Below the pieces are notes generated by a model, which searched no databases, was not told the origin of the DNA, and was given only the letters and a program-made list of their open reading frames with translations. Position numbers and translations under genes: made by a program. This document shows, one piece after another, positions 1-64,000 of a stretch of DNA of 64,000 bases; the first letter of the stretch is position 1; each line of letters starts with the position of its first letter. The stretch is taken from NCBI GenBank assembly GCA_963768645.1, contig CAVYIR010000011.1, positions 87,980 through 151,979 on the forward strand. The letters are read 5' to 3'. The DNA is from an uncultured Acidobacteriaceae bacterium. Lineage in GTDB: Bacteria; Acidobacteriota; Terriglobia; Terriglobales; Acidobacteriaceae.

Positions 1-1829
1 TATGCTCGCAGTTGACGCCTTGCCGCATTAACTCGGAACCATCTCCCGAGCCCGCCCCAGATCGGTCGTTTTGCGAAACCATTTTGCCGATTCATGTGGA
101 ACGCCGGCATCTCCGCAAGGACCTGGAAGTCCTCAGAGCGTGGCATGTCCGTGGATCGCAACAAGGTGGCTGCTCTTAGCAGGTCCTGCTGAAGTTGCTC
201 TCCCAGTTTGAACAATTTGGCACGGGCCTTGCCGGAAATTTCAACCGCAACTTCCGCAGCTGTTCCACGCAGCATCTCGGCGCAGTCCACTTCACGTTCT
301 GTGTCCCAGAGATCTGCAATCGATTCCGCTGCCCTATTTACAATGAATGAGGAGAGCAGCGGAATCTCTTCCGTTGTGCGCCGAAGCTCTGACTGCAACT
401 TTTGCAGGTCGCCGGCGCTGCGCCGCAGCTCGAGGTCGATTTCCTCCAACTGCAGTCGATCTTCCCCTTCGATGCGAGCGTAGGAGGAACTCACCTCCAA
501 GGCAGAGCGGACAGCTCCAGCCAGCGCCAGGGTCTTCCTCGTCAGTGATTCCTGTAGCAGGCGTTGCTTGCGTTCGTACAGAGGCGACAGCTCTTCGTTG
601 AACCACTGCTCCAGCAAAGCCCCGTGGCTTGGCAGGACGCTAACGGGCCACACCGATAGGTCCGTTCCGAACTCCGTATGCAATTGGCGCTTGACGTACG
701 CCATTTGCTGTTCAAGATCTTGTGCAGAAAGAAGGTCTGCTTTGCTGATAAGGACGGTCGTGGCTGTCGACGCCTGATTCAAAGCTCCAACGATCTTCAA
801 GTCGTCGGGCGTGAGCGTTGAACCAGCATCGACCAGCACGATACCGGCGTCGCAGCGCGGAAGATAGGCCAGGGTTTCGGCTGCGCCGCTCGTAGCCAAA
901 GATCCGATGCCAGGAGTATCCACAAAAATAATGCCTTCGCGCAACCGCTCCGAAGGATACAGCACCAGAATTCTTCCCACGCGCTTCTGGTTCTCCGGAT
1001 TCAAGCGCTCGTCCACGAAAGAGGCGAGTTCCTGGATGCTATGTTCGGAAACTCCCCGGCCTTCCTGCCAAACTCTGACGGACGGTTCTTGACCATACCC
1101 AATGCGGGTGGGTACAGCAGTAATCGGGGTCACGCCGACTGGCAGCAGATCGGCGCCTATTACATGATTCAGCAAGGACGATTTCCCGGTACTCACCCGG
1201 CCAAATATCGCGATTTCTAGTGCAGTATCCTCTACCCGGTCCAGCAACATGCTGATCGTCGGACGGAACTCCGTCAGTCCGCGGCGGTCGATAATCTCCG
1301 CGATGCGGTGCAGTGCCGCCACGTCCCATCCCTGGTTCGCCAGCTTCTCAACCCTTTCCCGCAGGTCGCCGGAGCGGGGCTGAAGGATGTAACGATGCAA
1401 TTCCTTCACAGCGGACTGCAGCTCGGCAACTATTCCGTGCAGATCGGTAGCGCCATCCTCCGAAACCGGACCGTACCCTCGCATATAGTGGGGAGCAAGC
1501 TCGGCGATGGCAATCTCAACAAATGTGAGTCCTACATGGATCGAATGAGTTGCCGAAATGCGAGGCTTCTCCGGAGCCAGCGACTGCCCGGCTAATACCT
1601 GTAAGAGTTGTCCGCGGAGCCGGGCAATATAGTCCTCGATGGTCTTGCGCTGCAAGGGAGTGATGTCGCCGGTGTAGCTCGGAAAGACACTTTTGGAAGC
1701 CGCGGCGTTCAGGGTCTCTTCGACATCCCCCAGCAACTTATCGATGTGCTTGCAAGTGATCAGCAAGTGCTGGCGCTGGCTCGGATTCAACGTGATGTGA
1801 TTGTCGTGCACTGCGACTCTTTCAACCAT
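1..1829 (-). CDS. dynamin-like (BDLP/LeoA-type) large GTPase; C-terminus runs off the left edge of the window
   Basis: Absent from the ORF track because its stop lies left of base 1. Translating the reverse strand by eye, the frame is open from the ATG at 1829 (MVERVAVHDNH...) to base 1 (609 codons, no stop). It reads P-loop GRVSTGKSSLLN, G3 FVDTPGIGS and G4 LISKADLL, followed by a long helical tail. The ATG overlaps the stop of the upstream ORF (ATGGTTGA, 1822-1829). Confidence 0.75.
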   Translation of the reverse strand, partial: MVERVAVHDNHITLNPSQRQHLLITCKHIDKLLGDVEETLNAAASKSVFPSYTGDITPLQRKTIEDYIARLRGQLLQVLAGQSLAPEKPRISATHSIHVGLTFVEIAIAELAPHYMRGYGPVSEDGATDLHGIVAELQSAVKELHRYILQPRSGDLRERVEKLANQGWDVAALHRIAEIIDRRGLTEFRPTISMLLDRVEDTALEIAIFGRVSTGKSSLLNHVIGADLLPVGVTPITAVPTRIGYGQEPSVRVWQEGRGVSEHSIQELASFVDERLNPENQKRVGRILVLYPSERLREGIIFVDTPGIGSLATSGAAETLAYLPRCDAGIVLVDAGSTLTPDDLKIVGALNQASTATTVLISKADLLSAQDLEQQMAYVKRQLHTEFGTDLSVWPVSVLPSHGALLEQWFNEELSPLYERKQRLLQESLTRKTLALAGAVRSALEVSSSYARIEGEDRLQLEEIDLELRRSAGDLQKLQSELRRTTEEIPLLSSFIVNRAAESIADLWDTEREVDCAEMLRGTAAEVAVEISGKARAKLFKLGEQLQQDLLRAATLLRSTDMPRSEDFQVLAEMPAFHMNRQNGFAKRPIWGGLGRWFRVNAARRQLRA

Positions 1830-2859
1830 TTGTGTTGCGAAGCGTTTCAGATCCGGTAACCCATCTGAGCAGGCGACAACGTTTTGCCTCTTCGGGCTTT
1901 CCAGACATAGCAGCTATTCTTAGCTCCTGAGCGATCAGATCGTTTACATCAACCGGGCGCTCTCTCAAAAATTGCGCGATGTCATCCACCAGGACCCAGT
2001 CGTGCGAGCTCAGATGGTCAACAAGAATTCGGAAGGCGACCTCCGACTTGCTCAGACGGAAGGCTATCTTCGCCACACAGGACTGCAACCATTCGTCGGT
2101 TTCATACAATAGGAACTCAAGCGCTTCCCAATGCTTAGCGTCCAGTTCATTATCTGCAAGCAAAGCAAGAGCAGCGCGACGGTGACGGAGGCTGCTAGGC
2201 GTCTCCTCAGCCCGCGACGGCTCGGGCGAGCGGACGCTCTCGATCAAGTAAGGGAGTGCTGCTGCTCGGATAAGCCGGATGCCATCAGCCGCCACATTGC
2301 GGCAGAAGTCGCTCTCGAGCGCCGCCACAAGCACCGGGGCGGCGGCATCGCGACGAAATCCCGCGAGCGACTCCACTGCGCCAGGCAATTTCCTCGTGGC
2401 AGCAACCGCACGGAGAACATAAAAGGTCTCATCTGACTGGCTTCGGCCCAGTTCACGGGCGGCGGTGTTTTCCACCGCTTCTTCTGCCAGACGAAGCTCC
2501 GGGTCCGGAATGTTTTTCTCGCGAAGCAAATAATCGCTCAATGCGGAAAATGCCCGCAATTCGCCCAGTACGCGCACGACGTGCTGTCGCGGGAGATACA
2601 CCGTGCTGGGCTTGCCTTCCAGCAGAACCTGACGCAAAACCGGAATCGAAGGCTCGCCAACTGCAACCAGGGCCGCCATACTCAGCTCACCGTCGATCAG
2701 TTTGTTCTCCTGGAATTCGAGCGCATGAAAAATGATGAAGGTGCGTAATGCCGCTCGCTGGTCAGGCCCGTAAGTTCGTAAAGCGGCTGGTTCTTGGACC
2801 AGTAGATGTTCCGCAGCAGTGTGTCGTCGGCCTCCATGATCCTCAGGCAGATATTGCAA
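1822..2859 (-). CDS. alpha-helical repeat (HEAT/ARM-like) protein of unknown function
   Basis: 345-aa ORF with Leu/Ala/Arg-rich helical-repeat composition; no catalytic motif recognised. Its stop overlaps the dynamin-like start by 8 nt, implying translational coupling. The start is uncertain (alternative Met at 2679). Confidence 0.4.
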   Translation of the reverse strand: MQYLPEDHGGRRHTAAEHLLVQEPAALRTYGPDQRAALRTFIIFHALEFQENKLIDGELSMAALVAVGEPSIPVLRQVLLEGKPSTVYLPRQHVVRVLGELRAFSALSDYLLREKNIPDPELRLAEEAVENTAARELGRSQSDETFYVLRAVAATRKLPGAVESLAGFRRDAAAPVLVAALESDFCRNVAADGIRLIRAAALPYLIESVRSPEPSRAEETPSSLRHRRAALALLADNELDAKHWEALEFLLYETDEWLQSCVAKIAFRLSKSEVAFRILVDHLSSHDWVLVDDIAQFLRERPVDVNDLIAQELRIAAMSGKPEEAKRCRLLRWVTGSETLRNTNG

Positions 2860-2870
2860 TCTGGCTGCAT

Positions 2871-3713
2871 GGCATGGGTGATGTCTGCGACGTGACGTAC
2901 AAGCATCTTATGGCTTGTGGCGCTCCATTCACTATCGGGATTGGCCTCGACGACGCGTGGAAGCAATTGATCAGGGGGAATACAAGATTAGTTCTGAAGT
3001 TTCGCGAGCGAGATGGAGACCAACGACTGCTTGGCGAGATTGCGCTTGAGTGGGCATCGGTCGTCCCGGTTGGGGACCACCAGTTGGCTCTATTCCAAAT
3101 CAGGGGCTATAGGAACTACTGTCTTCCCAAAGCCCGTCTCTGGGCCCGCTATTTGCAATATGCATATCAGCGATCGCGCGGGCACAACTCCGATGTCGCC
3201 ATTACTCCGCGTGAGATACATGCGATGATCGTTTTCTATATATGCCCGCGTCCCGTGGCACTCGTGAGCGCCATGCATGGAACCATCGGCAACATCTTTC
3301 CCATGAACCTAATGGGGCCGATCGGAAACGGCCATTTCTGCTTCGCGCTGAATAGCAAAACTCCGGTCGCCAGCCTTGTGGAGCGGACGGGCGAAATTGC
3401 AGTAAGCAGCATCCCCCTGCGGCAAAGTTCGCTGGCAATCCAGTTCGGCAAGCACCACAGGAGAGAGGGCGTCGACCTGAACCAGTTGCCGTTCGCCACA
3501 AGAACGTCAACGGTTCTGGGCATCCCGGTGCCGGGATTTGCCCTGCGGGTAAGGGAGATGAAGATTGAAAGCGTTCACAAGCTGGGCAGTCACACCATGT
3601 TCATCGGGCGTACCTTGCGGGATGAGCATTGGAACGATGGCTTGGAGTTCTTCGTCGAGCATGGCATTTACCGGGCGTGGCGAGAGAGTAAGAAGAGGCC
3701 TGTTCTCCATTAA
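2871..3713 (+). CDS. flavin reductase-like (FMN-binding split-barrel) domain protein
   Basis: The ORF track gives 2748-3713. I chose the Met at 2871 so the gene does not overlap the divergent gene at 1822-2859. The segment ITPREIHAMIVFYICPRPVALVSAMHGTIGNIFPMNLMGP resembles the flavin-reductase fold. Assignment is by eye only. Confidence 0.45.
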   Translation, partial: GMGDVCDVTYKHLMACGAPFTIGIGLDDAWKQLIRGNTRLVLKFRERDGDQRLLGEIALEWASVVPVGDHQLALFQIRGYRNYCLPKARLWARYLQYAYQRSRGHNSDVAITPREIHAMIVFYICPRPVALVSAMHGTIGNIFPMNLMGPIGNGHFCFALNSKTPVASLVERTGEIAVSSIPLRQSSLAIQFGKHHRREGVDLNQLPFATRTSTVLGIPVPGFALRVREMKIESVHKLGSHTMFIGRTLRDEHWNDGLEFFVEHGIYRAWRESKKRPVLH

Positions 3714-3759
3714 TCGGTTGTGACAGCACGCCATCCTTAGTTGATTCCGAGAAAGAGCT

Positions 3760-4617
3760 ATGTCTCGCGCCGTCGTAACATACACCAGACTGCTCCTGAA
3801 ATGTCGACGTCTGGTAAATCACTGCTTGCCGGATGGCGCGCTATCGCACGTCCCAGGAGGATCGCGTGCCCGCATGAGCGTTCGACGCTTCGTTAGTCGG
3901 CATCTGATTCCGGCGCACAGCGAATGGGTCCAAGTGCAAGACGGTTTGGCCAATGGGCTGTGGATTCATATCGACCTTGCCAACGAACGAACCTGGTGGT
4001 TCGGCACGCACGAACCGGCGACTCAGGAGGCGTTTCGGCGGGTCCTAGGTCCGGATAAGGTCATGTATGACGTTGGAGCTCACATCGGCTTCTACACGTT
4101 GCCAGCGGCGCGGTTGGGAGCAGATGCGATCGCCTTTGAGCCTGACCCGGAAAGCGCCGCGAGAGTACGGACGCATGTTGATCGCAATGGTTTGAGGGAC
4201 AGGGTTCGAGTCGTCGAAGCCGCCGTATGGTCAAGCTCATTTCCATCGATCACGTTCCGGAGAGGCTTGCCCCGTTCGCAGGGTGGGGTTTCCTGGCAGG
4301 ACCATCAGCCCGTCCTCGCGATGGGTGAAGTCATCGAGGTCGCAACGGTATGTCTGGACGACTTTGTCGCGAGCGGCGGACCAGCGCCACATATTATTAA
4401 GGTGGATGTTGAGGGCTCCGAATCAGAAGTCCTGAAGGGCGCGATAAACATTCTATGCAACCACCATCCGGTGTTGATCGTCGAAGTACACACGGTTGAA
4501 GAGCATGTGACGGTGAGTCAGATTCTTGAGAATGTCGGGTACACGGCGCGTTGGGGCATGCCGCCTGAGGGCTTCCCGCGACAATGTTTTGCGATGCCCT
4601 CTAACACCAGTACCTAG
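3760..4617 (+). CDS. FkbM-family SAM-dependent methyltransferase
   Basis: 285-aa ORF. MYDVGAHIGFYTLPAARLGADAIAFEPDP plus IIKVDVEGSESEVLKGA and LIVEVH match the Methyltransf_21/FkbM pattern. The start codon is uncertain (several upstream Met/Val). Confidence 0.7.
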   Translation: MSRAVVTYTRLLLKCRRLVNHCLPDGALSHVPGGSRARMSVRRFVSRHLIPAHSEWVQVQDGLANGLWIHIDLANERTWWFGTHEPATQEAFRRVLGPDKVMYDVGAHIGFYTLPAARLGADAIAFEPDPESAARVRTHVDRNGLRDRVRVVEAAVWSSSFPSITFRRGLPRSQGGVSWQDHQPVLAMGEVIEVATVCLDDFVASGGPAPHIIKVDVEGSESEVLKGAINILCNHHPVLIVEVHTVEEHVTVSQILENVGYTARWGMPPEGFPRQCFAMPSNTST

Positions 4618-5373
4618 TCGGGTCGAACTAGCTGTTGGGCCAAGGCGTTTTTACCAGGATCTCCACACAGCAGTAATCACTTCCTCTTCTCCACCCGGGA
4701 TCACCCTAAGCTTCGTTAAGGTAGCTTCTCGAGGAAAAAGTGCGGCTTCAATTTCTTCCTCAACCACCTTTACAAATCTTTGACATTGTGCTGATCCGCC
4801 GGTGACAATTCGCAACTTCACCCCCGGTAGGATTGGTTCAAAGATCGACCTACCGCTAGGTTAAAAGCATGACAGACAAATTGTGGAGAATGGCGGGATG
4901 GTTGGCGGTGGCCATGATGCCAATGGCAGGACGAAATACTTGTCTCGCTTACCAATTCCCATCCGACCAAGTGCCTCGTGTAAGCGCGGAGAACTCTCTA
5001 ATAACGCCCGTAGTAGGCGAAAGCTGGCTCAGCCATCTGAACCGGCCATTTGGCGACACTAGTATGGGCAAGACGTGGCACCTGGGTCCACCTCCTTCTG
5101 TGGGAGGAGAGAACTTATCGCATGGACAGTCAGGAGTTCTGATCGGTTGCACAACACAGACTATAACTCTTCATGGCTCGGACCTATACCGCCTGAATTG
5201 CAGAGGATGCCACGGAGAGGCTGGCCTTGGTGCGCCTCCGGAAATCAATTCCGTCATCGACCCGGTTCGGGCGACTTCCGTCCCGCTCGTGCTAGAGCGG
5301 ATGAAAAAGAGCGGAGCGGACATGAGCCGCGCACAAGCAACGCAGCTTGCTCAACAGGCGCAGGTTGCCTTAG

Positions 5374-6528
5374 GGAGACTCTGATTAAGCTCTCCCTTTC
5401 CACAGGAGTATAGGTTAAAGTCACGCCAGCATGAAGCAAAGGACACTGGCGATGATGACTGGCTTTGAGCGGTACACCCAAAAGACCAAGCGGGCGTTAT
5501 TCCTGGAGGAGATGGAGCAGGTGGTGCCCTGGGGCGCGCTCGGCGCGCTGATTGAGCCGCACTATCCGAAGGCGGGCAATGGGCGGCCGCCGGTGGGGGT
5601 GGAGCGGATGCTGCGGATTTATTTTCTGCAGCAGTGGTTCAACCTGTCGGACCCGGGGGTGGAAGAGGCGCTGTACGACTCGGCGGTGCTGCGGCAGTTC
5701 GTGGGCATCGATCTGGGGCAGGAGCCGGTGCCGGACGAAACCACGGTGTGCAAGTTTCGTCATCTGCTGGAGGAGCACCAACTGGGCGGGAAGATGCTGG
5801 AGACGGTGAACCTGCACCTGCAGGAAAAAGGAGTGCGCATCACGACCGGTACCATGGTGGACGCTACTATCATTCACGCCCCCAGCTCGACCAAGAACCG
5901 GAAGGAGAAGCGCGATCCGGAGATGCACCAGACCAAGAAGGGCAACCAATGGTACTTCGGGAGGAAGGCGCATGTGGGCGTGGACAGCAAGACCAAGATC
6001 ATCCACTCGGCGGCGGTGACCGCAGCCCATGTGGCCGACGCGACGGTGCTGCCGGAGTTGCTGCACGGCGAGGAGACGCGGGTGTGGGGCGACCAAGCGT
6101 ATCGCGGACAGAGCGAGGTCATTCATGAATCGGCACCGCGGGCGCAAGACTGCACCCACCGCCGCTATCGCTATAAAAACCATGTCGATGAAGTGGAGCG
6201 GGCGAAGAACCGCAACAAGTCGCGGGTGCGGAGTAAGGTGGAGCACGTGTTCCAGATCTTGAAACTGAAGTTCGGCTTCGTGAAGGTACGCTACCGAGGG
6301 CTGAAGAAGAACGCCAATCGATTGTTTGCCGCCTGCGCCCTGGTGAACCTATTCCTGGTTCGTAAGAAACTGCTGCGCCTGGCGACCCTGTAAAGACCCA
6401 TAGCGGCTTAGCTGGCCGCAGTGGCAGCGCTACAGCGATAAAATACACCCCACGTATCGGATCGTAAGGGTCATACTTCGCGGTCTTCTGACGCTGCGCC
6501 GCGAAAGCACTGCTTGTTCAGAGAGTCC
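5374..6528 (+). mobile_element. IS5-family (IS5 group) insertion sequence, apparently intact
   Basis: Imperfect terminal inverted repeats GGAGACTCTGATTAAGC (5374-5390) and GCTTGTTCAGAGAGTCC (6512-6528). Flanked by a direct TTAG repeat (5370-5373 and 6529-6532), which fits the YTAR target of IS5-group elements. Single transposase ORF. Confidence 0.9.
5431..6393 (+). CDS. IS5-family DDE transposase
   Basis: 320 aa, collinear by eye with E. coli IS5 InsH: EPHYPKAGNGRPP, LRIYFLQQWFNLSD, DATIIHAPSSTKN, DPEMHQTKKGNQWYFGRKAHVGVD, KVEHVFQILKLKFGFVKVRYRGLKKN. Confidence 0.95.
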   Translation: MKQRTLAMMTGFERYTQKTKRALFLEEMEQVVPWGALGALIEPHYPKAGNGRPPVGVERMLRIYFLQQWFNLSDPGVEEALYDSAVLRQFVGIDLGQEPVPDETTVCKFRHLLEEHQLGGKMLETVNLHLQEKGVRITTGTMVDATIIHAPSSTKNRKEKRDPEMHQTKKGNQWYFGRKAHVGVDSKTKIIHSAAVTAAHVADATVLPELLHGEETRVWGDQAYRGQSEVIHESAPRAQDCTHRRYRYKNHVDEVERAKNRNKSRVRSKVEHVFQILKLKFGFVKVRYRGLKKNANRLFAACALVNLFLVRKKLLRLATL

Positions 6529-7393
6529 TTAGTGCAACGCCTCCATAACGGAGGCAAGAACATGCCACCATTTCCGCAATTGCACGAGGCGGAGATCCGG
6601 TCGATCCTAGCTTATTTGCGGCAGTTGGCCAGGATCCCCGGAGCGGAGAACGAACAAACAGCCGTAAGTGAGTCGCCAATTCGTGTGGGTGAACTCATTG
6701 CGAAGTCGACCTGTCACATCTGTCATAGCGCGGTTGGGCCGAATCCCAGCCCGGAAGAGCTCATGAATGGAGCCATCCCGCCCCTTCAGACCCTCACTAG
6801 GCGCAAGAACCAATCTGGGCTAGTCGAGAACGTGACTCAAGGCGCACCCATCCTCATGGGCGCACCGCCTATGCTGGCTCGGGGCAGGATGCCGGTCTTC
6901 CGCTACCTGACCCCCGATGAGGCGGCCGATGTCTACCTGTACCTTAGCCTTTATCCGCCCTCCGAATTGGCGATCCCCGACTCAGTTGCCACCACCTCTC
7001 AACCAAATCAAACGGCAATCTTGATCGACCACACTGATTCAATTTCTGGTGCCCAGGCAGAAGCCAACAACAGCTGGAGCGAAGCCCCACCTTCCATCAG
7101 TCTAGCTGAGACACACCTACCGGGGTTATTTCTTGGCTTGGGGTTGTTAGTGGCCGCGCTGGTGATATTCGGCCTCGGCTTTACGCTGTGGGAATTCAAG
7201 AAATTGTCGTCGAGAAACGAAGGCCTCGCTCTGGCAGTCTGCGACGTTCGCACCGATCCGACTGTGGCCCGTCCGGAACCGAAGTACGTTTCCCGTCGTA
7301 CCTTTTCCGGCGCAATAAAGAAAGGCGACTAAGGCATCTGGTAACAGATGAAGCCGGAGGTTTAACACGAAAGAATAAGAGGGGAGAGCGGCA

Positions 7394-9031
7394 ATGCCAC
7401 GGCACTCGTTTGGGTTAACGGCTTACCTTATTCTAGCTGCGATTCCGCTTTGGTTTTCCGGGACATGCCAAGCCATTCCGGCTTTCGCACGCATGTATGG
7501 CCTGAGCTGCAGCACATGCCACATTGACTTTCCCAAGCTCAACGATTTCGGCAAGGCATTCAAGGACGCAGGCTTCAAGTTCCCCAAAGACGACGAGTCG
7601 AGGATCAAGATCCCTCCGGTGATGCTGGGAGCTCCCGCTAACGGAGCTCTGGCCCAAAGCCATTTGGCCGGGCACAATACCCGGAATCCCGCCCATCGGG
7701 TTCCGCATGAACAACTACTTCCAGTACACCGGCGGCAGCAGTGGAAAATTCGCCACGTTGACTCCCGCCGGAACCTTGCCGCCGTTTGTTCCGTCTACGG
7801 ACTTCGAGACTGGTTCGTTCAGCCTCTTCACGGCCGGCAACTTCGGGAGCGGCATCGCGTTCTGGGTCGACGACTACCTGAGCGTCAGCGGGGCTAACGG
7901 AAATGGCGGGCTAGGCGAAGCATATCTCAAATTTGTCGATGTCGGCCGATTTATGAAGTTGCCCAAAGACTCTCTGAATCTTCGCATCGGGCAATTCGAA
8001 CTTGAGTTGCCTTTCACTCAGATCCACAGCATCTGGACCAGTCCTTACGACATTTACCTCCAGTCCAACATCGGCGCCATGAACGCAATGGTCCCGCTGC
8101 AACAATTTGTGAATAACCGTTATGTCTTGGCGGAGACGGCCAAGGGCATCGAAATCAGTGGTGGCCGGCACACGGGGGGTACAATTACTCGTTAGCGGTC
8201 ATAGACCAAAATACAGGTGGCAGCGACGGCTATAGCCCATATGTTCCGTCGGCCACGGGGAGCAACCAGGGAGGGTTAGGCTTCTCCTCTACTGCAAACT
8301 TTAAAGACATTTACGCCAGCTTCAATTACCGGTTCAACCTAGAGCGAGACAAGGAAAGTCGCACTGCTATCCGCGCCGCCGGGGCCATGGGAGCCCACGA
8401 TCATACGTACGTAAATTTTGGGAGCTATTACCTGTACGGACGTTCGGTACAGCGGCTGTTGGGCATGGGGCCCGACGGTACGTCGACGCTCCTCACTGCT
8501 GCTGAACCGTTCTATAGAGTTGGCGGCAACTTCACCTTCAACTATCGCTGCTGTTTGCAGGTTAATGCCTTGTATATGTTCGGGCACGACATGAACCTGC
8601 TGCCCATCGATGCCAATGGCAACTTCATACCGCTGCAGAACCTGAATCAGGCTGTTCCGGTCGGTTTCATTCGCAGCACGCCCGCCACCTTCAGCGGCGG
8701 CTTCGCAGATGTCGAGTGGCTCGCATATCCGTGGATGTATGTGATGATGCGCTATGACGGAGTCAATTCAACCGCTGATAGAATCAACGGCCTGGCAACG
8801 AACCCATCATTCACCGGGGCACCGTTTAATGCGCCGTTCGCCTCTACGCGCAACCGCTTCACTCCGGCCGTACAGTTTCTCACCCACCCCAACATCAAAG
8901 CTTCTTTCGAATATCAATTCCGCCCGTCACAGTCAGTCGTAATCGCTACAAATCCGCTGAACGGGCTGCCGATAGCCCTGAATCCGTTCCATACCAATAC
9001 GCTCGTGCTTGGTTTGGATTTTGCCTACTAG
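7394..9031 (+). pseudogene. outer-membrane beta-barrel protein with N-terminal CxxCH motif, two frameshifts
   Basis: Three ORF pieces (7394-7897, 7707-8195, 8387-9031) read through as one protein. It has a signal peptide, then ARMYGLSCSTCHIDFPKLNDFGKAF, then a Gly/Asn/Tyr-rich barrel ending ...LVLGLDFAY. Frame switch 1 lies near 7640-7655. Frame switch 2 lies at the G6 run 8174-8179 (GGRHTGG then YNYSLAVIDQ...). Confidence 0.7.
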
Positions 9032-9072
9032 CTGTTTATCGAGAACGTCAACCCAGGAGAACAAAAACACTC

Positions 9073-9648
9073 ATGACTCGTCATTGTCTACTCACGCTGC
9101 TGCTGATCTCAGCGATAGCCTCTCCCAGTTTTGCCGGCACAATCGAAGGAAAGGTGTCGCCGGGACAGTCGGTCGTCTATGCGGATGCCATACCCGGCAA
9201 AACATTTCCTCCGCCTTCGCGGGAGGCTGTTATGAGCCAGAAGAACCTGGCATTTGTGCCTCACATCCTGGTAGTACAACAGGGAACGACAGTCCAATTC
9301 GTCAACGATGATAACGGTAAGCACAACGTGTTTTGGCCTTCTGTTGGCGGCAATAAGAAGGCGGCGCACAACGTCGGTACTTGGCCGTAAGGAGAGAAGC
9401 GGCCTTACAAGTTCGAGCAGTCCGGAGTGGCGTCGCTGTTTTGTAACATCCACGCAGAAATGTCAGGTTTCATCATCGTCAGTCCTACCCCATATTTCGC
9501 GCAAACGGATGCCGCTGGAAACTACAAAATCGACAACGTTCCCGACGGGAAATATAACGTTGTAGCCTGGCACGAGGGCACGAAGCCACAAACGAAGCCG
9601 GTAACCGTCTCGGGCACCGGCAAAGGGGATTTCACGCTCTCGAAGTGA
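9073..9648 (+). pseudogene. secreted cupredoxin (amicyanin-like type-1 Cu site) with in-frame TAA
   Basis: ORFs 9073-9390 and 9427-9648 are in the same frame, separated only by the TAA at 9388-9390 (GTWP*GEKRPYKFEQSGVASLFCNIHAEMSGF). The Cu-ligand pattern is H (KHNVFW) before the stop and C-x2-H-x2-M (CNIHAEM) after it. The C-terminal NYKIDNVPDGKYNVVAWHEG is carboxypeptidase-regulatory-like. Confidence 0.7.
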
Positions 9649-10036
9649 GTAGCGATTAGGAGAGATTGCACGGCCCATTCAGGAGAAACCAGAGGTACCC
9701 GTCCAATCTCGACTTAGCGGCCCACTCAAATAGCTTCGACTCCTGGAGCCGTCCGTGTCGATTCTTGGAGAAGGTGGAGTGATGGGGGATCTCCTGATCG
9801 AGACCCAAACCCGTGAACCAGCGCTATGCCAGCATGACTTACCGGAAAAAGGAAGCCAAGGGGTTCAGAAGTGTTCAAAGAGAGCCAGCTGCTTTTGGCA
9901 AGTTGGTTTGGCCCACTTCGGTGGTTTAATCTGGCCCACCCATGGACGTTGACGGTTAAGAGGATAGAGTTCCGTTCTGCTGGAGCGTAGCCCGAAGGGC
10001 GAAGCGGAAGCAGAATGGAACTGCGGCCTCCAGGGA

Positions 10037-10792
10037 TCACTCTTTGCGTTTCTTCCGCAAGGTCCTGCGAAAACGGTACGACTCCGAACCGGTTTCGATA
10101 ATGTGGGCCTGATCGGTAAGCCGATCGAGCACCGCCTTGCACAGCCGCGCATTGGTAAAGACCTGCGGCCACTCGGAGAACGGCAGGTTGGTGGTTACGA
10201 TAATGGCTGCTTTTTCCGCCCGCTCAGCGATGACCTGGAAGAGCAGTTCGGCGGCCACCTCGGCCAGCGGGACATAGCCCAGTTCATCGATCACAATCAG
10301 TTCCACCCGCGACCAGCGTGCCAGCATTCGGCTAAGGCTCTGTTCGCGTTGTGCCTCGACCAGTTGGTTGACCAGGGCGGCAGCGGTAGTAAAGCGCACG
10401 CGCCTCCGCTGGCGGCAGGCGGCGATGGCTAGGCCAGTGGCCAGATGGGTTTTTCCGGTGCCCGGTTCTCCGACCAGAAGCACGGGTTCGGAACGTTGCA
10501 GATAGCCGCCTTCGGCCAGGGTCCGAATACGCGAGGCCGGGATGTGTGGCGACTGGGCAAAGTCGAACTCCTCCAGCGTCTTCATCCGCGGCAGGCGCGC
10601 ATCCTTGAGCCGCAGTTCGATCGAGCGCCGTTCGCGGTCCTCGACCTCGGCCTGGAGCAGGGCTTCAAGGTAATGGAGATGGGAGTGGTTCTTCTGCCTG
10701 GCTTCTTCGGCAAGGGATGCGAACTGAGCGCCGATGACGCCCAATCGCAGAGTCTGGCAGTGCTGCGCGATGCTGGCGGCTTCCATGCTCAT
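10037..10792 (-). CDS. istB: IS21-family helper ATPase IstB
   Basis: 251 aa with Walker [15 protein letters not shown] and Walker [11 protein letters not shown]. The start overlaps the istA stop (ATGA at 10789-10792). Confidence 0.95.
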
Positions 10793-12333
10793 GCCGGCAC
10801 CTCGATCTCACACACACAGAGTAGTTGGTTATACTCGGCCATCGTCGGCAGCGGACGTTCGTAAGCAGCCAGTGCTCCGATGTCGATCGTCGTCGCGGCC
10901 GCGTGCTGAAGCTCGTCGCTCATGAGGAGATGACGGATGGCAGCCACATCCGTACAGCCCAACTCCATCGCTTGCGCTACCGCTGTTTCCAGCTTGGCGT
11001 AGCCGAACTCGCGGCCCATGCAGAGGAGCGCAACCATGGATCGCGTTCCACCCTGGCGTCCATGTTTCTCGTTCATCAACTCCCAGAGCTGGTCATAGCT
11101 TTCCGGCCAGCGGCCCTGTATTCGCCACTGCGCCAGCGGCTTCGATCCGCGCAACGCACCAGGCTTGCGTTCGAGCACTTCGAGATAGTGTTCCAGATCC
11201 AGGATCTGCTGCGCCCGCTCATAACTGCGCTCGTGCTGCGCGATCCGCACACCGTCTTGCCGGAACTCCACCACGCTGGAGTAGACGCGAGCCTCGACCA
11301 CGGAGCCTGCCTTCAGTGGCACCGAGTAGAAGTTGGTTCGCACCTTGGCACATCCCGCCTGATCGACGCGCGGGAAGCTGACTTCCGCTAACTCGAAGTC
11401 TTCCGCCGGGAGCGGCAACAAGTGTTGCTTCTCGGTCAGTAACAGCGCGCCGATACTCTCCCTGCGGCCCGATAAGATACGGCTCTCATCGTGGCGGCAG
11501 TCGGCCAGCAGCTTCGTGTTCAACTCAGCAAGATCGCTCGCCGCCGGTACCGGAACCCAGTGGTTGCGGCGGAAGTAGCCCACTTCGCCTTCCACCCCGC
11601 CCTTCTCGTGGCCTTCGCCGGGCGTGCAGAAATCGGCTTGATACTGCCAGTGCGAACGGAAGGCAATGAAGCGGGCCGTCAGCTCCCGCTCATAGCCGCG
11701 CAGTATCTTCTTTACTGCACTCGACAGGTTGTCGTAGCGAAGCCGGTGGAAAACGCCGCCGAAGTAATGGAACGCCAACTCGTGTGCTTCCAGAAACGCC
11801 TGCTGCGTGGCCCTCAGGTAGGCGCGATGATAGGCCGCTCCGCTAGCCATCGAACGAAGCGAAAACACCTGCAGCTTGACGCGCTCGCCATCCAAATCGG
11901 CATAGGCTTCATACCAATCAACCTGGGCTTCGACACCCCAGTCGTAGCTCTGCGGCACAAAGGTCTCGCGCCGGGCCAGCCCCAGCGCTTCTTTGCGCTG
12001 CGCCACATACTGCCGAACCGTGCGCTCAGCAGCCGTGCATCCGGGTACCTCTTGTCGAATGCGCTCCCATATCCGCTTCGCCGTGTGGCGCTGCTTACGC
12101 GGAGCCTTGCGATCCTCTTCCAGAATCGCGTCGATGAACTCGACCGCCGGAGCCATCTTCACCTGCGGCCGCTCCGTCTTCTTCCGCCGCACCGGTATCG
12201 CGCTCCGGATCGCCTCCCGCACCAATCGCCGATGCACCCGCAGCTTCCGCGATACGCCTTGAATCGTGCCTACCCCGAACTCATACTCCCGACGAATCTG
12301 CTCGAATAGTTCCACCTTGGCTCTCCAGTCCAA
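10789..12333 (-). CDS. istA: IS21-family transposase IstA
   Basis: 514 aa with an N-terminal HTH region, a DDE core (QVDWYEA..., [28 protein letters not shown]) and a C-terminal domain typical of IstA. Confidence 0.95.
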
Positions 12334-12793
12334 CCCCCGCCTCCAGATACAAGCTCACGCTCAAATCCAGAGTAGAAGTTTGCTGTGCCGAGGTGGGCCA
12401 AAACAAACCGCCGAAGTGGACCACTTCAGATTGCCAAAATCACCAGCCGGAGCATCGGGAGATGACCCACCCTCACCGTAGTGGTAATCCCGTTGTGAAG
12501 AAGAACTCGCGCTACCCCAGTATTCGGAGCTGAGCTAGACTAACATCTCTTTCGGAGGCCTTTTTTTCAACACCCACTTTTATTCTCAGCAATCGGCCGA
12601 GTGCTAATAAATTGACACTGAACACTCTGCGAGCAGCGAAGTTGGACGAGCGCTTCAGCCCATCTAAGGAGGGAGCCTGCCAATCACAGTAGAACGAAAA
12701 AGCGGGGGTTCAACAAGGCCTCCTGAGGGTTCTTTTGCACTCTTCCTAGGGCGATCCGTGCCTGTAATTTCTATAACTTACGAGCCATGATTT

Positions 12794-12839
12794 CCCTTTC
12801 ACGGCGGTAACACGGGTTCAAATCCCGTCGGGGACGCCA
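12794..12839 (+). tRNA. orphan 3' half of tRNA-Glu(UUC): anticodon loop to CCA, with no 5' half
   Basis: CC-CTTTCAC-GGCGG-TAAC-ACGGG-TTCAAAT-CCCGT-CGGGGAC-G-CCA aligns position by position with E. coli tRNA-Glu from the anticodon loop to the CCA end. The upstream sequence (gccatgatttcc) cannot form the anticodon 5' stem, D-arm or acceptor 5' strand (GTCCCCG absent). Confidence 0.75.
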
Positions 12840-13041
12840 ACAATTCAATGCCTTATCGGCGTCCGGCCGTTCTTCCCACAACATTCCACAACGATCATGC
12901 ATGACCTCACTTGCTCGTGCGCATGATCAGGTTCGCCAGTTGCTCCTGCGCCAGCCGCCTCGGTTGTTCCGGTGCCTGAGTGTAACCGTCCGGCCAGAAC
13001 CGCAAGAAGCCTCGTGGCCAAGGCAATTCCGCAATGCAAGC

Positions 13042-15572
13042 TCAGAAGGTTTTCAAAAATTCAATGAGTGCCCGTTTGTCTTGATCCGTCAGTCCCGGTT
13101 CTCCGGGAAGCAAATCTGTTCCAAAATAGTGGCCACGGTTGACCACGAAGTCAGGACATTTGCTATACGTCATGAGCTTTGGCACTAAGTTGGACAATGC
13201 TTTCCTCGCGTCTTCATCGGTCGCATTGGCTGGCAGCGATTCCAAGTCGTGCTTAAGCTGCAACAGCAGCGTTAATGCTGCGGGATCGTTCCGGATTTTT
13301 TCCATGTCAATGCTGGCCAGCAGGTTGACGGGCGTCCCGGCAGGAATGGGGCCAATCTGAACTCCACCTTCCCCGAAAAACATCGGAAACCATCGATAAC
13401 CGAAGCCCACGAGCGGGCGCAGTTCATCGGGGAGAAAGCCGGTCGATATTCTCAAGTAGCTCTTTTCCGTGGTTCGATCAATTAGGCTGGGACCGTGAAT
13501 CTTATTTCCCAGCACAGGATCTTTGTCTCTTTTTTCCGGCCAAAGCATCTTCTCAATCGAATCGTTGAAGCTCTTCATCCTGTTGTCGACTGATGGGCTG
13601 GGATTATAAATGTCTTTTCCGGTCTGAGAATATCCGGATAATCCCGGGTCGAGGTCTCCCACGGTGTTGTTTAGCAGGAAGGGAGCTGTGGACCATAGGC
13701 TCACCAGAGATGCCGGCCGAGTATAGCCCCTGCCACCAGCCGGCATTTGGTATTCCTTCTCTTCTCCGGTGAGAGGATCGTGGACTTTGATCGGGCCCAC
13801 CGACGGCAGGTCCTTATAAGTGCGTGAGGAGAAGTTGTCCCAGATATTGTCCTCGATGGCGTTGGTCGCAAGAGGACTGCACGCATTGGTTTGGAGCAGC
13901 GTCACCGGGACCCGCAGCTCGGATGACAAGAAATTGTCCTTTAGGAAATCGTCCTTCAGCACAATCTCCCGCATCTTCTTTTTGTAATCGTCGGTCTCGG
14001 TCCAGGCCCAATACTTGTTCCAGCAATCCAGATAATGAGCTCCGGAGCAGCCCCCGGGATCCACGCCCTGAGCGGGAACCGGTGCCTTGCTGGAATGGCA
14101 GCGTGCGCACCGCTCCGCAAAGACGACCTTTCCCTGGTTCAGCATGGCATGGTCATTCGTCAGATACTTATCTCCTCCCGGTGCATCCTTCAAATAATGA
14201 GGGTCCGTGCTTTTCAGGAAGAACAAGGCCATATTCATGGTCTGCTGTTCGGTCGCTTGCCAATAGACGGAGTTTTCCCGTGCAACTGCTATTTCGATCG
14301 GCGAGACCTTTTTCCTCCGATCAGCGCGTTGAAATGCAGCAGCCACTCTTCGCTGAACAATCCAATGTTCAGATAAACGCGGTTGAGCGCTCCGAGTGCA
14401 CCCACCGAATCCGCCCCGTCCTTCAGAACACGCGGCGACCATACTGTCTGACTACTCTTGTCATAAAACTGCGTGAACATCGGATCTTGAGTGAAGTCAT
14501 TGAACTGCTTGTTGTTTTCGTCGCCGCCTTTGAGCTTTTCTTCTCCCCACCGTTTTGCTTCCAAGAGCCGGGGCAAGAGTTGATAAACCGCATTCATCGT
14601 GCGCGGATTATTGATGTTGTCTGTGGAGACCAGCGAGGTGTCCAGAGATCCGGCGCGGGAAGTATGAAACACCTGCCATGGAAAACCACTGTGATCGTTG
14701 TCAAACGTAAAGATGCGATCAATCCAGAAATATTGTGCTCCGACGTTGGAACTCAAATTCTCCCATTTTGGATTTTCCGGGTCAGCAGGCGGGTTGAGTG
14801 GATTTGGACCTACATGACAAAAGCCGCAGGACATTCCAACACGATAAGGTTTTATTAGGTCCTTGGAGTTGTAATAGCTGGGATCGGAATAGTACCGCTC
14901 CGGGTCCCACTTTTTGGATGCTTTTTCATCGAAATCCGGATTTGGAAATAGGCGTAGGCCTACAATTCCCGTCGCATAGCCGTAATAAGAACCCACTGGG
15001 ATGTTGTTGCCACGTGCACCAATCTTGACTCCAGGATACTTCTGCTCGTCCTCGAATGGGTCTGGAGGACAATCGGCACGGCGCTGGTCCAGCCACAAGC
15101 CAAAACGCTTTGGATCCGGCCCGGTGGCTTTCTCAAAACATGGCTCGTTAACCAGCCCCATCCAAGACCAGCGATTATCGCGGCTGCCTTTCAGTTTGGG
15201 ATGGGAAGAAATGGTCTTCAGCAAGTCCAGATTGCCGACGCTAAGTGTGGAGAGAGCATCCCACAGGCGGTCATCGCCGCCTGTCCACACGATCCACATG
15301 TTACGGCCTTTAATTTCAGCTGGGTTCAGGTCGAGGGGATGGACCTTTTGCTTCTGCTTCGCATCCGCGGCCTGATCCATGTCGTGGAAATAATCTTCAT
15401 CGGCCGGGGGAAAGGAATCTACACTGCGGCCCGCCCGGAGGGCCTCATCCTGGACATGTCCAGGCTCGGGGTGCTTGCTGCAACCGTTTATGGTCAGCAA
15501 CGAAAGGATCACGAACAACGCCAAAAGGAGCGCAACACGCGAACTCTTGCAGGTCATTTTTTCCCCTTTCAA
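13042..15572 (-). pseudogene. large dihaem cytochrome c lipoprotein, single frameshift
   Basis: ORFs 14289-15572 and 13042-14442 overlap and continue one another: ...EEWLLHFNALIGGK then VSPIEIAVARENSVYWQ... The switch is at a T5 run on the plus strand (14309-14313). Lipobox LLTINGC at the N-terminus; CxxCH motifs MSCGFCHVGPNP and CARCHSS. Confidence 0.75.
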
Positions 15573-15586
15573 ATACGAGTTCCGGT

Positions 15587-18500
15587 TTATTGCTGCTGGT
15601 CAATGGGAACGCCTTCACGCCCGTGCACCAGGTCATCAAAGCAGTCGCGAAACGGTTGTCCATAGTTCTGTTTCTGCAATTCCCAAACGTCCTTCATGCC
15701 CGGCTGTCTGGCCCAATAACGTAATGAGACGCTTCCAGCCCGTCGTGGCCGGATGGTTCCATTTACTTGCACTTGCAAAGTCAAGATCGATAAAAACTTC
15801 TTCAATAAGTTGCAGCAATTGAAGATGAAAGAAAAACATGCACCTCTGCTCGCCGGACGCATGAGCTTCAGTCGGAAGATTCTGTATGACAACGCTGTCC
15901 AAGTCGGGAGATTTCGCCAACTCGCCTAGCATTTTCGTATATGCCTCGCCGTGGCGCGCGAACGCTCCTTCAGGAGCTCGAGGGCGGCAAGAGCCATAGC
16001 GACTCCAGACGTTGAAAGATGCTCTGCAGATTGCCTACGGCTTCGGGCCCAATATGGTCGAACGCAGTCCGTGCGACGTGCAATCCGAGCCTGCGATAGC
16101 TTTCAAACTGGGATTCCGAGAAGAACTGGTCGGCCGTAGACTGCTGAGGGAATGCAGGATTCTCGCGCCGGTACTCTTCAACGTCGGACGGCTCGTCCCC
16201 AGTGATGCTTGCCTTCAGGTACAGGAGCCAGCCCGCGTCATCCTCTTCGCTTTCACACCTACCTTTATCAACGGTTTCTTGCTACTTTGTCGTTATAGTG
16301 GATGCGCCCCACCACGCAATGCGTGCGGCTGAAGTTCGTTTGCGGCGTCATCGGCCTGGGATCGATTTCGATCTCTACCCCAAAGTCTGCGCGGCACTTG
16401 CGAACAGCACCCCCAAGCGATTCAAAGCGGTAGTTGGTATCTTCCTCACCATCGATCACGATGATGTAACGACATCTTCTACGCACTAACTCATACACTC
16501 CCAAGATTTTCAAAATGGCCGCCGTCGGAGAGATTGATGAAACTTGAGCCCTCATCTACAAAGCCAAACAACTCGCGCACCAGCCAAAATAATGAAAAAG
16601 TCGGGCCCGCCTTGGTAAAGCTTTTGGGTTTGGTAGGATTTCCCAGCCACCATCCCAGCCGCACATTGAAAAGCGTGAGTAGGAAAGCGGTTTGCGGTGA
16701 ACTATGGAAGCCCATGTTGGGATTTACTGCTGCGCCCGATATGGCTGTCGCGGTGCCGAGGTCGAGACCCTGGCCGAGAATTACTGGAGTCGGCATAACA
16801 GGGCATTGAGATGTGGATCCCTTGCTTCCTGTCCTCGTCGGAACGCGCGGGATAGAATCCGGAATACGAGGGGAGAGAAAAACCACGGCAGTGCCTTGCG
16901 CTCCTGGGTCGCGAGTTCCATGCCTGCGGTGACCGTCAGGGTGGCGTTGACAATTGGATAGGGCACGCGTGCACGCTTTGTGGCGTCCTCTTTAAACCTG
17001 AGAGTAGAAAGCTTGATGTCGTCCTTGGGATCGAAACCCGTAAAGGCATCGGCCATCCTGCGCTTTACGGCGCTGGCGCCGAGATAACAACGCACTAGAC
17101 GGTTCTTATAAAAATGGTGCATGGAGAACTCATTAATGTTTACCCGCGACGAAAGCACCAGGAAAATGATAATTAGGAATATCAGCAAAGCTAGCGGGTA
17201 ACGCCAGTCGAAGGTGCTGAAAGGCAGCGCATCCCAGTATTGCGCGCGAAAATTGTCCAGAAAACCACCCCTTACATTCCAGGGAATGGGGTGTAGCAAC
17301 AACTGGGTACCGAGACGCCACGACAGCCAGAAATCCCGGCACAGCTAACAAAGGACCATAACGAGCCACTAAATCGATGGTCGAGCTCTGCTTCTGCTGC
17401 TGGTCCTTCTTCAAGGCTCCGCTCTTCGAACTCTTGCCGGCCAGGACGCTCATGATCGTGCTCAGCAACCAAGCTCCAGTGCCCGAGGCAAGCCACCAGT
17501 GCTTGCCCACAGCGCACAGTTTCGCGATTCCCAGCGGCGCAAATACGCCAGCGCGAAAAGCGCCGCCCAAATGCCTAGATAGGTCAAAAGAGAGCGCCTA
17601 ACCGCGCCAGCCATTCGCGGCTTGCATCAGGGAAGTCCCGTCCCATCAGCCCAATGTGCAACCCGACTGCAACAATCAGCGCAAACAAGTAAAGAGGTGG
17701 CGCCCAGGCAATCACCAAGCTGGCTGCCAAAGGCGTCCGACGGCTTCCAGAGCTCGCATAAGTACCAGACAGCCACAACCAGCCCGAGCAGAACGGAAGC
17801 TGTCACAAAGGACATCCAGAACACGTGCAGCCAAGGTACCCAAGGCCGAACTGGATCGCCAACCGCTTTTCGCTGCTTCACATAGCAACTACAGAAACCT
17901 CCGCCCAGCTGCAGCACGTGCACCAACCCAAAGAGCGCAATAAATCCCAATATCAAACCCTTCCCAAGATCAGTCGCCTTCTGGTTTGCCGATAGGGCAA
18001 AAACCAGGAGCAAGAACCGGATGAAGAGCGGCGTAGCAATCCAGGAGCCAATATGTTGCTTTATGACCGGCTGAGCGCCAGAAGACGGAGACGGGGTCGA
18101 ATTCGCGATTCGCTATTTTGCGAAGGTTGCCTCCGATCTGATAGGACAGCAATAGCAGCGATAGGCGAGCACACGCGACCAACATTGCTTCTGCAGAGTC
18201 CGGCATAGTGTCCGTTGCCATGTGGCGGACTGCAGCCCCAGGTGCAAGCAGAACGATAATAAAGCCATCAGCGCCGAGATGATGATGGTCTGATTCAACA
18301 CCATATTGCGAAACCAGATCACAGGTATCACCGAGAGCATCCAGCGATAGGCCGTTTCGCGGGGCAAGATAGTTACTGTACTTCCGCAGGAAGGTGATCG
18401 GGTCTTTTTCGGCCAGGTCGGGCGTGCGCTGTGGGTCCAGCAGCTCTCTCGTAGTTCCGGCTGACGAGCAGCCAGCCCCTGCAGCCACGCGCCAATATAA

Positions 18501-18806
18501 CCTCCTCCCGAGACAGTGGAGATATAGTCGGCCTTCGATAGCAGCTTTTTTTCTACTAATCCTTGCAAAATGCCCAGCGCAAAGGTGGCACTGCGGATGC
18601 CGCCACCGGAGATGGAAACTCCAAACAACTTCTTCTCATGGCAGTGCTTAATCCACTTGTCCGGATCGAGCGGGTTATGGTTTGGGCGCGCCTCGCCGCC
18701 GTGAAATCTCTTCCAGCTCGGCAACAACTACTTCGCCGATGCCCGCCCTCGGGGGTATACGAAGCGGCATTCCAGCCGGATTTTCATCTACAGAAGTGGT
18801 ATTCAT
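15587..18806 (-). pseudogene. large membrane-spanning patatin-like phospholipase gene, heavily frameshifted
   Basis: About a dozen overlapping minus-strand ORF pieces tile one ~1070-codon gene. They read MNTTSVDENP... (ATG 18806), the oxyanion/nucleophile region GVSISGGGIRSATF...STVSGGGYIGAW, TM segments, NEFSMHHFYKNRLVRCYLGAS, the catalytic Asp region LSDGGHFENLG, and IIVIDGEEDTNYRFESLGGAVRKC, ending ...DLVHGREGVPIDQQQ* at 15587. There are at least nine frame switches. Confidence 0.8.
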
Positions 18807-18823
18807 ACTCAAGTTCCGAGTTA

Positions 18824-20719
18824 TTACTTCCGCTGTGCGTCCTCAGTGATTACATCGGAGGCCTTTTCGCTGATCATGTAGACCGCGGAAACAATGAAGT
18901 AGCCCGGAATCCGGGGAAAGACTGACGCATCCACTACGCGCAAGCCTTTTGTTCCGCGGACGCGGAACCGGCTATCGAGAACCGCCATGGGGTCATCCTC
19001 GGAGCCAATCTTGTTAGTACACGAGGCATGATGGCCCCATGCTTCGTTTTGAATGAATTTCCTTAGTTTATCGGGGGTGTCAACACTTGGTCCGGGTATC
19101 TCCTCCTCGCCGATCAGTTCGCGCAACGCGCTGTTCATCTTGCGAACGAAGTCCACACCTTGAACCACCGCATCTAAGTCCGCACCGGTCGAATCATTGC
19201 CCTCATCGAAGTAGTGAAATTCAATCAGCGGAGTGTCACGTGGGTCTGCCGACCGCAGGCTCACGCGTCCTGCGGTGTTGTTGGTGTGCGCCTTTAGGAT
19301 GGCCCAGGTGAAGCGGTTGTGAAAACGCTCGAATTCCTTCGAATAGCCAGGTACGTAGCCTCTGAAGAATCCGGGCAGTGCAAAAATATATAGATCCGGA
19401 TCCGGTTTCTCGCGACTGGATTTCTTAATGACACCGATTAGAGCACCGTTGGAGGCGTAAATACCGCCTCCCTTCTCCCACATCTGGAAAAATTCGTCCA
19501 GCGGGCCGCCGGCTTGCGGCGGCGCGAAAGTAGCCCCACTGAGCAGACTGAATGGCTTCTTCCATTCCGATACAACTCCAACTTCGTACCGGTCTTGCAG
19601 GTTGGCTCCCACGCCGGGCAGGTCAACAATTACCGGCAAACCCAAGCTTTTGAGATGCTGAGCCGGACCCACACCCGAGAGCATCAGCAATTGCGGACTG
19701 TTGAAGGCTCCGCCAGCAATGATCACCTCCCGCGCCGTCGCCTGCCTAAGAGGAGGTGCCGGGCTGCCTGGCGTTGCGTTCGGACTGGCTTTGTAGAGCG
19801 CCGGACCTTCCATGAACTCCACGCCGATGGCTTGGGAGCCTTCGAACAAAACGCGAGTAGCCAGCACGTTCATTTGGATGGTGAGAGTGTTGGGATACTT
19901 CTCTTTCGTCCTGAGCAGGTACTCTCGCGGTCCGTTACGCTTGCCTTTGTCTACAGCCAGTGGAGTGAAGGATATTCCTTCGGGGCTATAGCGCCGGTTT
20001 CGATAATCGTTCGGATCAAAGCCGGTTATCAGCCGCAAAATTGGATTTCCAATTTCCGCTTCCAGAGCCGCTTTGATGCCGTTCAGCAGGGAAATAACGA
20101 TCTCTTTGTCTCCTAATGCCAGACGCGGGTCGGCCTCACTGGTCGTAAGCCATCCATCAAAGCCGTGACCGTGGTGGAGGTCTTTCCAGTCATCATGGCC
20201 CTTCAGAAACTCGGTTATTGCGGAGAAAGCAGCTTCGCCATCATAAGGTAAAGATCCAGGCCGCGGAACGTAAGTACAGTTCTCCAGCCGCTCGAAGTAA
20301 CTGTTCATTTTGTCCGCATTCCACGAGGCATCGCCGGTAATCTGGGCGATGTAGTTCCAATCGCTATCCTGCGGGAGCACCGTGATCATGGCATTGTGAG
20401 CGGTGCAGCCTCCAAGGGTCCCGGCGCGTGGGTACCAGACGCCATTTCCGCTGGCAACAAATTTGGAGTCCAGTCTCTGCTGGGCATCATCGGAATAATG
20501 CCGCACAAAGAAGTTCCATGCACACTTGTTGTATTCAGTGGAAAGACCGTGAAAAATTGGGACCTCATACATGTAACGCCCTTCGTCGTCTTGGGCGCAG
20601 GGATCACCGCCTGCCTCCATGACCATGACCCTGAAACCTGCTCGCGCTAGGTTAGCCGCCAAGGGACCACCTCCCGCGCCCGATCCAATCACGATATAGT
20701 CAAAGTCCGTCTCGGCCAT
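18824..20719 (-). CDS. GMC-family FAD-dependent oxidoreductase
   Basis: FAD-binding fingerprint DFDYIVIGSGAGGGPLAANLARAG plus C-terminal GMC motifs (HHASCTNKIG, LRVVDASVFP). Start trimmed from 20893 to the Met at 20719 (MAETDFDY), which has a GGAGGAG ribosome-binding site just upstream. Confidence 0.9.
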   Translation of the reverse strand: MAETDFDYIVIGSGAGGGPLAANLARAGFRVMVMEAGGDPCAQDDEGRYMYEVPIFHGLSTEYNKCAWNFFVRHYSDDAQQRLDSKFVASGNGVWYPRAGTLGGCTAHNAMITVLPQDSDWNYIAQITGDASWNADKMNSYFERLENCTYVPRPGSLPYDGEAAFSAITEFLKGHDDWKDLHHGHGFDGWLTTSEADPRLALGDKEIVISLLNGIKAALEAEIGNPILRLITGFDPNDYRNRRYSPEGISFTPLAVDKGKRNGPREYLLRTKEKYPNTLTIQMNVLATRVLFEGSQAIGVEFMEGPALYKASPNATPGSPAPPLRQATAREVIIAGGAFNSPQLLMLSGVGPAQHLKSLGLPVIVDLPGVGANLQDRYEVGVVSEWKKPFSLLSGATFAPPQAGGPLDEFFQMWEKGGGIYASNGALIGVIKKSSREKPDPDLYIFALPGFFRGYVPGYSKEFERFHNRFTWAILKAHTNNTAGRVSLRSADPRDTPLIEFHYFDEGNDSTGADLDAVVQGVDFVRKMNSALRELIGEEEIPGPSVDTPDKLRKFIQNEAWGHHASCTNKIGSEDDPMAVLDSRFRVRGTKGLRVVDASVFPRIPGYFIVSAVYMISEKASDVITEDAQRK

Positions 20720-21339
20720 GTCACTCCTCCTTCGGCGACACCTACACCACGTCCCAACATCAGTAGCAGGGTCCCTTTTTGAGTGCAGACAACCAGATTG
20801 CAAACAGTTCCTGCGAGGGTTGCGCGAGAGCGCGTCACGAAAGCGCCAAATCGCTAGGAGCAAAATACCGGCGGGTAAAACCGCTGGTATCATATGACCT
20901 GTGCTTCTCAGCCCTCGTACTCTCGGTTGATCTAACGACGGAAGCGGGCGACCAGAGAAAGTAGTCGTTAGAAACCGGAATTTCTTTTTTGTTGACCTTT
21001 GAAAAAGGAGGCTATTGTACCCCCATAATCCCTGGTCGCGTCAACGGAAATTTTTTCAGCTGGATCGTCTCCCTACAACGTGGTTTGTATCAAGCGTGAA
21101 CGAACGCAGCATTCAATTTCTTCAGGAGCCAACCCCAAGCTCAAAGAACCGTTCAAGATAGCGGAATCAAATCGACCATTTGAGTCTCGTTGTTGGTGAC
21201 AAACAATTCGACGGCTGAAATTCGCCACGCCCATCTCCTCAAACGCTTCCTGCGATTGCTGTTTGAACTGAATACACTCCTTGACCCCGTCCGAAGCCGC
21301 TGATAGAATTCCGGCTCTTCCGGAAATCGTGGAGGTTTT

Positions 21340-22929
21340 ATGGCAGATCACAACGACCCCAATGCGGTTAACCATATTTTTTCGGACATCGACTACAGCC
21401 CCGCGGATCTTTACGATTTATTCGGATGGCCCACGTCCAACGGTAACAATGTCGTGTTTGCGTTGACCTTTGCCTCGGCGCCAGCAGCCGGGGTGCTGGA
21501 CAGTGATCTGCTCTATCGTCTGTTGCTGACCTCCCATCCGAGAGCGGCGTGGCCGGACGCAGACGAAGTTAGCCTGGAGTCGGTGCTACGCTATTTTGAC
21601 GCCGTCAAGGACAAGTATCTGGGCGAGCTGAAAACGGCGGAAATCCGGGTCACCGTGGAGACGCCGAGTCGCGTCATGGTCAAGTTTCTGGGCTTCCCTT
21701 GCGGCAATTTCTCGGCGGTCGTAGAGGCGAACAAAGTCGCCGCCATTCCCACTCCGGACGGCCAAACGATCCAGGCGTTTATCGGCGGGCGCGACGACGC
21801 CTTTTTTAACGACTTGACGGGGTTTTTCCGCTCCATCAACTACGCGCCGCAGTTCTATCACGTTCCGCACACCATGACGGAAGCGCGCGAATTGCCGATC
21901 CCCAAGACCCTCCTCGAGCTGGAGGGCAACGACTTATTCAATTACCGGCCGGACATGCCCGACTGGGGCGTCACCCAGCCTGACGGCACAACCCCGAAAC
22001 TTGACCTGCCGCCGGGACCATGGACCTGGAATGGCGACAAATTCAAGAAGGACGCCAAAGGCAATTTCCGTTTCGTCTACGATGGCCGGGACTGCCGTGC
22101 GGGACAGAACTGCAATGCAATCGTCCTGGAAATGCCGCATTCCTTTATTACGCCCGCGACGGCAGAGAACCGCCTAGTCAACGCTTGGGGCGAGAGTTGG
22201 GTGCGCAAGGCGGCTCACAAAGTCGAGAGCATCCCCGACGACCCCTCCTGGCTGAAGCAGCCCTGGAAGGCGGTCCGGAATAAGGAGTTAGGCGACGAGG
22301 AACTGAGCAAATACAAACTGGTCGATACCGACGGCCAGCCCTTTGCCGACGCTGCCTTGAGCGAACGCGAGGACGACCGCCAGTTAGGTGCCAACAACTT
22401 CTGGCTGGGACCGCATTTCATCAAGCGCCTAGCTCACCTGGGCTGGGGCTTCGGCCCCTCCATCAGTGCCCTGGGACTGAAGACCTCCTTCGACCACAAC
22501 AACTCGCCGGTCTCCGTGTACAAGACCTACGATTTGGTAGCCACAGCATTTCCTCGCGTAGCTAAAACGCTCTTCCAGAAGCTGAACATGCCGGATTCCT
22601 CCTGGAACCCCAAGGGCTTGCCCATTCCGTTGCGGCGTCCATTTGAGATTTTCATCCCCAACGTTTGCGCCGTGGATATGGATACCAGCGGCACCTGGCC
22701 CTTTGGGCGCCGCCTGGAAGACCAAGTGGCAACACGCTTCCTTTCGATGTTCCTCGATATGGAGGCCGAATGGAACGGCAAGAAATACCACATTGATCTG
22801 CTCGGCGATCAGGCTCTGTGGGACAGCGCTCCCATCGTCCCGAAGACCCCGCCCAATCCGCTGAAGAACGACAAGGACTTCCTGGATCAATTCCCCTTTT
22901 TAGCGGAACCGTGGCCGGAGAAATGGTAA
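21340..22929 (+). CDS. DUF4331-like protein without a signal peptide
   Basis: N-terminus ADHNDPNAV...SPADLYDLFGW and IGGRDDAFFNDL resemble the SDHxDxP...ADxxDxYxF and GxRDDPFFxD signatures I recall for DUF4331. A GGAGG site precedes the ATG, and in-frame stops upstream exclude a longer leader. Confidence 0.6.
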   Translation: MADHNDPNAVNHIFSDIDYSPADLYDLFGWPTSNGNNVVFALTFASAPAAGVLDSDLLYRLLLTSHPRAAWPDADEVSLESVLRYFDAVKDKYLGELKTAEIRVTVETPSRVMVKFLGFPCGNFSAVVEANKVAAIPTPDGQTIQAFIGGRDDAFFNDLTGFFRSINYAPQFYHVPHTMTEARELPIPKTLLELEGNDLFNYRPDMPDWGVTQPDGTTPKLDLPPGPWTWNGDKFKKDAKGNFRFVYDGRDCRAGQNCNAIVLEMPHSFITPATAENRLVNAWGESWVRKAAHKVESIPDDPSWLKQPWKAVRNKELGDEELSKYKLVDTDGQPFADAALSEREDDRQLGANNFWLGPHFIKRLAHLGWGFGPSISALGLKTSFDHNNSPVSVYKTYDLVATAFPRVAKTLFQKLNMPDSSWNPKGLPIPLRRPFEIFIPNVCAVDMDTSGTWPFGRRLEDQVATRFLSMFLDMEAEWNGKKYHIDLLGDQALWDSAPIVPKTPPNPLKNDKDFLDQFPFLAEPWPEKW

Positions 22930-24137
22930 GCGCAATGACCGGCCAAACCGTTCCGCGCGCAACACAGCTCGCGGGATATACGGAGGAGTTGGCGCGAGCT
23001 GAAATAGACATTGCCAAACTGGAATCGCGACGGCAACGTCATCCCGGCGATTTGGAAAAGCGGGTGCGCCTCGCCTACCGGTTGTTTCATCGCGCTTCGC
23101 TTACCGGCAGCATGGCCCAGTTCGAAGCGGTGGAAGCGGCGATCCTGGAGACCATCCACGAGTTCGGCCCTAAGGAAGATCTGTGCCTTCTCAAGGCCAA
23201 CCTGGATTTTCGCTTTCACCGCCTGGCCGAAGTCCGGCGCGATCTGCAAATGTGTCCCCTGCTCGCCGGACGGCTTGAAGGGCGCGTGCTGCTGGCGGAT
23301 CTCGACTTTCAGGAGGGCCGCTACGAACCGGCTCGGCTGGGATTCGAGCGGCTCATCGAGGAAGACCGCACCTGGGACAACTTGGCGCGGCTAGCCCACT
23401 GGAAGAGCAAACTGGGTGACATTGCCGAGGCCGACCAGTTATACGAAGAGGCGGAGGACAATCTCACCGCCAAACAGATGCGATCCTACGCGTGGTTGAA
23501 ATTGCAGCGCGGAGTGCTGGCCTTCACACATGGCCGCTACGCGGACGCGTGGATGCATTACCGGCGGGCGGACGAGGCCTATCCCTCCCACTGGCACACG
23601 GACGAGCATTTCGCCGAACTGCTGGCGGCGGAAGGGAGGTTCGAAGAGGCCGAAGCGTTGTTTCAAAAGGTCATTGCGTGCGCGCCCAAGCCGGAGTTGC
23701 AACAAGCGCTCGGCGAACTCTATTTGTTTACCGGCCGGCCCCAAAAGGCGCAGCCTTGGCTCGACAGTGCCTTGGCCACGTATTTGGAATCGGTGCGGCG
23801 CGGCGGAGTGCATTATTTTCACCATCTCGCCGATTTCTACGCTGACGCCCGGGACGAGCCCTCCGAAGCTGTGCGGTGGGCACGTAAGGATGTCGAAATG
23901 CGGTCAAACTTTTCGACGCAGGCGGCGATGGCTTGGGCTCTGTACCGCGACGGCCAACTTTCCGAGGCTCTCAAATACGTCCGTCTAGCGCTGTCCTCGG
24001 GTGTGCGGGACGCCGGAATCTTCTCGTCAGCCGCGACGTTATTCGAAGCTGCCGGAGAAACCGCCGAGAGCCAGAGCTACGCTCAGGCGGCTTTGCAGGT
24101 CAATTCGAAGCATCATGATTTCCACATGCACCACTGA
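22923..24137 (+). CDS. TPR-repeat protein with C-terminal His-rich tail (HHDFHMHH)
   Basis: Start Met (MVSAMTGQ) overlaps the upstream stop (ATGGTAA). Helical TPR-like repeats run throughout. The protein ends ...AALQVNSKHHDFHMHH*. Confidence 0.7.
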   Translation: MVSAMTGQTVPRATQLAGYTEELARAEIDIAKLESRRQRHPGDLEKRVRLAYRLFHRASLTGSMAQFEAVEAAILETIHEFGPKEDLCLLKANLDFRFHRLAEVRRDLQMCPLLAGRLEGRVLLADLDFQEGRYEPARLGFERLIEEDRTWDNLARLAHWKSKLGDIAEADQLYEEAEDNLTAKQMRSYAWLKLQRGVLAFTHGRYADAWMHYRRADEAYPSHWHTDEHFAELLAAEGRFEEAEALFQKVIACAPKPELQQALGELYLFTGRPQKAQPWLDSALATYLESVRRGGVHYFHHLADFYADARDEPSEAVRWARKDVEMRSNFSTQAAMAWALYRDGQLSEALKYVRLALSSGVRDAGIFSSAATLFEAAGETAESQSYAQAALQVNSKHHDFHMHH

Positions 24138-24585
24138 TACCCTGTGAAGCTACTGGTGAGGGAATTTCTCAAGACGTTTGCCTGCTCAAGGGAGGATCTG
24201 AGATATGTAGTCCGACTGCGAGTACGTGGCGGTGGGTTCCGGCGCGGGTGACGGCACGGTACTCTCACATTCACCGCACCCCCTCTGCTTGAGAGCAATG
24301 CTGGTCAAAGCACATTAGATAAGGTAGGCTTCGCATTCCCACGCCACAGAGGTATGCTAGTCACTGCGAAATGACCATCTCCTCAATAGAGTTCAGGATG
24401 AGCCTGCCTGATAAAGACGACTTCTGCCACATATTATTTCTGTCTCTTACGAGGCAGACAGCGCTCGAACAATCGGAATCAGTCGAAGTTATTCCCCAGC
24501 AGTGCGCCGTCGAGATATCGACCGGGATCGCGAGTTGCAAATAACCACACAACGCTAAGAACGGTTCCCTGCCGGGGAACAGCTC

Positions 24586-25353
24586 TTAGTTCTGAGAGGC
24601 AGCCACAGCCGCGGAATTTGTTGCGCGCTGGACAACTCGCTCGAATGCTTTCTTGTGGTCAAAGGAGCTGTGCAGATCCAAGTCGTCAAGATTGTGCCCT
24701 ATTTGGGCCAGATGATCAGCTGGCCAAGGTGGTTCAACCAGTTCGGTCGGCCACCTCGCGGAATTCAAGCTCACCACTCCGTCATTCGTTTTCTCGTCGT
24801 CGGTCCGGCCTCGCGATTTAATGAATTCATAGGTAGCCAACAGCGCCAGCGAGATGTGGCCACATCCGAAGTATGAGAGGTAGCGCACGTGGGGCAGGTC
24901 GGGATTTTCCTGATTGAATCTTACCGCAGCGGTTGCGGTGAGATCATCCAGCGCTCCGCTTTCGACGGACGAGAAACGGTCGAGCACGGCCCTTACGGGT
25001 CGGGCATCAATTCCTGGGATCAGTCCCAAGACCAGATCCGCTACCGGACTACCCCGATGAGGCGTGGAAACGGTGGAAAGAGAGACTATGCGGTCTGCGA
25101 GGCCAAGCAGATTGTTGGAAAGTAAAAATCGAGAATCCAGGCCTCCCATACTATGTGCGATGATGTGTATCTCGCCTGTGGGAAAGCGTTCCTTGATTTG
25201 CTGGGCGAGCACTGGCGCGCGATCACGAACCCGCCCGTCCACTGCCACCTTGGGGAAAAGCGCCTCAGGGTACTGCGCTGGTAAGTTGCGAAAATAATCA
25301 ATTGCCAGAACTCTCTGTGGCGCTAGGAAACCGCTTGCAAAAACCAGGTTCAT
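24586..25353 (-). CDS. alpha/beta-hydrolase lipase/esterase
   Basis: 255 aa with nucleophile elbow IIAHSMGGLDSRF, typical of small bacterial lipases; there is no obvious signal peptide. Confidence 0.7.
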   Translation of the reverse strand: MNLVFASGFLAPQRVLAIDYFRNLPAQYPEALFPKVAVDGRVRDRAPVLAQQIKERFPTGEIHIIAHSMGGLDSRFLLSNNLLGLADRIVSLSTVSTPHRGSPVADLVLGLIPGIDARPVRAVLDRFSSVESGALDDLTATAAVRFNQENPDLPHVRYLSYFGCGHISLALLATYEFIKSRGRTDDEKTNDGVVSLNSARWPTELVEPPWPADHLAQIGHNLDDLDLHSSFDHKKAFERVVQRATNSAAVAASQN

Positions 25354-25421
25354 AAAACATTCTCCTCGGGTAAGCCGTTCTCGTTCTTGCGCGGAAGGAC
25401 TGGCATTGCATCACCCGTCAT

Positions 25422-25604
25422 CTAGTGATGTACGTGCAAACTTTTGCACTGCGGGTTGAGTTCCGCGGCCAATTCCAGATAGTGCCTTGCTTGGTCAGCT
25501 CCGCCAACAGCGGTGTATATCTTCGTCGCTTGCAGGATCAGCGCGGGCTCACTTCTCCGGTACAACCCGAATTCCAATAGGAGTCGAAGGCGAACGCCGC
25601 TCAA
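25422..25604 (-). pseudogene. possible C-terminal remnant of a second TPR/HxHH-tail gene
   Basis: 60-codon ORF (TTG start with a stop immediately upstream) ending ...ARHYLELAAELNPQCKSLHVHH*. This parallels the end of the gene at 22923-24137 (...SQSYAQAALQVNSKHHDFHMHH*). No N-terminal part is present. Confidence 0.35.
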
Positions 25605-25976
25605 CCTTCAACCCCGGAGCTGCGAGGTTCGGTTCGGCCGGGCAGAATCAAAATACATCAGAATAAAACGATGTCAAGGAAAAACGGCCGCGTTTCGCCA
25701 AAGACTCACACGATCGCCGATCGATTCAACGTGAATCATCCAGAGTCCTCCGCGCTCACGCGTGCGGCGTTCTCACGCGGCGCAGCATTCATAAGGGTGA
25801 TGCAGTCCACCGACCTCAGAGATGGCAATGATCTTTCCTCAAGATTGATGAACTAAAAGCGACATTCTAGCTTGATTCGAACAGGAGGAACATGATGTAG
25901 AGAACATGAGGTAGAGAAGGCCGACAATTTATCGATGTGCTTGCCTACGCGCTCAGAGAAGCAGGAGATTCCAGGG

Positions 25977-27491
25977 ATGCCTAAACGCTCATTGATGCTC
26001 GCGGGAGGAGGCCTCAAGATCGCTTTCCAAGCCGGCGTGCTACAGGTCTGGCTGGACGAAGCTGGACTTGAGTTCAATCACGCCGATGCTGTCAGTGCCG
26101 CTTGCTTTAATCTCGCGATGTGGACGCAGGGAATGAGCGGGACGCGGATTGCCGATAACTGGCGAAACCTCGATCCGGTCGCCGGCGTCGACCTAAACTG
26201 GCCACAACTTGCCAGGCTGTTGTACGCTGAGTCGCTATTCGATCTTGACAAGTACCGTACCAAAGTTTTTCCGTCATGGGGACTCGACTTTGAGAAGATC
26301 CGCGCCAGCCAGCGCGAGGCCACATTCAATGTTTACAACTTTTCAAAACACGAACTCCGTCCTGTTCCGACGCCGGAACTAACGGAGGACTTTCTCGTGG
26401 CCACTGGGTCGCTTTCGATCTGGTTACCGCCGGTGCGAATCGGCGGCGACACATATATCGATGCAATCTTCAACACGCCAACTAATATCGAGGAAGCAAT
26501 TCGCCGGGGATCGGATGAGCTGTGGATCATCTGGACTACAAGCCAGCGTGGCGAGTGGTTCGACGGGTTCGTCGGCGGTTTCTTTGGCATTTTCGAAGCG
26601 GCCACTAATCACGCATACAAGCAGAGCCTGGCGCGTATTGCAAGTAACAACGACGCGATTGCGCAGGGAAGAGATGGCGAGTACGGACGCGTGATCACCG
26701 TACGCGAAATAAAAGCTGAAGTGCCGGTACACTATCTTCTGAACTTTAGCCGCGATCGTGCCAGGGAAGCCGTAAATCGCGGTGTCGAAGCGGCGCGCGC
26801 CTGGTGCGATAAGCAGGGCATTCCACGTGGCAGTGCTATTCCGGATACAACTCAAACCGGGAGCGCGATAACTGGTCTGCGCTTCAGCGAAACCCTGAAA
26901 GGGTACGTTACGTTTGGCGCGGAAGACTACCAACAAGGATTTGAGCACGGACGAGAGCAGAACGGCCGCATTGAGGTGGAGTTGCATACGCACGTCGAAG
27001 ATGTGGATCAGTTTATTACTATGCCGGAGCACGCAGCGCGGGTGGAAGGTTCGGTCGTCTGCGAAAAACTGGGCGGAAAGAGTGAGTTCGACCGGGGTAC
27101 ATTTCAATTGTTTGTGGATCAAGGAGACCCAGCCCGCAAGAAAGTAATCTACGAATGTGTGTTTCGCGACCCAAATGGCGGTTTATACACGCTGTACGGG
27201 TTCAGGGACCTGCATGCGCACTCTGAACATGAGACAACGGGCGATCCTGCGGTTCTGTTCGTCGCCGTCTTGGCAGGAGACGCCCCATACGGGCAGGACG
27301 GACGCCCGGCACTCGCAATGGGTCTGTTGCGCGCCGGGACAATTGACTTTCTTAAGCATATTGCGAGTTTTCAGGCTGAAGGAATTACCCTCACCGACCG
27401 CGCCCAGGCGTTGAGCCGATTCGGCGCGTTCTATTTAGGGCAGCTCTGGGATGTATACGCCCGCAATCTGCTTCCCTCCGCGCCGTTTTAA
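25977..27491 (+). CDS. patatin-like phospholipase domain protein with non-canonical nucleophile elbow
   Basis: Start at Met 25977 (AGGAG upstream). Oxyanion motif LAGGGLKIAFQAGVL; the expected GxSxG reads AVSAA; the Asp region is YIDAIFNT. A further ~250-aa C-terminal extension is of unknown fold. Confidence 0.7.
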   Translation: MPKRSLMLAGGGLKIAFQAGVLQVWLDEAGLEFNHADAVSAACFNLAMWTQGMSGTRIADNWRNLDPVAGVDLNWPQLARLLYAESLFDLDKYRTKVFPSWGLDFEKIRASQREATFNVYNFSKHELRPVPTPELTEDFLVATGSLSIWLPPVRIGGDTYIDAIFNTPTNIEEAIRRGSDELWIIWTTSQRGEWFDGFVGGFFGIFEAATNHAYKQSLARIASNNDAIAQGRDGEYGRVITVREIKAEVPVHYLLNFSRDRAREAVNRGVEAARAWCDKQGIPRGSAIPDTTQTGSAITGLRFSETLKGYVTFGAEDYQQGFEHGREQNGRIEVELHTHVEDVDQFITMPEHAARVEGSVVCEKLGGKSEFDRGTFQLFVDQGDPARKKVIYECVFRDPNGGLYTLYGFRDLHAHSEHETTGDPAVLFVAVLAGDAPYGQDGRPALAMGLLRAGTIDFLKHIASFQAEGITLTDRAQALSRFGAFYLGQLWDVYARNLLPSAPF

Positions 27492-27766
27492 TTGCGGCCA
27501 TAAATGAATTGCAGACGATGTCTTCGCACCCGCAGTCTCGACAACCGGAACGATGTGCGAAAATCGTGACTCGGACTGAATGCCCAACTGTGTCTTTATT
27601 CGCCATCTGCGAGAACTTCATGGTACGGCGGTTTGAGTGGCACTTCCTGACGCGAGCGCAGCGAGGGCCGGAAACTCCCGAATGGATTGTGCCTGTTGCC
27701 ACAACGCCAATTTGCTACGCTGACCGCGACACATGTTATCTTGTGCGGCAACTCAAAACCGCAATC

Positions 27767-28840
27767 TCAACGCACCTTATGTCCGTTCACACGCGTAGCG
27801 GTCGAGGGATCGTTCCGATCGTCGCGCCAAGTGGGATGGTTGAAGTGAATTACAAAATCGCCGTTATAGGAGACGACGGCGTTGTCGAAAGTCAGTTTGC
27901 CGATGCGACGCCAATTGCTGAAAGTGCGCAATTGCAAGACCGGGTTACCTCGCGTGGAGCCCTCGTCGGTCACTTCGATGCAGAAGGTGAGGGTGCGTTT
28001 CGGTGTGGCGTCGCCCCTGTCGAAAATCTGCGCCATGATTTCATCACGAAAATCTAATGCTTCTCCTTCAGTTCTGGGTTGGTCCGGCGCGACCAAAAGG
28101 CGCATAAACTCGGGACCTCTCGTGGGTTCACCCGGTGGCTTCCCAAGCTCAGCGATTTGGTAGAGTTGGCGATGCGAAGGCTCCTTATCGACGCGTTGAA
28201 AAACAGCACCCGTAAGCAGCAAGATCGGCACCCCACCACCGCGGCGCCAGGCATGGACATCGGGAGCGTTGCGAAGCTCCGCGTCGTTTATGTAGTCAGT
28301 ATGTTCTCCGGCAATGTCTTGCTGGGTAATAAAGCTGGCGCTACGTAACGGCTGTGGGTGGTTCACGTCCGTCGTGGGAAACAGCTTGCCCACCAGGGCC
28401 AGCGAACGAGAATGGCCGCGCCGGGTCTCGGTGCAACAAGTGGAGTACCGTCCCACCACTAGCGCCTGGCTTCCCTTACGGAAATAGCCGGAATACGGTG
28501 TCTCCTCCGTGATTTCCCACAAGCCGGTAAGACATACGCCGTTCGGATGAAGCAATCGCCGAAAACCCTTCCCGTCCGCGCCCCAGCGTAAATCCGCGTG
28601 AGAATCGACGGCTCGTTCAGTCGCCTCACGAAAAAGATAATGCTTTTGCAAGGACAGGAGGCCACGCAGAACGCTTGGCAACGTAACTTTATAGGTCGGC
28701 AATGCCGGCTGCCCGTCGCGCCCCCACACCTTTTGGTAGGGATTGGCGAAGAGAGCATCACGCACTTCAGAGAAGCGCGATCCGACATAGCTGAGATCTT
28801 CTTCGGTAACCGCTTCCGTCCCAAAGTACTCCTGTTCCAT
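27767..28840 (-). CDS. catalase-related (catalase-core-like) haem protein, ~357 aa
   Basis: Start trimmed to MEQEYFG (GGAGG upstream). FRRLLHPNGVCLTGLWEI resembles the catalase distal-His motif (RxxHxxGxxxxGxF) and VVGRYS resembles the catalase VRFS strand. The proximal ligand was not identified by eye. Confidence 0.45.
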   Translation of the reverse strand: MEQEYFGTEAVTEEDLSYVGSRFSEVRDALFANPYQKVWGRDGQPALPTYKVTLPSVLRGLLSLQKHYLFREATERAVDSHADLRWGADGKGFRRLLHPNGVCLTGLWEITEETPYSGYFRKGSQALVVGRYSTCCTETRRGHSRSLALVGKLFPTTDVNHPQPLRSASFITQQDIAGEHTDYINDAELRNAPDVHAWRRGGGVPILLLTGAVFQRVDKEPSHRQLYQIAELGKPPGEPTRGPEFMRLLVAPDQPRTEGEALDFRDEIMAQIFDRGDATPKRTLTFCIEVTDEGSTRGNPVLQLRTFSNWRRIGKLTFDNAVVSYNGDFVIHFNHPTWRDDRNDPSTATRVNGHKVR

Positions 28841-29309
28841 AGAGCCTCCATAGCAGGTAAAAAATGAACGTCCCTTCGACCCATCAATGTTAGTCAGGCT
28901 TCCAGGAGGACGTTTACGAAACACGCGATGCCTGACAATCCACCTTATACACTGTCGGCTTCCAAATCCATCCAGCAATCATGAATTCTTACGCGTTGGA
29001 GGGCACAGGCGTCTTGCAGCTAATTTTGGCCCACTCGTGCTGGCAATGCCTTCGCGACAGATGGCTTGACCTGCAGACTACCCAATAACGCCACAAATTC
29101 TGACTCGAGCTGCCGCTTACCGAATGCCGTCCCGTTGCACTTGAAACACCTCCATGGCCTCTTCCCGGTCGGTAACGCCTTGCTAGCGCACCGCACCCAA
29201 CTCGTCCCGCTCTCGACTTACGATCTCAGCGAGAAGGGCCGGGCTGGCTGCCTACCGTCTCACCAGGTCCCTGCATTACCCCTCTGAATTCCGTTTGTCC
29301 ATGCTGGAA

Positions 29310-29540
29310 ACGGCTCTTGTCACCGGATCGAGAAAAGAATGCCGTCAGCGCAGCTTGGGTTCATGGCGCCGAGCGCGAGGCGGGGAAGAAAATCTTCAAA
29401 CGGCTACCTGGAAGCGGGAGGGAACTTCATTGACACAGCCGACGGTTATCAGGCCGGATAGTTGGAGGAGTTGGGTGGGTGACTTCGTCGCCGCGCACCA
29501 CGACGATCTCGTGATGCCCTGCGAAACAATCTACTGGAAT
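29310..29540 (+). pseudogene. aldo-keto reductase N-terminal fragment
   Basis: Reads ...AQLGFMAPSARRGRKSSNGYLEAGGNFIDTADGYQAG*, then in another frame ELGG/DFVAAHHDDLVMP. This is the AKR pattern (a)GxNFIDTAxxYxxGxSEExxG...RDDLVxxTK, broken by a stop and a frame change, with no remainder of the gene. Confidence 0.45.
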
Positions 29541-29818
29541 TGTGTTGGCAGCTGGCTTGATTGAATCATAAAGAAGTTGTCAAAAGTTCGTAAGGGATTC
29601 ATAAAGGAGTAGCTCGCACCGAGGTGAGTTGTCTATATGTGAATGTCACTAACTAGATTCGACTTATGCTTTATGCTGGTCTTCAATTGATAAACCTTAT
29701 TGCGGCACATCAAACTATTCATAAGAGTCTTTATAGACTCTTTATGCTGTGTGCTCTATCCTTCGCTCACGAAGTCCGTACGCCTGTACAACAGACCGGC
29801 TTCGTTGGAGGTCGCGGG

Positions 29819-31711
29819 ATGTTTATGCTTTGCTGGGCTGAAGCGTTCACGATTGTTTTCACCATCCTCGCTGAGGTCGCAGATTCGGCCATGGGACGCC
29901 GCCTTGTTGCGCACCTCGAACAGCAGATGGCGAAGTTCCTCTCAGCACATCGTCGCGCGTCTGCGATGTCGTTGATTGGAATGCTTTTGATTTCAATTCC
30001 GCTCGCCGCCCAAGGGCCGAGTGCGCAACCGCCGGATCCGCCGTCGAGCGACACCGATGAGCAAATATCGCCTGCCGTCCAGAAGCAGCTCGATGCCATG
30101 CAAAAGAGCAACGAAGCCATGCAAAGGCGTATTGAGCAGCTGGAATCCCAGCTGAATAGTCGGACCGTTCAAGGACAACCGGGCGCGGACGTAGCCTATG
30201 CTTCGGTCCCCGAGCATTCTTTTGTTGAGCAAGCTTCGGGCCCGCAGACGCCAGCAGCCGTGAACGCACTGCAGAACGCTGCTCCCGAAACGAAGGGCAA
30301 ACCCGATCCATTTTCGTACGCCGACTGGACCTGGCTCAACGGCACTTCCCGCGTGAAGGATCTGCCATTTGACTCGAAATTCTTTACTCCGGAAATCAGA
30401 GTCGACACCTCGTTCATAGAGAGTTTCAACCATCCGCAAGACGACACCCTTGGCGGATCGACCGAGATCTTCCGGTCCAACGAAATCCAGTTGGACCAGA
30501 TCAGCTTTGGAGGCGACTTCCATTGGGACGATGTCCGTGCGCGCATTTTGACCATGAATGGACTGTTCGGCGTCACCACGCCGCGAAATGATGCCAGCGC
30601 TGGTCGCGGCCAATGGTCTCTTCGCGGCGCGTACCGCTACGTGTCGGAAGCATGGGGCGGGTACCACTGGAATGTGAACTATGGCCTGAATGTTGATGCT
30701 GGAATTTTCGTCTCCTATATCGGCCTGTTCAGTTACTACAACTTCGATAATTGGACCTACCAGCCATCGTATGTGTCGTCGAACACGCCATGGTTCTTTA
30801 ATGGCGTACGCATACAGTGGTTCCCCACCGAGAAACTTAAGATTGAGCCGTGGATCATCAACGGATGGCAATCGTATGGCAGGCTTGGTAGCAAGCCCGG
30901 CCTAGGTGGACAAATTCTGTGGCGGCCGAAGCCGTGGATGTCGATGGTTTTCAACAACTACGGAATGGGCGAAGATACGCTGGGCAACGGGTATGGTCAC
31001 TCTGGCCGCTCGCGCATACACACCGACGACAGCATCGAGATCAAATACTACGACAACCCTAATAAGTTCCTCGACAAGATGGCATTCTCCCTCACCGGCG
31101 ATCTGGGATGTGAATATGGCAATACGAACAGCGTCGTCCAAGGAGTGAATTGCTTCCACAATAAATACAATCCCAATGGGACTGTGAAAAGCTACAAGCA
31201 GACCTTTGCGGGTTGGATGGTCTACAACCGCTTTTGGTTCAAGAAGGACTTGTATGGTCTCACGCTTGGCGGCGGCGTGATGGACAATCCGGGACGCTAC
31301 CTGGTGCTGCTCCCGCCCATCGATGCAGCGGATGCGGTTTCCGGGTCACCCTACTTCACCCAGAATCCTGGGGATCCGTACAAAGCTTGGGACACCAGCA
31401 TCACCTTTGACTACATGCCCAAACAGTACATCACCTTCCGCGCGGAGTATGGCTATCGGCACTCGAACGTGCCGTATTGGACTGGTGCAGGAGGGATAAC
31501 GCCTCCCGGCGGAAACACCGGCTCGCCCAGCGTATTCGCGGGTGGGAATAGCGGCAGCCCCGGCCAAGTGGTGCCGGGAACGACATTTGTGCCAGGCCCG
31601 TTTTTATCAGCTACTCCTGGCTACACTTGTGTGGCAGGAGCGACAGGCTGGTGCCCCGACCTGCGGAAGGATGAACCCAGTCTGAGATTTGCCATTATGG
31701 TCATGTTCTAG
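29819..31711 (+). CDS. outer-membrane beta-barrel (porin-like) protein with N-terminal coiled coil
   Basis: ORF 29666-31711. The start is proposed at Met 29819 (GGAGG 7 nt upstream) because the paralog at 32148 shares the same N-terminal layout. That layout is a hydrophobic segment, AHLEQQMAKF-type helix, signal-like segment ending PLAAQG, then QKQLDAMQK...RIEQLESQL. The rest is Gly/Tyr/Asn/Trp-rich barrel. Confidence 0.6.
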   Translation: MFMLCWAEAFTIVFTILAEVADSAMGRRLVAHLEQQMAKFLSAHRRASAMSLIGMLLISIPLAAQGPSAQPPDPPSSDTDEQISPAVQKQLDAMQKSNEAMQRRIEQLESQLNSRTVQGQPGADVAYASVPEHSFVEQASGPQTPAAVNALQNAAPETKGKPDPFSYADWTWLNGTSRVKDLPFDSKFFTPEIRVDTSFIESFNHPQDDTLGGSTEIFRSNEIQLDQISFGGDFHWDDVRARILTMNGLFGVTTPRNDASAGRGQWSLRGAYRYVSEAWGGYHWNVNYGLNVDAGIFVSYIGLFSYYNFDNWTYQPSYVSSNTPWFFNGVRIQWFPTEKLKIEPWIINGWQSYGRLGSKPGLGGQILWRPKPWMSMVFNNYGMGEDTLGNGYGHSGRSRIHTDDSIEIKYYDNPNKFLDKMAFSLTGDLGCEYGNTNSVVQGVNCFHNKYNPNGTVKSYKQTFAGWMVYNRFWFKKDLYGLTLGGGVMDNPGRYLVLLPPIDAADAVSGSPYFTQNPGDPYKAWDTSITFDYMPKQYITFRAEYGYRHSNVPYWTGAGGITPPGGNTGSPSVFAGGNSGSPGQVVPGTTFVPGPFLSATPGYTCVAGATGWCPDLRKDEPSLRFAIMVMF

Positions 31712-32147
31712 TTCTGCATAACCGACTTACATAAGCTGGAGTAATCAGGCTTCCTAGGTTTGGTCTTGACGGGCAGGAACGAAGGAAGGCAAACTGCTGA
31801 ACGAAAACGTCCTGGGTTGACATACCTTCTTGGGCACCTTTCCTGCGCCAATCCGATTGGATATCGGAGAGCATAAAGCTGGAATAAATTGTTCATAAAT
31901 GGTTTGTGAAGACAAGCAACTACAAGAAGGTGGACCGAAGACTTTTGGCCATGGAGGCAAGACTGGCTTATTGCGGTGCCCGAAAGTTATTGGCCATCGG
32001 CAATTTGTAGCTGTCGCTGGAGCCGCTAAGTCCCAGATTCCGCTCTTTATAAAAAACTTACGACTTCTTTACTCTGCGCTTAGGAGCGAAGTGCTCCAAT
32101 GCTGTTGCTGCGATCACGCACCGGCTACTCGTGCGGGAAGGGAAGCT

Positions 32148-32751
32148 ATGAGCAGTCTGTTCTTCATCATCTGCGCTGTAAGCCTCGTATTCTTTACGGT
32201 TTTCCTTTTTCAATGCCGGAGGCCGCATCGTAAGGCGAGGAAGCAGCCGATCGTCCACAAGGTCGCGCCAGCCGAGGCGGTCAATTCTGCCGCGGGACGC
32301 CAATTTATGGCCTATCTCGAGAAGGAGATGGCGGAATTTGTGGTCTCGCATAGTCGCATCAGCGCCCTATTACTGGCTACCGCCGTGCTGCTAGCAATTC
32401 CGACCGCAGTCTATGGGCAGAGAACGCTACCGCCCCCGCCCCCGGCGGTCGATGGTAATCAGCAAATACTACTGGCGGTTCAAAAGCAGCTTGATGCCAT
32501 GCAAAAGCGTATTGAACAGCTCGAAGCGGAACTACCCAATCGTGAGACCGGCCAACCGAGTCGCTGAAGGAGGTCACGGCCACCTACAACTTCACGGTGG
32601 CAACGGATTTGAAATGAAGTACGAGTATCGACGCGATTGGTCGAATCAACCGATCTTCCTCACCAGCGTGCAAAACGTCTTCTCTAAGAAGCAGGACACG
32701 GCGACCGTCGGGGTCATCTGGTGGTTCGGCCGTAAACAAGGGGCATGGTAG
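32148..32751 (+). pseudogene. internally deleted porin-like paralog (N-terminal module plus C-terminal strands only)
   Basis: The N-terminal piece (MSSLFF...AYLEKEMAEFVV...AVQKQLDAMQKRIEQLEAEL) stops at 32567. A different frame then continues ...LQLHGGNGFEMKYEYRRDWSNQPIFLT...DTATVGVIWWFGRKQGAW* (to 32751), which looks like the last strands of a barrel. The barrel body is missing. Confidence 0.55.
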
Positions 32752-32770
32752 CCCGCTTGAGACTCAGGAG

Positions 32771-32863
32771 ATGAACATGCAAGACCTCATCTATGTCGCA
32801 GTCACGATCGCTTTCTTTGCCCTGTCACTGGGCTATGTCCACTTCTGCGATCGCGTGAAGTAA
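32771..32863 (+). CDS. 30-aa hydrophobic micro-protein upstream of kdpF
   Basis: ATG 32771, preceded by AGGAG: MNMQDLIYVAVTIAFFALSLGYVHFCDRVK*. It is a single TM helix ending 9 nt before kdpF. Too short for the ORF track. Confidence 0.4.
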   Translation: MNMQDLIYVAVTIAFFALSLGYVHFCDRVK

Positions 32864-32872
32864 AGGAGGACC

Positions 32873-32962
32873 ATGCACACACAATCGATAGTGATGCTGA
32901 CAGTCTGCGCTTTGGTGATGATTTACCTCTTCTACGCACTGTTGCGTCCGGAGAAGTTCTGA
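32873..32962 (+). CDS. kdpF: K+-transporting ATPase subunit F
   Basis: AAGGAGGA ribosome-binding site, then MHTQSIVMLTVCALVMIYLFYALLRPEKF*. The YLxYALLRPEKF ending is the classic KdpF signature. The stop lies 1 nt before the kdpA ATG. Confidence 0.7.
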   Translation: MHTQSIVMLTVCALVMIYLFYALLRPEKF

Positions 32963-32963
32963 C

Positions 32964-34760
32964 ATGACCGCCAACGGATGGCTTCAAATCGTCGTATTTC
33001 TCGCGCTGATCCTCGCCGTCACCAAGCCCATGGGCGTGTTTATGACGCGGGTGTTCAATCGCGAGCGGACGTTCCTGGATCCGGTACTACGGCCGATCGA
33101 GCGGCTGATCTACCGGATGACCGGCGTGGACGAAAATCACGAGATGCGCTGGACGGAATACGCCAGCGCCATGCTGCTGTTCAGCGCCGCGTCCATGCTG
33201 CTGCTGTACCTGATGGAGCGCGTACAGGGCTTCTTGCCGTTCAATCCGCAAAAGTTTGCCGCGATTCCGCAAGCCTTGGCGTTTAATACGGCGGCGTCCT
33301 TCACCACCAATACCAACTGGCAAAACTACTCGGGTGAAGTGGTCATGAGCTATCTGACCCAGATGGCGGGCTTGGCGTACCACAACTTCACCTCTGCGGC
33401 CGTGGGCATCGCACTGGCGATTGCGTTTATTCGCGGCATCGCTCGCCGTCAGATGCAGACCATTGGAAATTTCTGGGTGGACATGGTTCGCTCCTGCCTC
33501 TGGGTGTTGTTGCCCTTCTGCGTGGCGGGAGCTCTGGTGCTGGTCTCGCAGGGCGTGGTGCAGAACCTGAGGCCCTATGACACGGTGAAACTGATTGAGC
33601 CCCAGCAAGTGCAGCACGTCGGCGCTGACGGCAAGCCCGCGGTGGATGCTGCCGGTAAGGCAGTGATGGATACGGTTGCAACGCAGACCATTGCGCAGGG
33701 ACCGGTGGCGTCGCAGGAGGTGATCAAGGAATTCGGCACCAATGGCGGCGGCTTCTTTAATGCGAATAGCTCGCATCCCTTCGAGAATCCAACGCCGCTT
33801 TCCAATTTCATTGAGCTGTTCCTGATTTTTGCGATTGGTTCAGGCCTGACCTACACCTTGGGACGCATGACGGGGTCGCAGCGCCACGGATGGGCAGTCT
33901 GGGCGGCGATGGCGATCCTGTTCTTCGTAGGCGTCACCGTGGCTTACTGGGCTGAAGCGCGTGGCAACCCCTTGCTGACTGGCGCGGACCAACGGGTCAG
34001 CGCGTCGCAATCGGGCGGTAACATGGAAGGCAAGGACATCCGCTTCGGCATCACCAACACCGCGTTGTGGGCGACGGTGACTACCGACGCGAGCTGCGGC
34101 GCGATCAACGGCTGGCACGACTCCTTTACTCCGCTTGGCGGCATGGTTCCGCTGGTCAACATCATGCTCAGCGAGGTGATCTTTGGCGGGGTAGGCGCCG
34201 GAATGTACGGCATTCTGATCTATGTCGTACTAGCTGTATTCATCGCCGGGCTAATGGTCGGGCGCACGCCGGAGTATCTGGGGAAGAAGATCGAAGCGTA
34301 CGACGTGAAGATGGCCATGCTGGTGGCGCTGGTCTTTCCCCTGGTGATCCTCGTCTTCACCGCGATCTCGTCAGTACATGGATTCGGCACCTCCAGCATT
34401 CTCAATCCTGGGCCACACGGTCTCACCGAAATCCTCTATTCCTTCACGTCGCAAGCTGGCAACAATGGCTCGGCATTCGCCGGGCTAACCACCAACACGC
34501 TTTGGTACAACGTCACTGGCGCCTTCACTATGTTGATCGGGCGTTTCCTGATGATCATTCCCATGCTGGCGATTGCCGGCAATCTGGCACAGAAGAAATA
34601 CGTTCCGCCGTCGCTAGGCACGTTCCCGGTGACCACACCGCTTTTCACCGTGCTTCTGATCGGCGTGATCCTGATCGTCGGCGCGTTGACATTTTTCCCG
34701 GCGCTAAGCCTGGGACCAATCCTTGAGCACCTGCTGATGGCGGCGGGCAAGACGTTCTGA
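32964..34760 (+). CDS. kdpA: potassium-transporting ATPase subunit A
   Basis: 598 aa, polytopic, with conserved KdpA segments ([38 protein letters not shown]). Confidence 0.97.
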
Positions 34761-34770
34761 GGCTTCCAAC

Positions 34771-36804
34771 ATGGCAAGAAGTAAATCGAAATCGAAAGCT
34801 GTCTGGCAGGGCAAGATCGTGCGGCGCGCGATCGTGGATTCTTTTCTGAAGCTCGACCCGCGTCACATGATGGCCAACCCTGTAATGTTCGTGGTGGAAA
34901 TTGGCAGTGTGATCACCACGGTATTGCTGTTCCGCGGAGGCGCAGCTTTCAAGTTCAATTTGCAGATTACCTTGTGGCTGTGGTTCACCGTACTGTTCGC
35001 CAACTTCGCGGAAGCCATGGCCGAGGGTCGCGGCAAAGCCCAGGCGGACACGTTAAGGAAGGCACGATCCGAGACGATCGCCAACCGCATTGTGGATGGT
35101 GAACGAACCGAGCAGGTGCAAAGCTCGAAGTTGCGCGCCGGAGATGTGGTTTTGGTATCTGCGGGAGAACTTATACCTTCGGATGGAGAAATCATCGATG
35201 GCGTAGCCTCGGTGGACGAATCCGCCATCACCGGCGAATCGGCCCCGGTGATCCGTGAGTCGGGTGGCGATCGATCCGCGGTTACGGGCGGAACGCGCGT
35301 GCTCTCGGACCAGATCAAAGTGAAGGTCACGTCGAACCCCGGCGAAACCTTCCTGGACCGCATGATTGCCCTGGTGGAAGGCGCGGAACGGCAGAAAACT
35401 CCAAACGAAATTGCGCTGAACATTTTGCTGGCAGGGCTCACCATTATCTTTCTGCTGGCCGTGGTTACGCTGCAGCCGTTTGCTATCTACTCGGGCTCGC
35501 CACAAACAGTATTCGTGCTGGTTTCGCTACTGGTGTGCCTGATTCCCACAACCATCGGCGGTTTGCTCTCGGCCATTGGTATTGCTGGCATGGATCGGCT
35601 CATTCAGCACAACGTGCTGGCCATGTCGGGGCGCGCGGTCGAAGGCGCTGGCGACGTGAACACCTTGCTGCTCGACAAGACCGGTACCATCACGCTGGGC
35701 AATCGGCAGGCTGCGTCTTTCATCCCTGCTCCGGGCGTGACGGAAGCCGAAATGGCCGACGCCGCACAGCTTTCATCGCTCGCCGACGAGACGCCGGAGG
35801 GCCGCTCGATTGTGGTGCTGGCCAAAGAGAAGTACGGCTTGCGCGGACGCGAGTTGTCCACGCACGAAATGGAGTTCGTTCCGTTCACCGCACAGACTCG
35901 AATGTCAGGTGTGAATATGAACGGCAATCAGATTCGCAAGGGTTCGACGGACGCTATCGAGCGCTATCTGGCCCAGAACGGCGTTACCATGCCTGCCGAG
36001 GTACAAGCCAGCGTAGAACTGATTGCTCGCTCGGGGGGCACGCCGCTGGTGGTGGCCGAACAACGTCGGGCCCTCGGAGTGATTCACCTCAAGGACATCG
36101 TGAAGGGCGGAATGCGCGACCGCTTCGATCAGTTGCGGGCAATGGGCATTAAGACCGTAATGATCACCGGCGACAACCCGCTAACGGCGGCGGCGATTGC
36201 GCGCGAAGCCGGTGTGGATGACTTCCTCGCTGAGGCAACGCCCAAAGAAAAGATGGACCTAATCCGTCGAGAACAGTCAGAAGGCAAGCTGGTTGCCATG
36301 ACCGGCGACGGAACCAATGATGCCCCAGCGCTGGCCCAGGCCGACGTTGGCGTAGCTATGAACACCGGCACCCAGGCAGCCAAGGAAGCCGGGAACATGG
36401 TTGACCTGGATTCCAATCCCACCAAGCTGATCGAGGTGGTTGCGATCGGCAAGCAGTTGTTGATGACTCGCGGTTCGTTGACTACGTTTTCCATCGCCAA
36501 CGATGTAGCCAAATATTTTGCGATTATCCCGGCGATGTTTGCCGGAACGTTTCCGGTGTTGAACGCGCTGAACATCATGCGGTTGCGCACGCCGGAGTCG
36601 GCGGTCTTGTCGGCGGTGATTTTCAATGCGGTAATCATCATCGCGCTGATTCCGCTGGCCCTGCGCGGCGTAAAGTACCGGGCCCTTAGCGCCGCCGTCC
36701 TGCTGCGGCGCAACCTGCTCATCTATGGACTGGGCGGCATCATCATCCCGTTCATCGGGATCAAGCTGATTGACATGATCATCGCGGGTGTCGGACTGGC
36801 GTGA
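34771..36804 (+). CDS. kdpB: potassium-transporting P-type ATPase subunit B
   Basis: 677 aa with phosphorylation motif [19 protein letters not shown] and [18 protein letters not shown]. Confidence 0.97.
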
Positions 36805-36810
36805 AGAATC

Positions 36811-37003
36811 TTCACCACGGAGTCACGAAGAGCACGGAGAGAGGTAAAGAAAGCGGACAGCTTGTATTCCCAAACTCGGTAATGGGCGGCCGCTTTTCGA
36901 ATGCTTGGTTACCGATGGGCTTGGGTTCTGTTTCGTACGACTCGGTGCAGGTTCTAGAGATAGTAAGTTAAGACTCCGTGCACTCCGTGTCCTCCGTGGT
37001 GAA
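36811..37003. repeat. MITE-like element with ~30-bp terminal inverted repeats in the kdpB-kdpC spacer
   Basis: TTCACCACGGAGTCACGAAGAGCACGGAG (36811-36839) is the imperfect reverse complement of CTCCGTGCACTCCGTGTCCTCCGTGGTGAA (36974-37003). It fills most of the 225-bp gap in an otherwise compact operon. Confidence 0.6.
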
Positions 37004-37029
37004 AAAAGGCATTCGTAGGGGAAGGAATT

Positions 37030-37614
37030 ATGAAGCAGAATCTCAAGATTGCAATCCTGATGACGATCGTCACCACGGTACTGCTGGGACTGATTTATCC
37101 GCTGGTCGTCACGGGGCTGGCGCAGCTGCTGTTTCGCGACAAAGCCAACGGGCAGCTCCTCTCGCGTAATGGCGAAGTCATCGGCTCGCGAATTATCGGA
37201 CAGGCCTTCGTCGGCCCGGGATACCTGCACTCACGGCTATCGGCGGCAGGAAACGGGTATGACGCTGCCAATTCCGGCGGAACGAATTTCGGTCCGACTA
37301 ATCATCTCTTAATCGATCGTGTGAAAGGCGACGTAACGCGCCTGCAGGCTGAGAATCCCGGACAGCCAGTTCCGATTGATCTGGTGACGACATCCGCGTC
37401 CGGATTGGACCCGGATATCACGCCCGCAGCGGCGGAGTTCCAAGTGCTGCGACTCAGTCGCGAACGTGGCCTAAGCGAAGACCAGGTGCGCCAGATCATT
37501 CGCCAATACACCAAGGGGCGGCAGCTTGGATTTCTGGGCGAGCTGCGCGTCAACGTGTTGGAAGTGAATCTCGCGCTGGACCAAGTGAAGCCAATGCCGG
37601 CACCCACGCGATAG
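37030..37614 (+). CDS. kdpC: potassium-transporting ATPase subunit C
   Basis: 194 aa with an N-terminal TM helix and KdpC motifs (SGGTNFGPTN, TSASGLDPDITP). Confidence 0.95.
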   Translation: MKQNLKIAILMTIVTTVLLGLIYPLVVTGLAQLLFRDKANGQLLSRNGEVIGSRIIGQAFVGPGYLHSRLSAAGNGYDAANSGGTNFGPTNHLLIDRVKGDVTRLQAENPGQPVPIDLVTTSASGLDPDITPAAAEFQVLRLSRERGLSEDQVRQIIRQYTKGRQLGFLGELRVNVLEVNLALDQVKPMPAPTR

Positions 37615-37727
37615 CAAGCGGCGGGGGCCCTCGTAGCGTTTCCTTGGGCGTCATGGTTGGGCATCACAGACGTCCCAAAGCCTCTGAGATATAATCCGCG
37701 TCAACTTTCACAACCCAGGCGGCGTTT

Positions 37728-39272
37728 ATGATCTCGGCGCTTACTCCGTTGGAGTTTCTTTCCCGCAACGCCATCGCATACCGCGACTGCACGGCGGAGG
37801 TGGACGGCAACCGTCGCTTCACCTACTCCGAGATGCAGCACCGCGTGCACTCTTTCAGCGCCGCTTTGCAGCAGGCCGGCATTGCGCCTGGAGACCGGGT
37901 TGCCGTGCTGGCGCGTAATGGATTGCTGCCGCTGGAAGCGCACTTCGCAGTCCCGCTCATCGGCGCGGTGCTGGTCACACTCAACATTCGGCTGCAAAGC
38001 GGTGAGCTGGCCACAATCCTGAACCACAGCGGCGCCAGAATTTTGCTGGGCGATGCTGATCTTCTCACACCGCTGCAGGCGAATCGTGCAGAGATTCCGC
38101 AAGTCGAGCGAGTTGTCTCCGACTACGAGACTTTCCTTAGCGAGGGCCGCAAGCCGGTCGCGCCGCACGCTCCGGGCGAGGACGACGTCATCTCCATCAA
38201 TTACACCAGTGGCACGACCGGCGTGCCCAAAGGTGTGATGTACACCCATCGCGGCGCGTACCTCAATGCCATTGGGGAGGTGGTTGAACACGGACTGTCG
38301 TACCGGTCGGTTTACCTTTGGACGCTGCCCATGTTTCACTGCAACGGCTGGTGTTTCCCCTGGGCGGTCACGGCGGTGGGAGGACGGCACATATGTCTGC
38401 CAGAAGTGAACGCCGAGCGTGCCGTGAAGCTAATCCAGGAAGAGGGCGTCACCCATCTTTGCGGCGCGCCCATCGTGGTGCGTACGCTGACGGAGTACTG
38501 CTCGCATCATGGGATTCGTTTCCGCCCTGAAATAAGGATGGTGGTCGCGGCTGCACCTCCGCCTCCCGCCGTGCTCCGGGCGGCCGAAGCGGTTGGCATC
38601 GACATGACACACGTCTATGGGCTCACCGAAACCTATGGGCCGCACTCAGTATGCGCCTGGCACACGGATTGGGACGATGCGCCGCTGGAGAAGCGTGCAC
38701 TGCTCAAGGCGCGGCAGGGCGTGCCTTACGTGGTTTTTGGGACTGACATGCGGGTGGTGGATGAAGACATGCATGACGTCCCCGCTGATGCACTCACGGT
38801 GGGAGAGGTGGTGATGCGCGGGAACAATGTGATGCTGGGTTACTACCGCGAGCCAGAGGCAACGGCGACCGCATTCCGCGGCGGCTGGTTTCACTCCGGA
38901 GATCTGGCGGTGATGCATCCCGATGGTTATATCGAGGTCCGCGACCGCGCCAAGGACATCATCATCTCCGGAGGTGAGAATATTTCCTCGCTTGAAGTGG
39001 AGCGCGTGTTGTACGAGCATCCAGCCGTGCTGGAGGCGGCGATTGTGGCCCGGCACGATGAGAAGTGGGGCGAGGTGCCGCATGCCTACGTGTTGCTCAG
39101 GGAAGATGCCGTGGTCAGTGAGCAGGAGCTGATCGAGTTTTGCCGCGAGCGCCTGGCACACTTCAAATGCCCGAAGGCGGTACACTTTGGTGCATTGCCC
39201 AAAACCTCGACGGGCAAGATCCGCAAGAACGTGTTGCGCCAGCAAGCGCGGGCAGTAGAAGGAGCTTCGTGA
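37728..39272 (+). CDS. AMP-dependent acyl-CoA synthetase/ligase
   Basis: 514 aa with AMP-binding motif INYTSGTTGVPKGVMYTHRG, plus GWFHSGDLAV and the C-terminal LPKTSTGKIRK. Confidence 0.85.
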   Translation: MISALTPLEFLSRNAIAYRDCTAEVDGNRRFTYSEMQHRVHSFSAALQQAGIAPGDRVAVLARNGLLPLEAHFAVPLIGAVLVTLNIRLQSGELATILNHSGARILLGDADLLTPLQANRAEIPQVERVVSDYETFLSEGRKPVAPHAPGEDDVISINYTSGTTGVPKGVMYTHRGAYLNAIGEVVEHGLSYRSVYLWTLPMFHCNGWCFPWAVTAVGGRHICLPEVNAERAVKLIQEEGVTHLCGAPIVVRTLTEYCSHHGIRFRPEIRMVVAAAPPPPAVLRAAEAVGIDMTHVYGLTETYGPHSVCAWHTDWDDAPLEKRALLKARQGVPYVVFGTDMRVVDEDMHDVPADALTVGEVVMRGNNVMLGYYREPEATATAFRGGWFHSGDLAVMHPDGYIEVRDRAKDIIISGGENISSLEVERVLYEHPAVLEAAIVARHDEKWGEVPHAYVLLREDAVVSEQELIEFCRERLAHFKCPKAVHFGALPKTSTGKIRKNVLRQQARAVEGAS

Positions 39273-40078
39273 TGCCTGAATCGCAAACTACCACCACCGC
39301 TACCAAGTACCAGAACATTCTGTTCGACACCGAAGGAGAAATTGCGGTTGTGACGTTGAACCGGCCGCAGCGGCGCAATGCGCTGTCGCTGGAGTTGATG
39401 ACCGAGCTGATTGAGTGCCTGAACGAAATCGGGCGCGATCGCGCGCTGCGGGCGGTGCTGTTGCGGGCCGCGGGCAAAGTCTTCTCCTCTGGCCATGATT
39501 TGAGCGAGATGGTGGGACGCGATATCAACGAGTATCGCCAGGTGTTCGATGTCTGTACCGAGCTGATGACGCGGGTGCAATCGATTCCGCAGCCGGTGAT
39601 CGCAGAGGTGCAAGGCATTGCGACCGCGGCCGGATGCCAGTTGGTGGCGACCTGCGATTTGGCCGTGGCCTCCGACCAGGCGGCGTTTGCGACCCCCGGC
39701 GTGAAGATTGGACTCTTCTGCACCACTCCCATGGTGGCCCTCAGCCGCGCGGTCGGACGCAAACGGGCGCTGCAGATGCTGCTGACCGGCGAGATGATTG
39801 ACGCGGTGACAGCGGCGGAATGGGGACTGATCAACATGGTCGTTCCGGCCGGCGAACTGGCGGAGCAGAGCCGCAAACTGGCCGTACGCATTGCCGAAGC
39901 CAGCTCGCTGACGGTCGCTCTGGGCAAGCAGGCGTTCTACACGCAGATTGATCTCGACCAGCCGAAAGCCTATGCCTATGCCAAAGAAGTGATGAGCATG
40001 AACTCGCTCGCCGCCGACGCGCAGGAGGGAATCTCGGCGTTTCTAGAGAAACGGCGTGCGTGTTGGACGGGAAAATAG
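39272..40078 (+). CDS. enoyl-CoA hydratase/isomerase family protein
   Basis: The start overlaps the upstream stop (GTGATG). Crotonase motifs VVTLNRPQRRNALS and AEVQGIATAAGCQLVATCDLAVAS. Confidence 0.85.
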   Translation: MPESQTTTTATKYQNILFDTEGEIAVVTLNRPQRRNALSLELMTELIECLNEIGRDRALRAVLLRAAGKVFSSGHDLSEMVGRDINEYRQVFDVCTELMTRVQSIPQPVIAEVQGIATAAGCQLVATCDLAVASDQAAFATPGVKIGLFCTTPMVALSRAVGRKRALQMLLTGEMIDAVTAAEWGLINMVVPAGELAEQSRKLAVRIAEASSLTVALGKQAFYTQIDLDQPKAYAYAKEVMSMNSLAADAQEGISAFLEKRRACWTGK

Positions 40079-40370
40079 CGCTCTCCTCAGTGCTGCACTT
40101 TTGACCTTGAGACTCCAAACGCCAACCTTGCGCGACGGAGTTCCAGCATGGGCTTGGCGCCGTGCTACTTCAGTCCGTCGCAGGTTGTTGGCGGCCTGCC
40201 TCTCGAAAAAACAAGCCTGATAGGACTTGCGCGCTGCTGCCTCGATTCAAAACAAATGGCCTTTTCCATCCAGAGCCGTCGATAGTCTTCTCCATTCCCA
40301 TTTCGCAGCGGACGAGATTGGACGTATAGTAGTGGCCGATATCTTCCACCGGGGTAAACCATGAGTCCTA

Positions 40371-42356
40371 TTGACCGTCCAGGCGGTGCGGAGGGCACCG
40401 TTGAATGGCTGCGTAATCTGGTCTGCGACGCTCCTGTCGCCGGGCCTCCTCGAGGCCATTCCGGATGCCATCGTGGCGGTCAACCAGGACGGAATCGTCC
40501 TCCAGGTCAACTCGCAAACCGAAAGCATGTTCGGATACACACGAGAGGAATTGATCGGACAGCGAATCGAAATGCTGGTTCCGGACCGGCAGCGGGAGCA
40601 GCACCGTCACCACCGCAACCATTTCACGGAACAACCCAAGACGCGCCGCATGGGCGCCGGCTTGGATCTTCGGGCAAGACGGCGGGATGGGTCGGAATTT
40701 CCCGTCGAGATCAGTCTGAGCCCGGTAACCACCGACAATGGAATCGTCGTACTGAGTGCGATCCGCGATGTCAGCGATCGCAAGCGTATTGAAGAGGAAC
40801 TGCGCCGGGCGAACGAAGAGCTTGGCCACCGGAAGGACCGGCAGCTCTGGGAATATCAGAACCGGCTCGCGCTGATTGTCGACTCCTCCCAGGACGCGAT
40901 CATCGGCAAGAACCTCGACGGCATCATCACCCACTGGAACAAGGGCGCCGAAGGTATTTACGGCTATAAGGCCGAGGAGGTGATTGGCAAGTCCATTACG
41001 CTTTTGGCGCCGGCGGACCGCCAGGATGAGATCCCGAAGATGCTGGAGAGTATCCGCAACGGACAGCGTATCGAGCACTTTGAGACGGTGCGGGTGACAA
41101 AAGACGAACGGCGCCTGAATGTTTCAATTTCCATCTCGCCCATTCGCGATGCCACGGGCGAGATCGTCGGGGCTTCCACCATTGCCCGCAACATCACCGC
41201 CCAGAAGAAAGCGGAGGAACAGCTCCGGCAATCGCAGAAGATGGAAGCGATTGGGCGCCTGGCGGGCGGCGTGGCCCACGACTTCAACAATATCCTAGGC
41301 ATCATCACCGCCTGCGCGGAGCTTCTTCGTGATTACGTCCCCGGCGAAGCGCTCCCCCTCGAGATGCTTGGTCACATTCGCGATGCGTCCAAGCGGGGTG
41401 CATCCCTCACGCGTCAACTTCTTGCCTTCAATCGCAAGCAACCCACGCAGCCCAAGGTGTTGGACCTTAATGACCGCTTGAAGGAGGTGTGCAAGCTTCT
41501 GCGTCCGCTGATGGGAGACGATGTCAACGTAGTGCTTTTGCCCAGATCGGAGTTGGCATTTGTGGAAGCGGATCCCAGCCAACTGGATCAGATCGTTTTG
41601 AACCTGGCGGTAAATTCCCGTGATGCGATGCCTCACGGCGGCAAGTTTGTCATCGAGACTGCGACGGCGGACTTTGACGAGGAATTCGTCCGGCAGCATC
41701 CATCCATGAAGCCGGGCCGCTACGTGATGCTTGCGGTGAGCGATAACGGAATCGGTATGGAGGAAGCGACCGTCTCCCGTATTTTCGAGCCCTTCTTCAC
41801 CACCAAAGAGGTCGGCAAAGGAACCGGCCTGGGTCTTGCAACCGTGTACGGCATCGTTCAGCAGAGCGGAGGCCACATCTGGGTCTATAGCGAACCGGGT
41901 CGCGGAACGACCTTCAAGGTGTACCTGCCTTGTGCGGACGATAAGGCCGGACTGGCTCGCGAAACCGAAGAGGCAGCCGTGTTTCCGCGCGGCGAAAAGA
42001 CCACGATTCTTCTGGTCGAAGACGATCCGGTGATCCGCCAGCTCACCGGGCGAATGCTGGAAGCGCAAGGCTACTCGGTGATTGAGGCCGAAGACGGAAA
42101 CTCGGCGTTGGCACAGGCGGCCTCGAACTCAGTTCGTATTGACCTGGTTCTGACCGATGTCGTAATGCGCGGCATGAGCGGCCCGGAACTCGTTTTGCGG
42201 CTTATGGACTCGCATCCTGAGACCAGGTTTCTCTACATGTCGGGTTACACCGGCGAACTGGTCGTGGACCACGGACTGAGCGAGGGCATCGCCTTGCTGG
42301 AGAAGCCATTCACCCGAGCTGCGCTGCTGGGGGCCGTTCAAGCTGCCCTGCAATGA
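40371..42356 (+). CDS. hybrid sensor histidine kinase (PAS-PAS-HisKA-HATPase-REC)
   Basis: Two PAS-like modules, H-box [12 protein letters not shown]-boxes DNGIGM and [13 protein letters not shown], and a receiver (ILLVEDDP...[14 protein letters not shown]). The start is uncertain: the ORF begins at a TTG, and an ATG at 40361 lies in another frame. Confidence 0.85.
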
Positions 42357-42420
42357 AAACGCGCCACGAAATTGTTTCCACGACCTTTGTCGCTGTCGTC
42401 GGGAATTCCGTCCGGGCCAA

Positions 42421-42984
42421 TTACTCGCCACAGATACTTTCAACGGGCATTCTGTTAACCTGTTGGGGACGTGCAATCTGCACGAACTCCGCAGCCGATC
42501 GCGCCGACATGGCGCCGGGCAAGTGTTTCGGCAGGGTACCGAGGAACATCGCGGTTTCGTCGCAGGCATGCAGGCGCGGACACTTCAGGCAGTCTTTGTG
42601 CATCTTGTCGGGCAGCGCTTCTTTGTCCACGACCAGGAAACCCATTTGGGCGAAGAAGTCGGGGATGCGCGTGAACAGACAGATGCAGGTGACGCTCTGC
42701 CGCTTCGCCTCCATCAATAGGGCATCAACCAGTACCCGGCCAGCGCCTCTGCCCTTCGCCTTGGCTGTTACTGTGATGGAGCGAATTTCAGCCAGGTGCA
42801 TTCCATACAAATGCAGCGCGCCGCAACCGACGATTTCGCCATCGTGTTCAACCACGACGAAGTCGCGAATGTTCTCGCAGATCTCCGCCAGCGAGCGCGG
42901 CAGCAGCGTTCCATCAGCCACGTGCACCTGAATCATTTGCTCGATGCTGATGGCATCGGGAAGGGTTGCGCTACGTGCATGCAT
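42421..42984 (-). CDS. GNAT N-acetyltransferase, ArgA-like (short form), last gene of the arg operon
   Basis: 187 aa with a GNAT core (VVVEHDGEIVGCGALH...TVTAKAKGRGAGRVLV). The start overlaps the argH stop by 14 nt. Confidence 0.65.
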   Translation of the reverse strand: MHARSATLPDAISIEQMIQVHVADGTLLPRSLAEICENIRDFVVVEHDGEIVGCGALHLYGMHLAEIRSITVTAKAKGRGAGRVLVDALLMEAKRQSVTCICLFTRIPDFFAQMGFLVVDKEALPDKMHKDCLKCPRLHACDETAMFLGTLPKHLPGAMSARSAAEFVQIARPQQVNRMPVESICGE

Positions 42985-44365
42985 GGGCGACTCCTGCGTA
43001 GATGGATAATTTTTCTTTGATCGCCGCTAATGCGGCCCGAACTCGCAATGGTGCGGTCCCTCCCGGCACATCGTGTATCGCCAGGACTTCATCCAGCGAC
43101 AACGCGCGGTATAGTTCGGCATCGGCTGCTATGCCACACTGCGCGTAGTCTTCCTTCGACAGTTGCTCTAATTCGCAACTCTTCTCGAGGCCAAGACGAA
43201 CTGCTTGTCCGACCTTCTCGTGTGCCTGACGGAAGGGAACTCCCCGCCGCACCAGGAGTGCAGCAAGCGCCAGGGCATTCATGAATCCGCCACTCGCCGC
43301 CTGCTGCATCCGTTCGTCATCGAACGAAACTGCCGCCAGAAAGCCAGTCGCCACACGCAACATGCCAGACACTTGGCCAGCCGCGGCGAAAATGGGCTGC
43401 TGTGTTTCCTGCATGTCCTTGTTATAGGACTGCGGCAATCCCTTAACCGCTACCCACAGCTCCGTAGCATTGGCAAGCACACTTCCTGCTTTGCCGCGAA
43501 TTAGTTCCAGCGCGTCCGGGTTCTTCTTCTGCGGCATGGCGCTGCTGCCCGTCGAAAACTGCTCCGGTAACTTCACGAAGCCAAACTCCGTGGTCGAGAA
43601 CAAAATCAATTCCTCGGCCCACCTGCTCAGATGCAACGCCACGAATGACAGTGCCTGCACGAACTCGATCGCGAAGTCGCGGTCGCTGGTTGCGTCGATG
43701 CTGTTGGCCGTTGGCGAGTCGAATTGCAGGTCGTTTGCCATGGCCTCGCGGTCGAGTGGCAGTATTGTCCCTGCCACCGCTCCAGAGCCCAGCGGACATT
43801 CGTTCATCCGCTTGCGACAATCGGCCAGCCTGTCCAGATCGCGCAGGAACATTTCGACATACGCGAGCAGCCAATGCGCCACCAGAACGGGCTCGGCCCG
43901 CTGCAGATGCGTGTAAGCCGGCATCGCATTCTCGCCGGCGGCATCCGCCTGCTTCACGAATTCGCCCAGAAACTCCACCAGCGTTTGTGATATGGCATCG
44001 ATCTGATCGCGCACATACAACCGCAGGTCGGTTGCAATCTGCTCGTTGCGGCTGCGGCCGGTGTGGAGCTTGTAACCCACCTCGCCCGCGAACTCGACCA
44101 GTCGCTTCTCGACGAAGTGGTGCACATCTTCGATCGTGGGATCGTCATCCTGTGGCACGCCTTCACGGGCGATCTGATCCAGAGCGGACAGCGTCGTCGC
44201 CAGCTCCCGCTCATTCAGGACGCCGACCGTCGCCAGCGCGGCAGCATGCGCCCGGCTCGCGGCCACCTCGTAAGGCAGCAGCACGCGATCGAAAGGGAAC
44301 GAGCGCTGCCACTGCTCGAAGTCAGGATTCTGAGCCTGGCCGAAACGGCCGGACCACATCTTCAT
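42971..44365 (-). CDS. argH: argininosuccinate lyase
   Basis: Start trimmed to MKMWSGRFG (ATGA overlap with the argG stop). Fumarate-lyase signature GSSAMPQKKNPDALE. Confidence 0.95.
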   Translation of the reverse strand: MKMWSGRFGQAQNPDFEQWQRSFPFDRVLLPYEVAASRAHAAALATVGVLNERELATTLSALDQIAREGVPQDDDPTIEDVHHFVEKRLVEFAGEVGYKLHTGRSRNEQIATDLRLYVRDQIDAISQTLVEFLGEFVKQADAAGENAMPAYTHLQRAEPVLVAHWLLAYVEMFLRDLDRLADCRKRMNECPLGSGAVAGTILPLDREAMANDLQFDSPTANSIDATSDRDFAIEFVQALSFVALHLSRWAEELILFSTTEFGFVKLPEQFSTGSSAMPQKKNPDALELIRGKAGSVLANATELWVAVKGLPQSYNKDMQETQQPIFAAAGQVSGMLRVATGFLAAVSFDDERMQQAASGGFMNALALAALLVRRGVPFRQAHEKVGQAVRLGLEKSCELEQLSKEDYAQCGIAADAELYRALSLDEVLAIHDVPGGTAPLRVRAALAAIKEKLSIYAGVAHACT

Positions 44366-45568
44366 TTCAGACTCTCCGCATGCACCAGCGCACGCGAGCG
44401 CGCCGGCAGCCCAAGGATGCGAATGAAACCCTCCGCGTCCTTCTGCTGGTAGCCGGCTCCCATGGTGAAGCTGGCAATATCGGGCCGGTACAGCGACGTC
44501 GGCGATTTGCGGCCCGTGATGTCGATGTTGCCTTTGTAGAGGTCCAGTGTCACTTTGCCATTGACATCGTGCTGCGTACTTTCCACGAACGCCTGCAGCG
44601 ATTCGCGCAAGGGCGTGAACCACAGGCCGAAGTAGACGATCTCGGCATACTTCAGACCGATGTGCTGTTTGAAGTGCGCCAGGTCGCGGTCAAGGCACAA
44701 CGCCTCAAGCTCGCGATGGGCGGTGAGCAGCAGGGTGCCACCGGGTGTCTCATAACATCCGCGCGACTTTATTCCCACGAATCGGTTTTCGACGAGATCG
44801 ACGCGACCAATTGCATTTCGGGCGCCGATTTCGTTCAGTACTTCGACAATCGCCACTGGATCAAGAATGACGCCATTCACCGCCACTGGCGCGCCGTGTT
44901 GGAATTCGATCACAACCCTCTCGACCTTATCGGGCGCTTCCTGCGGCGAACTGTGTCCATGTCCATGTGGTCGCAAGTGGCGCGTTGTTCGGATCCTCCA
45001 GTTCGCCGCCTTCATGGCTGACATGCAGCAGGTTGCGGTCGCGGCTATGGATCTTCTCGCGACTTTGCGTCACAGAGATTCCATGCTGCTCCGCGTAGTC
45101 AAGACAATCCTCACGCGACTGGAGCGTCCACTCCCGCCACGGGGCAATCACTTTCAGTTCGGGCGCAAGCGCCTGGTACGCATGCTCGAAGCGCACCTGA
45201 TCATTGCCCTTTCCCGTGCAACCGTGCGCCACGGCAGTGGCCGCCTCCCGCAATGCAGCCTTGACTTGATACTTGGCGATGATCGGTCGCGCCAGCGACG
45301 TGCCGAGGAGGTACTTGTGCTCATATACCGCGCCCGCCTGGATCGCGGGAAAGACGTAGTCGAGGAGGAACTCCTGACGCAAGTCTTCGACGATCACCTT
45401 GCTTGCGCCGGTTGCGTATGCCTTCTCAACCACCGAGTCGAGGTCGTCGCCTTGGCCTACGTCGGCAACGTAGGCGATGACATCGCAGTCGTAATTCTCC
45501 TTCAGCCACGGAATAATGATAGAGGTATCGAGGCCTCCGGAATACGCCAGTACGACTTTCTCACGCAT
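44362..45568 (-). pseudogene. argG: argininosuccinate synthase with a single +1 frameshift (or an assembly indel)
   Basis: The N-terminal piece ([16 protein letters not shown]...[22 protein letters not shown]) and the C-terminal piece ([16 protein letters not shown]...GRVDLVENRFVGIKSRG...) are in different frames. Removing one T from coding-strand CAGTTCG (plus-strand AA at 44949-44950) restores ...TWTQSPQEAPD..., which is collinear with known ArgG. Confidence 0.85.
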
Positions 45569-46574
45569 ATGCACTCCTTGGAGGGAAGCGGTGAACGCCG
45601 CCTTCGAGCAATAAAACCATGATGGCTTTCTGAATGTGCAGGCGATTTTCCGCTTGATCGAACACCACGGAACGCGGCGAATCAATTACCGAGGCTGAAA
45701 CTTCATCTCCACGATGCGCCGGGAGGCAGTGCATGAATAGCGCATGCTTTGCGGCATAAGAGAAGAGCTTCTGGTTCACTTGGAAGGGGAGGAATATCTT
45801 GCGCCGCTCGGCGGCTTCGTCTTCCTGGCCCATGCTGGCCCACACGTCGGTATACACCGCGTCAGCCCCGGCGACTGCTTGAAGAGGATCGTTGACGACC
45901 AGCACTTGGCCGCCAGAGGCCGCCGCCAATTCTCGCGCCGCAGTCAGGACATCTTCGCTCGGCTCATATCCTTGAGGTGTTCCGACCGAGATGGTCGCTC
46001 CCAAGCTCGCTGCTGCCAGCATCAGCGAATGTGCGACATTGTTGCCATCGCCGAGAAAGGCGAGATGCACGTTGCGCAGGTCGCCGAAGTGTTCCTGTAA
46101 TGTCAACATGTCGGCCATGGCCTGGCACGGATGCTCCAATTCGCTGAGGGCATTGATCACCGGGATCGACGCGTGCGCGGCCATGGTCGTAACAGTCTCG
46201 TGCGCGAAGGTTCGCAGCACCACGCCGTCGACCCAGCGCTCCAGGTTATGGGCGACGTCGCTAAGGCTCTCGCGAGCACCCAGGCGCGATTGTGTCTGAT
46301 CGACAAAAAATGACACTCCACCAAGACTGTTGATGCCGGCCTCAAACGTCAATCGCGTGCGCAGCGAAGGTTTCTCGAAGAACAAGACGATCTGCTTGCC
46401 GACCAGAGTGCCGCGATAGTCCGCCGGACGCGCCTTCATCGCCGCTGCCAACTCCAGCGCACAGGCGAGTTCTTCCGGCGTGAAATCCTGAATCGAGATC
46501 AAGTCGCGTCCGGAAACGCTCCGCTGCGTGTAGGGATGGGGGCTTACGCCCGTGGGAACCGAAGTAGCAATCAT
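45561..46574 (-). CDS. argF: ornithine carbamoyltransferase
   Basis: Start trimmed to MIATSV (AAGGAG upstream). Motifs [17 protein letters not shown] and [11 protein letters not shown]. The stop overlaps the argG start by 8 nt. Confidence 0.9.
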
Positions 46575-46603
46575 GCTGTATCTCCTTGGAGCAAAGACGT
46601 ACG

Positions 46604-47383
46604 TCACGAGGCAATGACCTCGGTGCCGCATTCAATCGAATGGCTGAAGAAACCAGGCAATACCTCCGCCTGCTCAGCGGGCAGGATGCGAACCCGCGCT
46701 ACACCTCTCTTCAGCGCCTTGGTGCAAGCTTCCAGTTTGGGCAACATGCCGCCACTGACCGTCGCTTGTTGCACCATCGCAGCAATCGCTTTCACATCGA
46801 GCCAGCGAATGACAGCGCCTTCGGCATCCTTAACGCCGGCAACATCGGTGAGATAGATCAACGCATCCGCGCCGCAAGCCACCGCGCATGCCGACGCCAT
46901 GTGATCGGCATTGATGTTGTAGTACTCATCGTCAACACCAAGCGCCAAACTCGACACTACCGGAACAATGCCCGCGTTCCACAGCCGCTCGATCCACTGC
47001 GCGTTGACGGAGCAGATTTCGCCTACATAGCCGAGATCCGGTTGCTTCTTTCTCGCTGCGCGAAACATGTTCAAATCTCCGCCGCAGAGGCCCAGGGCGG
47101 GCTGTCCCGCCGCACCGATCGAGGCCACGAGTTGCTTATTGAGCTGTCCGGCAAGCACCATCACGGCCACGTCGCGGGTCTGCGCATCAGTGACGCGCAA
47201 ACCGTCGATGAAAGTGGTTTCGCAACCGAGCTGCTTCAAGGTACGGCTAAGCGCCGCTCCTCCCCCGTGAACGATCACCAGCCTGTGACCTTCACGCCAG
47301 AGGCTGGGGATTGTTTTGGCAAACTTCGTGACCAACTCTTTGTTGTCAAGAGCCGCGCCGCCAATCTTAATCACCAGTTTCAT
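46604..47383 (-). CDS. argB: acetylglutamate kinase
   Basis: Start trimmed to MKLVIKIGGAAL (ATGA overlap with the argC stop). VIVHGGG and the amino-acid-kinase fold pattern are present. Confidence 0.9.
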   Translation of the reverse strand: MKLVIKIGGAALDNKELVTKFAKTIPSLWREGHRLVIVHGGGAALSRTLKQLGCETTFIDGLRVTDAQTRDVAVMVLAGQLNKQLVASIGAAGQPALGLCGGDLNMFRAARKKQPDLGYVGEICSVNAQWIERLWNAGIVPVVSSLALGVDDEYYNINADHMASACAVACGADALIYLTDVAGVKDAEGAVIRWLDVKAIAAMVQQATVSGGMLPKLEACTKALKRGVARVRILPAEQAEVLPGFFSHSIECGTEVIAS

Positions 47384-48426
47384 TGCAATCCTGCTTTCTC
47401 GTCGAAACCGAACATGAGGTTCATGTTCTGCACGGCTTGGCCGGCAGCACCCTTCAACAGGTTGTCGATGCACGACACTACGACCGCCCGCTTACCATCG
47501 GGTGACAGCGAAAAGCCGATGTCACAGAAATTCGTGTTGCGAGAAAACTTGATCTGCGGCAACCGCACCGCTCCGAAGACACGCACCCAGGGCTTGCCAG
47601 CGTAGAACTCGCGCAGGCATTGCTCCAGTTCCTCTACGGATACAGACTTCGCCAACTTCACATAGATGGTGGAAAGGATGCCGCGCGGGATCGGCAGTAG
47701 ATGCGGCGTGAACTGCAACGATCCGCCCTCGAGCCCAAGCTGCTCCAGCATCTCGCCGGTGTGCCGGTGTCCGAAGACGTTGTAAGCGCTGAAGTCGCCA
47801 TCGACTTCCACGAAATGCGTCTGCGCCGAAGGCGTCTTGCCTGCTCCTGAAACCCCGGACTTCGAGTCGCATATGATGCCGTGCTCAACATCCACGTATC
47901 CGGCGCGAATCCACGGAGCCAGAGCCAGAATGATCGAAGTTGGATAGCATCCGGGATTCGCCAGCAAGGCGGCGTGTTTGATCGCCTCAGCGTGTAATTC
48001 GGGCAGCCCGTACACCGCAACTTCATCGAGGAGCGACGCGGCTTTTGCATTGGCGTCGCTAAACCCGTAAACGTCACGGTTCACCGATTGCTTCAAGCGC
48101 CAGGCCCCGCTCAGATCGATCACGCGCAGGCCACGGCCGATCGCCGCGGGGACCCATTCGCGCGAGAACTCGTGAGGCGTCGCCAGGACCACGACGTCTA
48201 CCCCGGCATCTTTCACCCGCTGCCACGAGAAAGCCTCCAGCGGAAATCCGCCGTTGCCGGCCAGTTGCGGATACGCTTCGCTCAGATCGCCGTATCCTCC
48301 ACTCTCTCCGTTGCGCTGGAAGAGCAGCGGCTTTTTCACTCCGGTGTGGCGCGCAAGCAAGCGCACAAGCTCCAGGCCGGAGTAACCGGTCGCGCCAAAC
48401 ACAGCGGGTTGTACCGTGGCATTCAT
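47380..48426 (-). CDS. argC: N-acetyl-gamma-glutamyl-phosphate reductase
   Basis: 348 aa with NAD-binding VFGATGYSG and the active-site region ANPGCYPTS. Confidence 0.95.
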   Translation of the reverse strand: MNATVQPAVFGATGYSGLELVRLLARHTGVKKPLLFQRNGESGGYGDLSEAYPQLAGNGGFPLEAFSWQRVKDAGVDVVVLATPHEFSREWVPAAIGRGLRVIDLSGAWRLKQSVNRDVYGFSDANAKAASLLDEVAVYGLPELHAEAIKHAALLANPGCYPTSIILALAPWIRAGYVDVEHGIICDSKSGVSGAGKTPSAQTHFVEVDGDFSAYNVFGHRHTGEMLEQLGLEGGSLQFTPHLLPIPRGILSTIYVKLAKSVSVEELEQCLREFYAGKPWVRVFGAVRLPQIKFSRNTNFCDIGFSLSPDGKRAVVVSCIDNLLKGAAGQAVQNMNLMFGFDEKAGLQ

Positions 48427-48464
48427 CTTTGTCGTCGAAGGTCCCGATCCAAACCGTCCGATTC

Positions 48465-48905
48465 TTACGCGAAATAATCTCGAATACGCTTGGCCAGCTT
48501 TTCCGCGATTCTGGCGTCATGGGTGATGACCAGAATCGTGTCATCTCCACCGATGGTGCCCACGACCTCTTCCCACTCTTCGGCGTCGATGGCCGCCGAC
48601 ACGGGCTGCGCACTGCCGGCGCTGGTCTTCACCACCACCAGGTTTTGCGCGGTCTTCACGTCGTAAACAAATTCGTGAATGAGCCGCTCAATCGAAGGCA
48701 GAAATGCCTCGGCGACCTCGCCTTGGGGCAACTTATAGCCTTCCGCGGTCTTCACCAGCCGCAAGTCATGGATGTCGCGCGACAGCGTGGCCTGCGTCAC
48801 CCTATGGCCGCGCTTGTAGAGCAGCCGCCGCAACTCTTCCTGGCTAGCGACCTCGCGGTTGGCGACCAGATCGCGAATCGCGGTATGGCGGGAGAGTTTA
48901 GACAT
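48465..48905 (-). CDS. argR: arginine repressor
   Basis: Start at ATG 48905 (MSKLSRHTAIRDLV...). It has a winged-helix N-terminal domain (QEELRRLLYKRGHRVTQATLSRDIHDL) and a C-terminal oligomerisation domain (GTIGGDDTILVI). Confidence 0.9.
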   Translation of the reverse strand: MSKLSRHTAIRDLVANREVASQEELRRLLYKRGHRVTQATLSRDIHDLRLVKTAEGYKLPQGEVAEAFLPSIERLIHEFVYDVKTAQNLVVVKTSAGSAQPVSAAIDAEEWEEVVGTIGGDDTILVITHDARIAEKLAKRIRDYFA

Positions 48906-48908
48906 CGC

Positions 48909-48939
48909 ATAAATATACAACACTATGTATATTCATACA
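48909..48939 (-). promoter_or_regulatory. putative ARG-box-like operator immediately upstream of argR
   Basis: AT-rich island in GC-rich DNA. The minus strand reads TGTATGAATATACATAGTGTTGTATATTTAT, which contains TGAATATACAT-type half-palindromes resembling the ARG box consensus TNTGAATWWWWATTCANW. Confidence 0.35.
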
Positions 48940-49495
48940 AGAGCGGAGGATTGTCAAGAAATTGCTGGGGCGCTGCCGAAACATATCCGGCAGCAGGATC
49001 AGGAATTATGTGCTTTCGAAGTTCGATAAAGTGCCGGCAGCCTCCCTGCGGCAGACTCCCGGAGATTGTAAGGCGCATGCTGCGTGGTTTCGTCTGCGAC
49101 ACGCATTGTGTCGCCAGCACGTGCTCGACTTCGGAGGTCCCAATGCCAAATGCCAGCGCGCCAAGGGCCCCGTGGGTGCTGGTGTAGCTATCGCCGCAGA
49201 CCACGGTCATGCCCGGCTGCGTCAGCCCCAACTCCGGCCCAATGACATGCACGATGCCCTGCCGGCCCGATCCGACGTCGAACAACGGAATGCCTGCGCT
49301 TTCGCAATTGCGCCGAAGGGTCGAGATTTGTTGGGCCGCGATCTGGTCCTTGATGTGAAAGCGTTCGTCGGAAGTGGTGGGAATGTTGTGATCGCGGCGG
49401 GACCGTGCTGTCGCATGCCGGCCAGGCGTTCCTCAAGACGTGCAAGGCGCTGGCACAGGCTCCCGCGGGGCGATACATGTGGCAGGTGGAGCGGT
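48923..49495 (-). pseudogene. leuC: fragment of 3-isopropylmalate dehydratase large subunit / aconitase-family gene
   Basis: Reads ...[96 protein letters not shown]..., then degenerates. A frame change lies upstream of DHNIPTT. The conserved CGDSHT reads CGDSYT. Both the N- and C-terminal parts of the gene are missing. Confidence 0.65.
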
Positions 49496-49558
49496 AAGGC
49501 GGCAGGAGGGTGAGGAAGGCACTAAGCCGGTCCCGGCCTGGGCGCGAATGCGGCCCGG

Positions 49559-51103
49559 CTAGTGAGATGTCCAGCTCGACTTGAGCTGCCAGATTCTTAG
49601 GGACACAACTTTGCCGCTACTTCCTCGTGAGTACAGTTCAATGGCGCTGCTGCCGGGCGGAGGATAGATGCGGTCGGTCATGACCTCTTCGCCATCGTTG
49701 GCAAAGACCTCAACGCTGGAGCGGTCCACGAAAATGTGAAGCTTGATCCGTTTCGTGCTTTGCAGAGTAGTCGTGTAGCGTCCCGGGAAGTCCTTGCTGA
49801 AAGAGACATCACCGGACTGCGTGCGATCCACAAAAAGGGTGTTTGTGGAGGGAATCACGCCAATGACGGTCTCGGCGTTATCGCTTTTACGCAGGCGAAA
49901 TCCCATTTCCTCCGCCTTTTGCGTTTCAAACTCAGCCTCAATCTCGTAGGTCTCCCCGTTCACGCCAGCTTCTGCGATTTTGCGGTTTGCATCCAGGACC
50001 GAAGCGCTTTGAATTTGGAATGGCTGGCCTCGCAGGCTCTGCAACTCACGAACCGGTGTCTGCACGAGGATGGTCCCCGCCGCAGTTCGCCTGAGCGTCA
50101 GGGTTCGCGGAATCGACTGAGCTCCGCGCCAGAGCACAGTAGGCTCATCTTTAGCGTACAGCCAGTTGCTGGTCCAACCGATCCAGATCCTGCGGCCGTC
50201 GCTCGATGGCATGTCGTTGAACGAGTTGGTGGCGTAGAAGTCTTTGCCATAGTCTGCCCACAGCTTTGTCTGAGGCGGAGTCTCATCGGTGAACTGCTTT
50301 CCGTCGAAGTTACCGACCAGATATCGCACGCCGGTGCCGCCTGCCGGCGCCCCCGGATTGCGATTGACGATCAGCACCCATTTCTTGTCGTTAGTACCCT
50401 CGATTGGAAGCTCAAGTAGATCGGGACACTCCCATTGACCGGCGTCGTCACCAGCGGGACCGAACTCGCTGCGCATGGTCCACTTTTTTAGATCGGAGGA
50501 ATCGAAAAACACCGCCTTGCGCTGATCCGCCAGTACAGCTACCATCACCCACTTTTTCTGCGTTTCGTACCAGAACACCTTGGGATCGCGGAAGTCAGGC
50601 GCATCGAGATCGACGACGGGATTGCCGGCGTAGTTTGTCCATGTGCGGCCGCGATCGTTGCTGAAGGCAATGTGCTGCTTTTGCCGATCTTTGTAGGCCG
50701 CCGCGTAAATGGCAATAAGACACGAGTGGTCCTGTGGGTCGGGATTCTTACACAGGCCGCTGGAGTTGTTCCAGTCCACGACCGCACTGCCGGAGTACGC
50801 CATATACTTCGGATCCTCAGGAATGGCGACCGGCAAGTTGCGCCAGTGCACCATGTCGGTGCTGATGGCGTGTCCCCAACTCATGTGTCCCCAGACGTTG
50901 CCCCCGGGATTGTACTGATAGAAGAGGTGGTATTCACCTTTGTAGAAGACCATCCCGTTGGGATCGTTCATGAAATTGTGCGGGGGGGTGAAGTGATACT
51001 GCGGGCGCCAAGGCTGATTGTAACTATCCTGTGCCAGCAGTTGGGTTGCATGACCCAGAAAAATAGCGATCGCGAATAGACCAGCGCAAGCTTGTCTCTT
51101 CAT
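49559..51103 (-). CDS. secreted glycoside hydrolase family 32 (beta-fructofuranosidase/levanase-type)
   Basis: 514 aa with a signal peptide. GH32 motifs NFMNDPNGMVFYKGEYHLFYQYNP, FRDPKVFW and WECPDL. Confidence 0.9.
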   Translation of the reverse strand: MKRQACAGLFAIAIFLGHATQLLAQDSYNQPWRPQYHFTPPHNFMNDPNGMVFYKGEYHLFYQYNPGGNVWGHMSWGHAISTDMVHWRNLPVAIPEDPKYMAYSGSAVVDWNNSSGLCKNPDPQDHSCLIAIYAAAYKDRQKQHIAFSNDRGRTWTNYAGNPVVDLDAPDFRDPKVFWYETQKKWVMVAVLADQRKAVFFDSSDLKKWTMRSEFGPAGDDAGQWECPDLLELPIEGTNDKKWVLIVNRNPGAPAGGTGVRYLVGNFDGKQFTDETPPQTKLWADYGKDFYATNSFNDMPSSDGRRIWIGWTSNWLYAKDEPTVLWRGAQSIPRTLTLRRTAAGTILVQTPVRELQSLRGQPFQIQSASVLDANRKIAEAGVNGETYEIEAEFETQKAEEMGFRLRKSDNAETVIGVIPSTNTLFVDRTQSGDVSFSKDFPGRYTTTLQSTKRIKLHIFVDRSSVEVFANDGEEVMTDRIYPPPGSSAIELYSRGSSGKVVSLRIWQLKSSWTSH

Positions 51104-51251
51104 GGTTGCTGCCGCCGCGACATGGTACCTCGCGTTGGACCGGATGCTGCGGACACAGTAACCCCCTCATCGGAGGATAACGGATTACCAAGCCTACGCC
51201 CTTCGAGTTTGATCTCCGAAATTTTCCTAGTGGTCAGCCTATGATGCATGA

Positions 51252-51407
51252 TCACATCAGTGGTTGGAACTTGGCCGCACGATTCGCGAGCATCTGGTCG
51301 ACCCGCAGCTTCAGGTTCTTGAGCACATCATGCGTCAATTTATCGCCGAAGCAGGCAACGGCAATGGTCGCGAAACAGAGAACGAGAAATCGCCTTAGCG
51401 CCACCAT
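51252..51407 (-). CDS. small putative lipoprotein (51 aa)
   Basis: Hand-translated as MVALRRFLVLCFATIAVACFGDKLTHDVLKNLKLRVDQMLANRAAKFQPLM*. Signal-like N-terminus with a lipobox-like IAVAC. Too short for the ORF track and no homology recognised. Confidence 0.3.
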   Translation of the reverse strand: MVALRRFLVLCFATIAVACFGDKLTHDVLKNLKLRVDQMLANRAAKFQPLM

Positions 51408-51532
51408 CCCATGCTGAGATTTTTATTTTGGGACCGACGGCCGCTACAGGCTGTTAACGACAGCATCAAACGCCATGGTGCGAGTTACTCACGGGGGAGG
51501 AATCATCGACGGATAAGTTTGCATTGCCAGAA

Positions 51533-51724
51533 TCAGCGGCGGTGCCTCAGCAACAAACATCCTCCGATAAAGGAGAAGATGACCACCACTATGGCAAGGG
51601 TGAACAGTGCCCAGAAAGCCGGGTCGCCGCGGTCGGCATTCATGAGGTAATGGTGCATCAAGTGTCCGAAGGCCAGGGTCGTAAACAGTACGGCCACCCC
51701 GCACACGATGTTCAGAATTCGCAT
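51533..51724 (-). CDS. small two-TM membrane protein (63 aa)
   Basis: ORF MRILNIVCGVAVLFTTLAFGHL...FWALFTLAIVVVIFSFIGGCLLL has two clear hydrophobic helices. No homology recognised. Confidence 0.35.
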   Translation of the reverse strand: MRILNIVCGVAVLFTTLAFGHLMHHYLMNADRGDPAFWALFTLAIVVVIFSFIGGCLLLRHRR

Positions 51725-51868
51725 GACGTTTATTATTCCAGCTTATTGCGATGGAGAGGAGGGGGCAGATTCTTCGGGGCCAAAGCGCCTCGGAATAACC
51801 AGTACTCAGAAGCTTGCGAGGGGGCGGCTGAAAGCCGCACCCCTTCGAACAGTGCCCCCAATGCAACA

Positions 51869-53026
51869 TCAGTGCTTGTAGCCCGCACCGCGCAACGCTG
51901 CGGCGAAACAATCCGCAAAATCCCGAACGTGCTCCGTCGTTGCCAGTGGACCCATCACTCCGATGCGGAAGATCTTTCCGGCGAGCGGACCAAAGCCTCC
52001 AGCGATTTCAATGCCGTGCTCTTTGAGCAACGTGGATCGCACCTTGGCTTCATCCACACCTTGCGGCACCTTCGGTGTGTTCAAGTTCCAAATGCGATGC
52101 TCGGGAGCAACCAGCATTTCCAGTCCCATCGCCTCCAACGTCGTGACGAACTCCAGGTGCGCCTGGTGATGGCGGTCCCAGCGATTGTGCAAGCCTTCTT
52201 CTTCGATGAGCGTGAGGCCTTCGTGCAGGGCGTAAAACATGGTCGCCGATGCGGTGTGATGATAACGATGCGAGATGGTCAAATAGTCGGCGATCAGCTT
52301 CAGGTCGAAATACCAGGAGCGGTTCGGGGTTTCGCGTTTATGCAGCCACTCGGCCGCGCGCGGTGAGACCGTGATGGGCGACAGTCCGGGAGGGCAGCTC
52401 AAGCCTTTCTGCGTGCAACTGTACGCGATGTCAATGCCGGTCTTGTCCACTTCGACGGGCATTGCGCCAAGCGAAGTCACGCAGTCGGCAATGACCAGAG
52501 CGCCGACTTCATGCGCGGCCTTGCAGATGGCGTCGCCACGTTGAAAGGCTCCTGCGGAAGTCTCGGCTTGCACGTACATCACGACTTTGGGTTTCTCAAG
52601 GCGGATAAAGTCGGCAGCTTCCTTGTCATCGAAGACTTCGCCCCAGGGTTTTTCGAATCGCACGAGATCAGCGCCCTGGCGGCGCGCCATTTCTGACATG
52701 CGGTCGCAGAAGAAACCGTTGGCGAACGACACCACCTTCATCCCCGGCAAAACAAAGTTGGAGATGGCGGTTTCCATGCCACCACTGCCAGTGGCGGAGA
52801 TGACGAAGGTCAAGTCGTTCTTAGTTCCGAACACCGTGCGGAGAAGCCGTTGAATGTTGGAGGAGATCTCGAAGAAATAGGCATCGAGATGGCCGACGAC
52901 AGGCTGAGCCATTGCCTGGTAAACCCGGGGGTGGACCTGACTTGGGCCGGGGCCAAACAACAGCCGCATGGGAGGATGAATAGAGATTTCTTCGGCTAGC
53001 GCAGTTCTTTCAGCAGAGCTTATCAT
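51869..53026 (-). CDS. class-V aminotransferase (alanine-glyoxylate / serine-pyruvate type)
   Basis: Start trimmed to MISSAERT (TAGGAGG upstream). PLP-lysine region YSCTQKGLSCPPG, with the overall AGXT-like pattern (LLFGPGPSQVHPRV). Confidence 0.85.
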   Translation of the reverse strand: MISSAERTALAEEISIHPPMRLLFGPGPSQVHPRVYQAMAQPVVGHLDAYFFEISSNIQRLLRTVFGTKNDLTFVISATGSGGMETAISNFVLPGMKVVSFANGFFCDRMSEMARRQGADLVRFEKPWGEVFDDKEAADFIRLEKPKVVMYVQAETSAGAFQRGDAICKAAHEVGALVIADCVTSLGAMPVEVDKTGIDIAYSCTQKGLSCPPGLSPITVSPRAAEWLHKRETPNRSWYFDLKLIADYLTISHRYHHTASATMFYALHEGLTLIEEEGLHNRWDRHHQAHLEFVTTLEAMGLEMLVAPEHRIWNLNTPKVPQGVDEAKVRSTLLKEHGIEIAGGFGPLAGKIFRIGVMGPLATTEHVRDFADCFAAALRGAGYKH

Positions 53027-53466
53027 TGCGTGCCTCCTATAACAACCATCCAGTATAAAACTATTGCGTCTGGCGCTGACGTAATTATTCCTCGACCACA
53101 CTTCAGTAGTTGATGATCGGGAGAAACGAAGAAACGCCCGATTCCGATTAACCTTTTGGATAGTCGGCCCTCACCACTCGGATAGTCCAACCTGCCGCCT
53201 GTACAGCGAGGCGCTTTGCCCAGATCAGCCGCCGTAACCGCTATGTGTTGGCAATGTACGAATTTGCGTGCTGCTTGAGGGCAAGCCTTGTTTGCGTTCC
53301 GCTTTGGTGCGTCACGTGCAGGTTACATACGCAAGCGAACCAAGACCAGCGCACCACGACAGCAAGTGGCCTACGTGGGCGCAATTCTCAAAGTCGCGGA
53401 CGGACGGTATTCAGCAACGCGTGGAGAAGAAGGCGCACCTGAATCTGGCGTCAGAGGAGTTGAGCC

Positions 53467-54180
53467 ATGAAGTTAGCAAAGCGAAGCTGCACGATCTTGA
53501 TCGGCCTCGGTGTTTTCGCTATGCCGATGCTAGGTCAGGGTGATCGCGTCGTCGTCGCTTGGCACTCAGGAAGTGAGATCAGGGTTTCGATTGCTCAAAC
53601 GACGCCGCTGGGCACGGTGCTCGACGAAGTTTGTCGCGAGATGAACGCCCAATGCCTGGGAACCCAGCAGACGATGGCTGCCATGGTTCCCGCCCAGGAA
53701 GTTCGCGGCGACTGGCGGCAAGTGATTTCGATTTTGCTGGAAGGCGCCGGATTCAACTACGTTGCCGGCACACCATCGGGGTCTTCTCTTGGGAGGCTGG
53801 AGATTGTTGGTACGTCGCAGGGAAGGGGCGAGCAGCCAGAAGTCCGGTCTGCTGACGCTGCCAAGAAGCTCAACCAGACCGGCGTTGCGGGGGAGCGGTC
53901 ACCCGATGGGCCTGCCTTATCGGGTTTGCCAAATGCAGGAGTGCAGCCGTCAATGGAGGCTAGTTCCGAACCTGAAACAGCTTCCGTGGATGCTGCTCCG
54001 TTATCGGCAAGCATGCCGGCTCCCCCAACTTCTGGCGCAGAGGGACCAGGCCAAGCGCGACGAGCCAGCGGCGTCGAACAGACGGCCATGGGCGGCCAGC
54101 CTGACAGCCTGCTGTTTCCTGATGGCTACGGAAACTCTATTCCTGCTTCTCACTCTCAGGACAAGCCGGATTACCCATGA
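53467..54180 (+). CDS. secreted protein, STN-like N-terminal region plus low-complexity Pro/Ser/Ala tail
   Basis: 237 aa with a signal peptide (ILIGLGVFAMPMLGQG). TPLGTVLDEVCREMNAQCLG...VISILLEGAGFNYV is reminiscent of an STN domain. The tail is compositionally biased. Confidence 0.4.
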   Translation: MKLAKRSCTILIGLGVFAMPMLGQGDRVVVAWHSGSEIRVSIAQTTPLGTVLDEVCREMNAQCLGTQQTMAAMVPAQEVRGDWRQVISILLEGAGFNYVAGTPSGSSLGRLEIVGTSQGRGEQPEVRSADAAKKLNQTGVAGERSPDGPALSGLPNAGVQPSMEASSEPETASVDAAPLSASMPAPPTSGAEGPGQARRASGVEQTAMGGQPDSLLFPDGYGNSIPASHSQDKPDYP

Positions 54181-54274
54181 CCCAGGGGTCTACATATGCG
54201 ATTACGCCGTCTTTAGTTTCAATGCGGAATGTGGCATGTCCGAGCCACGAAATGCGGTTTCCTTGCAGGTTCAT
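54137..54274 (-). pseudogene. N-terminal stub of an MBL-fold (UPF0173/UlaG-like) metal-dependent hydrolase
   Basis: GAGGTGA ribosome-binding site, then MNLQGNRISWLGHATFRIETKDGVIAYVDPWVMGNPACPESEKQE*. The xxWLGHAxFxIExxxxxIxxDPWxxGNPxCP pattern is typical, but the HxHxDH metal motif and the rest of the gene are absent. Overlaps the 3' end of the ORF at 53467-54180. Confidence 0.5.
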
Positions 54275-54315
54275 GGTCACCTCGATTTAGGAGCCGAAAG
54301 CGATGCGACGAGGCG

Positions 54316-55875
54316 CTAGTAGGTGTCCCCTTCACGCCAGTCGCGATAGCCACCGGCCAGCGAGAACACGTTTCGAAAACCCATCTTCTTCAAATTGAAG
54401 GCGGCGAGCGCTGAACGGCTGCCTCCACCACAATATAAAACCAGCTTACGGTCTTTATCGGTCGTAATCTTGTCGATGTTTACCTCCAGAATGCCGCGTG
54501 GCAAGCTGATAGCCCCAGGGATAATTCCCTTTGCCTGTTCGTCGCGCTCTCGCACGTCCACCAGCGCAAAGTCTTCACCTGATTCCTGCATGCGACGGAG
54601 GTCGTCGGGACCGATTTCTCTGATCTGCGATTTTGCTTCGTCCACCAATTGCTTGAACTCGAGTAACGGCATGTCCGTCTCTCCCCTTTCCGGCCTCCGC
54701 GAATTAGGCCAACATTCTCCGTTCTTGAGTTCGGATCTGAGGCGTGCGGCCGCGTCGAAATCCTGCTGCGCACCCTCGATGTCGCCCTTAGCTTCGCGCG
54801 CGACGCCCCGGTTGTTGAGGGCATCAGCGTAGTCGGGCTTGAGGCGAATGGCTTCGCTGTAATCCTGCAATGCGCCCTCCAGGTCGCCCTTGGCCATCCG
54901 CGCAAGGCCCCGGTTGTGGAAGGCAACCGCATAGTCCGGTTTCAGGCGGATGGCCTCGTTGTAATCCTGCAACGCGCCCTCCAGGTCGCCCTTGGCCCTC
55001 CGCGCAAGGCCCCGGTTGTGGAAGGCATCAGCATAGTCGGGCTTGAGGCGGATGGCTTCGTTGTAATCCTGCAACGTGCCCCCGAGGTCGCCTGTGGCAT
55101 AGCGCGCGGCGCCCCTGTTGTTGAAGGCGAGGGCATAGTCCGACTGGAGGCGAATAGCTTCGCTGTAATCCTGCAGCGCGCCCTCCAGATCGCCTTTGAC
55201 ATAGCGCGCAATACCCCGGTTGTTGAAGGCAACCGCATAGTCCGGCTTCAGGCGGATGGCCTCGCTACTCAAGCGCGCCTTTTCATCAGGATCGGCAGCG
55301 TTGAGCCCACGCTCAAACCATTCCTGTGCCGTCAGCTCTTTTTCCGTGACCGCGGGAGCTTCGACGGCCGCGACCTGCTCGTCCTTTGCGGCCTGCTGTG
55401 CGAGGAGCGAGGCCGGGTGCAGAACCGCATACAGCGCCACATTCAGGTACCGGTCGCGAAGGCGCTGCATGGCCTCCTCAAAGTACTCTACCGGGACGCG
55501 CAGTGCGTTGTAATGCTTGAGTGATGTCAGGTTGCCTGTGAGCCCGCTGGCAATTCCTGGCGCGCCGAAGTCGAACCCTTCCAACATCAGCGGCACGATG
55601 TTGCGCTGGGTTGCCAGAGCCGTCTCGATTTCGCGGCGCAGCCAGTCTTCTGGATCACCACATCGCTCCAGCGCGGACGGGGTGAGCAAGACAATGAAAT
55701 GCGCGCGTGCCTTGATGTTGCTGATTATGACGCGCTCGAAGTCACCACTGGCGATACCGCTAAAATCGAAGAACACGTCATAGCCGTGCTGGGTCAGGTT
55801 CTGGAAGATCGCCAGCGCCCAGGGAGCGTTGGTACGGCGGTAACTGAGAAAAACAGTTTTCTCGATGCGTTCCAT
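54316..55875 (-). CDS. TIR domain - 5x TPR - rhodanese domain fusion protein
   Basis: 519 aa. The TIR_2-like N-terminus reads VFLSYRRTNAPWALAIFQNLTQHGYDVFFDFSGIASGDFERVIISNIKARAHFIVLLTPSALERCGDPEDWLRREIETAL. It is followed by five 34-aa TPR units (PDYAxAFxNRGxARxxKGDLEGALQDYxEAIRLK). The C-terminal rhodanese domain has DFALVDVRERDEQAKGIIPGAISLPRG and the active-site loop LYCGGGSRS. Confidence 0.8.
   Translation of the reverse strand: MERIEKTVFLSYRRTNAPWALAIFQNLTQHGYDVFFDFSGIASGDFERVIISNIKARAHFIVLLTPSALERCGDPEDWLRREIETALATQRNIVPLMLEGFDFGAPGIASGLTGNLTSLKHYNALRVPVEYFEEAMQRLRDRYLNVALYAVLHPASLLAQQAAKDEQVAAVEAPAVTEKELTAQEWFERGLNAADPDEKARLSSEAIRLKPDYAVAFNNRGIARYVKGDLEGALQDYSEAIRLQSDYALAFNNRGAARYATGDLGGTLQDYNEAIRLKPDYADAFHNRGLARRAKGDLEGALQDYNEAIRLKPDYAVAFHNRGLARMAKGDLEGALQDYSEAIRLKPDYADALNNRGVAREAKGDIEGAQQDFDAAARLRSELKNGECWPNSRRPERGETDMPLLEFKQLVDEAKSQIREIGPDDLRRMQESGEDFALVDVRERDEQAKGIIPGAISLPRGILEVNIDKITTDKDRKLVLYCGGGSRSALAAFNLKKMGFRNVFSLAGGYRDWREGDTY
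54736..55245. repeat. tandem 102-bp repeats (x5) encoding the TPR units
   Basis: Successive 102-bp units are near-identical at the DNA level, e.g. gcgcaaggccccggttgtggaaggca...cggatggc.tcgttgtaatcctgcaacg.gcc recurs in register. Confidence 0.8.
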
Positions 55876-55953
55876 ATCTCGCGGCGGCGCCTCGTGTGTT
55901 CAGGACAGAACTGAAAGATAGAAAGATAGCAGATGTATGGCAAGATATAGCGC

Positions 55954-58259
55954 GTGTCTTGCCCAGTCCACCTTCGGAATGCTGTTATCTTGGCGATCGT
56001 GCTTGTCTTGGTTCAGTCAATCGTTTGGGCCGCCCCGCTACAGGAATTGCGCGGCGTGGTGAAAGACCGCAGCGGAGCGGTGATTGCCAAAGCGCAAGTT
56101 CTGCTGCGCGCCGACGCGCAGGAGATTAGCCGGACGACCCAAGCTGATGGGAGTTTCGTATTCACGGGAATAACTGCTACCAGTGGAAGTCTCGTGGTCA
56201 GTGCGTCCGGTTTCGCGACCAGCACAACCACATGGCAAGCGGGGACAAACCAGCTCTCCATCACCCTGGTTCCGGCGGCGGTGCAACAAAGTCTCGACGT
56301 GACGGCGACTCGCACTTCAATCCTCCCGACCGGCGTGGACGACCTTGAGGCGCAACCCGACGCCGTTACCGTCAGCGCCACACAATTGCAGCAATGGGGC
56401 GCACTGGCCACCGACGACAAATTGCGCAACGTCGTCGGCTTTTCGCTGTTGCGGCGATCGGGCAGCCAGACGGCCAATCCCACATCGCAAGGTGTGTCGT
56501 TGCGCGGACTCGGCGCGAGTGGAGCGAGCCGCGCGTTGGTCCTGGCGGATGGCATACCGCTCAACGATCCCTTTGGCGGCTGGATTTATTGGGCGCGCCT
56601 GCCGCAAACGTCCCTGGACGAAGTGCAGCTTATTCCGGGCGGTGTCTCGGCGCTGTATGGAAATGATGCGCTGGGGGGAGTGATCAATCTGGAGACGCGT
56701 CATGCGGTGCAGACAGACGCTCTCGTGCAAGGGTCGTATGGAAACGAGAACTCGCCGTTCGGCTCGGGCTGGGGCGCGATGCGCTTCGGTCAGTGGGCGG
56801 TAGTGGCGAGCGGAGAAGGATTCCGCACCGACGGATACACTGCCGTTCCGGATGATGTGCGAGGCTCGGTGGACACGCCGGTCGCATCGCAGTATGGCAG
56901 TGGAACCTTGCGCGTGGAACGCATGTTCGGCAATCGCGGACGCGTCTTTCTGACTGGTTCGCTCTACGGCGAAGACCGGCAGAATGGCACGCCGCTCCAA
57001 ATCAACGACACGACCATTCGCCAATTGGCATTTGGTACAGACTACGATAGTTCCGCGGCCGGGTTGTTCACGCTTCGCTTGTACGGTGGAACGGAGAACT
57101 ATCATCAGACGTTCTCCTCGATTGCGGCCAACCGCAATAGCGAATCGCTGACCAACATTCAGTACGTTCCTTCGCAGCAAATGGGATTGCTGGCGCAATG
57201 GTCGAAGCAGATCGCCAGCCGCCTGACGTTGCTGGCGGGACTCGACGGACTGGACGTGCAGGGATTCAGCAACGAGACTACGCTATTCGCAGGGCAAGCC
57301 AACGGCGCACTTGTCGAATGGCGGCACGCAGCAATCGCTGGGTGTGTTTGCCGAAGGCATCGTGCAGATCACGCCGAAGTGGTCGGTGACATTCTCCGGA
57401 CGCGAAGATCTGTGGAGCAACTTCGACGCCAGCTCGTCGCGGATTCCGGTCAAGGGTAAACCAATATTCATTGCCTACCCTGACCGCGGCCAGAATGCCT
57501 TCAGCCCGCGACTGACCACGTCTTATCACGCCGGCGAACATACCGTGCTTTATGCGTCGGCCTATCGCTCGTTTCGTGCGCCCACGCTGAACGAACTCTA
57601 TCGCACCTTCCGGGTTGGCAACGTGCAGACTCTTTCTAACGCCTATCTTGCGCGCCGAACACTTTACCGGCGGAGAAGGTGGAGTGCGCGTCACTACTCT
57701 GCACGACCGCATGACGATTTACGGTGTCGGATTCTGGGGCTTTGTCACCGATCCAGTTTCCAACGTGACCCTCAGCACGACTCCGCAACTCATCGTTCGC
57801 ATGCGCGAGAACCTTGGGCGCATTCAAGCGCCCGGACTTCAGGCTGGCATCAACTACACCATCACCAACCGTATCTGGTTTAGCTGCGCGTACCAGTTCA
57901 TTAATTCCACCGTATCGTCGTTTTCCGCGAACCCGGCTTTGGTAGGGAACCAGGTTCCGCTGGTGCCGAAGAACGAGTTCGTCTTCCAGGGAACGTGGGC
58001 CGCGCCGCAGAAGATTTTCGTTGCCGTCCAGGGACGCACCGCCAGCAACGAATTCGATGATGATCAGAACCTGTTGCCACTCGGCGCCTACTTCGTGCTG
58101 AGCGCGACTGTATCGCGTCCACTGCCAAAAGGCTTCGACGTATTCTTCCAAGGCGAGAACCTTACCAACAATGTGTACGACATCGGACGCACCCCGGTAG
58201 CAACTCTGGGCCAGCCGATCCTGGCTCGCATTGGTATGCGCTGGCAGAGCAGGAAGTGA
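55954..58259 (+). pseudogene. TonB-dependent receptor with CarboxypepD_reg-like N-domain, two frameshifts
   Basis: Pieces 55954-57459, 57311-57883 and 57615-58259 read through as one receptor: signal, VVKDRSGAVIAKAQVLL...DGSFVFTGI, plug (VSLRGLGASGASRALVLADGIPLNDPFGG), barrel, and C-terminal ...ILARIGMRWQSRK*. Frame switches lie near 57295-57310 and near 57640-57650. Confidence 0.8.
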
Positions 58260-58379
58260 GAGTACGGTTGCTTTTCGCTATGCGCCTTTCGTTCTTCGCT
58301 AAGAAAGCTCTGATTAAGTCTGGTTTCTCGAAGGGGACGGCCTTCAGGCTGTCCATAGTGCCGCAAAATTAACGCGGCT

Positions 58380-58720
58380 TCAGCCGCTGAGGGACTCGCC
58401 GCGACTGAGTGAAGGTTTCCCCTCCTCCCTCCTCTTGTTGGTATCCCGACCGGGCCCGCCGCGGCGGGCGAGCGAAGGGCCATGCTGTTTCGTCCACAAG
58501 CGCGATTCTCGTTCCAATCCTTCACGCAGTCTCTTCTTCCTTCATCTCTCCGGCTCGCACGTGGGCCGGCGGGTGCCCCACCCAAGCCGGGGTCCCCAGC
58601 GAGCGCCGGGTTTCGCTCGTTGGGGTAAAAGCCGGTTTTGCTTGGCTGGGGATTTTCGCAGGTATCTCGCACGCGGGGTGCCCTGTTCTAGCCATCTTCT
58701 GGCTAGGGCGGGGCGTTTCG
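58380..58720. repeat. cluster of GC-rich imperfect palindromes (REP-like units)
   Basis: Perfect 16-nt palindrome GCCCGCCGCGGCGGGC (~58453-58468). Hairpin CCCCAGCGAGCG-ccgggttt-CGCTCGTTGGGG nested inside CCAAGCCGG...CCGGTTTTGCTTGG. Hairpin CCTGTTCTAGCCA-tcttc-TGGCTAGGGCGGGG. Confidence 0.45.
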
Positions 58721-59064
58721 CATTGCGCACTACTCGTCTCCATCATCCTTAGGTTGGCCGCCGCGCCGTGCAATGCCGACAAGATCATCCTCGCCCGCCA
58801 CTGCTCCAGCCGCTGCTGCGACACACCGTGGATCAATTGCATGAACCCAATCTGAATCGCCGCTCCGTCCTCCAGATACGGCAACTCGAACTGGGCGTAA
58901 GGGTCGTTCTCAGAGCGCGGGTTGGCCAAAAACACAAATAGATTGTTGCGTGGCACAGCTTTCCGTAAACCCACGTGGTGATAGCAATATTTCTGATCGT
59001 GTACCGCCGGCGAGCCACAACGCGCTCCGCCGGGTTTAATGTGTTCACAAATTGGAAGATCCAT
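58522..59064 (-). CDS. hypothetical protein with Cys/His-rich N-terminus; the C-terminal third reads through REP-like repeats
   Basis: 180-aa ORF. The N-terminus MDLPICEHIKPGGARCGSPAVHDQKYCYHH looks like a zinc-binding knuckle. Residues after ~115 are translated palindromic-repeat DNA, so the native 3' end is doubtful. Confidence 0.4.
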   Translation of the reverse strand: MDLPICEHIKPGGARCGSPAVHDQKYCYHHVGLRKAVPRNNLFVFLANPRSENDPYAQFELPYLEDGAAIQIGFMQLIHGVSQQRLEQWRARMILSALHGAAANLRMMETSSAQCETPRPSQKMARTGHPACEIPAKIPSQAKPAFTPTSETRRSLGTPAWVGHPPAHVRAGEMKEEETA

Positions 59065-59160
59065 CAGGTACCCCCCGTCAAACTATAAAGGCAAATATAT
59101 ACTTGACACACAAAGTCCTTTCTGCTACTCTCGCATCAGATAGAACGAGAGGGCAAAGAA

Positions 59161-60197
59161 ATGGCGAACATCAAACAGCCCCGAAGTCTGCAAGAAGCGA
59201 TAGCCTATTTCGCTGACCCGGAGCGTGCTTTTGTTTACGCTGTTAACCTTCGCTGGCCAGATCGCAAGATCACCTGTCCACGTTGGGGACATGACCAGCA
59301 CTCGTTTCTCCGCACCCGTTTGATGTGGTGGTGCAAGGGATGCAAGAAGCAATTCAGCGTTAAGGTAGGAACCATCTTCGAGGATTCCCCGCTCGGCATG
59401 GATAAATGGATGACCGCATTCTGGATGGTGGTCAACTGCAAGAACGGAGTTAGTAGCGCTGAAATGGCGCGCACTCTCAAGATCACCCAGAAGTCCGCGT
59501 GGTTCATGCTTCACCGAGTCCGCGAAGTCATGCAAGAACAATTCCGTGACAAAGCTCGGCAGTGCTGGCGGAGCCGTCGAAAGCGACGAGACTTTCATCG
59601 GGCCGAATCCCCGCAAGATGCACAAAGATCGCAGCGTCAAGCTGGCCGCTATTCGCAGTCAACACAGGCTTGGAGACATGTATCTCGGCAAGACTGCCGT
59701 CATGGGATTGCTGGACCGGGACGCACGCGAGATTCGCTGTAAGGTCATCCCCAACATTCGCCGTGAAACCTTGCAGAACGAAATCCTGAACAACGTCGAA
59801 TACGGCGGCAGGCTCTACACGGACGACGCTAGTGGATACATGGGCATCGCAAAGACCTTCGTCCACGAAGTCGTCAACCATGCTAGAGGAATACGTTCGC
59901 GGGCAGGTTCACACAAACGGACTCGAAAACTTCTGGAGTCTGTTCAAGCGCAACCTGCGCGGCACTTACGTATCTGTCGAACCATTCCATCTAGATCGTT
60001 ACCTCGACGAGCAAGTATTCCGTTTCAACAATCGCGGCGGCAAGAAGCCGGAAGAACGCGTCACTGACTCTCAGCGCTTCGTGAAAGCCATGTCGCAGGC
60101 ATCCGGCAAGCGCCTCACTTACGCCCAACTGACGGGCAAGGGAGTTGACTCGCTCCACCATCCGGCGGCAGCACAGGGGCAAGAGGAACCTTTCTAG
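59161..60197 (+). pseudogene. IS1595-family (ISXO2-like) transposase, two frameshifts
   Basis: Pieces 59161-59742, 59546-60067 and 59832-60197 read through: Zn-ribbon (CPRWGHDQHSF...WWCKGCKKQFS), HTH, VESDETFIG, LYTDDASGY, and EYVRGQVHTNGLENFWSLFKR. Frame switches lie near 59545-59555 and near 59880-59890. Confidence 0.8.
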
Positions 60198-60354
60198 CCC
60201 GTGTCACTGCCGGACGCTTTGCGGCGCTTAGGCTTCGGTTTAGCCGGAGCCTTTTCCTTTGGAATCTGAAACGCCGCCTTCATCGCCGCTTCAAAGTTTT
60301 CCCTTGCTTTCTGGCCCTCGATGTATTCTGCTTTACGTTTCATCTCCTGCAATT

Positions 60355-61176
60355 ATGCGCCTCTTCTCTGCCATCGTGATTCTATTGCTGTGTGCTGTCT
60401 TACCATCCAGCGGGAAGCAGCAGCAAAGCGAAACCCAAAATAAACAGGGCAGTGCTGCGGTGACGCCTAATCAAAGTGGTGGCGTCACAGTCATAGTGAA
60501 CCAGCCTGCGGCCACCCCACAGACACAGAGTCCCAAAGAGCATCCGCATGATTGCTATAACTGGATTAGCCAATGGTTTGCGCCCACAACCTTGCTCACC
60601 TTGGCTCTCGTCATCGTCGCCGGGTTTGCCGCGAAGGCTGCCTTCGCCAGTCTTGACCAAATCAAGAAACAAGCCAAGGCTGCCGAGGATGCTGCCCAGG
60701 CCGCGTTGCTCAGTGCCAAGGCCATTATTGGTGCGGAGCGCGCTCGACTGGCGATTAATGTAGAACTCTCCCAATTTCTTGGCGGAGTAGAGGACACCGA
60801 CACCAAGTCCGACGCTCGCTTCACTATAACGTGCAGGAATTGCGGGAAAACCGCCGCGTGGATTTACGAGACGGTCGCCGATTATGCGATAATCGACGGC
60901 CTCCCGCATCATCCCGTCTTTTCTAGAGCTTCCGAAACTAAATTTGGCATTCATTATCGCGATTCTGGGGAATCGTTCACGGAACCCTTCGCGCTGACCA
61001 TCCCCGCTCCCTACGATGGCAGCAAGCGCCGCATTATCCAGGGCGTCGTAAGATTTAACGATGTTTACGACAAAAAAGGAGAGGCCACTTTCGGCTACTG
61101 GATTTTGGAAGATCTCACGACTATCCACCGAATCGAGGAGAGCGTGACGTACAACCGGAATACTTACGAAGATTAA
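60355..61176 (+). CDS. hypothetical membrane-anchored protein (passenger of the IS1595-like unit)
   Basis: Start proposed at MRLFSAIVILLLCAVLP. It has a signal/anchor, a Gln-rich linker, a second TM (TTLLTLALVIVAGFAA) and a ~170-aa C-terminal domain with no motif I recognise. Confidence 0.45.
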   Translation: MRLFSAIVILLLCAVLPSSGKQQQSETQNKQGSAAVTPNQSGGVTVIVNQPAATPQTQSPKEHPHDCYNWISQWFAPTTLLTLALVIVAGFAAKAAFASLDQIKKQAKAAEDAAQAALLSAKAIIGAERARLAINVELSQFLGGVEDTDTKSDARFTITCRNCGKTAAWIYETVADYAIIDGLPHHPVFSRASETKFGIHYRDSGESFTEPFALTIPAPYDGSKRRIIQGVVRFNDVYDKKGEATFGYWILEDLTTIHRIEESVTYNRNTYED

Positions 61177-62338
61177 CTGCCCTGTCACAAGGCACACAAT
61201 AGCACACATTGTGAGCCAAGTATATATTTGCCCTTACATGTAATATATTCCATAATAAGGACTTGTGGTTGATCTTGGACAAACTTGAGTGCCCACATCC
61301 TTGTCGCCCTCTGTTGGCGACAGGGTGGGTACTAACCCCTGACCACTAACCCCTCTCCCCTGTCCTCTGCCAACTGCTCCTCCTAGCCCCAAATCCCTGA
61401 CCCCTAGCCCCTGCCTTTTCGCAGACACAAATAGGCAGGAGCGTCGGGCGCGGCGGTTCCTGCCCTACACCGCGAGTATGGTTCTGCCCACCAACGCGGT
61501 CAAGTTACGAAAGTAGTAATCGCCGCTCCTATCTTGCTGCCCCTCCCGGAATGGGAATGACGCTGAACTAGGGCTGAATGCTGACGGCTGAGTGCTGGGT
61601 AGAGCGGGGAATAAATCCGAGTCCCTTCAGGGATGACAGAGGTAGTTATCTGTGTTGTAGTTGACATCCAGCAGGAGTGGGCCGGTAAATGTCTGCCCAG
61701 TTCATCCATAGGTAGGCATCCGAAAACGATTGCCGCTCAATAGAAAATAGCTTATGCGCCTACACCACTTCAGCGCCATTGACTTTGTTTCGGACTCATC
61801 GTAATGTCGCTCATCTTTTTTGTTTCCCGTAATTGGGACATAAGTTTCGGAGGCACCCGATAGTCATTATTCAGGGAGCAGCCGCTTCGTCTACAACCGC
61901 CTGCCCCCTTTCTTAGCCAGTTCGGCCTCATAGCTCGACACCAGGACAGTTGTACTGAGACTAGGTTGGGTGAATTCCCGCCGCTGTTTGGCACGACCCT
62001 TCCGGTTCTGGCAAATTCTCTTAGTTTCAGATTGGAACGACCGAGATCAAAAGTTGATAGTTCCCATATTGGAGCTTGACTTGTCAATATTTTGAGCCAA
62101 TGTTGTTGCCGTAGGGTCGGGAGTGCGTCCCGTGCCTCACTCACAAGGAGGTGTGAGGACAGTTGCACCGAGCAGTAGATTTGGTTCCAGTTTTTCAAAC
62201 TAGGGTCCATGAAGTCCTTCTTTTCGAGTGGCATTGATTATCGGAGGTCCACCGCCGCTCGATTACGACTAAGCGTACGGCACGTTCCTGAAGAGGAGTG
62301 CAGCAGTTATTGCAGAGTTCTGCGGCAAGGGAGGACAT

Positions 62339-64000
62339 ATGTTTCACAAGCGCCAAGGGGTGCGCTCCGAAAAGCAGCCGCTTCTGTCTGTTAGGGACAC
62401 AGCCGGAACCGCCAAAAGCAGTGTGTCTGCCCATCGAACGTTGACTACGCTGGCTTTTGCCGCAGTTATGTCGTCTATCACAGTCTTAGCTCCCTCCAAC
62501 TCGGCCGTCGGCCAGTCGATATCAAAGGCGGAAGTGAGCAAGACCACGACCGCCTCCGCGCCTGATCAAGCTACGTTTAAAGTGACGATTGCGGGTAAGG
62601 ACTTCGGCAGCGATAAGAGCAAAATCACGGTCACGGTTTCACCACAAGGGACCTTGGGAGGTCCGCCGACGACGGTAGATGATGTGACTAAAGACGGAAT
62701 GACTGTTAACGCGAGTTTCAATGCGCCCAGCACATACGATCTATGCACGGTGACGGTAACCGTTGGCGGCCATTCCAGCGATCCGTACTTGTTGACAAGC
62801 CAGGCAGACGAAATATCGAAATCAACCGCGAAAGCATGCCTACCGTCCATATCAAAGGCGGAAGTGAGCAAGACCACGACCACCTCCAAGCCTGATCAAG
62901 CTACGTTCAAAGTGACGATTACGGGTAAGAACTTCGGCAGCGATAAGAGCAAAATCACGGTCGTGGTTTCACCGCAAGAGACCTTGAAAGGTTCGCCGAC
63001 CGTAGATGACGTAAAAAACGGAACGACTGTGAACGCGACCTTCCCTGCGCCCAGCACCTACGATCTGAGCACGGTGACGGTAAGCGTTGGCGGCAATTCC
63101 AGCGATCCGTACGTGTTGACAAGAGCGTCGCCAAGCCAGGCAAGTGGAAAGCCGAATCAAAAGAAATTTATCAAGGTTTATCGGTCGCTTCTCGACCCGA
63201 AGGTCGTCTCAGATATTTTCGGGCGACGGATTGCACAGCGCTTTGTCGTTCTTCAAGTGACGATCGCTAATAAGAATGACGACTATCAGTACTTGATACA
63301 CGATCTAACCCTGGATTTGCAGGCTATCATGCCCCCCCCTCCCAAGGGAGGGAAGACATACGAAGCCTCTTCCGCCGATCTCTCGCTCCTGCGGGGCGTC
63401 GCGGAAAAGGGGCAGTCGATGGATGGGCGCAATATGACTCTCCGCATATTGCGAGGCGCCGGATCGGTGGCGGCTGGACTGCTGGGCGTGACCACTTTTG
63501 GCAGCAGTTACGCCCCTGCGGTTGCAGTTTTCAATGGCCCGGCAATAGGGGCTTTCGCCGACATTTTTCCAGACTACACCATAGGTCAGATGAACCGCCT
63601 TAGTGACAGTGCATATAGCACAAACGCCATCGTCCCAAAACAGCAATCTAAAGTAGTGGCCATCTTCCTGCCCCAAGCTATATTTCTGAACCGCGAACAG
63701 CGGAAGGAGTTCTGGAACGACCCCACAACGTTATGGGCGGAGGAATGCCACAAATCGCCGACTTCGGAGACCGCTTTGGGGACGACTCCTCCGGCTTCAA
63801 AGACGGCCACGGATTCGGATTCTGCTGCTCCTCACTGCATGGATCTTCGATATCTCGAGGTTCTAATTGATGGGGATTTCATTTCTAATGTCCCGGATCA
63901 GGACCTTGCCCCCAAGACCCCTGCTACTTCCCCAATACCTGCGGGCACGCCAGCACCGTCGGGTACTACGGGTACGCCAGCACCATCGAGTACTGCGGGC
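62339..64000 (+). CDS. secreted repeat protein (two tandem Ig-like/IPT-type modules, unknown central domain, Pro/Thr-rich tail); 3' end beyond the window
   Basis: Not in the ORF track because it has no stop in the window. GGGAGGA ribosome-binding site, then ATG at 62339 and 554 codons open to base 64000. It has a signal-like segment (LAFAAVMSSITVLAPS) and two ~110-aa modules (ISKAEVSKTTT...ATFKVTI.GK.FGSDKSKITV.VSPQ...STYDL.TVTV.VGG.SSDPY.L). Confidence 0.7.
   Translation, partial: MFHKRQGVRSEKQPLLSVRDTAGTAKSSVSAHRTLTTLAFAAVMSSITVLAPSNSAVGQSISKAEVSKTTTASAPDQATFKVTIAGKDFGSDKSKITVTVSPQGTLGGPPTTVDDVTKDGMTVNASFNAPSTYDLCTVTVTVGGHSSDPYLLTSQADEISKSTAKACLPSISKAEVSKTTTTSKPDQATFKVTITGKNFGSDKSKITVVVSPQETLKGSPTVDDVKNGTTVNATFPAPSTYDLSTVTVSVGGNSSDPYVLTRASPSQASGKPNQKKFIKVYRSLLDPKVVSDIFGRRIAQRFVVLQVTIANKNDDYQYLIHDLTLDLQAIMPPPPKGGKTYEASSADLSLLRGVAEKGQSMDGRNMTLRILRGAGSVAAGLLGVTTFGSSYAPAVAVFNGPAIGAFADIFPDYTIGQMNRLSDSAYSTNAIVPKQQSKVVAIFLPQAIFLNREQRKEFWNDPTTLWAEECHKSPTSETALGTTPPASKTATDSDSAAPHCMDLRYLEVLIDGDFISNVPDQDLAPKTPATSPIPAGTPAPSGTTGTPAPSSTAG
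62519..63150. repeat. 330-bp in-frame tandem duplication inside the gene at 62339
   Basis: atatcaaaggcggaagtgagcaagaccacgacc... at 62519 recurs at 62849 (period 330 bp, 110 codons). There are only scattered substitutions over the first ~130 bp; divergence is greater later. Confidence 0.8.

What the first reader, a model, noticed from the sequence alone, without database searches (positions are those of the whole stretch)
54316..55875. One ORF fuses a TIR domain, five near-identical TPR units and a rhodanese domain
Bacterial TIR domains are established NAD-cleaving or signal-generating effectors in anti-phage systems such as Thoeris and some CBASS and Pycsar effectors. Here a TIR_2-like N-terminus, including the W..E glutamate context (DWLRREIE), is joined to a TPR array and then to a rhodanese module. 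The rhodanese keeps its catalytic cysteine loop (LYCGGGSRS). I know of no described system that pairs TIR with a sulfurtransferase or phosphatase-type rhodanese.

Two observations complicate the picture. First, the 20-residue linker (LKNGECWPNSRRPERGETD) looks like translated spacer DNA. Second, an internal GGGGAGAG ribosome-binding site plus ATG sits at 54672 (MPLLEFKQ...). The fusion may therefore be a recent stop-codon loss joining a TIR-TPR gene to a stand-alone rhodanese gene, and the rhodanese could also be made separately.

The neighbours are decayed: an MBL-hydrolase stub downstream and a frameshifted TonB-dependent receptor upstream. That is consistent with an accessory or defence-type locus.
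Basis: partly seen in the sequence, partly recalled or inferred. Interest (0 to 1): 0.75.

Follow-up and report, generated by a model that had tools for sequence, protein, structure and literature searches.

The report
Accidental TIR-TPR and rhodanese read-through fusion
The three-domain ORF is real in this sequence, but it looks like a one-off accident: a displaced fragment of a housekeeping rhodanese operon landed just behind an ordinary SARM1-like TIR-TPR gene that has no stop codon, so it is not a conserved new defence system.

Summary
The 519-aa ORF (54316-55875, minus strand) exists. It contains TIR_2, five TPR units and a rhodanese domain, all above Pfam gathering cut-offs. It is a chimera of two unrelated genes.

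- **TIR-TPR part (residues 1-385).** This is a typical member of a very large Acidobacteriota TIR-TPR family. The closest homologues are 60-79% identical, and the best one is exactly 385 aa. Its TIR is closest to the SARM1 NADase TIR, with the catalytic Glu conserved.
- **Rhodanese part (residues 402-519).** This is the complete, up to 93-94% identical copy of a stand-alone 118-aa rhodanese. In 59 of 59 related loci that gene heads a conserved rhodanese-MBL hydrolase(-methyltransferase) cluster, and a TIR gene is never within 6 kb.
- **The join.** The window holds only a 546-bp block of that operon: leader, rhodanese and 44 codons of the MBL gene. It sits about 30 nt after the TIR-TPR gene. 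The homologous TGA stop reads GGA here, and the 16-residue linker is translated intergenic DNA.
- **The site.** The 1.87-kb block lies in a variable spot between an aminotransferase and a TonB-dependent receptor. That spot is empty or differently filled in relatives whose aminotransferase is 97-98% identical.
- **Recurrence.** The fusion recurs nowhere.

A new TIR-rhodanese system is not. Interest is low.

The parts
55456..55875 (-). TIR domain (residues 1-140), SARM1-like, with SYRR (11-14), BB-loop G44/F46/E47, W78 and the putative catalytic E82
   Evidence: Pfam TIR_2 scores 54.7 bits. phmmer against PDB gives the SARM1 TIR at E=5e-19 over residues 7-139, with E82 aligned to the E of SARM1 DWVHKEIVTAL. 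These residues are conserved in 115-120 of 120 homologues.
55351..55455 (-). Conserved helical extension of the TIR module (residues 141-175)
   Evidence: It is conserved across family representatives together with the TIR (consensus ...LNVPLDAVLHPAS...). phmmer matches span residues 1-175.
54721..55335 (-). TPR solenoid (residues about 181-385): a capping helix pair plus five 34-aa units
   Evidence: Pfam TPR_11, TPR_1 and TPR_2 each match five stretches. Tandem Repeats Finder reports a 102-nt period, 5.0 copies, at 54759-55266. AlphaFold2 pLDDT is 90-98.
54718..54720 (-). Codon G386 (GGA) at the position of the TGA stop of the closest TIR-TPR homologues
   Evidence: DNA alignment A2 shows L007 and L008 reading AAG AAA TGA where the window reads AAG AAC GGA. 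The closest homologue, P0084, is exactly 385 aa.
54673..54720 (-). 16-residue linker (G386-D401): translated intergenic DNA. It comprises about 10 nt of possible TIR-TPR 3' flank, a junction near 54700, and about 15-30 nt of rhodanese 5' leader.
   Evidence: Alignment A2. blastn homology to canonical rhodanese loci begins at 54687. The linker is predicted disordered, with pLDDT below 50 for residues 386-406.
54679..54686 (-). GGGGAGAG Shine-Dalgarno-like site, 6 nt upstream of ATG 54672-54670; inherited native RBS of the rhodanese gene
   Evidence: Relatives carry GGAGAG or GGAGGG at the same place before their ATG.
54316..54672 (-). Complete stand-alone-type rhodanese (118 codons plus stop; residues 402-519 of the fusion) with the active-site loop C482-GGGSR
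   Evidence: It is up to 93% identical to more than 100 protein clusters, nearly all of 118 aa, that carry only PF00581, and 94% identical to L011. Synonymous changes far exceed non-synonymous ones against relatives. It has only two private residues.
54137..54274 (-). MBL-fold hydrolase stub: codons 1-44 of a 236-aa gene, then E and a stop
   Evidence: tblastn matches MBL residues 1-44 only, at 93% identity. Homologous to the 236-aa gene in 59 of 59 related loci; most span the full length, some are split or matched only in part.
54142..54155 (.). Junction 1: the crossover between the L072-type 295-aa gene and the antisense MBL gene, with imperfect microhomology CCyGyTTCTCA
   Evidence: Alignment A4. 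blastn end-points are 54152 for L072 and 54142 for the rhodanese loci.
53467..54180 (+). ORF237: a 3'-truncated copy of a secreted 295-aa protein of unknown function. Its last 8 codons are read from the antisense MBL fragment.
   Evidence: BLASTP aligns residues 1-230 to 1-230 of the L072 295-aa protein at 72% identity, E=1e-110. It has no Pfam match.
55876..55953 (-). TIR-TPR 5' flank (homologous to other TIR-TPR loci up to 55910), a promoter-like site at 55943-55915, and the right-hand border of the insert
   Evidence: blastn to L007 reaches 55910. Alignment A5.
55954..58259 (+). Flanking TonB-dependent receptor. It is syntenic with L071 and L072 and carries two window-private +1 insertions (57282 and about 57641-57646).
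   Evidence: Pfam finds CarboxypepD_reg, Plug and the beta-barrel spread over three frames. Indels were mapped against L072 (intact, 805 aa) and L071.
51869..53101 (-). Flanking class-V aminotransferase, the left anchor of the syntenic frame
   Evidence: Pfam Aminotran_5. It is 98% and 97% identical to P0241 and P0242, whose loci show the empty or alternative site.

Best explanation
The ORF is a chimeric read-through product with no dedicated function as a unit.

**How it arose.** A typical 385-codon TIR-TPR gene sits in a variable spot between an aminotransferase and a TonB-receptor gene. Illegitimate, microhomology-type recombination joined it to a promoter-less 546-bp fragment of the lineage's conserved rhodanese-MBL hydrolase-methyltransferase operon. 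That fragment carries the leader, the whole 118-codon rhodanese and 44 codons of the MBL gene. The position that is a TGA stop in the nearest TIR-TPR homologues is GGA here. The 48-nt spacer happens to be open and in frame, so translation from the TIR-TPR start runs through 16 codons of intergenic DNA into the rhodanese.

**Shown.** The mosaic structure, the break-points, the uniqueness of the arrangement, and the intactness of both halves.

**Inferred.**
- The TIR-TPR part works like its many relatives: a SARM1-like NAD+-cleaving TIR whose activity is gated by a C-terminal repeat sensor, probably in conflict or defence.
- The rhodanese is a passenger. It is co-transcribed, and it may also be made separately from its retained RBS and ATG.
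- The event is recent.
For: 1. **The TIR-TPR family never carries a rhodanese.** More than 7,800 hits were found. The best 120 are all TIR_2 plus TPR, 382-746 aa, and cover only about 73-79% of the query in nearly all cases. phmmer with the rhodanese against 270 family proteins gives no hit.
2. **The rhodanese is a stand-alone gene elsewhere.** Residues 402-519 match a 118-aa protein at up to 93-94% identity, starting at the same Met. All 59 related loci have rhodanese followed by the MBL gene, usually with the methyltransferase, and none has a TIR within 6 kb.
3. **Only a fragment of that operon is present.** The window has one 546-bp block of the locus, 54687-54142. The MBL gene stops at codon 44, and no other gene of the locus lies in the 64 kb.
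4. **The stop codon is replaced.** Homologues end ...RS(A/E)PKK followed by TGA. The window has GGA at that codon and one extra base just after it.
5. **An empty site exists.** L071 (aminotransferase 98% identical) has the aminotransferase 207 nt from the TonB receptor. L072 (97%) has two other genes there. The window is collinear with L072 up to 54152 and again from 56022.
6. **Junction 1 looks like a recombination scar.** It shows microhomology and truncates both abutting genes.
7. **Both halves are intact.** The catalytic residues are conserved and there are only 1-2 private substitutions. The rhodanese differs from relatives at about 40 synonymous against 7-12 non-synonymous codons, similar to orthologue controls.
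8. **The linker is predicted disordered**.
9. **The TIR is SARM1-like.** SARM1 is the best PDB match at E=5e-19, with the catalytic Glu aligned.
Against: - No reads or second assembly of this genome are available, so neither the junctions nor the GGA codon and the frame can be verified independently.
- The sequence has frameshifts in argG and in the TonB receptor, so base-level errors are possible.
- Both domains are perfectly preserved and the join is in frame, which is also what a selected fusion would look like.
- The TIR module is naturally combined with many different C-terminal regions: only 23 of 129 representatives have TPR. The family therefore does tolerate or explore new C-termini.
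- It is unknown whether a second, canonical rhodanese operon exists elsewhere in this genome.
Confidence: 0.8

Rival explanations
1. Assembly or consensus artefact. The adjacency, or only the missing stop and the reading frame, is an error in a long-read metagenome assembly. In the organism, the TIR-TPR gene ends at codon 385 and the rhodanese is a separate gene.
For: - argG, a core gene, is split over two frames, and the TonB receptor over three.
- The TonB frameshifts are window-private single-base insertions. The close relative L071 has different private indels, and L072 is intact.
- Relatives come from long-read MAG projects in which split genes are visible, for example purC in L001.
- The frame through the 48-nt linker depends on short A/G runs, and it has one extra A relative to homologues.
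Against: - The flanks on both sides are syntenic with two relatives, so the 1.87-kb block is embedded in the locus and is not a contig-scale chimera.
- Junction 1 has microhomology and truncates two genes, as real illegitimate recombination does.
- TGA to GGA is a substitution, which is not the typical long-read error.
- Only about 3 frameshifts were seen in roughly 25 kb of checked coding sequence. An indel inside a given 48-nt stretch is therefore unlikely a priori, of the order of 1% (inference).
Confidence: 0.12
2. A functional new three-domain effector. The rhodanese has been recruited as an output or regulatory module of a TIR-TPR immune protein. It might act in persulfide or redox control of the NADase, or in phosphatase-like processing of an ADPR-derived signal.
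For: - The join is in frame, with intact TIR catalytic residues and an intact rhodanese Cys loop.
- The TIR module is combined with many different C-termini in nature.
- Rhodanese-phosphatase-superfamily domains have been predicted in ADP-ribose conflict systems (PMC9503650).
- No TIR plus rhodanese system was found in the literature search.
Against: - It is a singleton. It is absent from 59 rhodanese loci, from 270 TIR-family proteins and from two metagenome scans.
- The rhodanese is 90-94% identical to a housekeeping orthologue, and it arrived with a useless 44-codon stub of its operon neighbour.
- The linker is untranslated leader DNA that still contains the RBS.
- No conserved partner gene is present.
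Confidence: 0.04
3. The whole block is dead debris. The TIR-TPR gene itself is no longer functional, and the locus is a graveyard of fragments in a decaying region.
For: The neighbours are truncated (MBL stub, ORF237) or frameshifted (TonB receptor), and an IS1595-type transposase remnant lies 3.3 kb away.
Against: - The TIR-TPR reading frame is intact over 385 codons, with one private residue in the first 200 and all family-invariant residues present.
- A promoter-like site lies upstream (weak evidence).
- The rhodanese shows a purifying-selection pattern.
Confidence: 0.04

Closest known systems
SARM1 TIR domain and the mainly bacterial TIR clade in which it nests
   Same: SARM1 is the best solved-structure match: E=5e-19 over the whole domain (residues 7-139). 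The SYRR motif, the BB-loop G-x-F-E and the W-x3-E catalytic Glu all align. In both, the enzyme domain is joined to an alpha-solenoid (ARM in SARM1, TPR here). That the SARM1 TIR sits within a bacterial clade is published (PMC13142454, citing Zhang et al. 2011).
   Different: The domain order is reversed and there are no SAM domains. The repeats are TPR, not ARM. NADase activity and the regulation are untested here.
Bacterial TIR-TPR proteins (TIR_2 plus TPR architecture)
   Same: Residues 1-385 form a full-length, 60-79% identical member of this family. TIR fused to TPR is a recognised architecture, proposed to tune NADase activity through a sensor domain (PMC8494770).
   Different: This copy lacks the stop codon and carries a 134-residue C-terminal extension (linker plus rhodanese) seen in no other member. 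I found no experimental study of this Acidobacteriota subfamily.
BcTir/BcTpr two-gene anti-phage system of Bacillus cereus (bioRxiv 10.1101/2023.05.26.542521)
   Same: A TIR combined with a TPR protein gives phage defence, which supports the general logic of TPR as sensor or regulator.
   Different: There the TIR and the TPR are separate genes with a different 'core Tpr' architecture. No homology to that system was tested here.
Single-domain rhodaneses (GlpE/PspE type) and the 118-aa Terriglobales orthologue heading the rhodanese-MBL-methyltransferase cluster
   Same: Residues 402-519 are 90-94% identical over the full length, with the same start, RBS and Cys loop. There are weak NCBIfam matches to GlpE, PspE and the rhodanese domain of MoeB.
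   Different: Here the gene has lost its own upstream region and its operon partners, and it is read through from the upstream gene.
Thoeris ThsB and other TIR defence effectors (TIR-SAVED, TIR-APAZ, and similar)
   Same: They share the TIR fold. There are weak PADLOC and NCBIfam TIR-only matches: ThsB1 at 6e-5 and ThcB4 at 41.6 bits against a cut-off of 220.
   Different: No ThsA-type partner, cyclase, SAVED domain or Argonaute is nearby. All scores are far below family cut-offs.

Membership tests
TIR_2 / SARM1-like NADase TIR clade | Sequence match to the TIR_2 profile above the curated cut-off | tested here: met
   54.7 bits against 28.
TIR_2 / SARM1-like NADase TIR clade | Catalytic glutamate in the W-x3-E context, aligned with the catalytic Glu of a proven NADase TIR | tested here: met
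   E82 aligns with the Glu of SARM1 DWVHKEIVTAL. It is invariant in 120 of 120 homologues. That this SARM1 Glu is E642 is from my own knowledge.
TIR_2 / SARM1-like NADase TIR clade | NAD+ cleavage activity | not testable with these tools
   Needs an enzyme assay.
Acidobacteriota TIR-TPR family | N-terminal TIR module (about 175 aa), then tandem 34-aa TPR units, ending ...RL(R/G)x(x)PKK then stop | tested here: inconclusive
   The TIR module and the TPR array are met. The C-terminal stop is not met: GGA stands in place of TGA.
Stand-alone 118-aa rhodanese orthogroup of Terriglobales | Full-length identity, own start codon and RBS, active-site Cys loop | tested here: met
   90-94% identity over residues 1-118. 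RBS and ATG are conserved. The CGGGSR loop is present.
Stand-alone 118-aa rhodanese orthogroup of Terriglobales | Genomic context: followed by the intact 236-aa MBL hydrolase, usually with the methyltransferase | tested here: not met
   The MBL gene is cut at codon 44 and no methyltransferase is present in the window. All 59 relatives have an MBL gene downstream.
Thoeris (ThsB) | TIR protein encoded next to a ThsA-type effector (SIR2, Macro, SLOG or TM) | tested here: not met
   The neighbours are a TonB receptor, an aminotransferase, a GH32 enzyme and ORFs with no Pfam match. ThcB4 scores 41.6 bits against a cut-off of 220.
CBASS/Pycsar TIR effectors | A nucleotide-sensing domain (SAVED or cNMP-binding) in the protein, and a cyclase gene nearby | tested here: not met
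   The PADLOC SAVED-TIR hit covers only TIR residues 7-69. Pfam finds no cyclase or SAVED domain.
A conserved TIR-TPR-rhodanese fusion or gene pair (a 'system') | Recurrence of the fusion or adjacency in independent genomes | tested here: not met
   Absent from 59 rhodanese loci and from 270 TIR-family proteins. No metagenome contig matches an exact junction pattern or a degenerate adjacency pattern. The exact protein is not on record.

The most novel reading that the evidence does not exclude
The fusion is real and is a nascent functional innovation. A family of SARM1-like TIR effectors that habitually swaps C-terminal sensor regions has just captured a sulfurtransferase or phosphatase-type rhodanese, coupling NAD+ cleavage to thiol or persulfide chemistry or to processing of an ADPR-derived signal.
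Probability: 0.04. Interest if true: 0.6.

Novelty: new member of a known kind. Interest (0 to 1): 0.2.

Why it matters
As a candidate defence system it matters little. The domain combination that attracted attention is a singleton recombination scar, and neither linkage nor selection supports it.

Its modest value lies elsewhere:
- It is a clean worked example of how gene fusions are born. A promoter-less operon fragment, a lost stop codon, and an intergenic leader with its RBS together become a linker.
- It is a caution for domain-architecture mining in error-prone MAGs.
- It points to a very large, experimentally untouched family of SARM1-like TIR proteins in soil Acidobacteriota. The family has variable C-termini and partly defence-like neighbourhoods, and it may merit study in its own right.

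Tried and rejected
- **Exact look-up of the 519-aa protein.** It is not on record.
- **Exact 24-mer across the junction in metagenome contigs.** No hits.
- **Degenerate pattern for any TIR-TPR end followed 66-96 nt later by the rhodanese start.** No hits.
- **Genome-collection scan with the rhodanese.** The source genome is not among the species representatives (best 94%). I therefore could not test whether a second, canonical rhodanese operon exists in the same genome.
- **AlphaFold2 model of the full protein.** It is confident only for the TPR part. The TIR scores pLDDT 38-65 and the rhodanese 40-75 with the shallow alignment. I ran no fold search because it would be meaningless. The TIR fold rests on Pfam and the sequence match to SARM1.
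- **Transposon-type insertion.** I found no target-site duplication or terminal inverted repeats around the block, so I rejected this in favour of illegitimate recombination.
- **Phage origin of the TIR module.** There is no relative in viral contigs.
- **Homopolymer explanation for the frameshifts.** The two TonB insertions are not in homopolymers, so the 'typical nanopore homopolymer error' argument is weaker than I first assumed.
- **Thoeris, CBASS and Pycsar membership.** Considered and rejected; see the membership tests.
Full report
**1. The observation**

The ORF 54316-55875 (minus strand, ATG start, 519 aa) is present. Pfam places the following, all above gathering cut-offs:
- TIR_2 on residues 8-107 (54.7 bits; cut-off 28);
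- five TPR units (TPR_11 at 141.9 bits);
- Rhodanese on residues 423-515 (71.5 bits; cut-off 22.2).

The TPR array has a 102-nt period repeated 5.0 times with 81% matches. The units are 56-91% identical to each other at the amino-acid level, so they are similar rather than near-identical. PADLOC and NCBIfam give only weak, TIR-only or rhodanese-only matches far below family cut-offs.

**2. Two unrelated genes**

I searched with the whole protein and found more than 7,800 relatives.
- The best 120 are all TIR_2 plus TPR proteins of 382-746 aa and 44-79% identical (mostly 60-79%).
- Nearly all cover only about 73-79% of the query. None lists Rhodanese.
- They end ...AARLRS(A/E)PKK then stop, or ...RLGYKP then stop. 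The window continues ...AARLRSELKNGECW....

I then searched with residues 401-519, a 119-aa query that runs from just before the internal Met.
- This found more than 100 clusters of a stand-alone rhodanese, nearly all exactly 118 aa. They are up to 93% identical, begin at the same Met and carry only PF00581.
- The best genome match is 94%.

**3. The rhodanese belongs to a conserved operon with no TIR**

- In six contigs the context is purC-cvpA-HTH_8-rhodanese-MBL hydrolase (236 aa)-O-methyltransferase-PIG-L.
- A genome-collection scan added 53 Acidobacteriota loci (Acidobacteriaceae and Ca. Korobacteraceae MAGs).
- In 59 of 59 loci the rhodanese is followed by the MBL gene and, in nearly all, by the methyltransferase.
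- In none is a TIR within 6 kb.

**4. What the window contains**

- DNA homology to that operon is one sharply bounded 546-bp block, 54687-54142, at 83-86% identity.
- The block comprises about 15 nt of leader (perhaps up to 30 nt) with the GGAGAG-type RBS, the whole rhodanese, the 41-nt spacer, and MBL codons 1-44 followed by Glu and a stop.
- No other gene of the operon lies anywhere in the 64 kb.

**5. The fusion point**

- Aligned with the two closest TIR-TPR loci, the homologues read AAG AAA TGA G-ATGT, while the window reads AAG AAC GGA GAATGT.
- The ancestral stop position is therefore codon G386. The closest homologue, P0084, is exactly 385 aa.
- The next 16 codons (GECWPNSRRPERGETD) are non-coding DNA: at most 10 nt of TIR-TPR 3' flank, a join near 54700, then the rhodanese leader.
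- In the other two frames the read-through would stop after 4 codons, or run out of frame into the rhodanese.
- AlphaFold2 predicts the linker (residues 386-406) to be disordered and the TPR to be a confident solenoid.
- No promoter-like or terminator-like site lies between the two parts.

**6. The empty site**

The flanking aminotransferase has 98% and 97% identical homologues on long contigs.
- In L071 the aminotransferase lies 207 nt from the TonB receptor.
- In L072 two unknown genes (295 aa and 273 aa) lie between them.
- The window is collinear with L072 from 49391 to 54152 (92% identity) and again from 56022. It is collinear with L071 up to 53091 and from 56009.

Window 54152-56009 (1.87 kb: MBL stub, rhodanese and TIR-TPR) therefore replaces 1.3 kb of L072-type sequence in a variable hotspot with syntenic flanks.

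ORF237 (53467-54180) is residues 1-230 of the L072 295-aa protein plus 8 codons read from the antisense MBL fragment. At the crossover both parental sequences share an imperfect CCyGyTTCTCA motif. No target-site duplication or terminal inverted repeats flank the block. This is the signature of illegitimate recombination. The syntenic flanks argue against a contig-scale chimera.

**7. How reliable the sequence is**

- argG is split over two frames and the TonB receptor over three.
- The two TonB frameshifts are window-private single-base insertions (57282 and about 57641-57646), and they are not in homopolymers.
- L071 carries different private indels in the same gene, and L072 is intact.
- The GH32 and aminotransferase genes are clean.
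- Relatives come largely from long-read MAG projects in which split genes are visible.

Base-level indel errors are therefore plausible in the window. The frame through a 48-nt linker cannot be taken as certain. However, the missing stop is a substitution, and the a-priori chance of an indel in that particular stretch is small. I put about 12% on an artefact.

**8. State of the two halves**

*TIR module*
- There is one private residue in the first 200.
- F9, S11, Y12, R13, R14, D37, W78 and E82 are conserved in 115-120 of 120 homologues.

*Rhodanese*
- It has two private residues: P405L at an invariant Pro, and Q431E.
- It differs from relatives at about 40 synonymous against 7-12 non-synonymous codons, similar to orthologue-orthologue controls.

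Both halves are intact, which fits a recent event.

**9. What the TIR-TPR part is**

- The best solved relative of the TIR is the SARM1 NADase TIR, at E=5e-19 over residues 7-139.
- SYRR, the BB-loop G-x-F-E and the catalytic Glu all align.
- SARM1's TIR is known to nest in a bacterial clade (PMC13142454).
- TIR fused to TPR is a recognised architecture, proposed to gate NADase activity (PMC8494770).

The 175-aa TIR module defines a large family: 771 clusters at 50% identity with E<=1e-30, and 3,836 with E<=1e-10. Of 129 representatives, all have TIR_2, only 23 have TPR and 4 have Sel1. The rest have C-termini without a Pfam match. The pattern is a constant effector with a variable sensor.

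Homologues are single genes in varied contexts:
- a tandem pair beside a DDE transposase (L073);
- next to HNH and EVE genes (L074);
- next to an AriA/OLD-like ATPase (L008; PADLOC 1e-22);
- near Mu Gp27 and integrase fragments (L009).

The module is absent from viral contigs. A defence or conflict role is plausible but untested. No conserved partner gene exists.

**10. Comparison and verdict**

The literature search found no TIR plus rhodanese system. Rhodanese-phosphatase domains have been predicted in ADP-ribose conflict systems (PMC9503650). The rhodanese here, however, is the housekeeping orthologue, and it arrived with a stub of its operon neighbour.

The fusion is a singleton. It is absent from 59 rhodanese loci and 270 TIR-family proteins, two metagenome scans found nothing, and the exact protein is not on record.

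**Best explanation (0.8).** An accidental read-through chimera, created by recent illegitimate recombination and the absence of the stop codon. The TIR-TPR part is a new member of a known family and the rhodanese is a passenger.

**Rivals.** Assembly artefact (0.12), a functional new effector (0.04), and wholly dead debris (0.04).

**Interest.** 0.2.

Noticed in passing
window 44365-45685 (minus strand): argG (argininosuccinate synthase) is split over two reading frames. The shift appears to be an extra T near 44950 (...ACACAG T TCGCCGCAGGAAGCGCCCGATAAG). The gene lies inside an otherwise intact arginine-biosynthesis cluster (argF at 45564-46631, argC-like at 47383-48426). This is probably a consensus error and a warning about base-level accuracy of the window.
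   Followed up: partly
window 55954-58259 (plus strand): The TonB-dependent receptor is broken by two window-private +1 insertions (57282 and about 57641-57646). The 98%-related genome L071 has different private indels in the same gene, and L072 has it intact (805 aa).
   Followed up: yes
window 53101-55954; L071 9793-10001; L072 7746-10001: The gap between the aminotransferase and the TonB receptor is a variable hotspot with three different fillings in three close relatives: nothing; two unknown genes of 295 and 273 aa; or a truncated 295-aa gene plus the TIR-TPR/rhodanese block.
   Followed up: yes
window 59161-60067 (plus strand): There is an IS1595-type transposase remnant (Zn_ribbon_IS1595 in ORF 59161-59739, with a second overlapping ORF at 59546-60067 in another frame). 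It lies 3.3 kb from the TIR-TPR gene. The region 58.3-64 kb has almost no Pfam matches.
   Followed up: no
window 61233-62014; L071 5778-6505 and 15358-15685: This stretch of the window matches two separate places in L071 (85% and 76% identity). That suggests a dispersed repeat or mobile sequence shared by these genomes.
   Followed up: no
L073 6291-7604 and 8001-9212: Two TIR-TPR paralogues (437 and 403 aa) lie in tandem, 2.3 kb from a DDE transposase. Family members differ widely in length (382-746 aa).
   Followed up: no
L007 572-1729, L008 1077-2336, L009 1388-2539: All three of the closest TIR-TPR homologues sit 0.5-1.4 kb from a contig end. DNA similarity between TIR-TPR loci is confined to the gene plus about 35 nt upstream, with little beyond the stop codon. 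The genes behave like small cassettes, or break assemblies.
   Followed up: no
window 54661-54663 (codon 405 of the fusion, residue 4 of the rhodanese): Leu stands where all 120 homologues have Pro (MPLP to MPLL). This is the only private change at an invariant rhodanese position.
   Followed up: partly
window 21307-24134 (plus strand): A DUF4331 protein is followed, with a 130-nt overlap in another frame, by a TPR/ARM-repeat protein. This may be another frameshift or a genuine overlapping gene pair.
   Followed up: no
protein family level (P0361-P0489): The SARM1-like 175-aa TIR module is joined to TPR in only 23 of 129 cluster representatives. Most have C-terminal regions with no Pfam match, which amounts to a large set of uncharacterised putative sensor domains.
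   Followed up: partly
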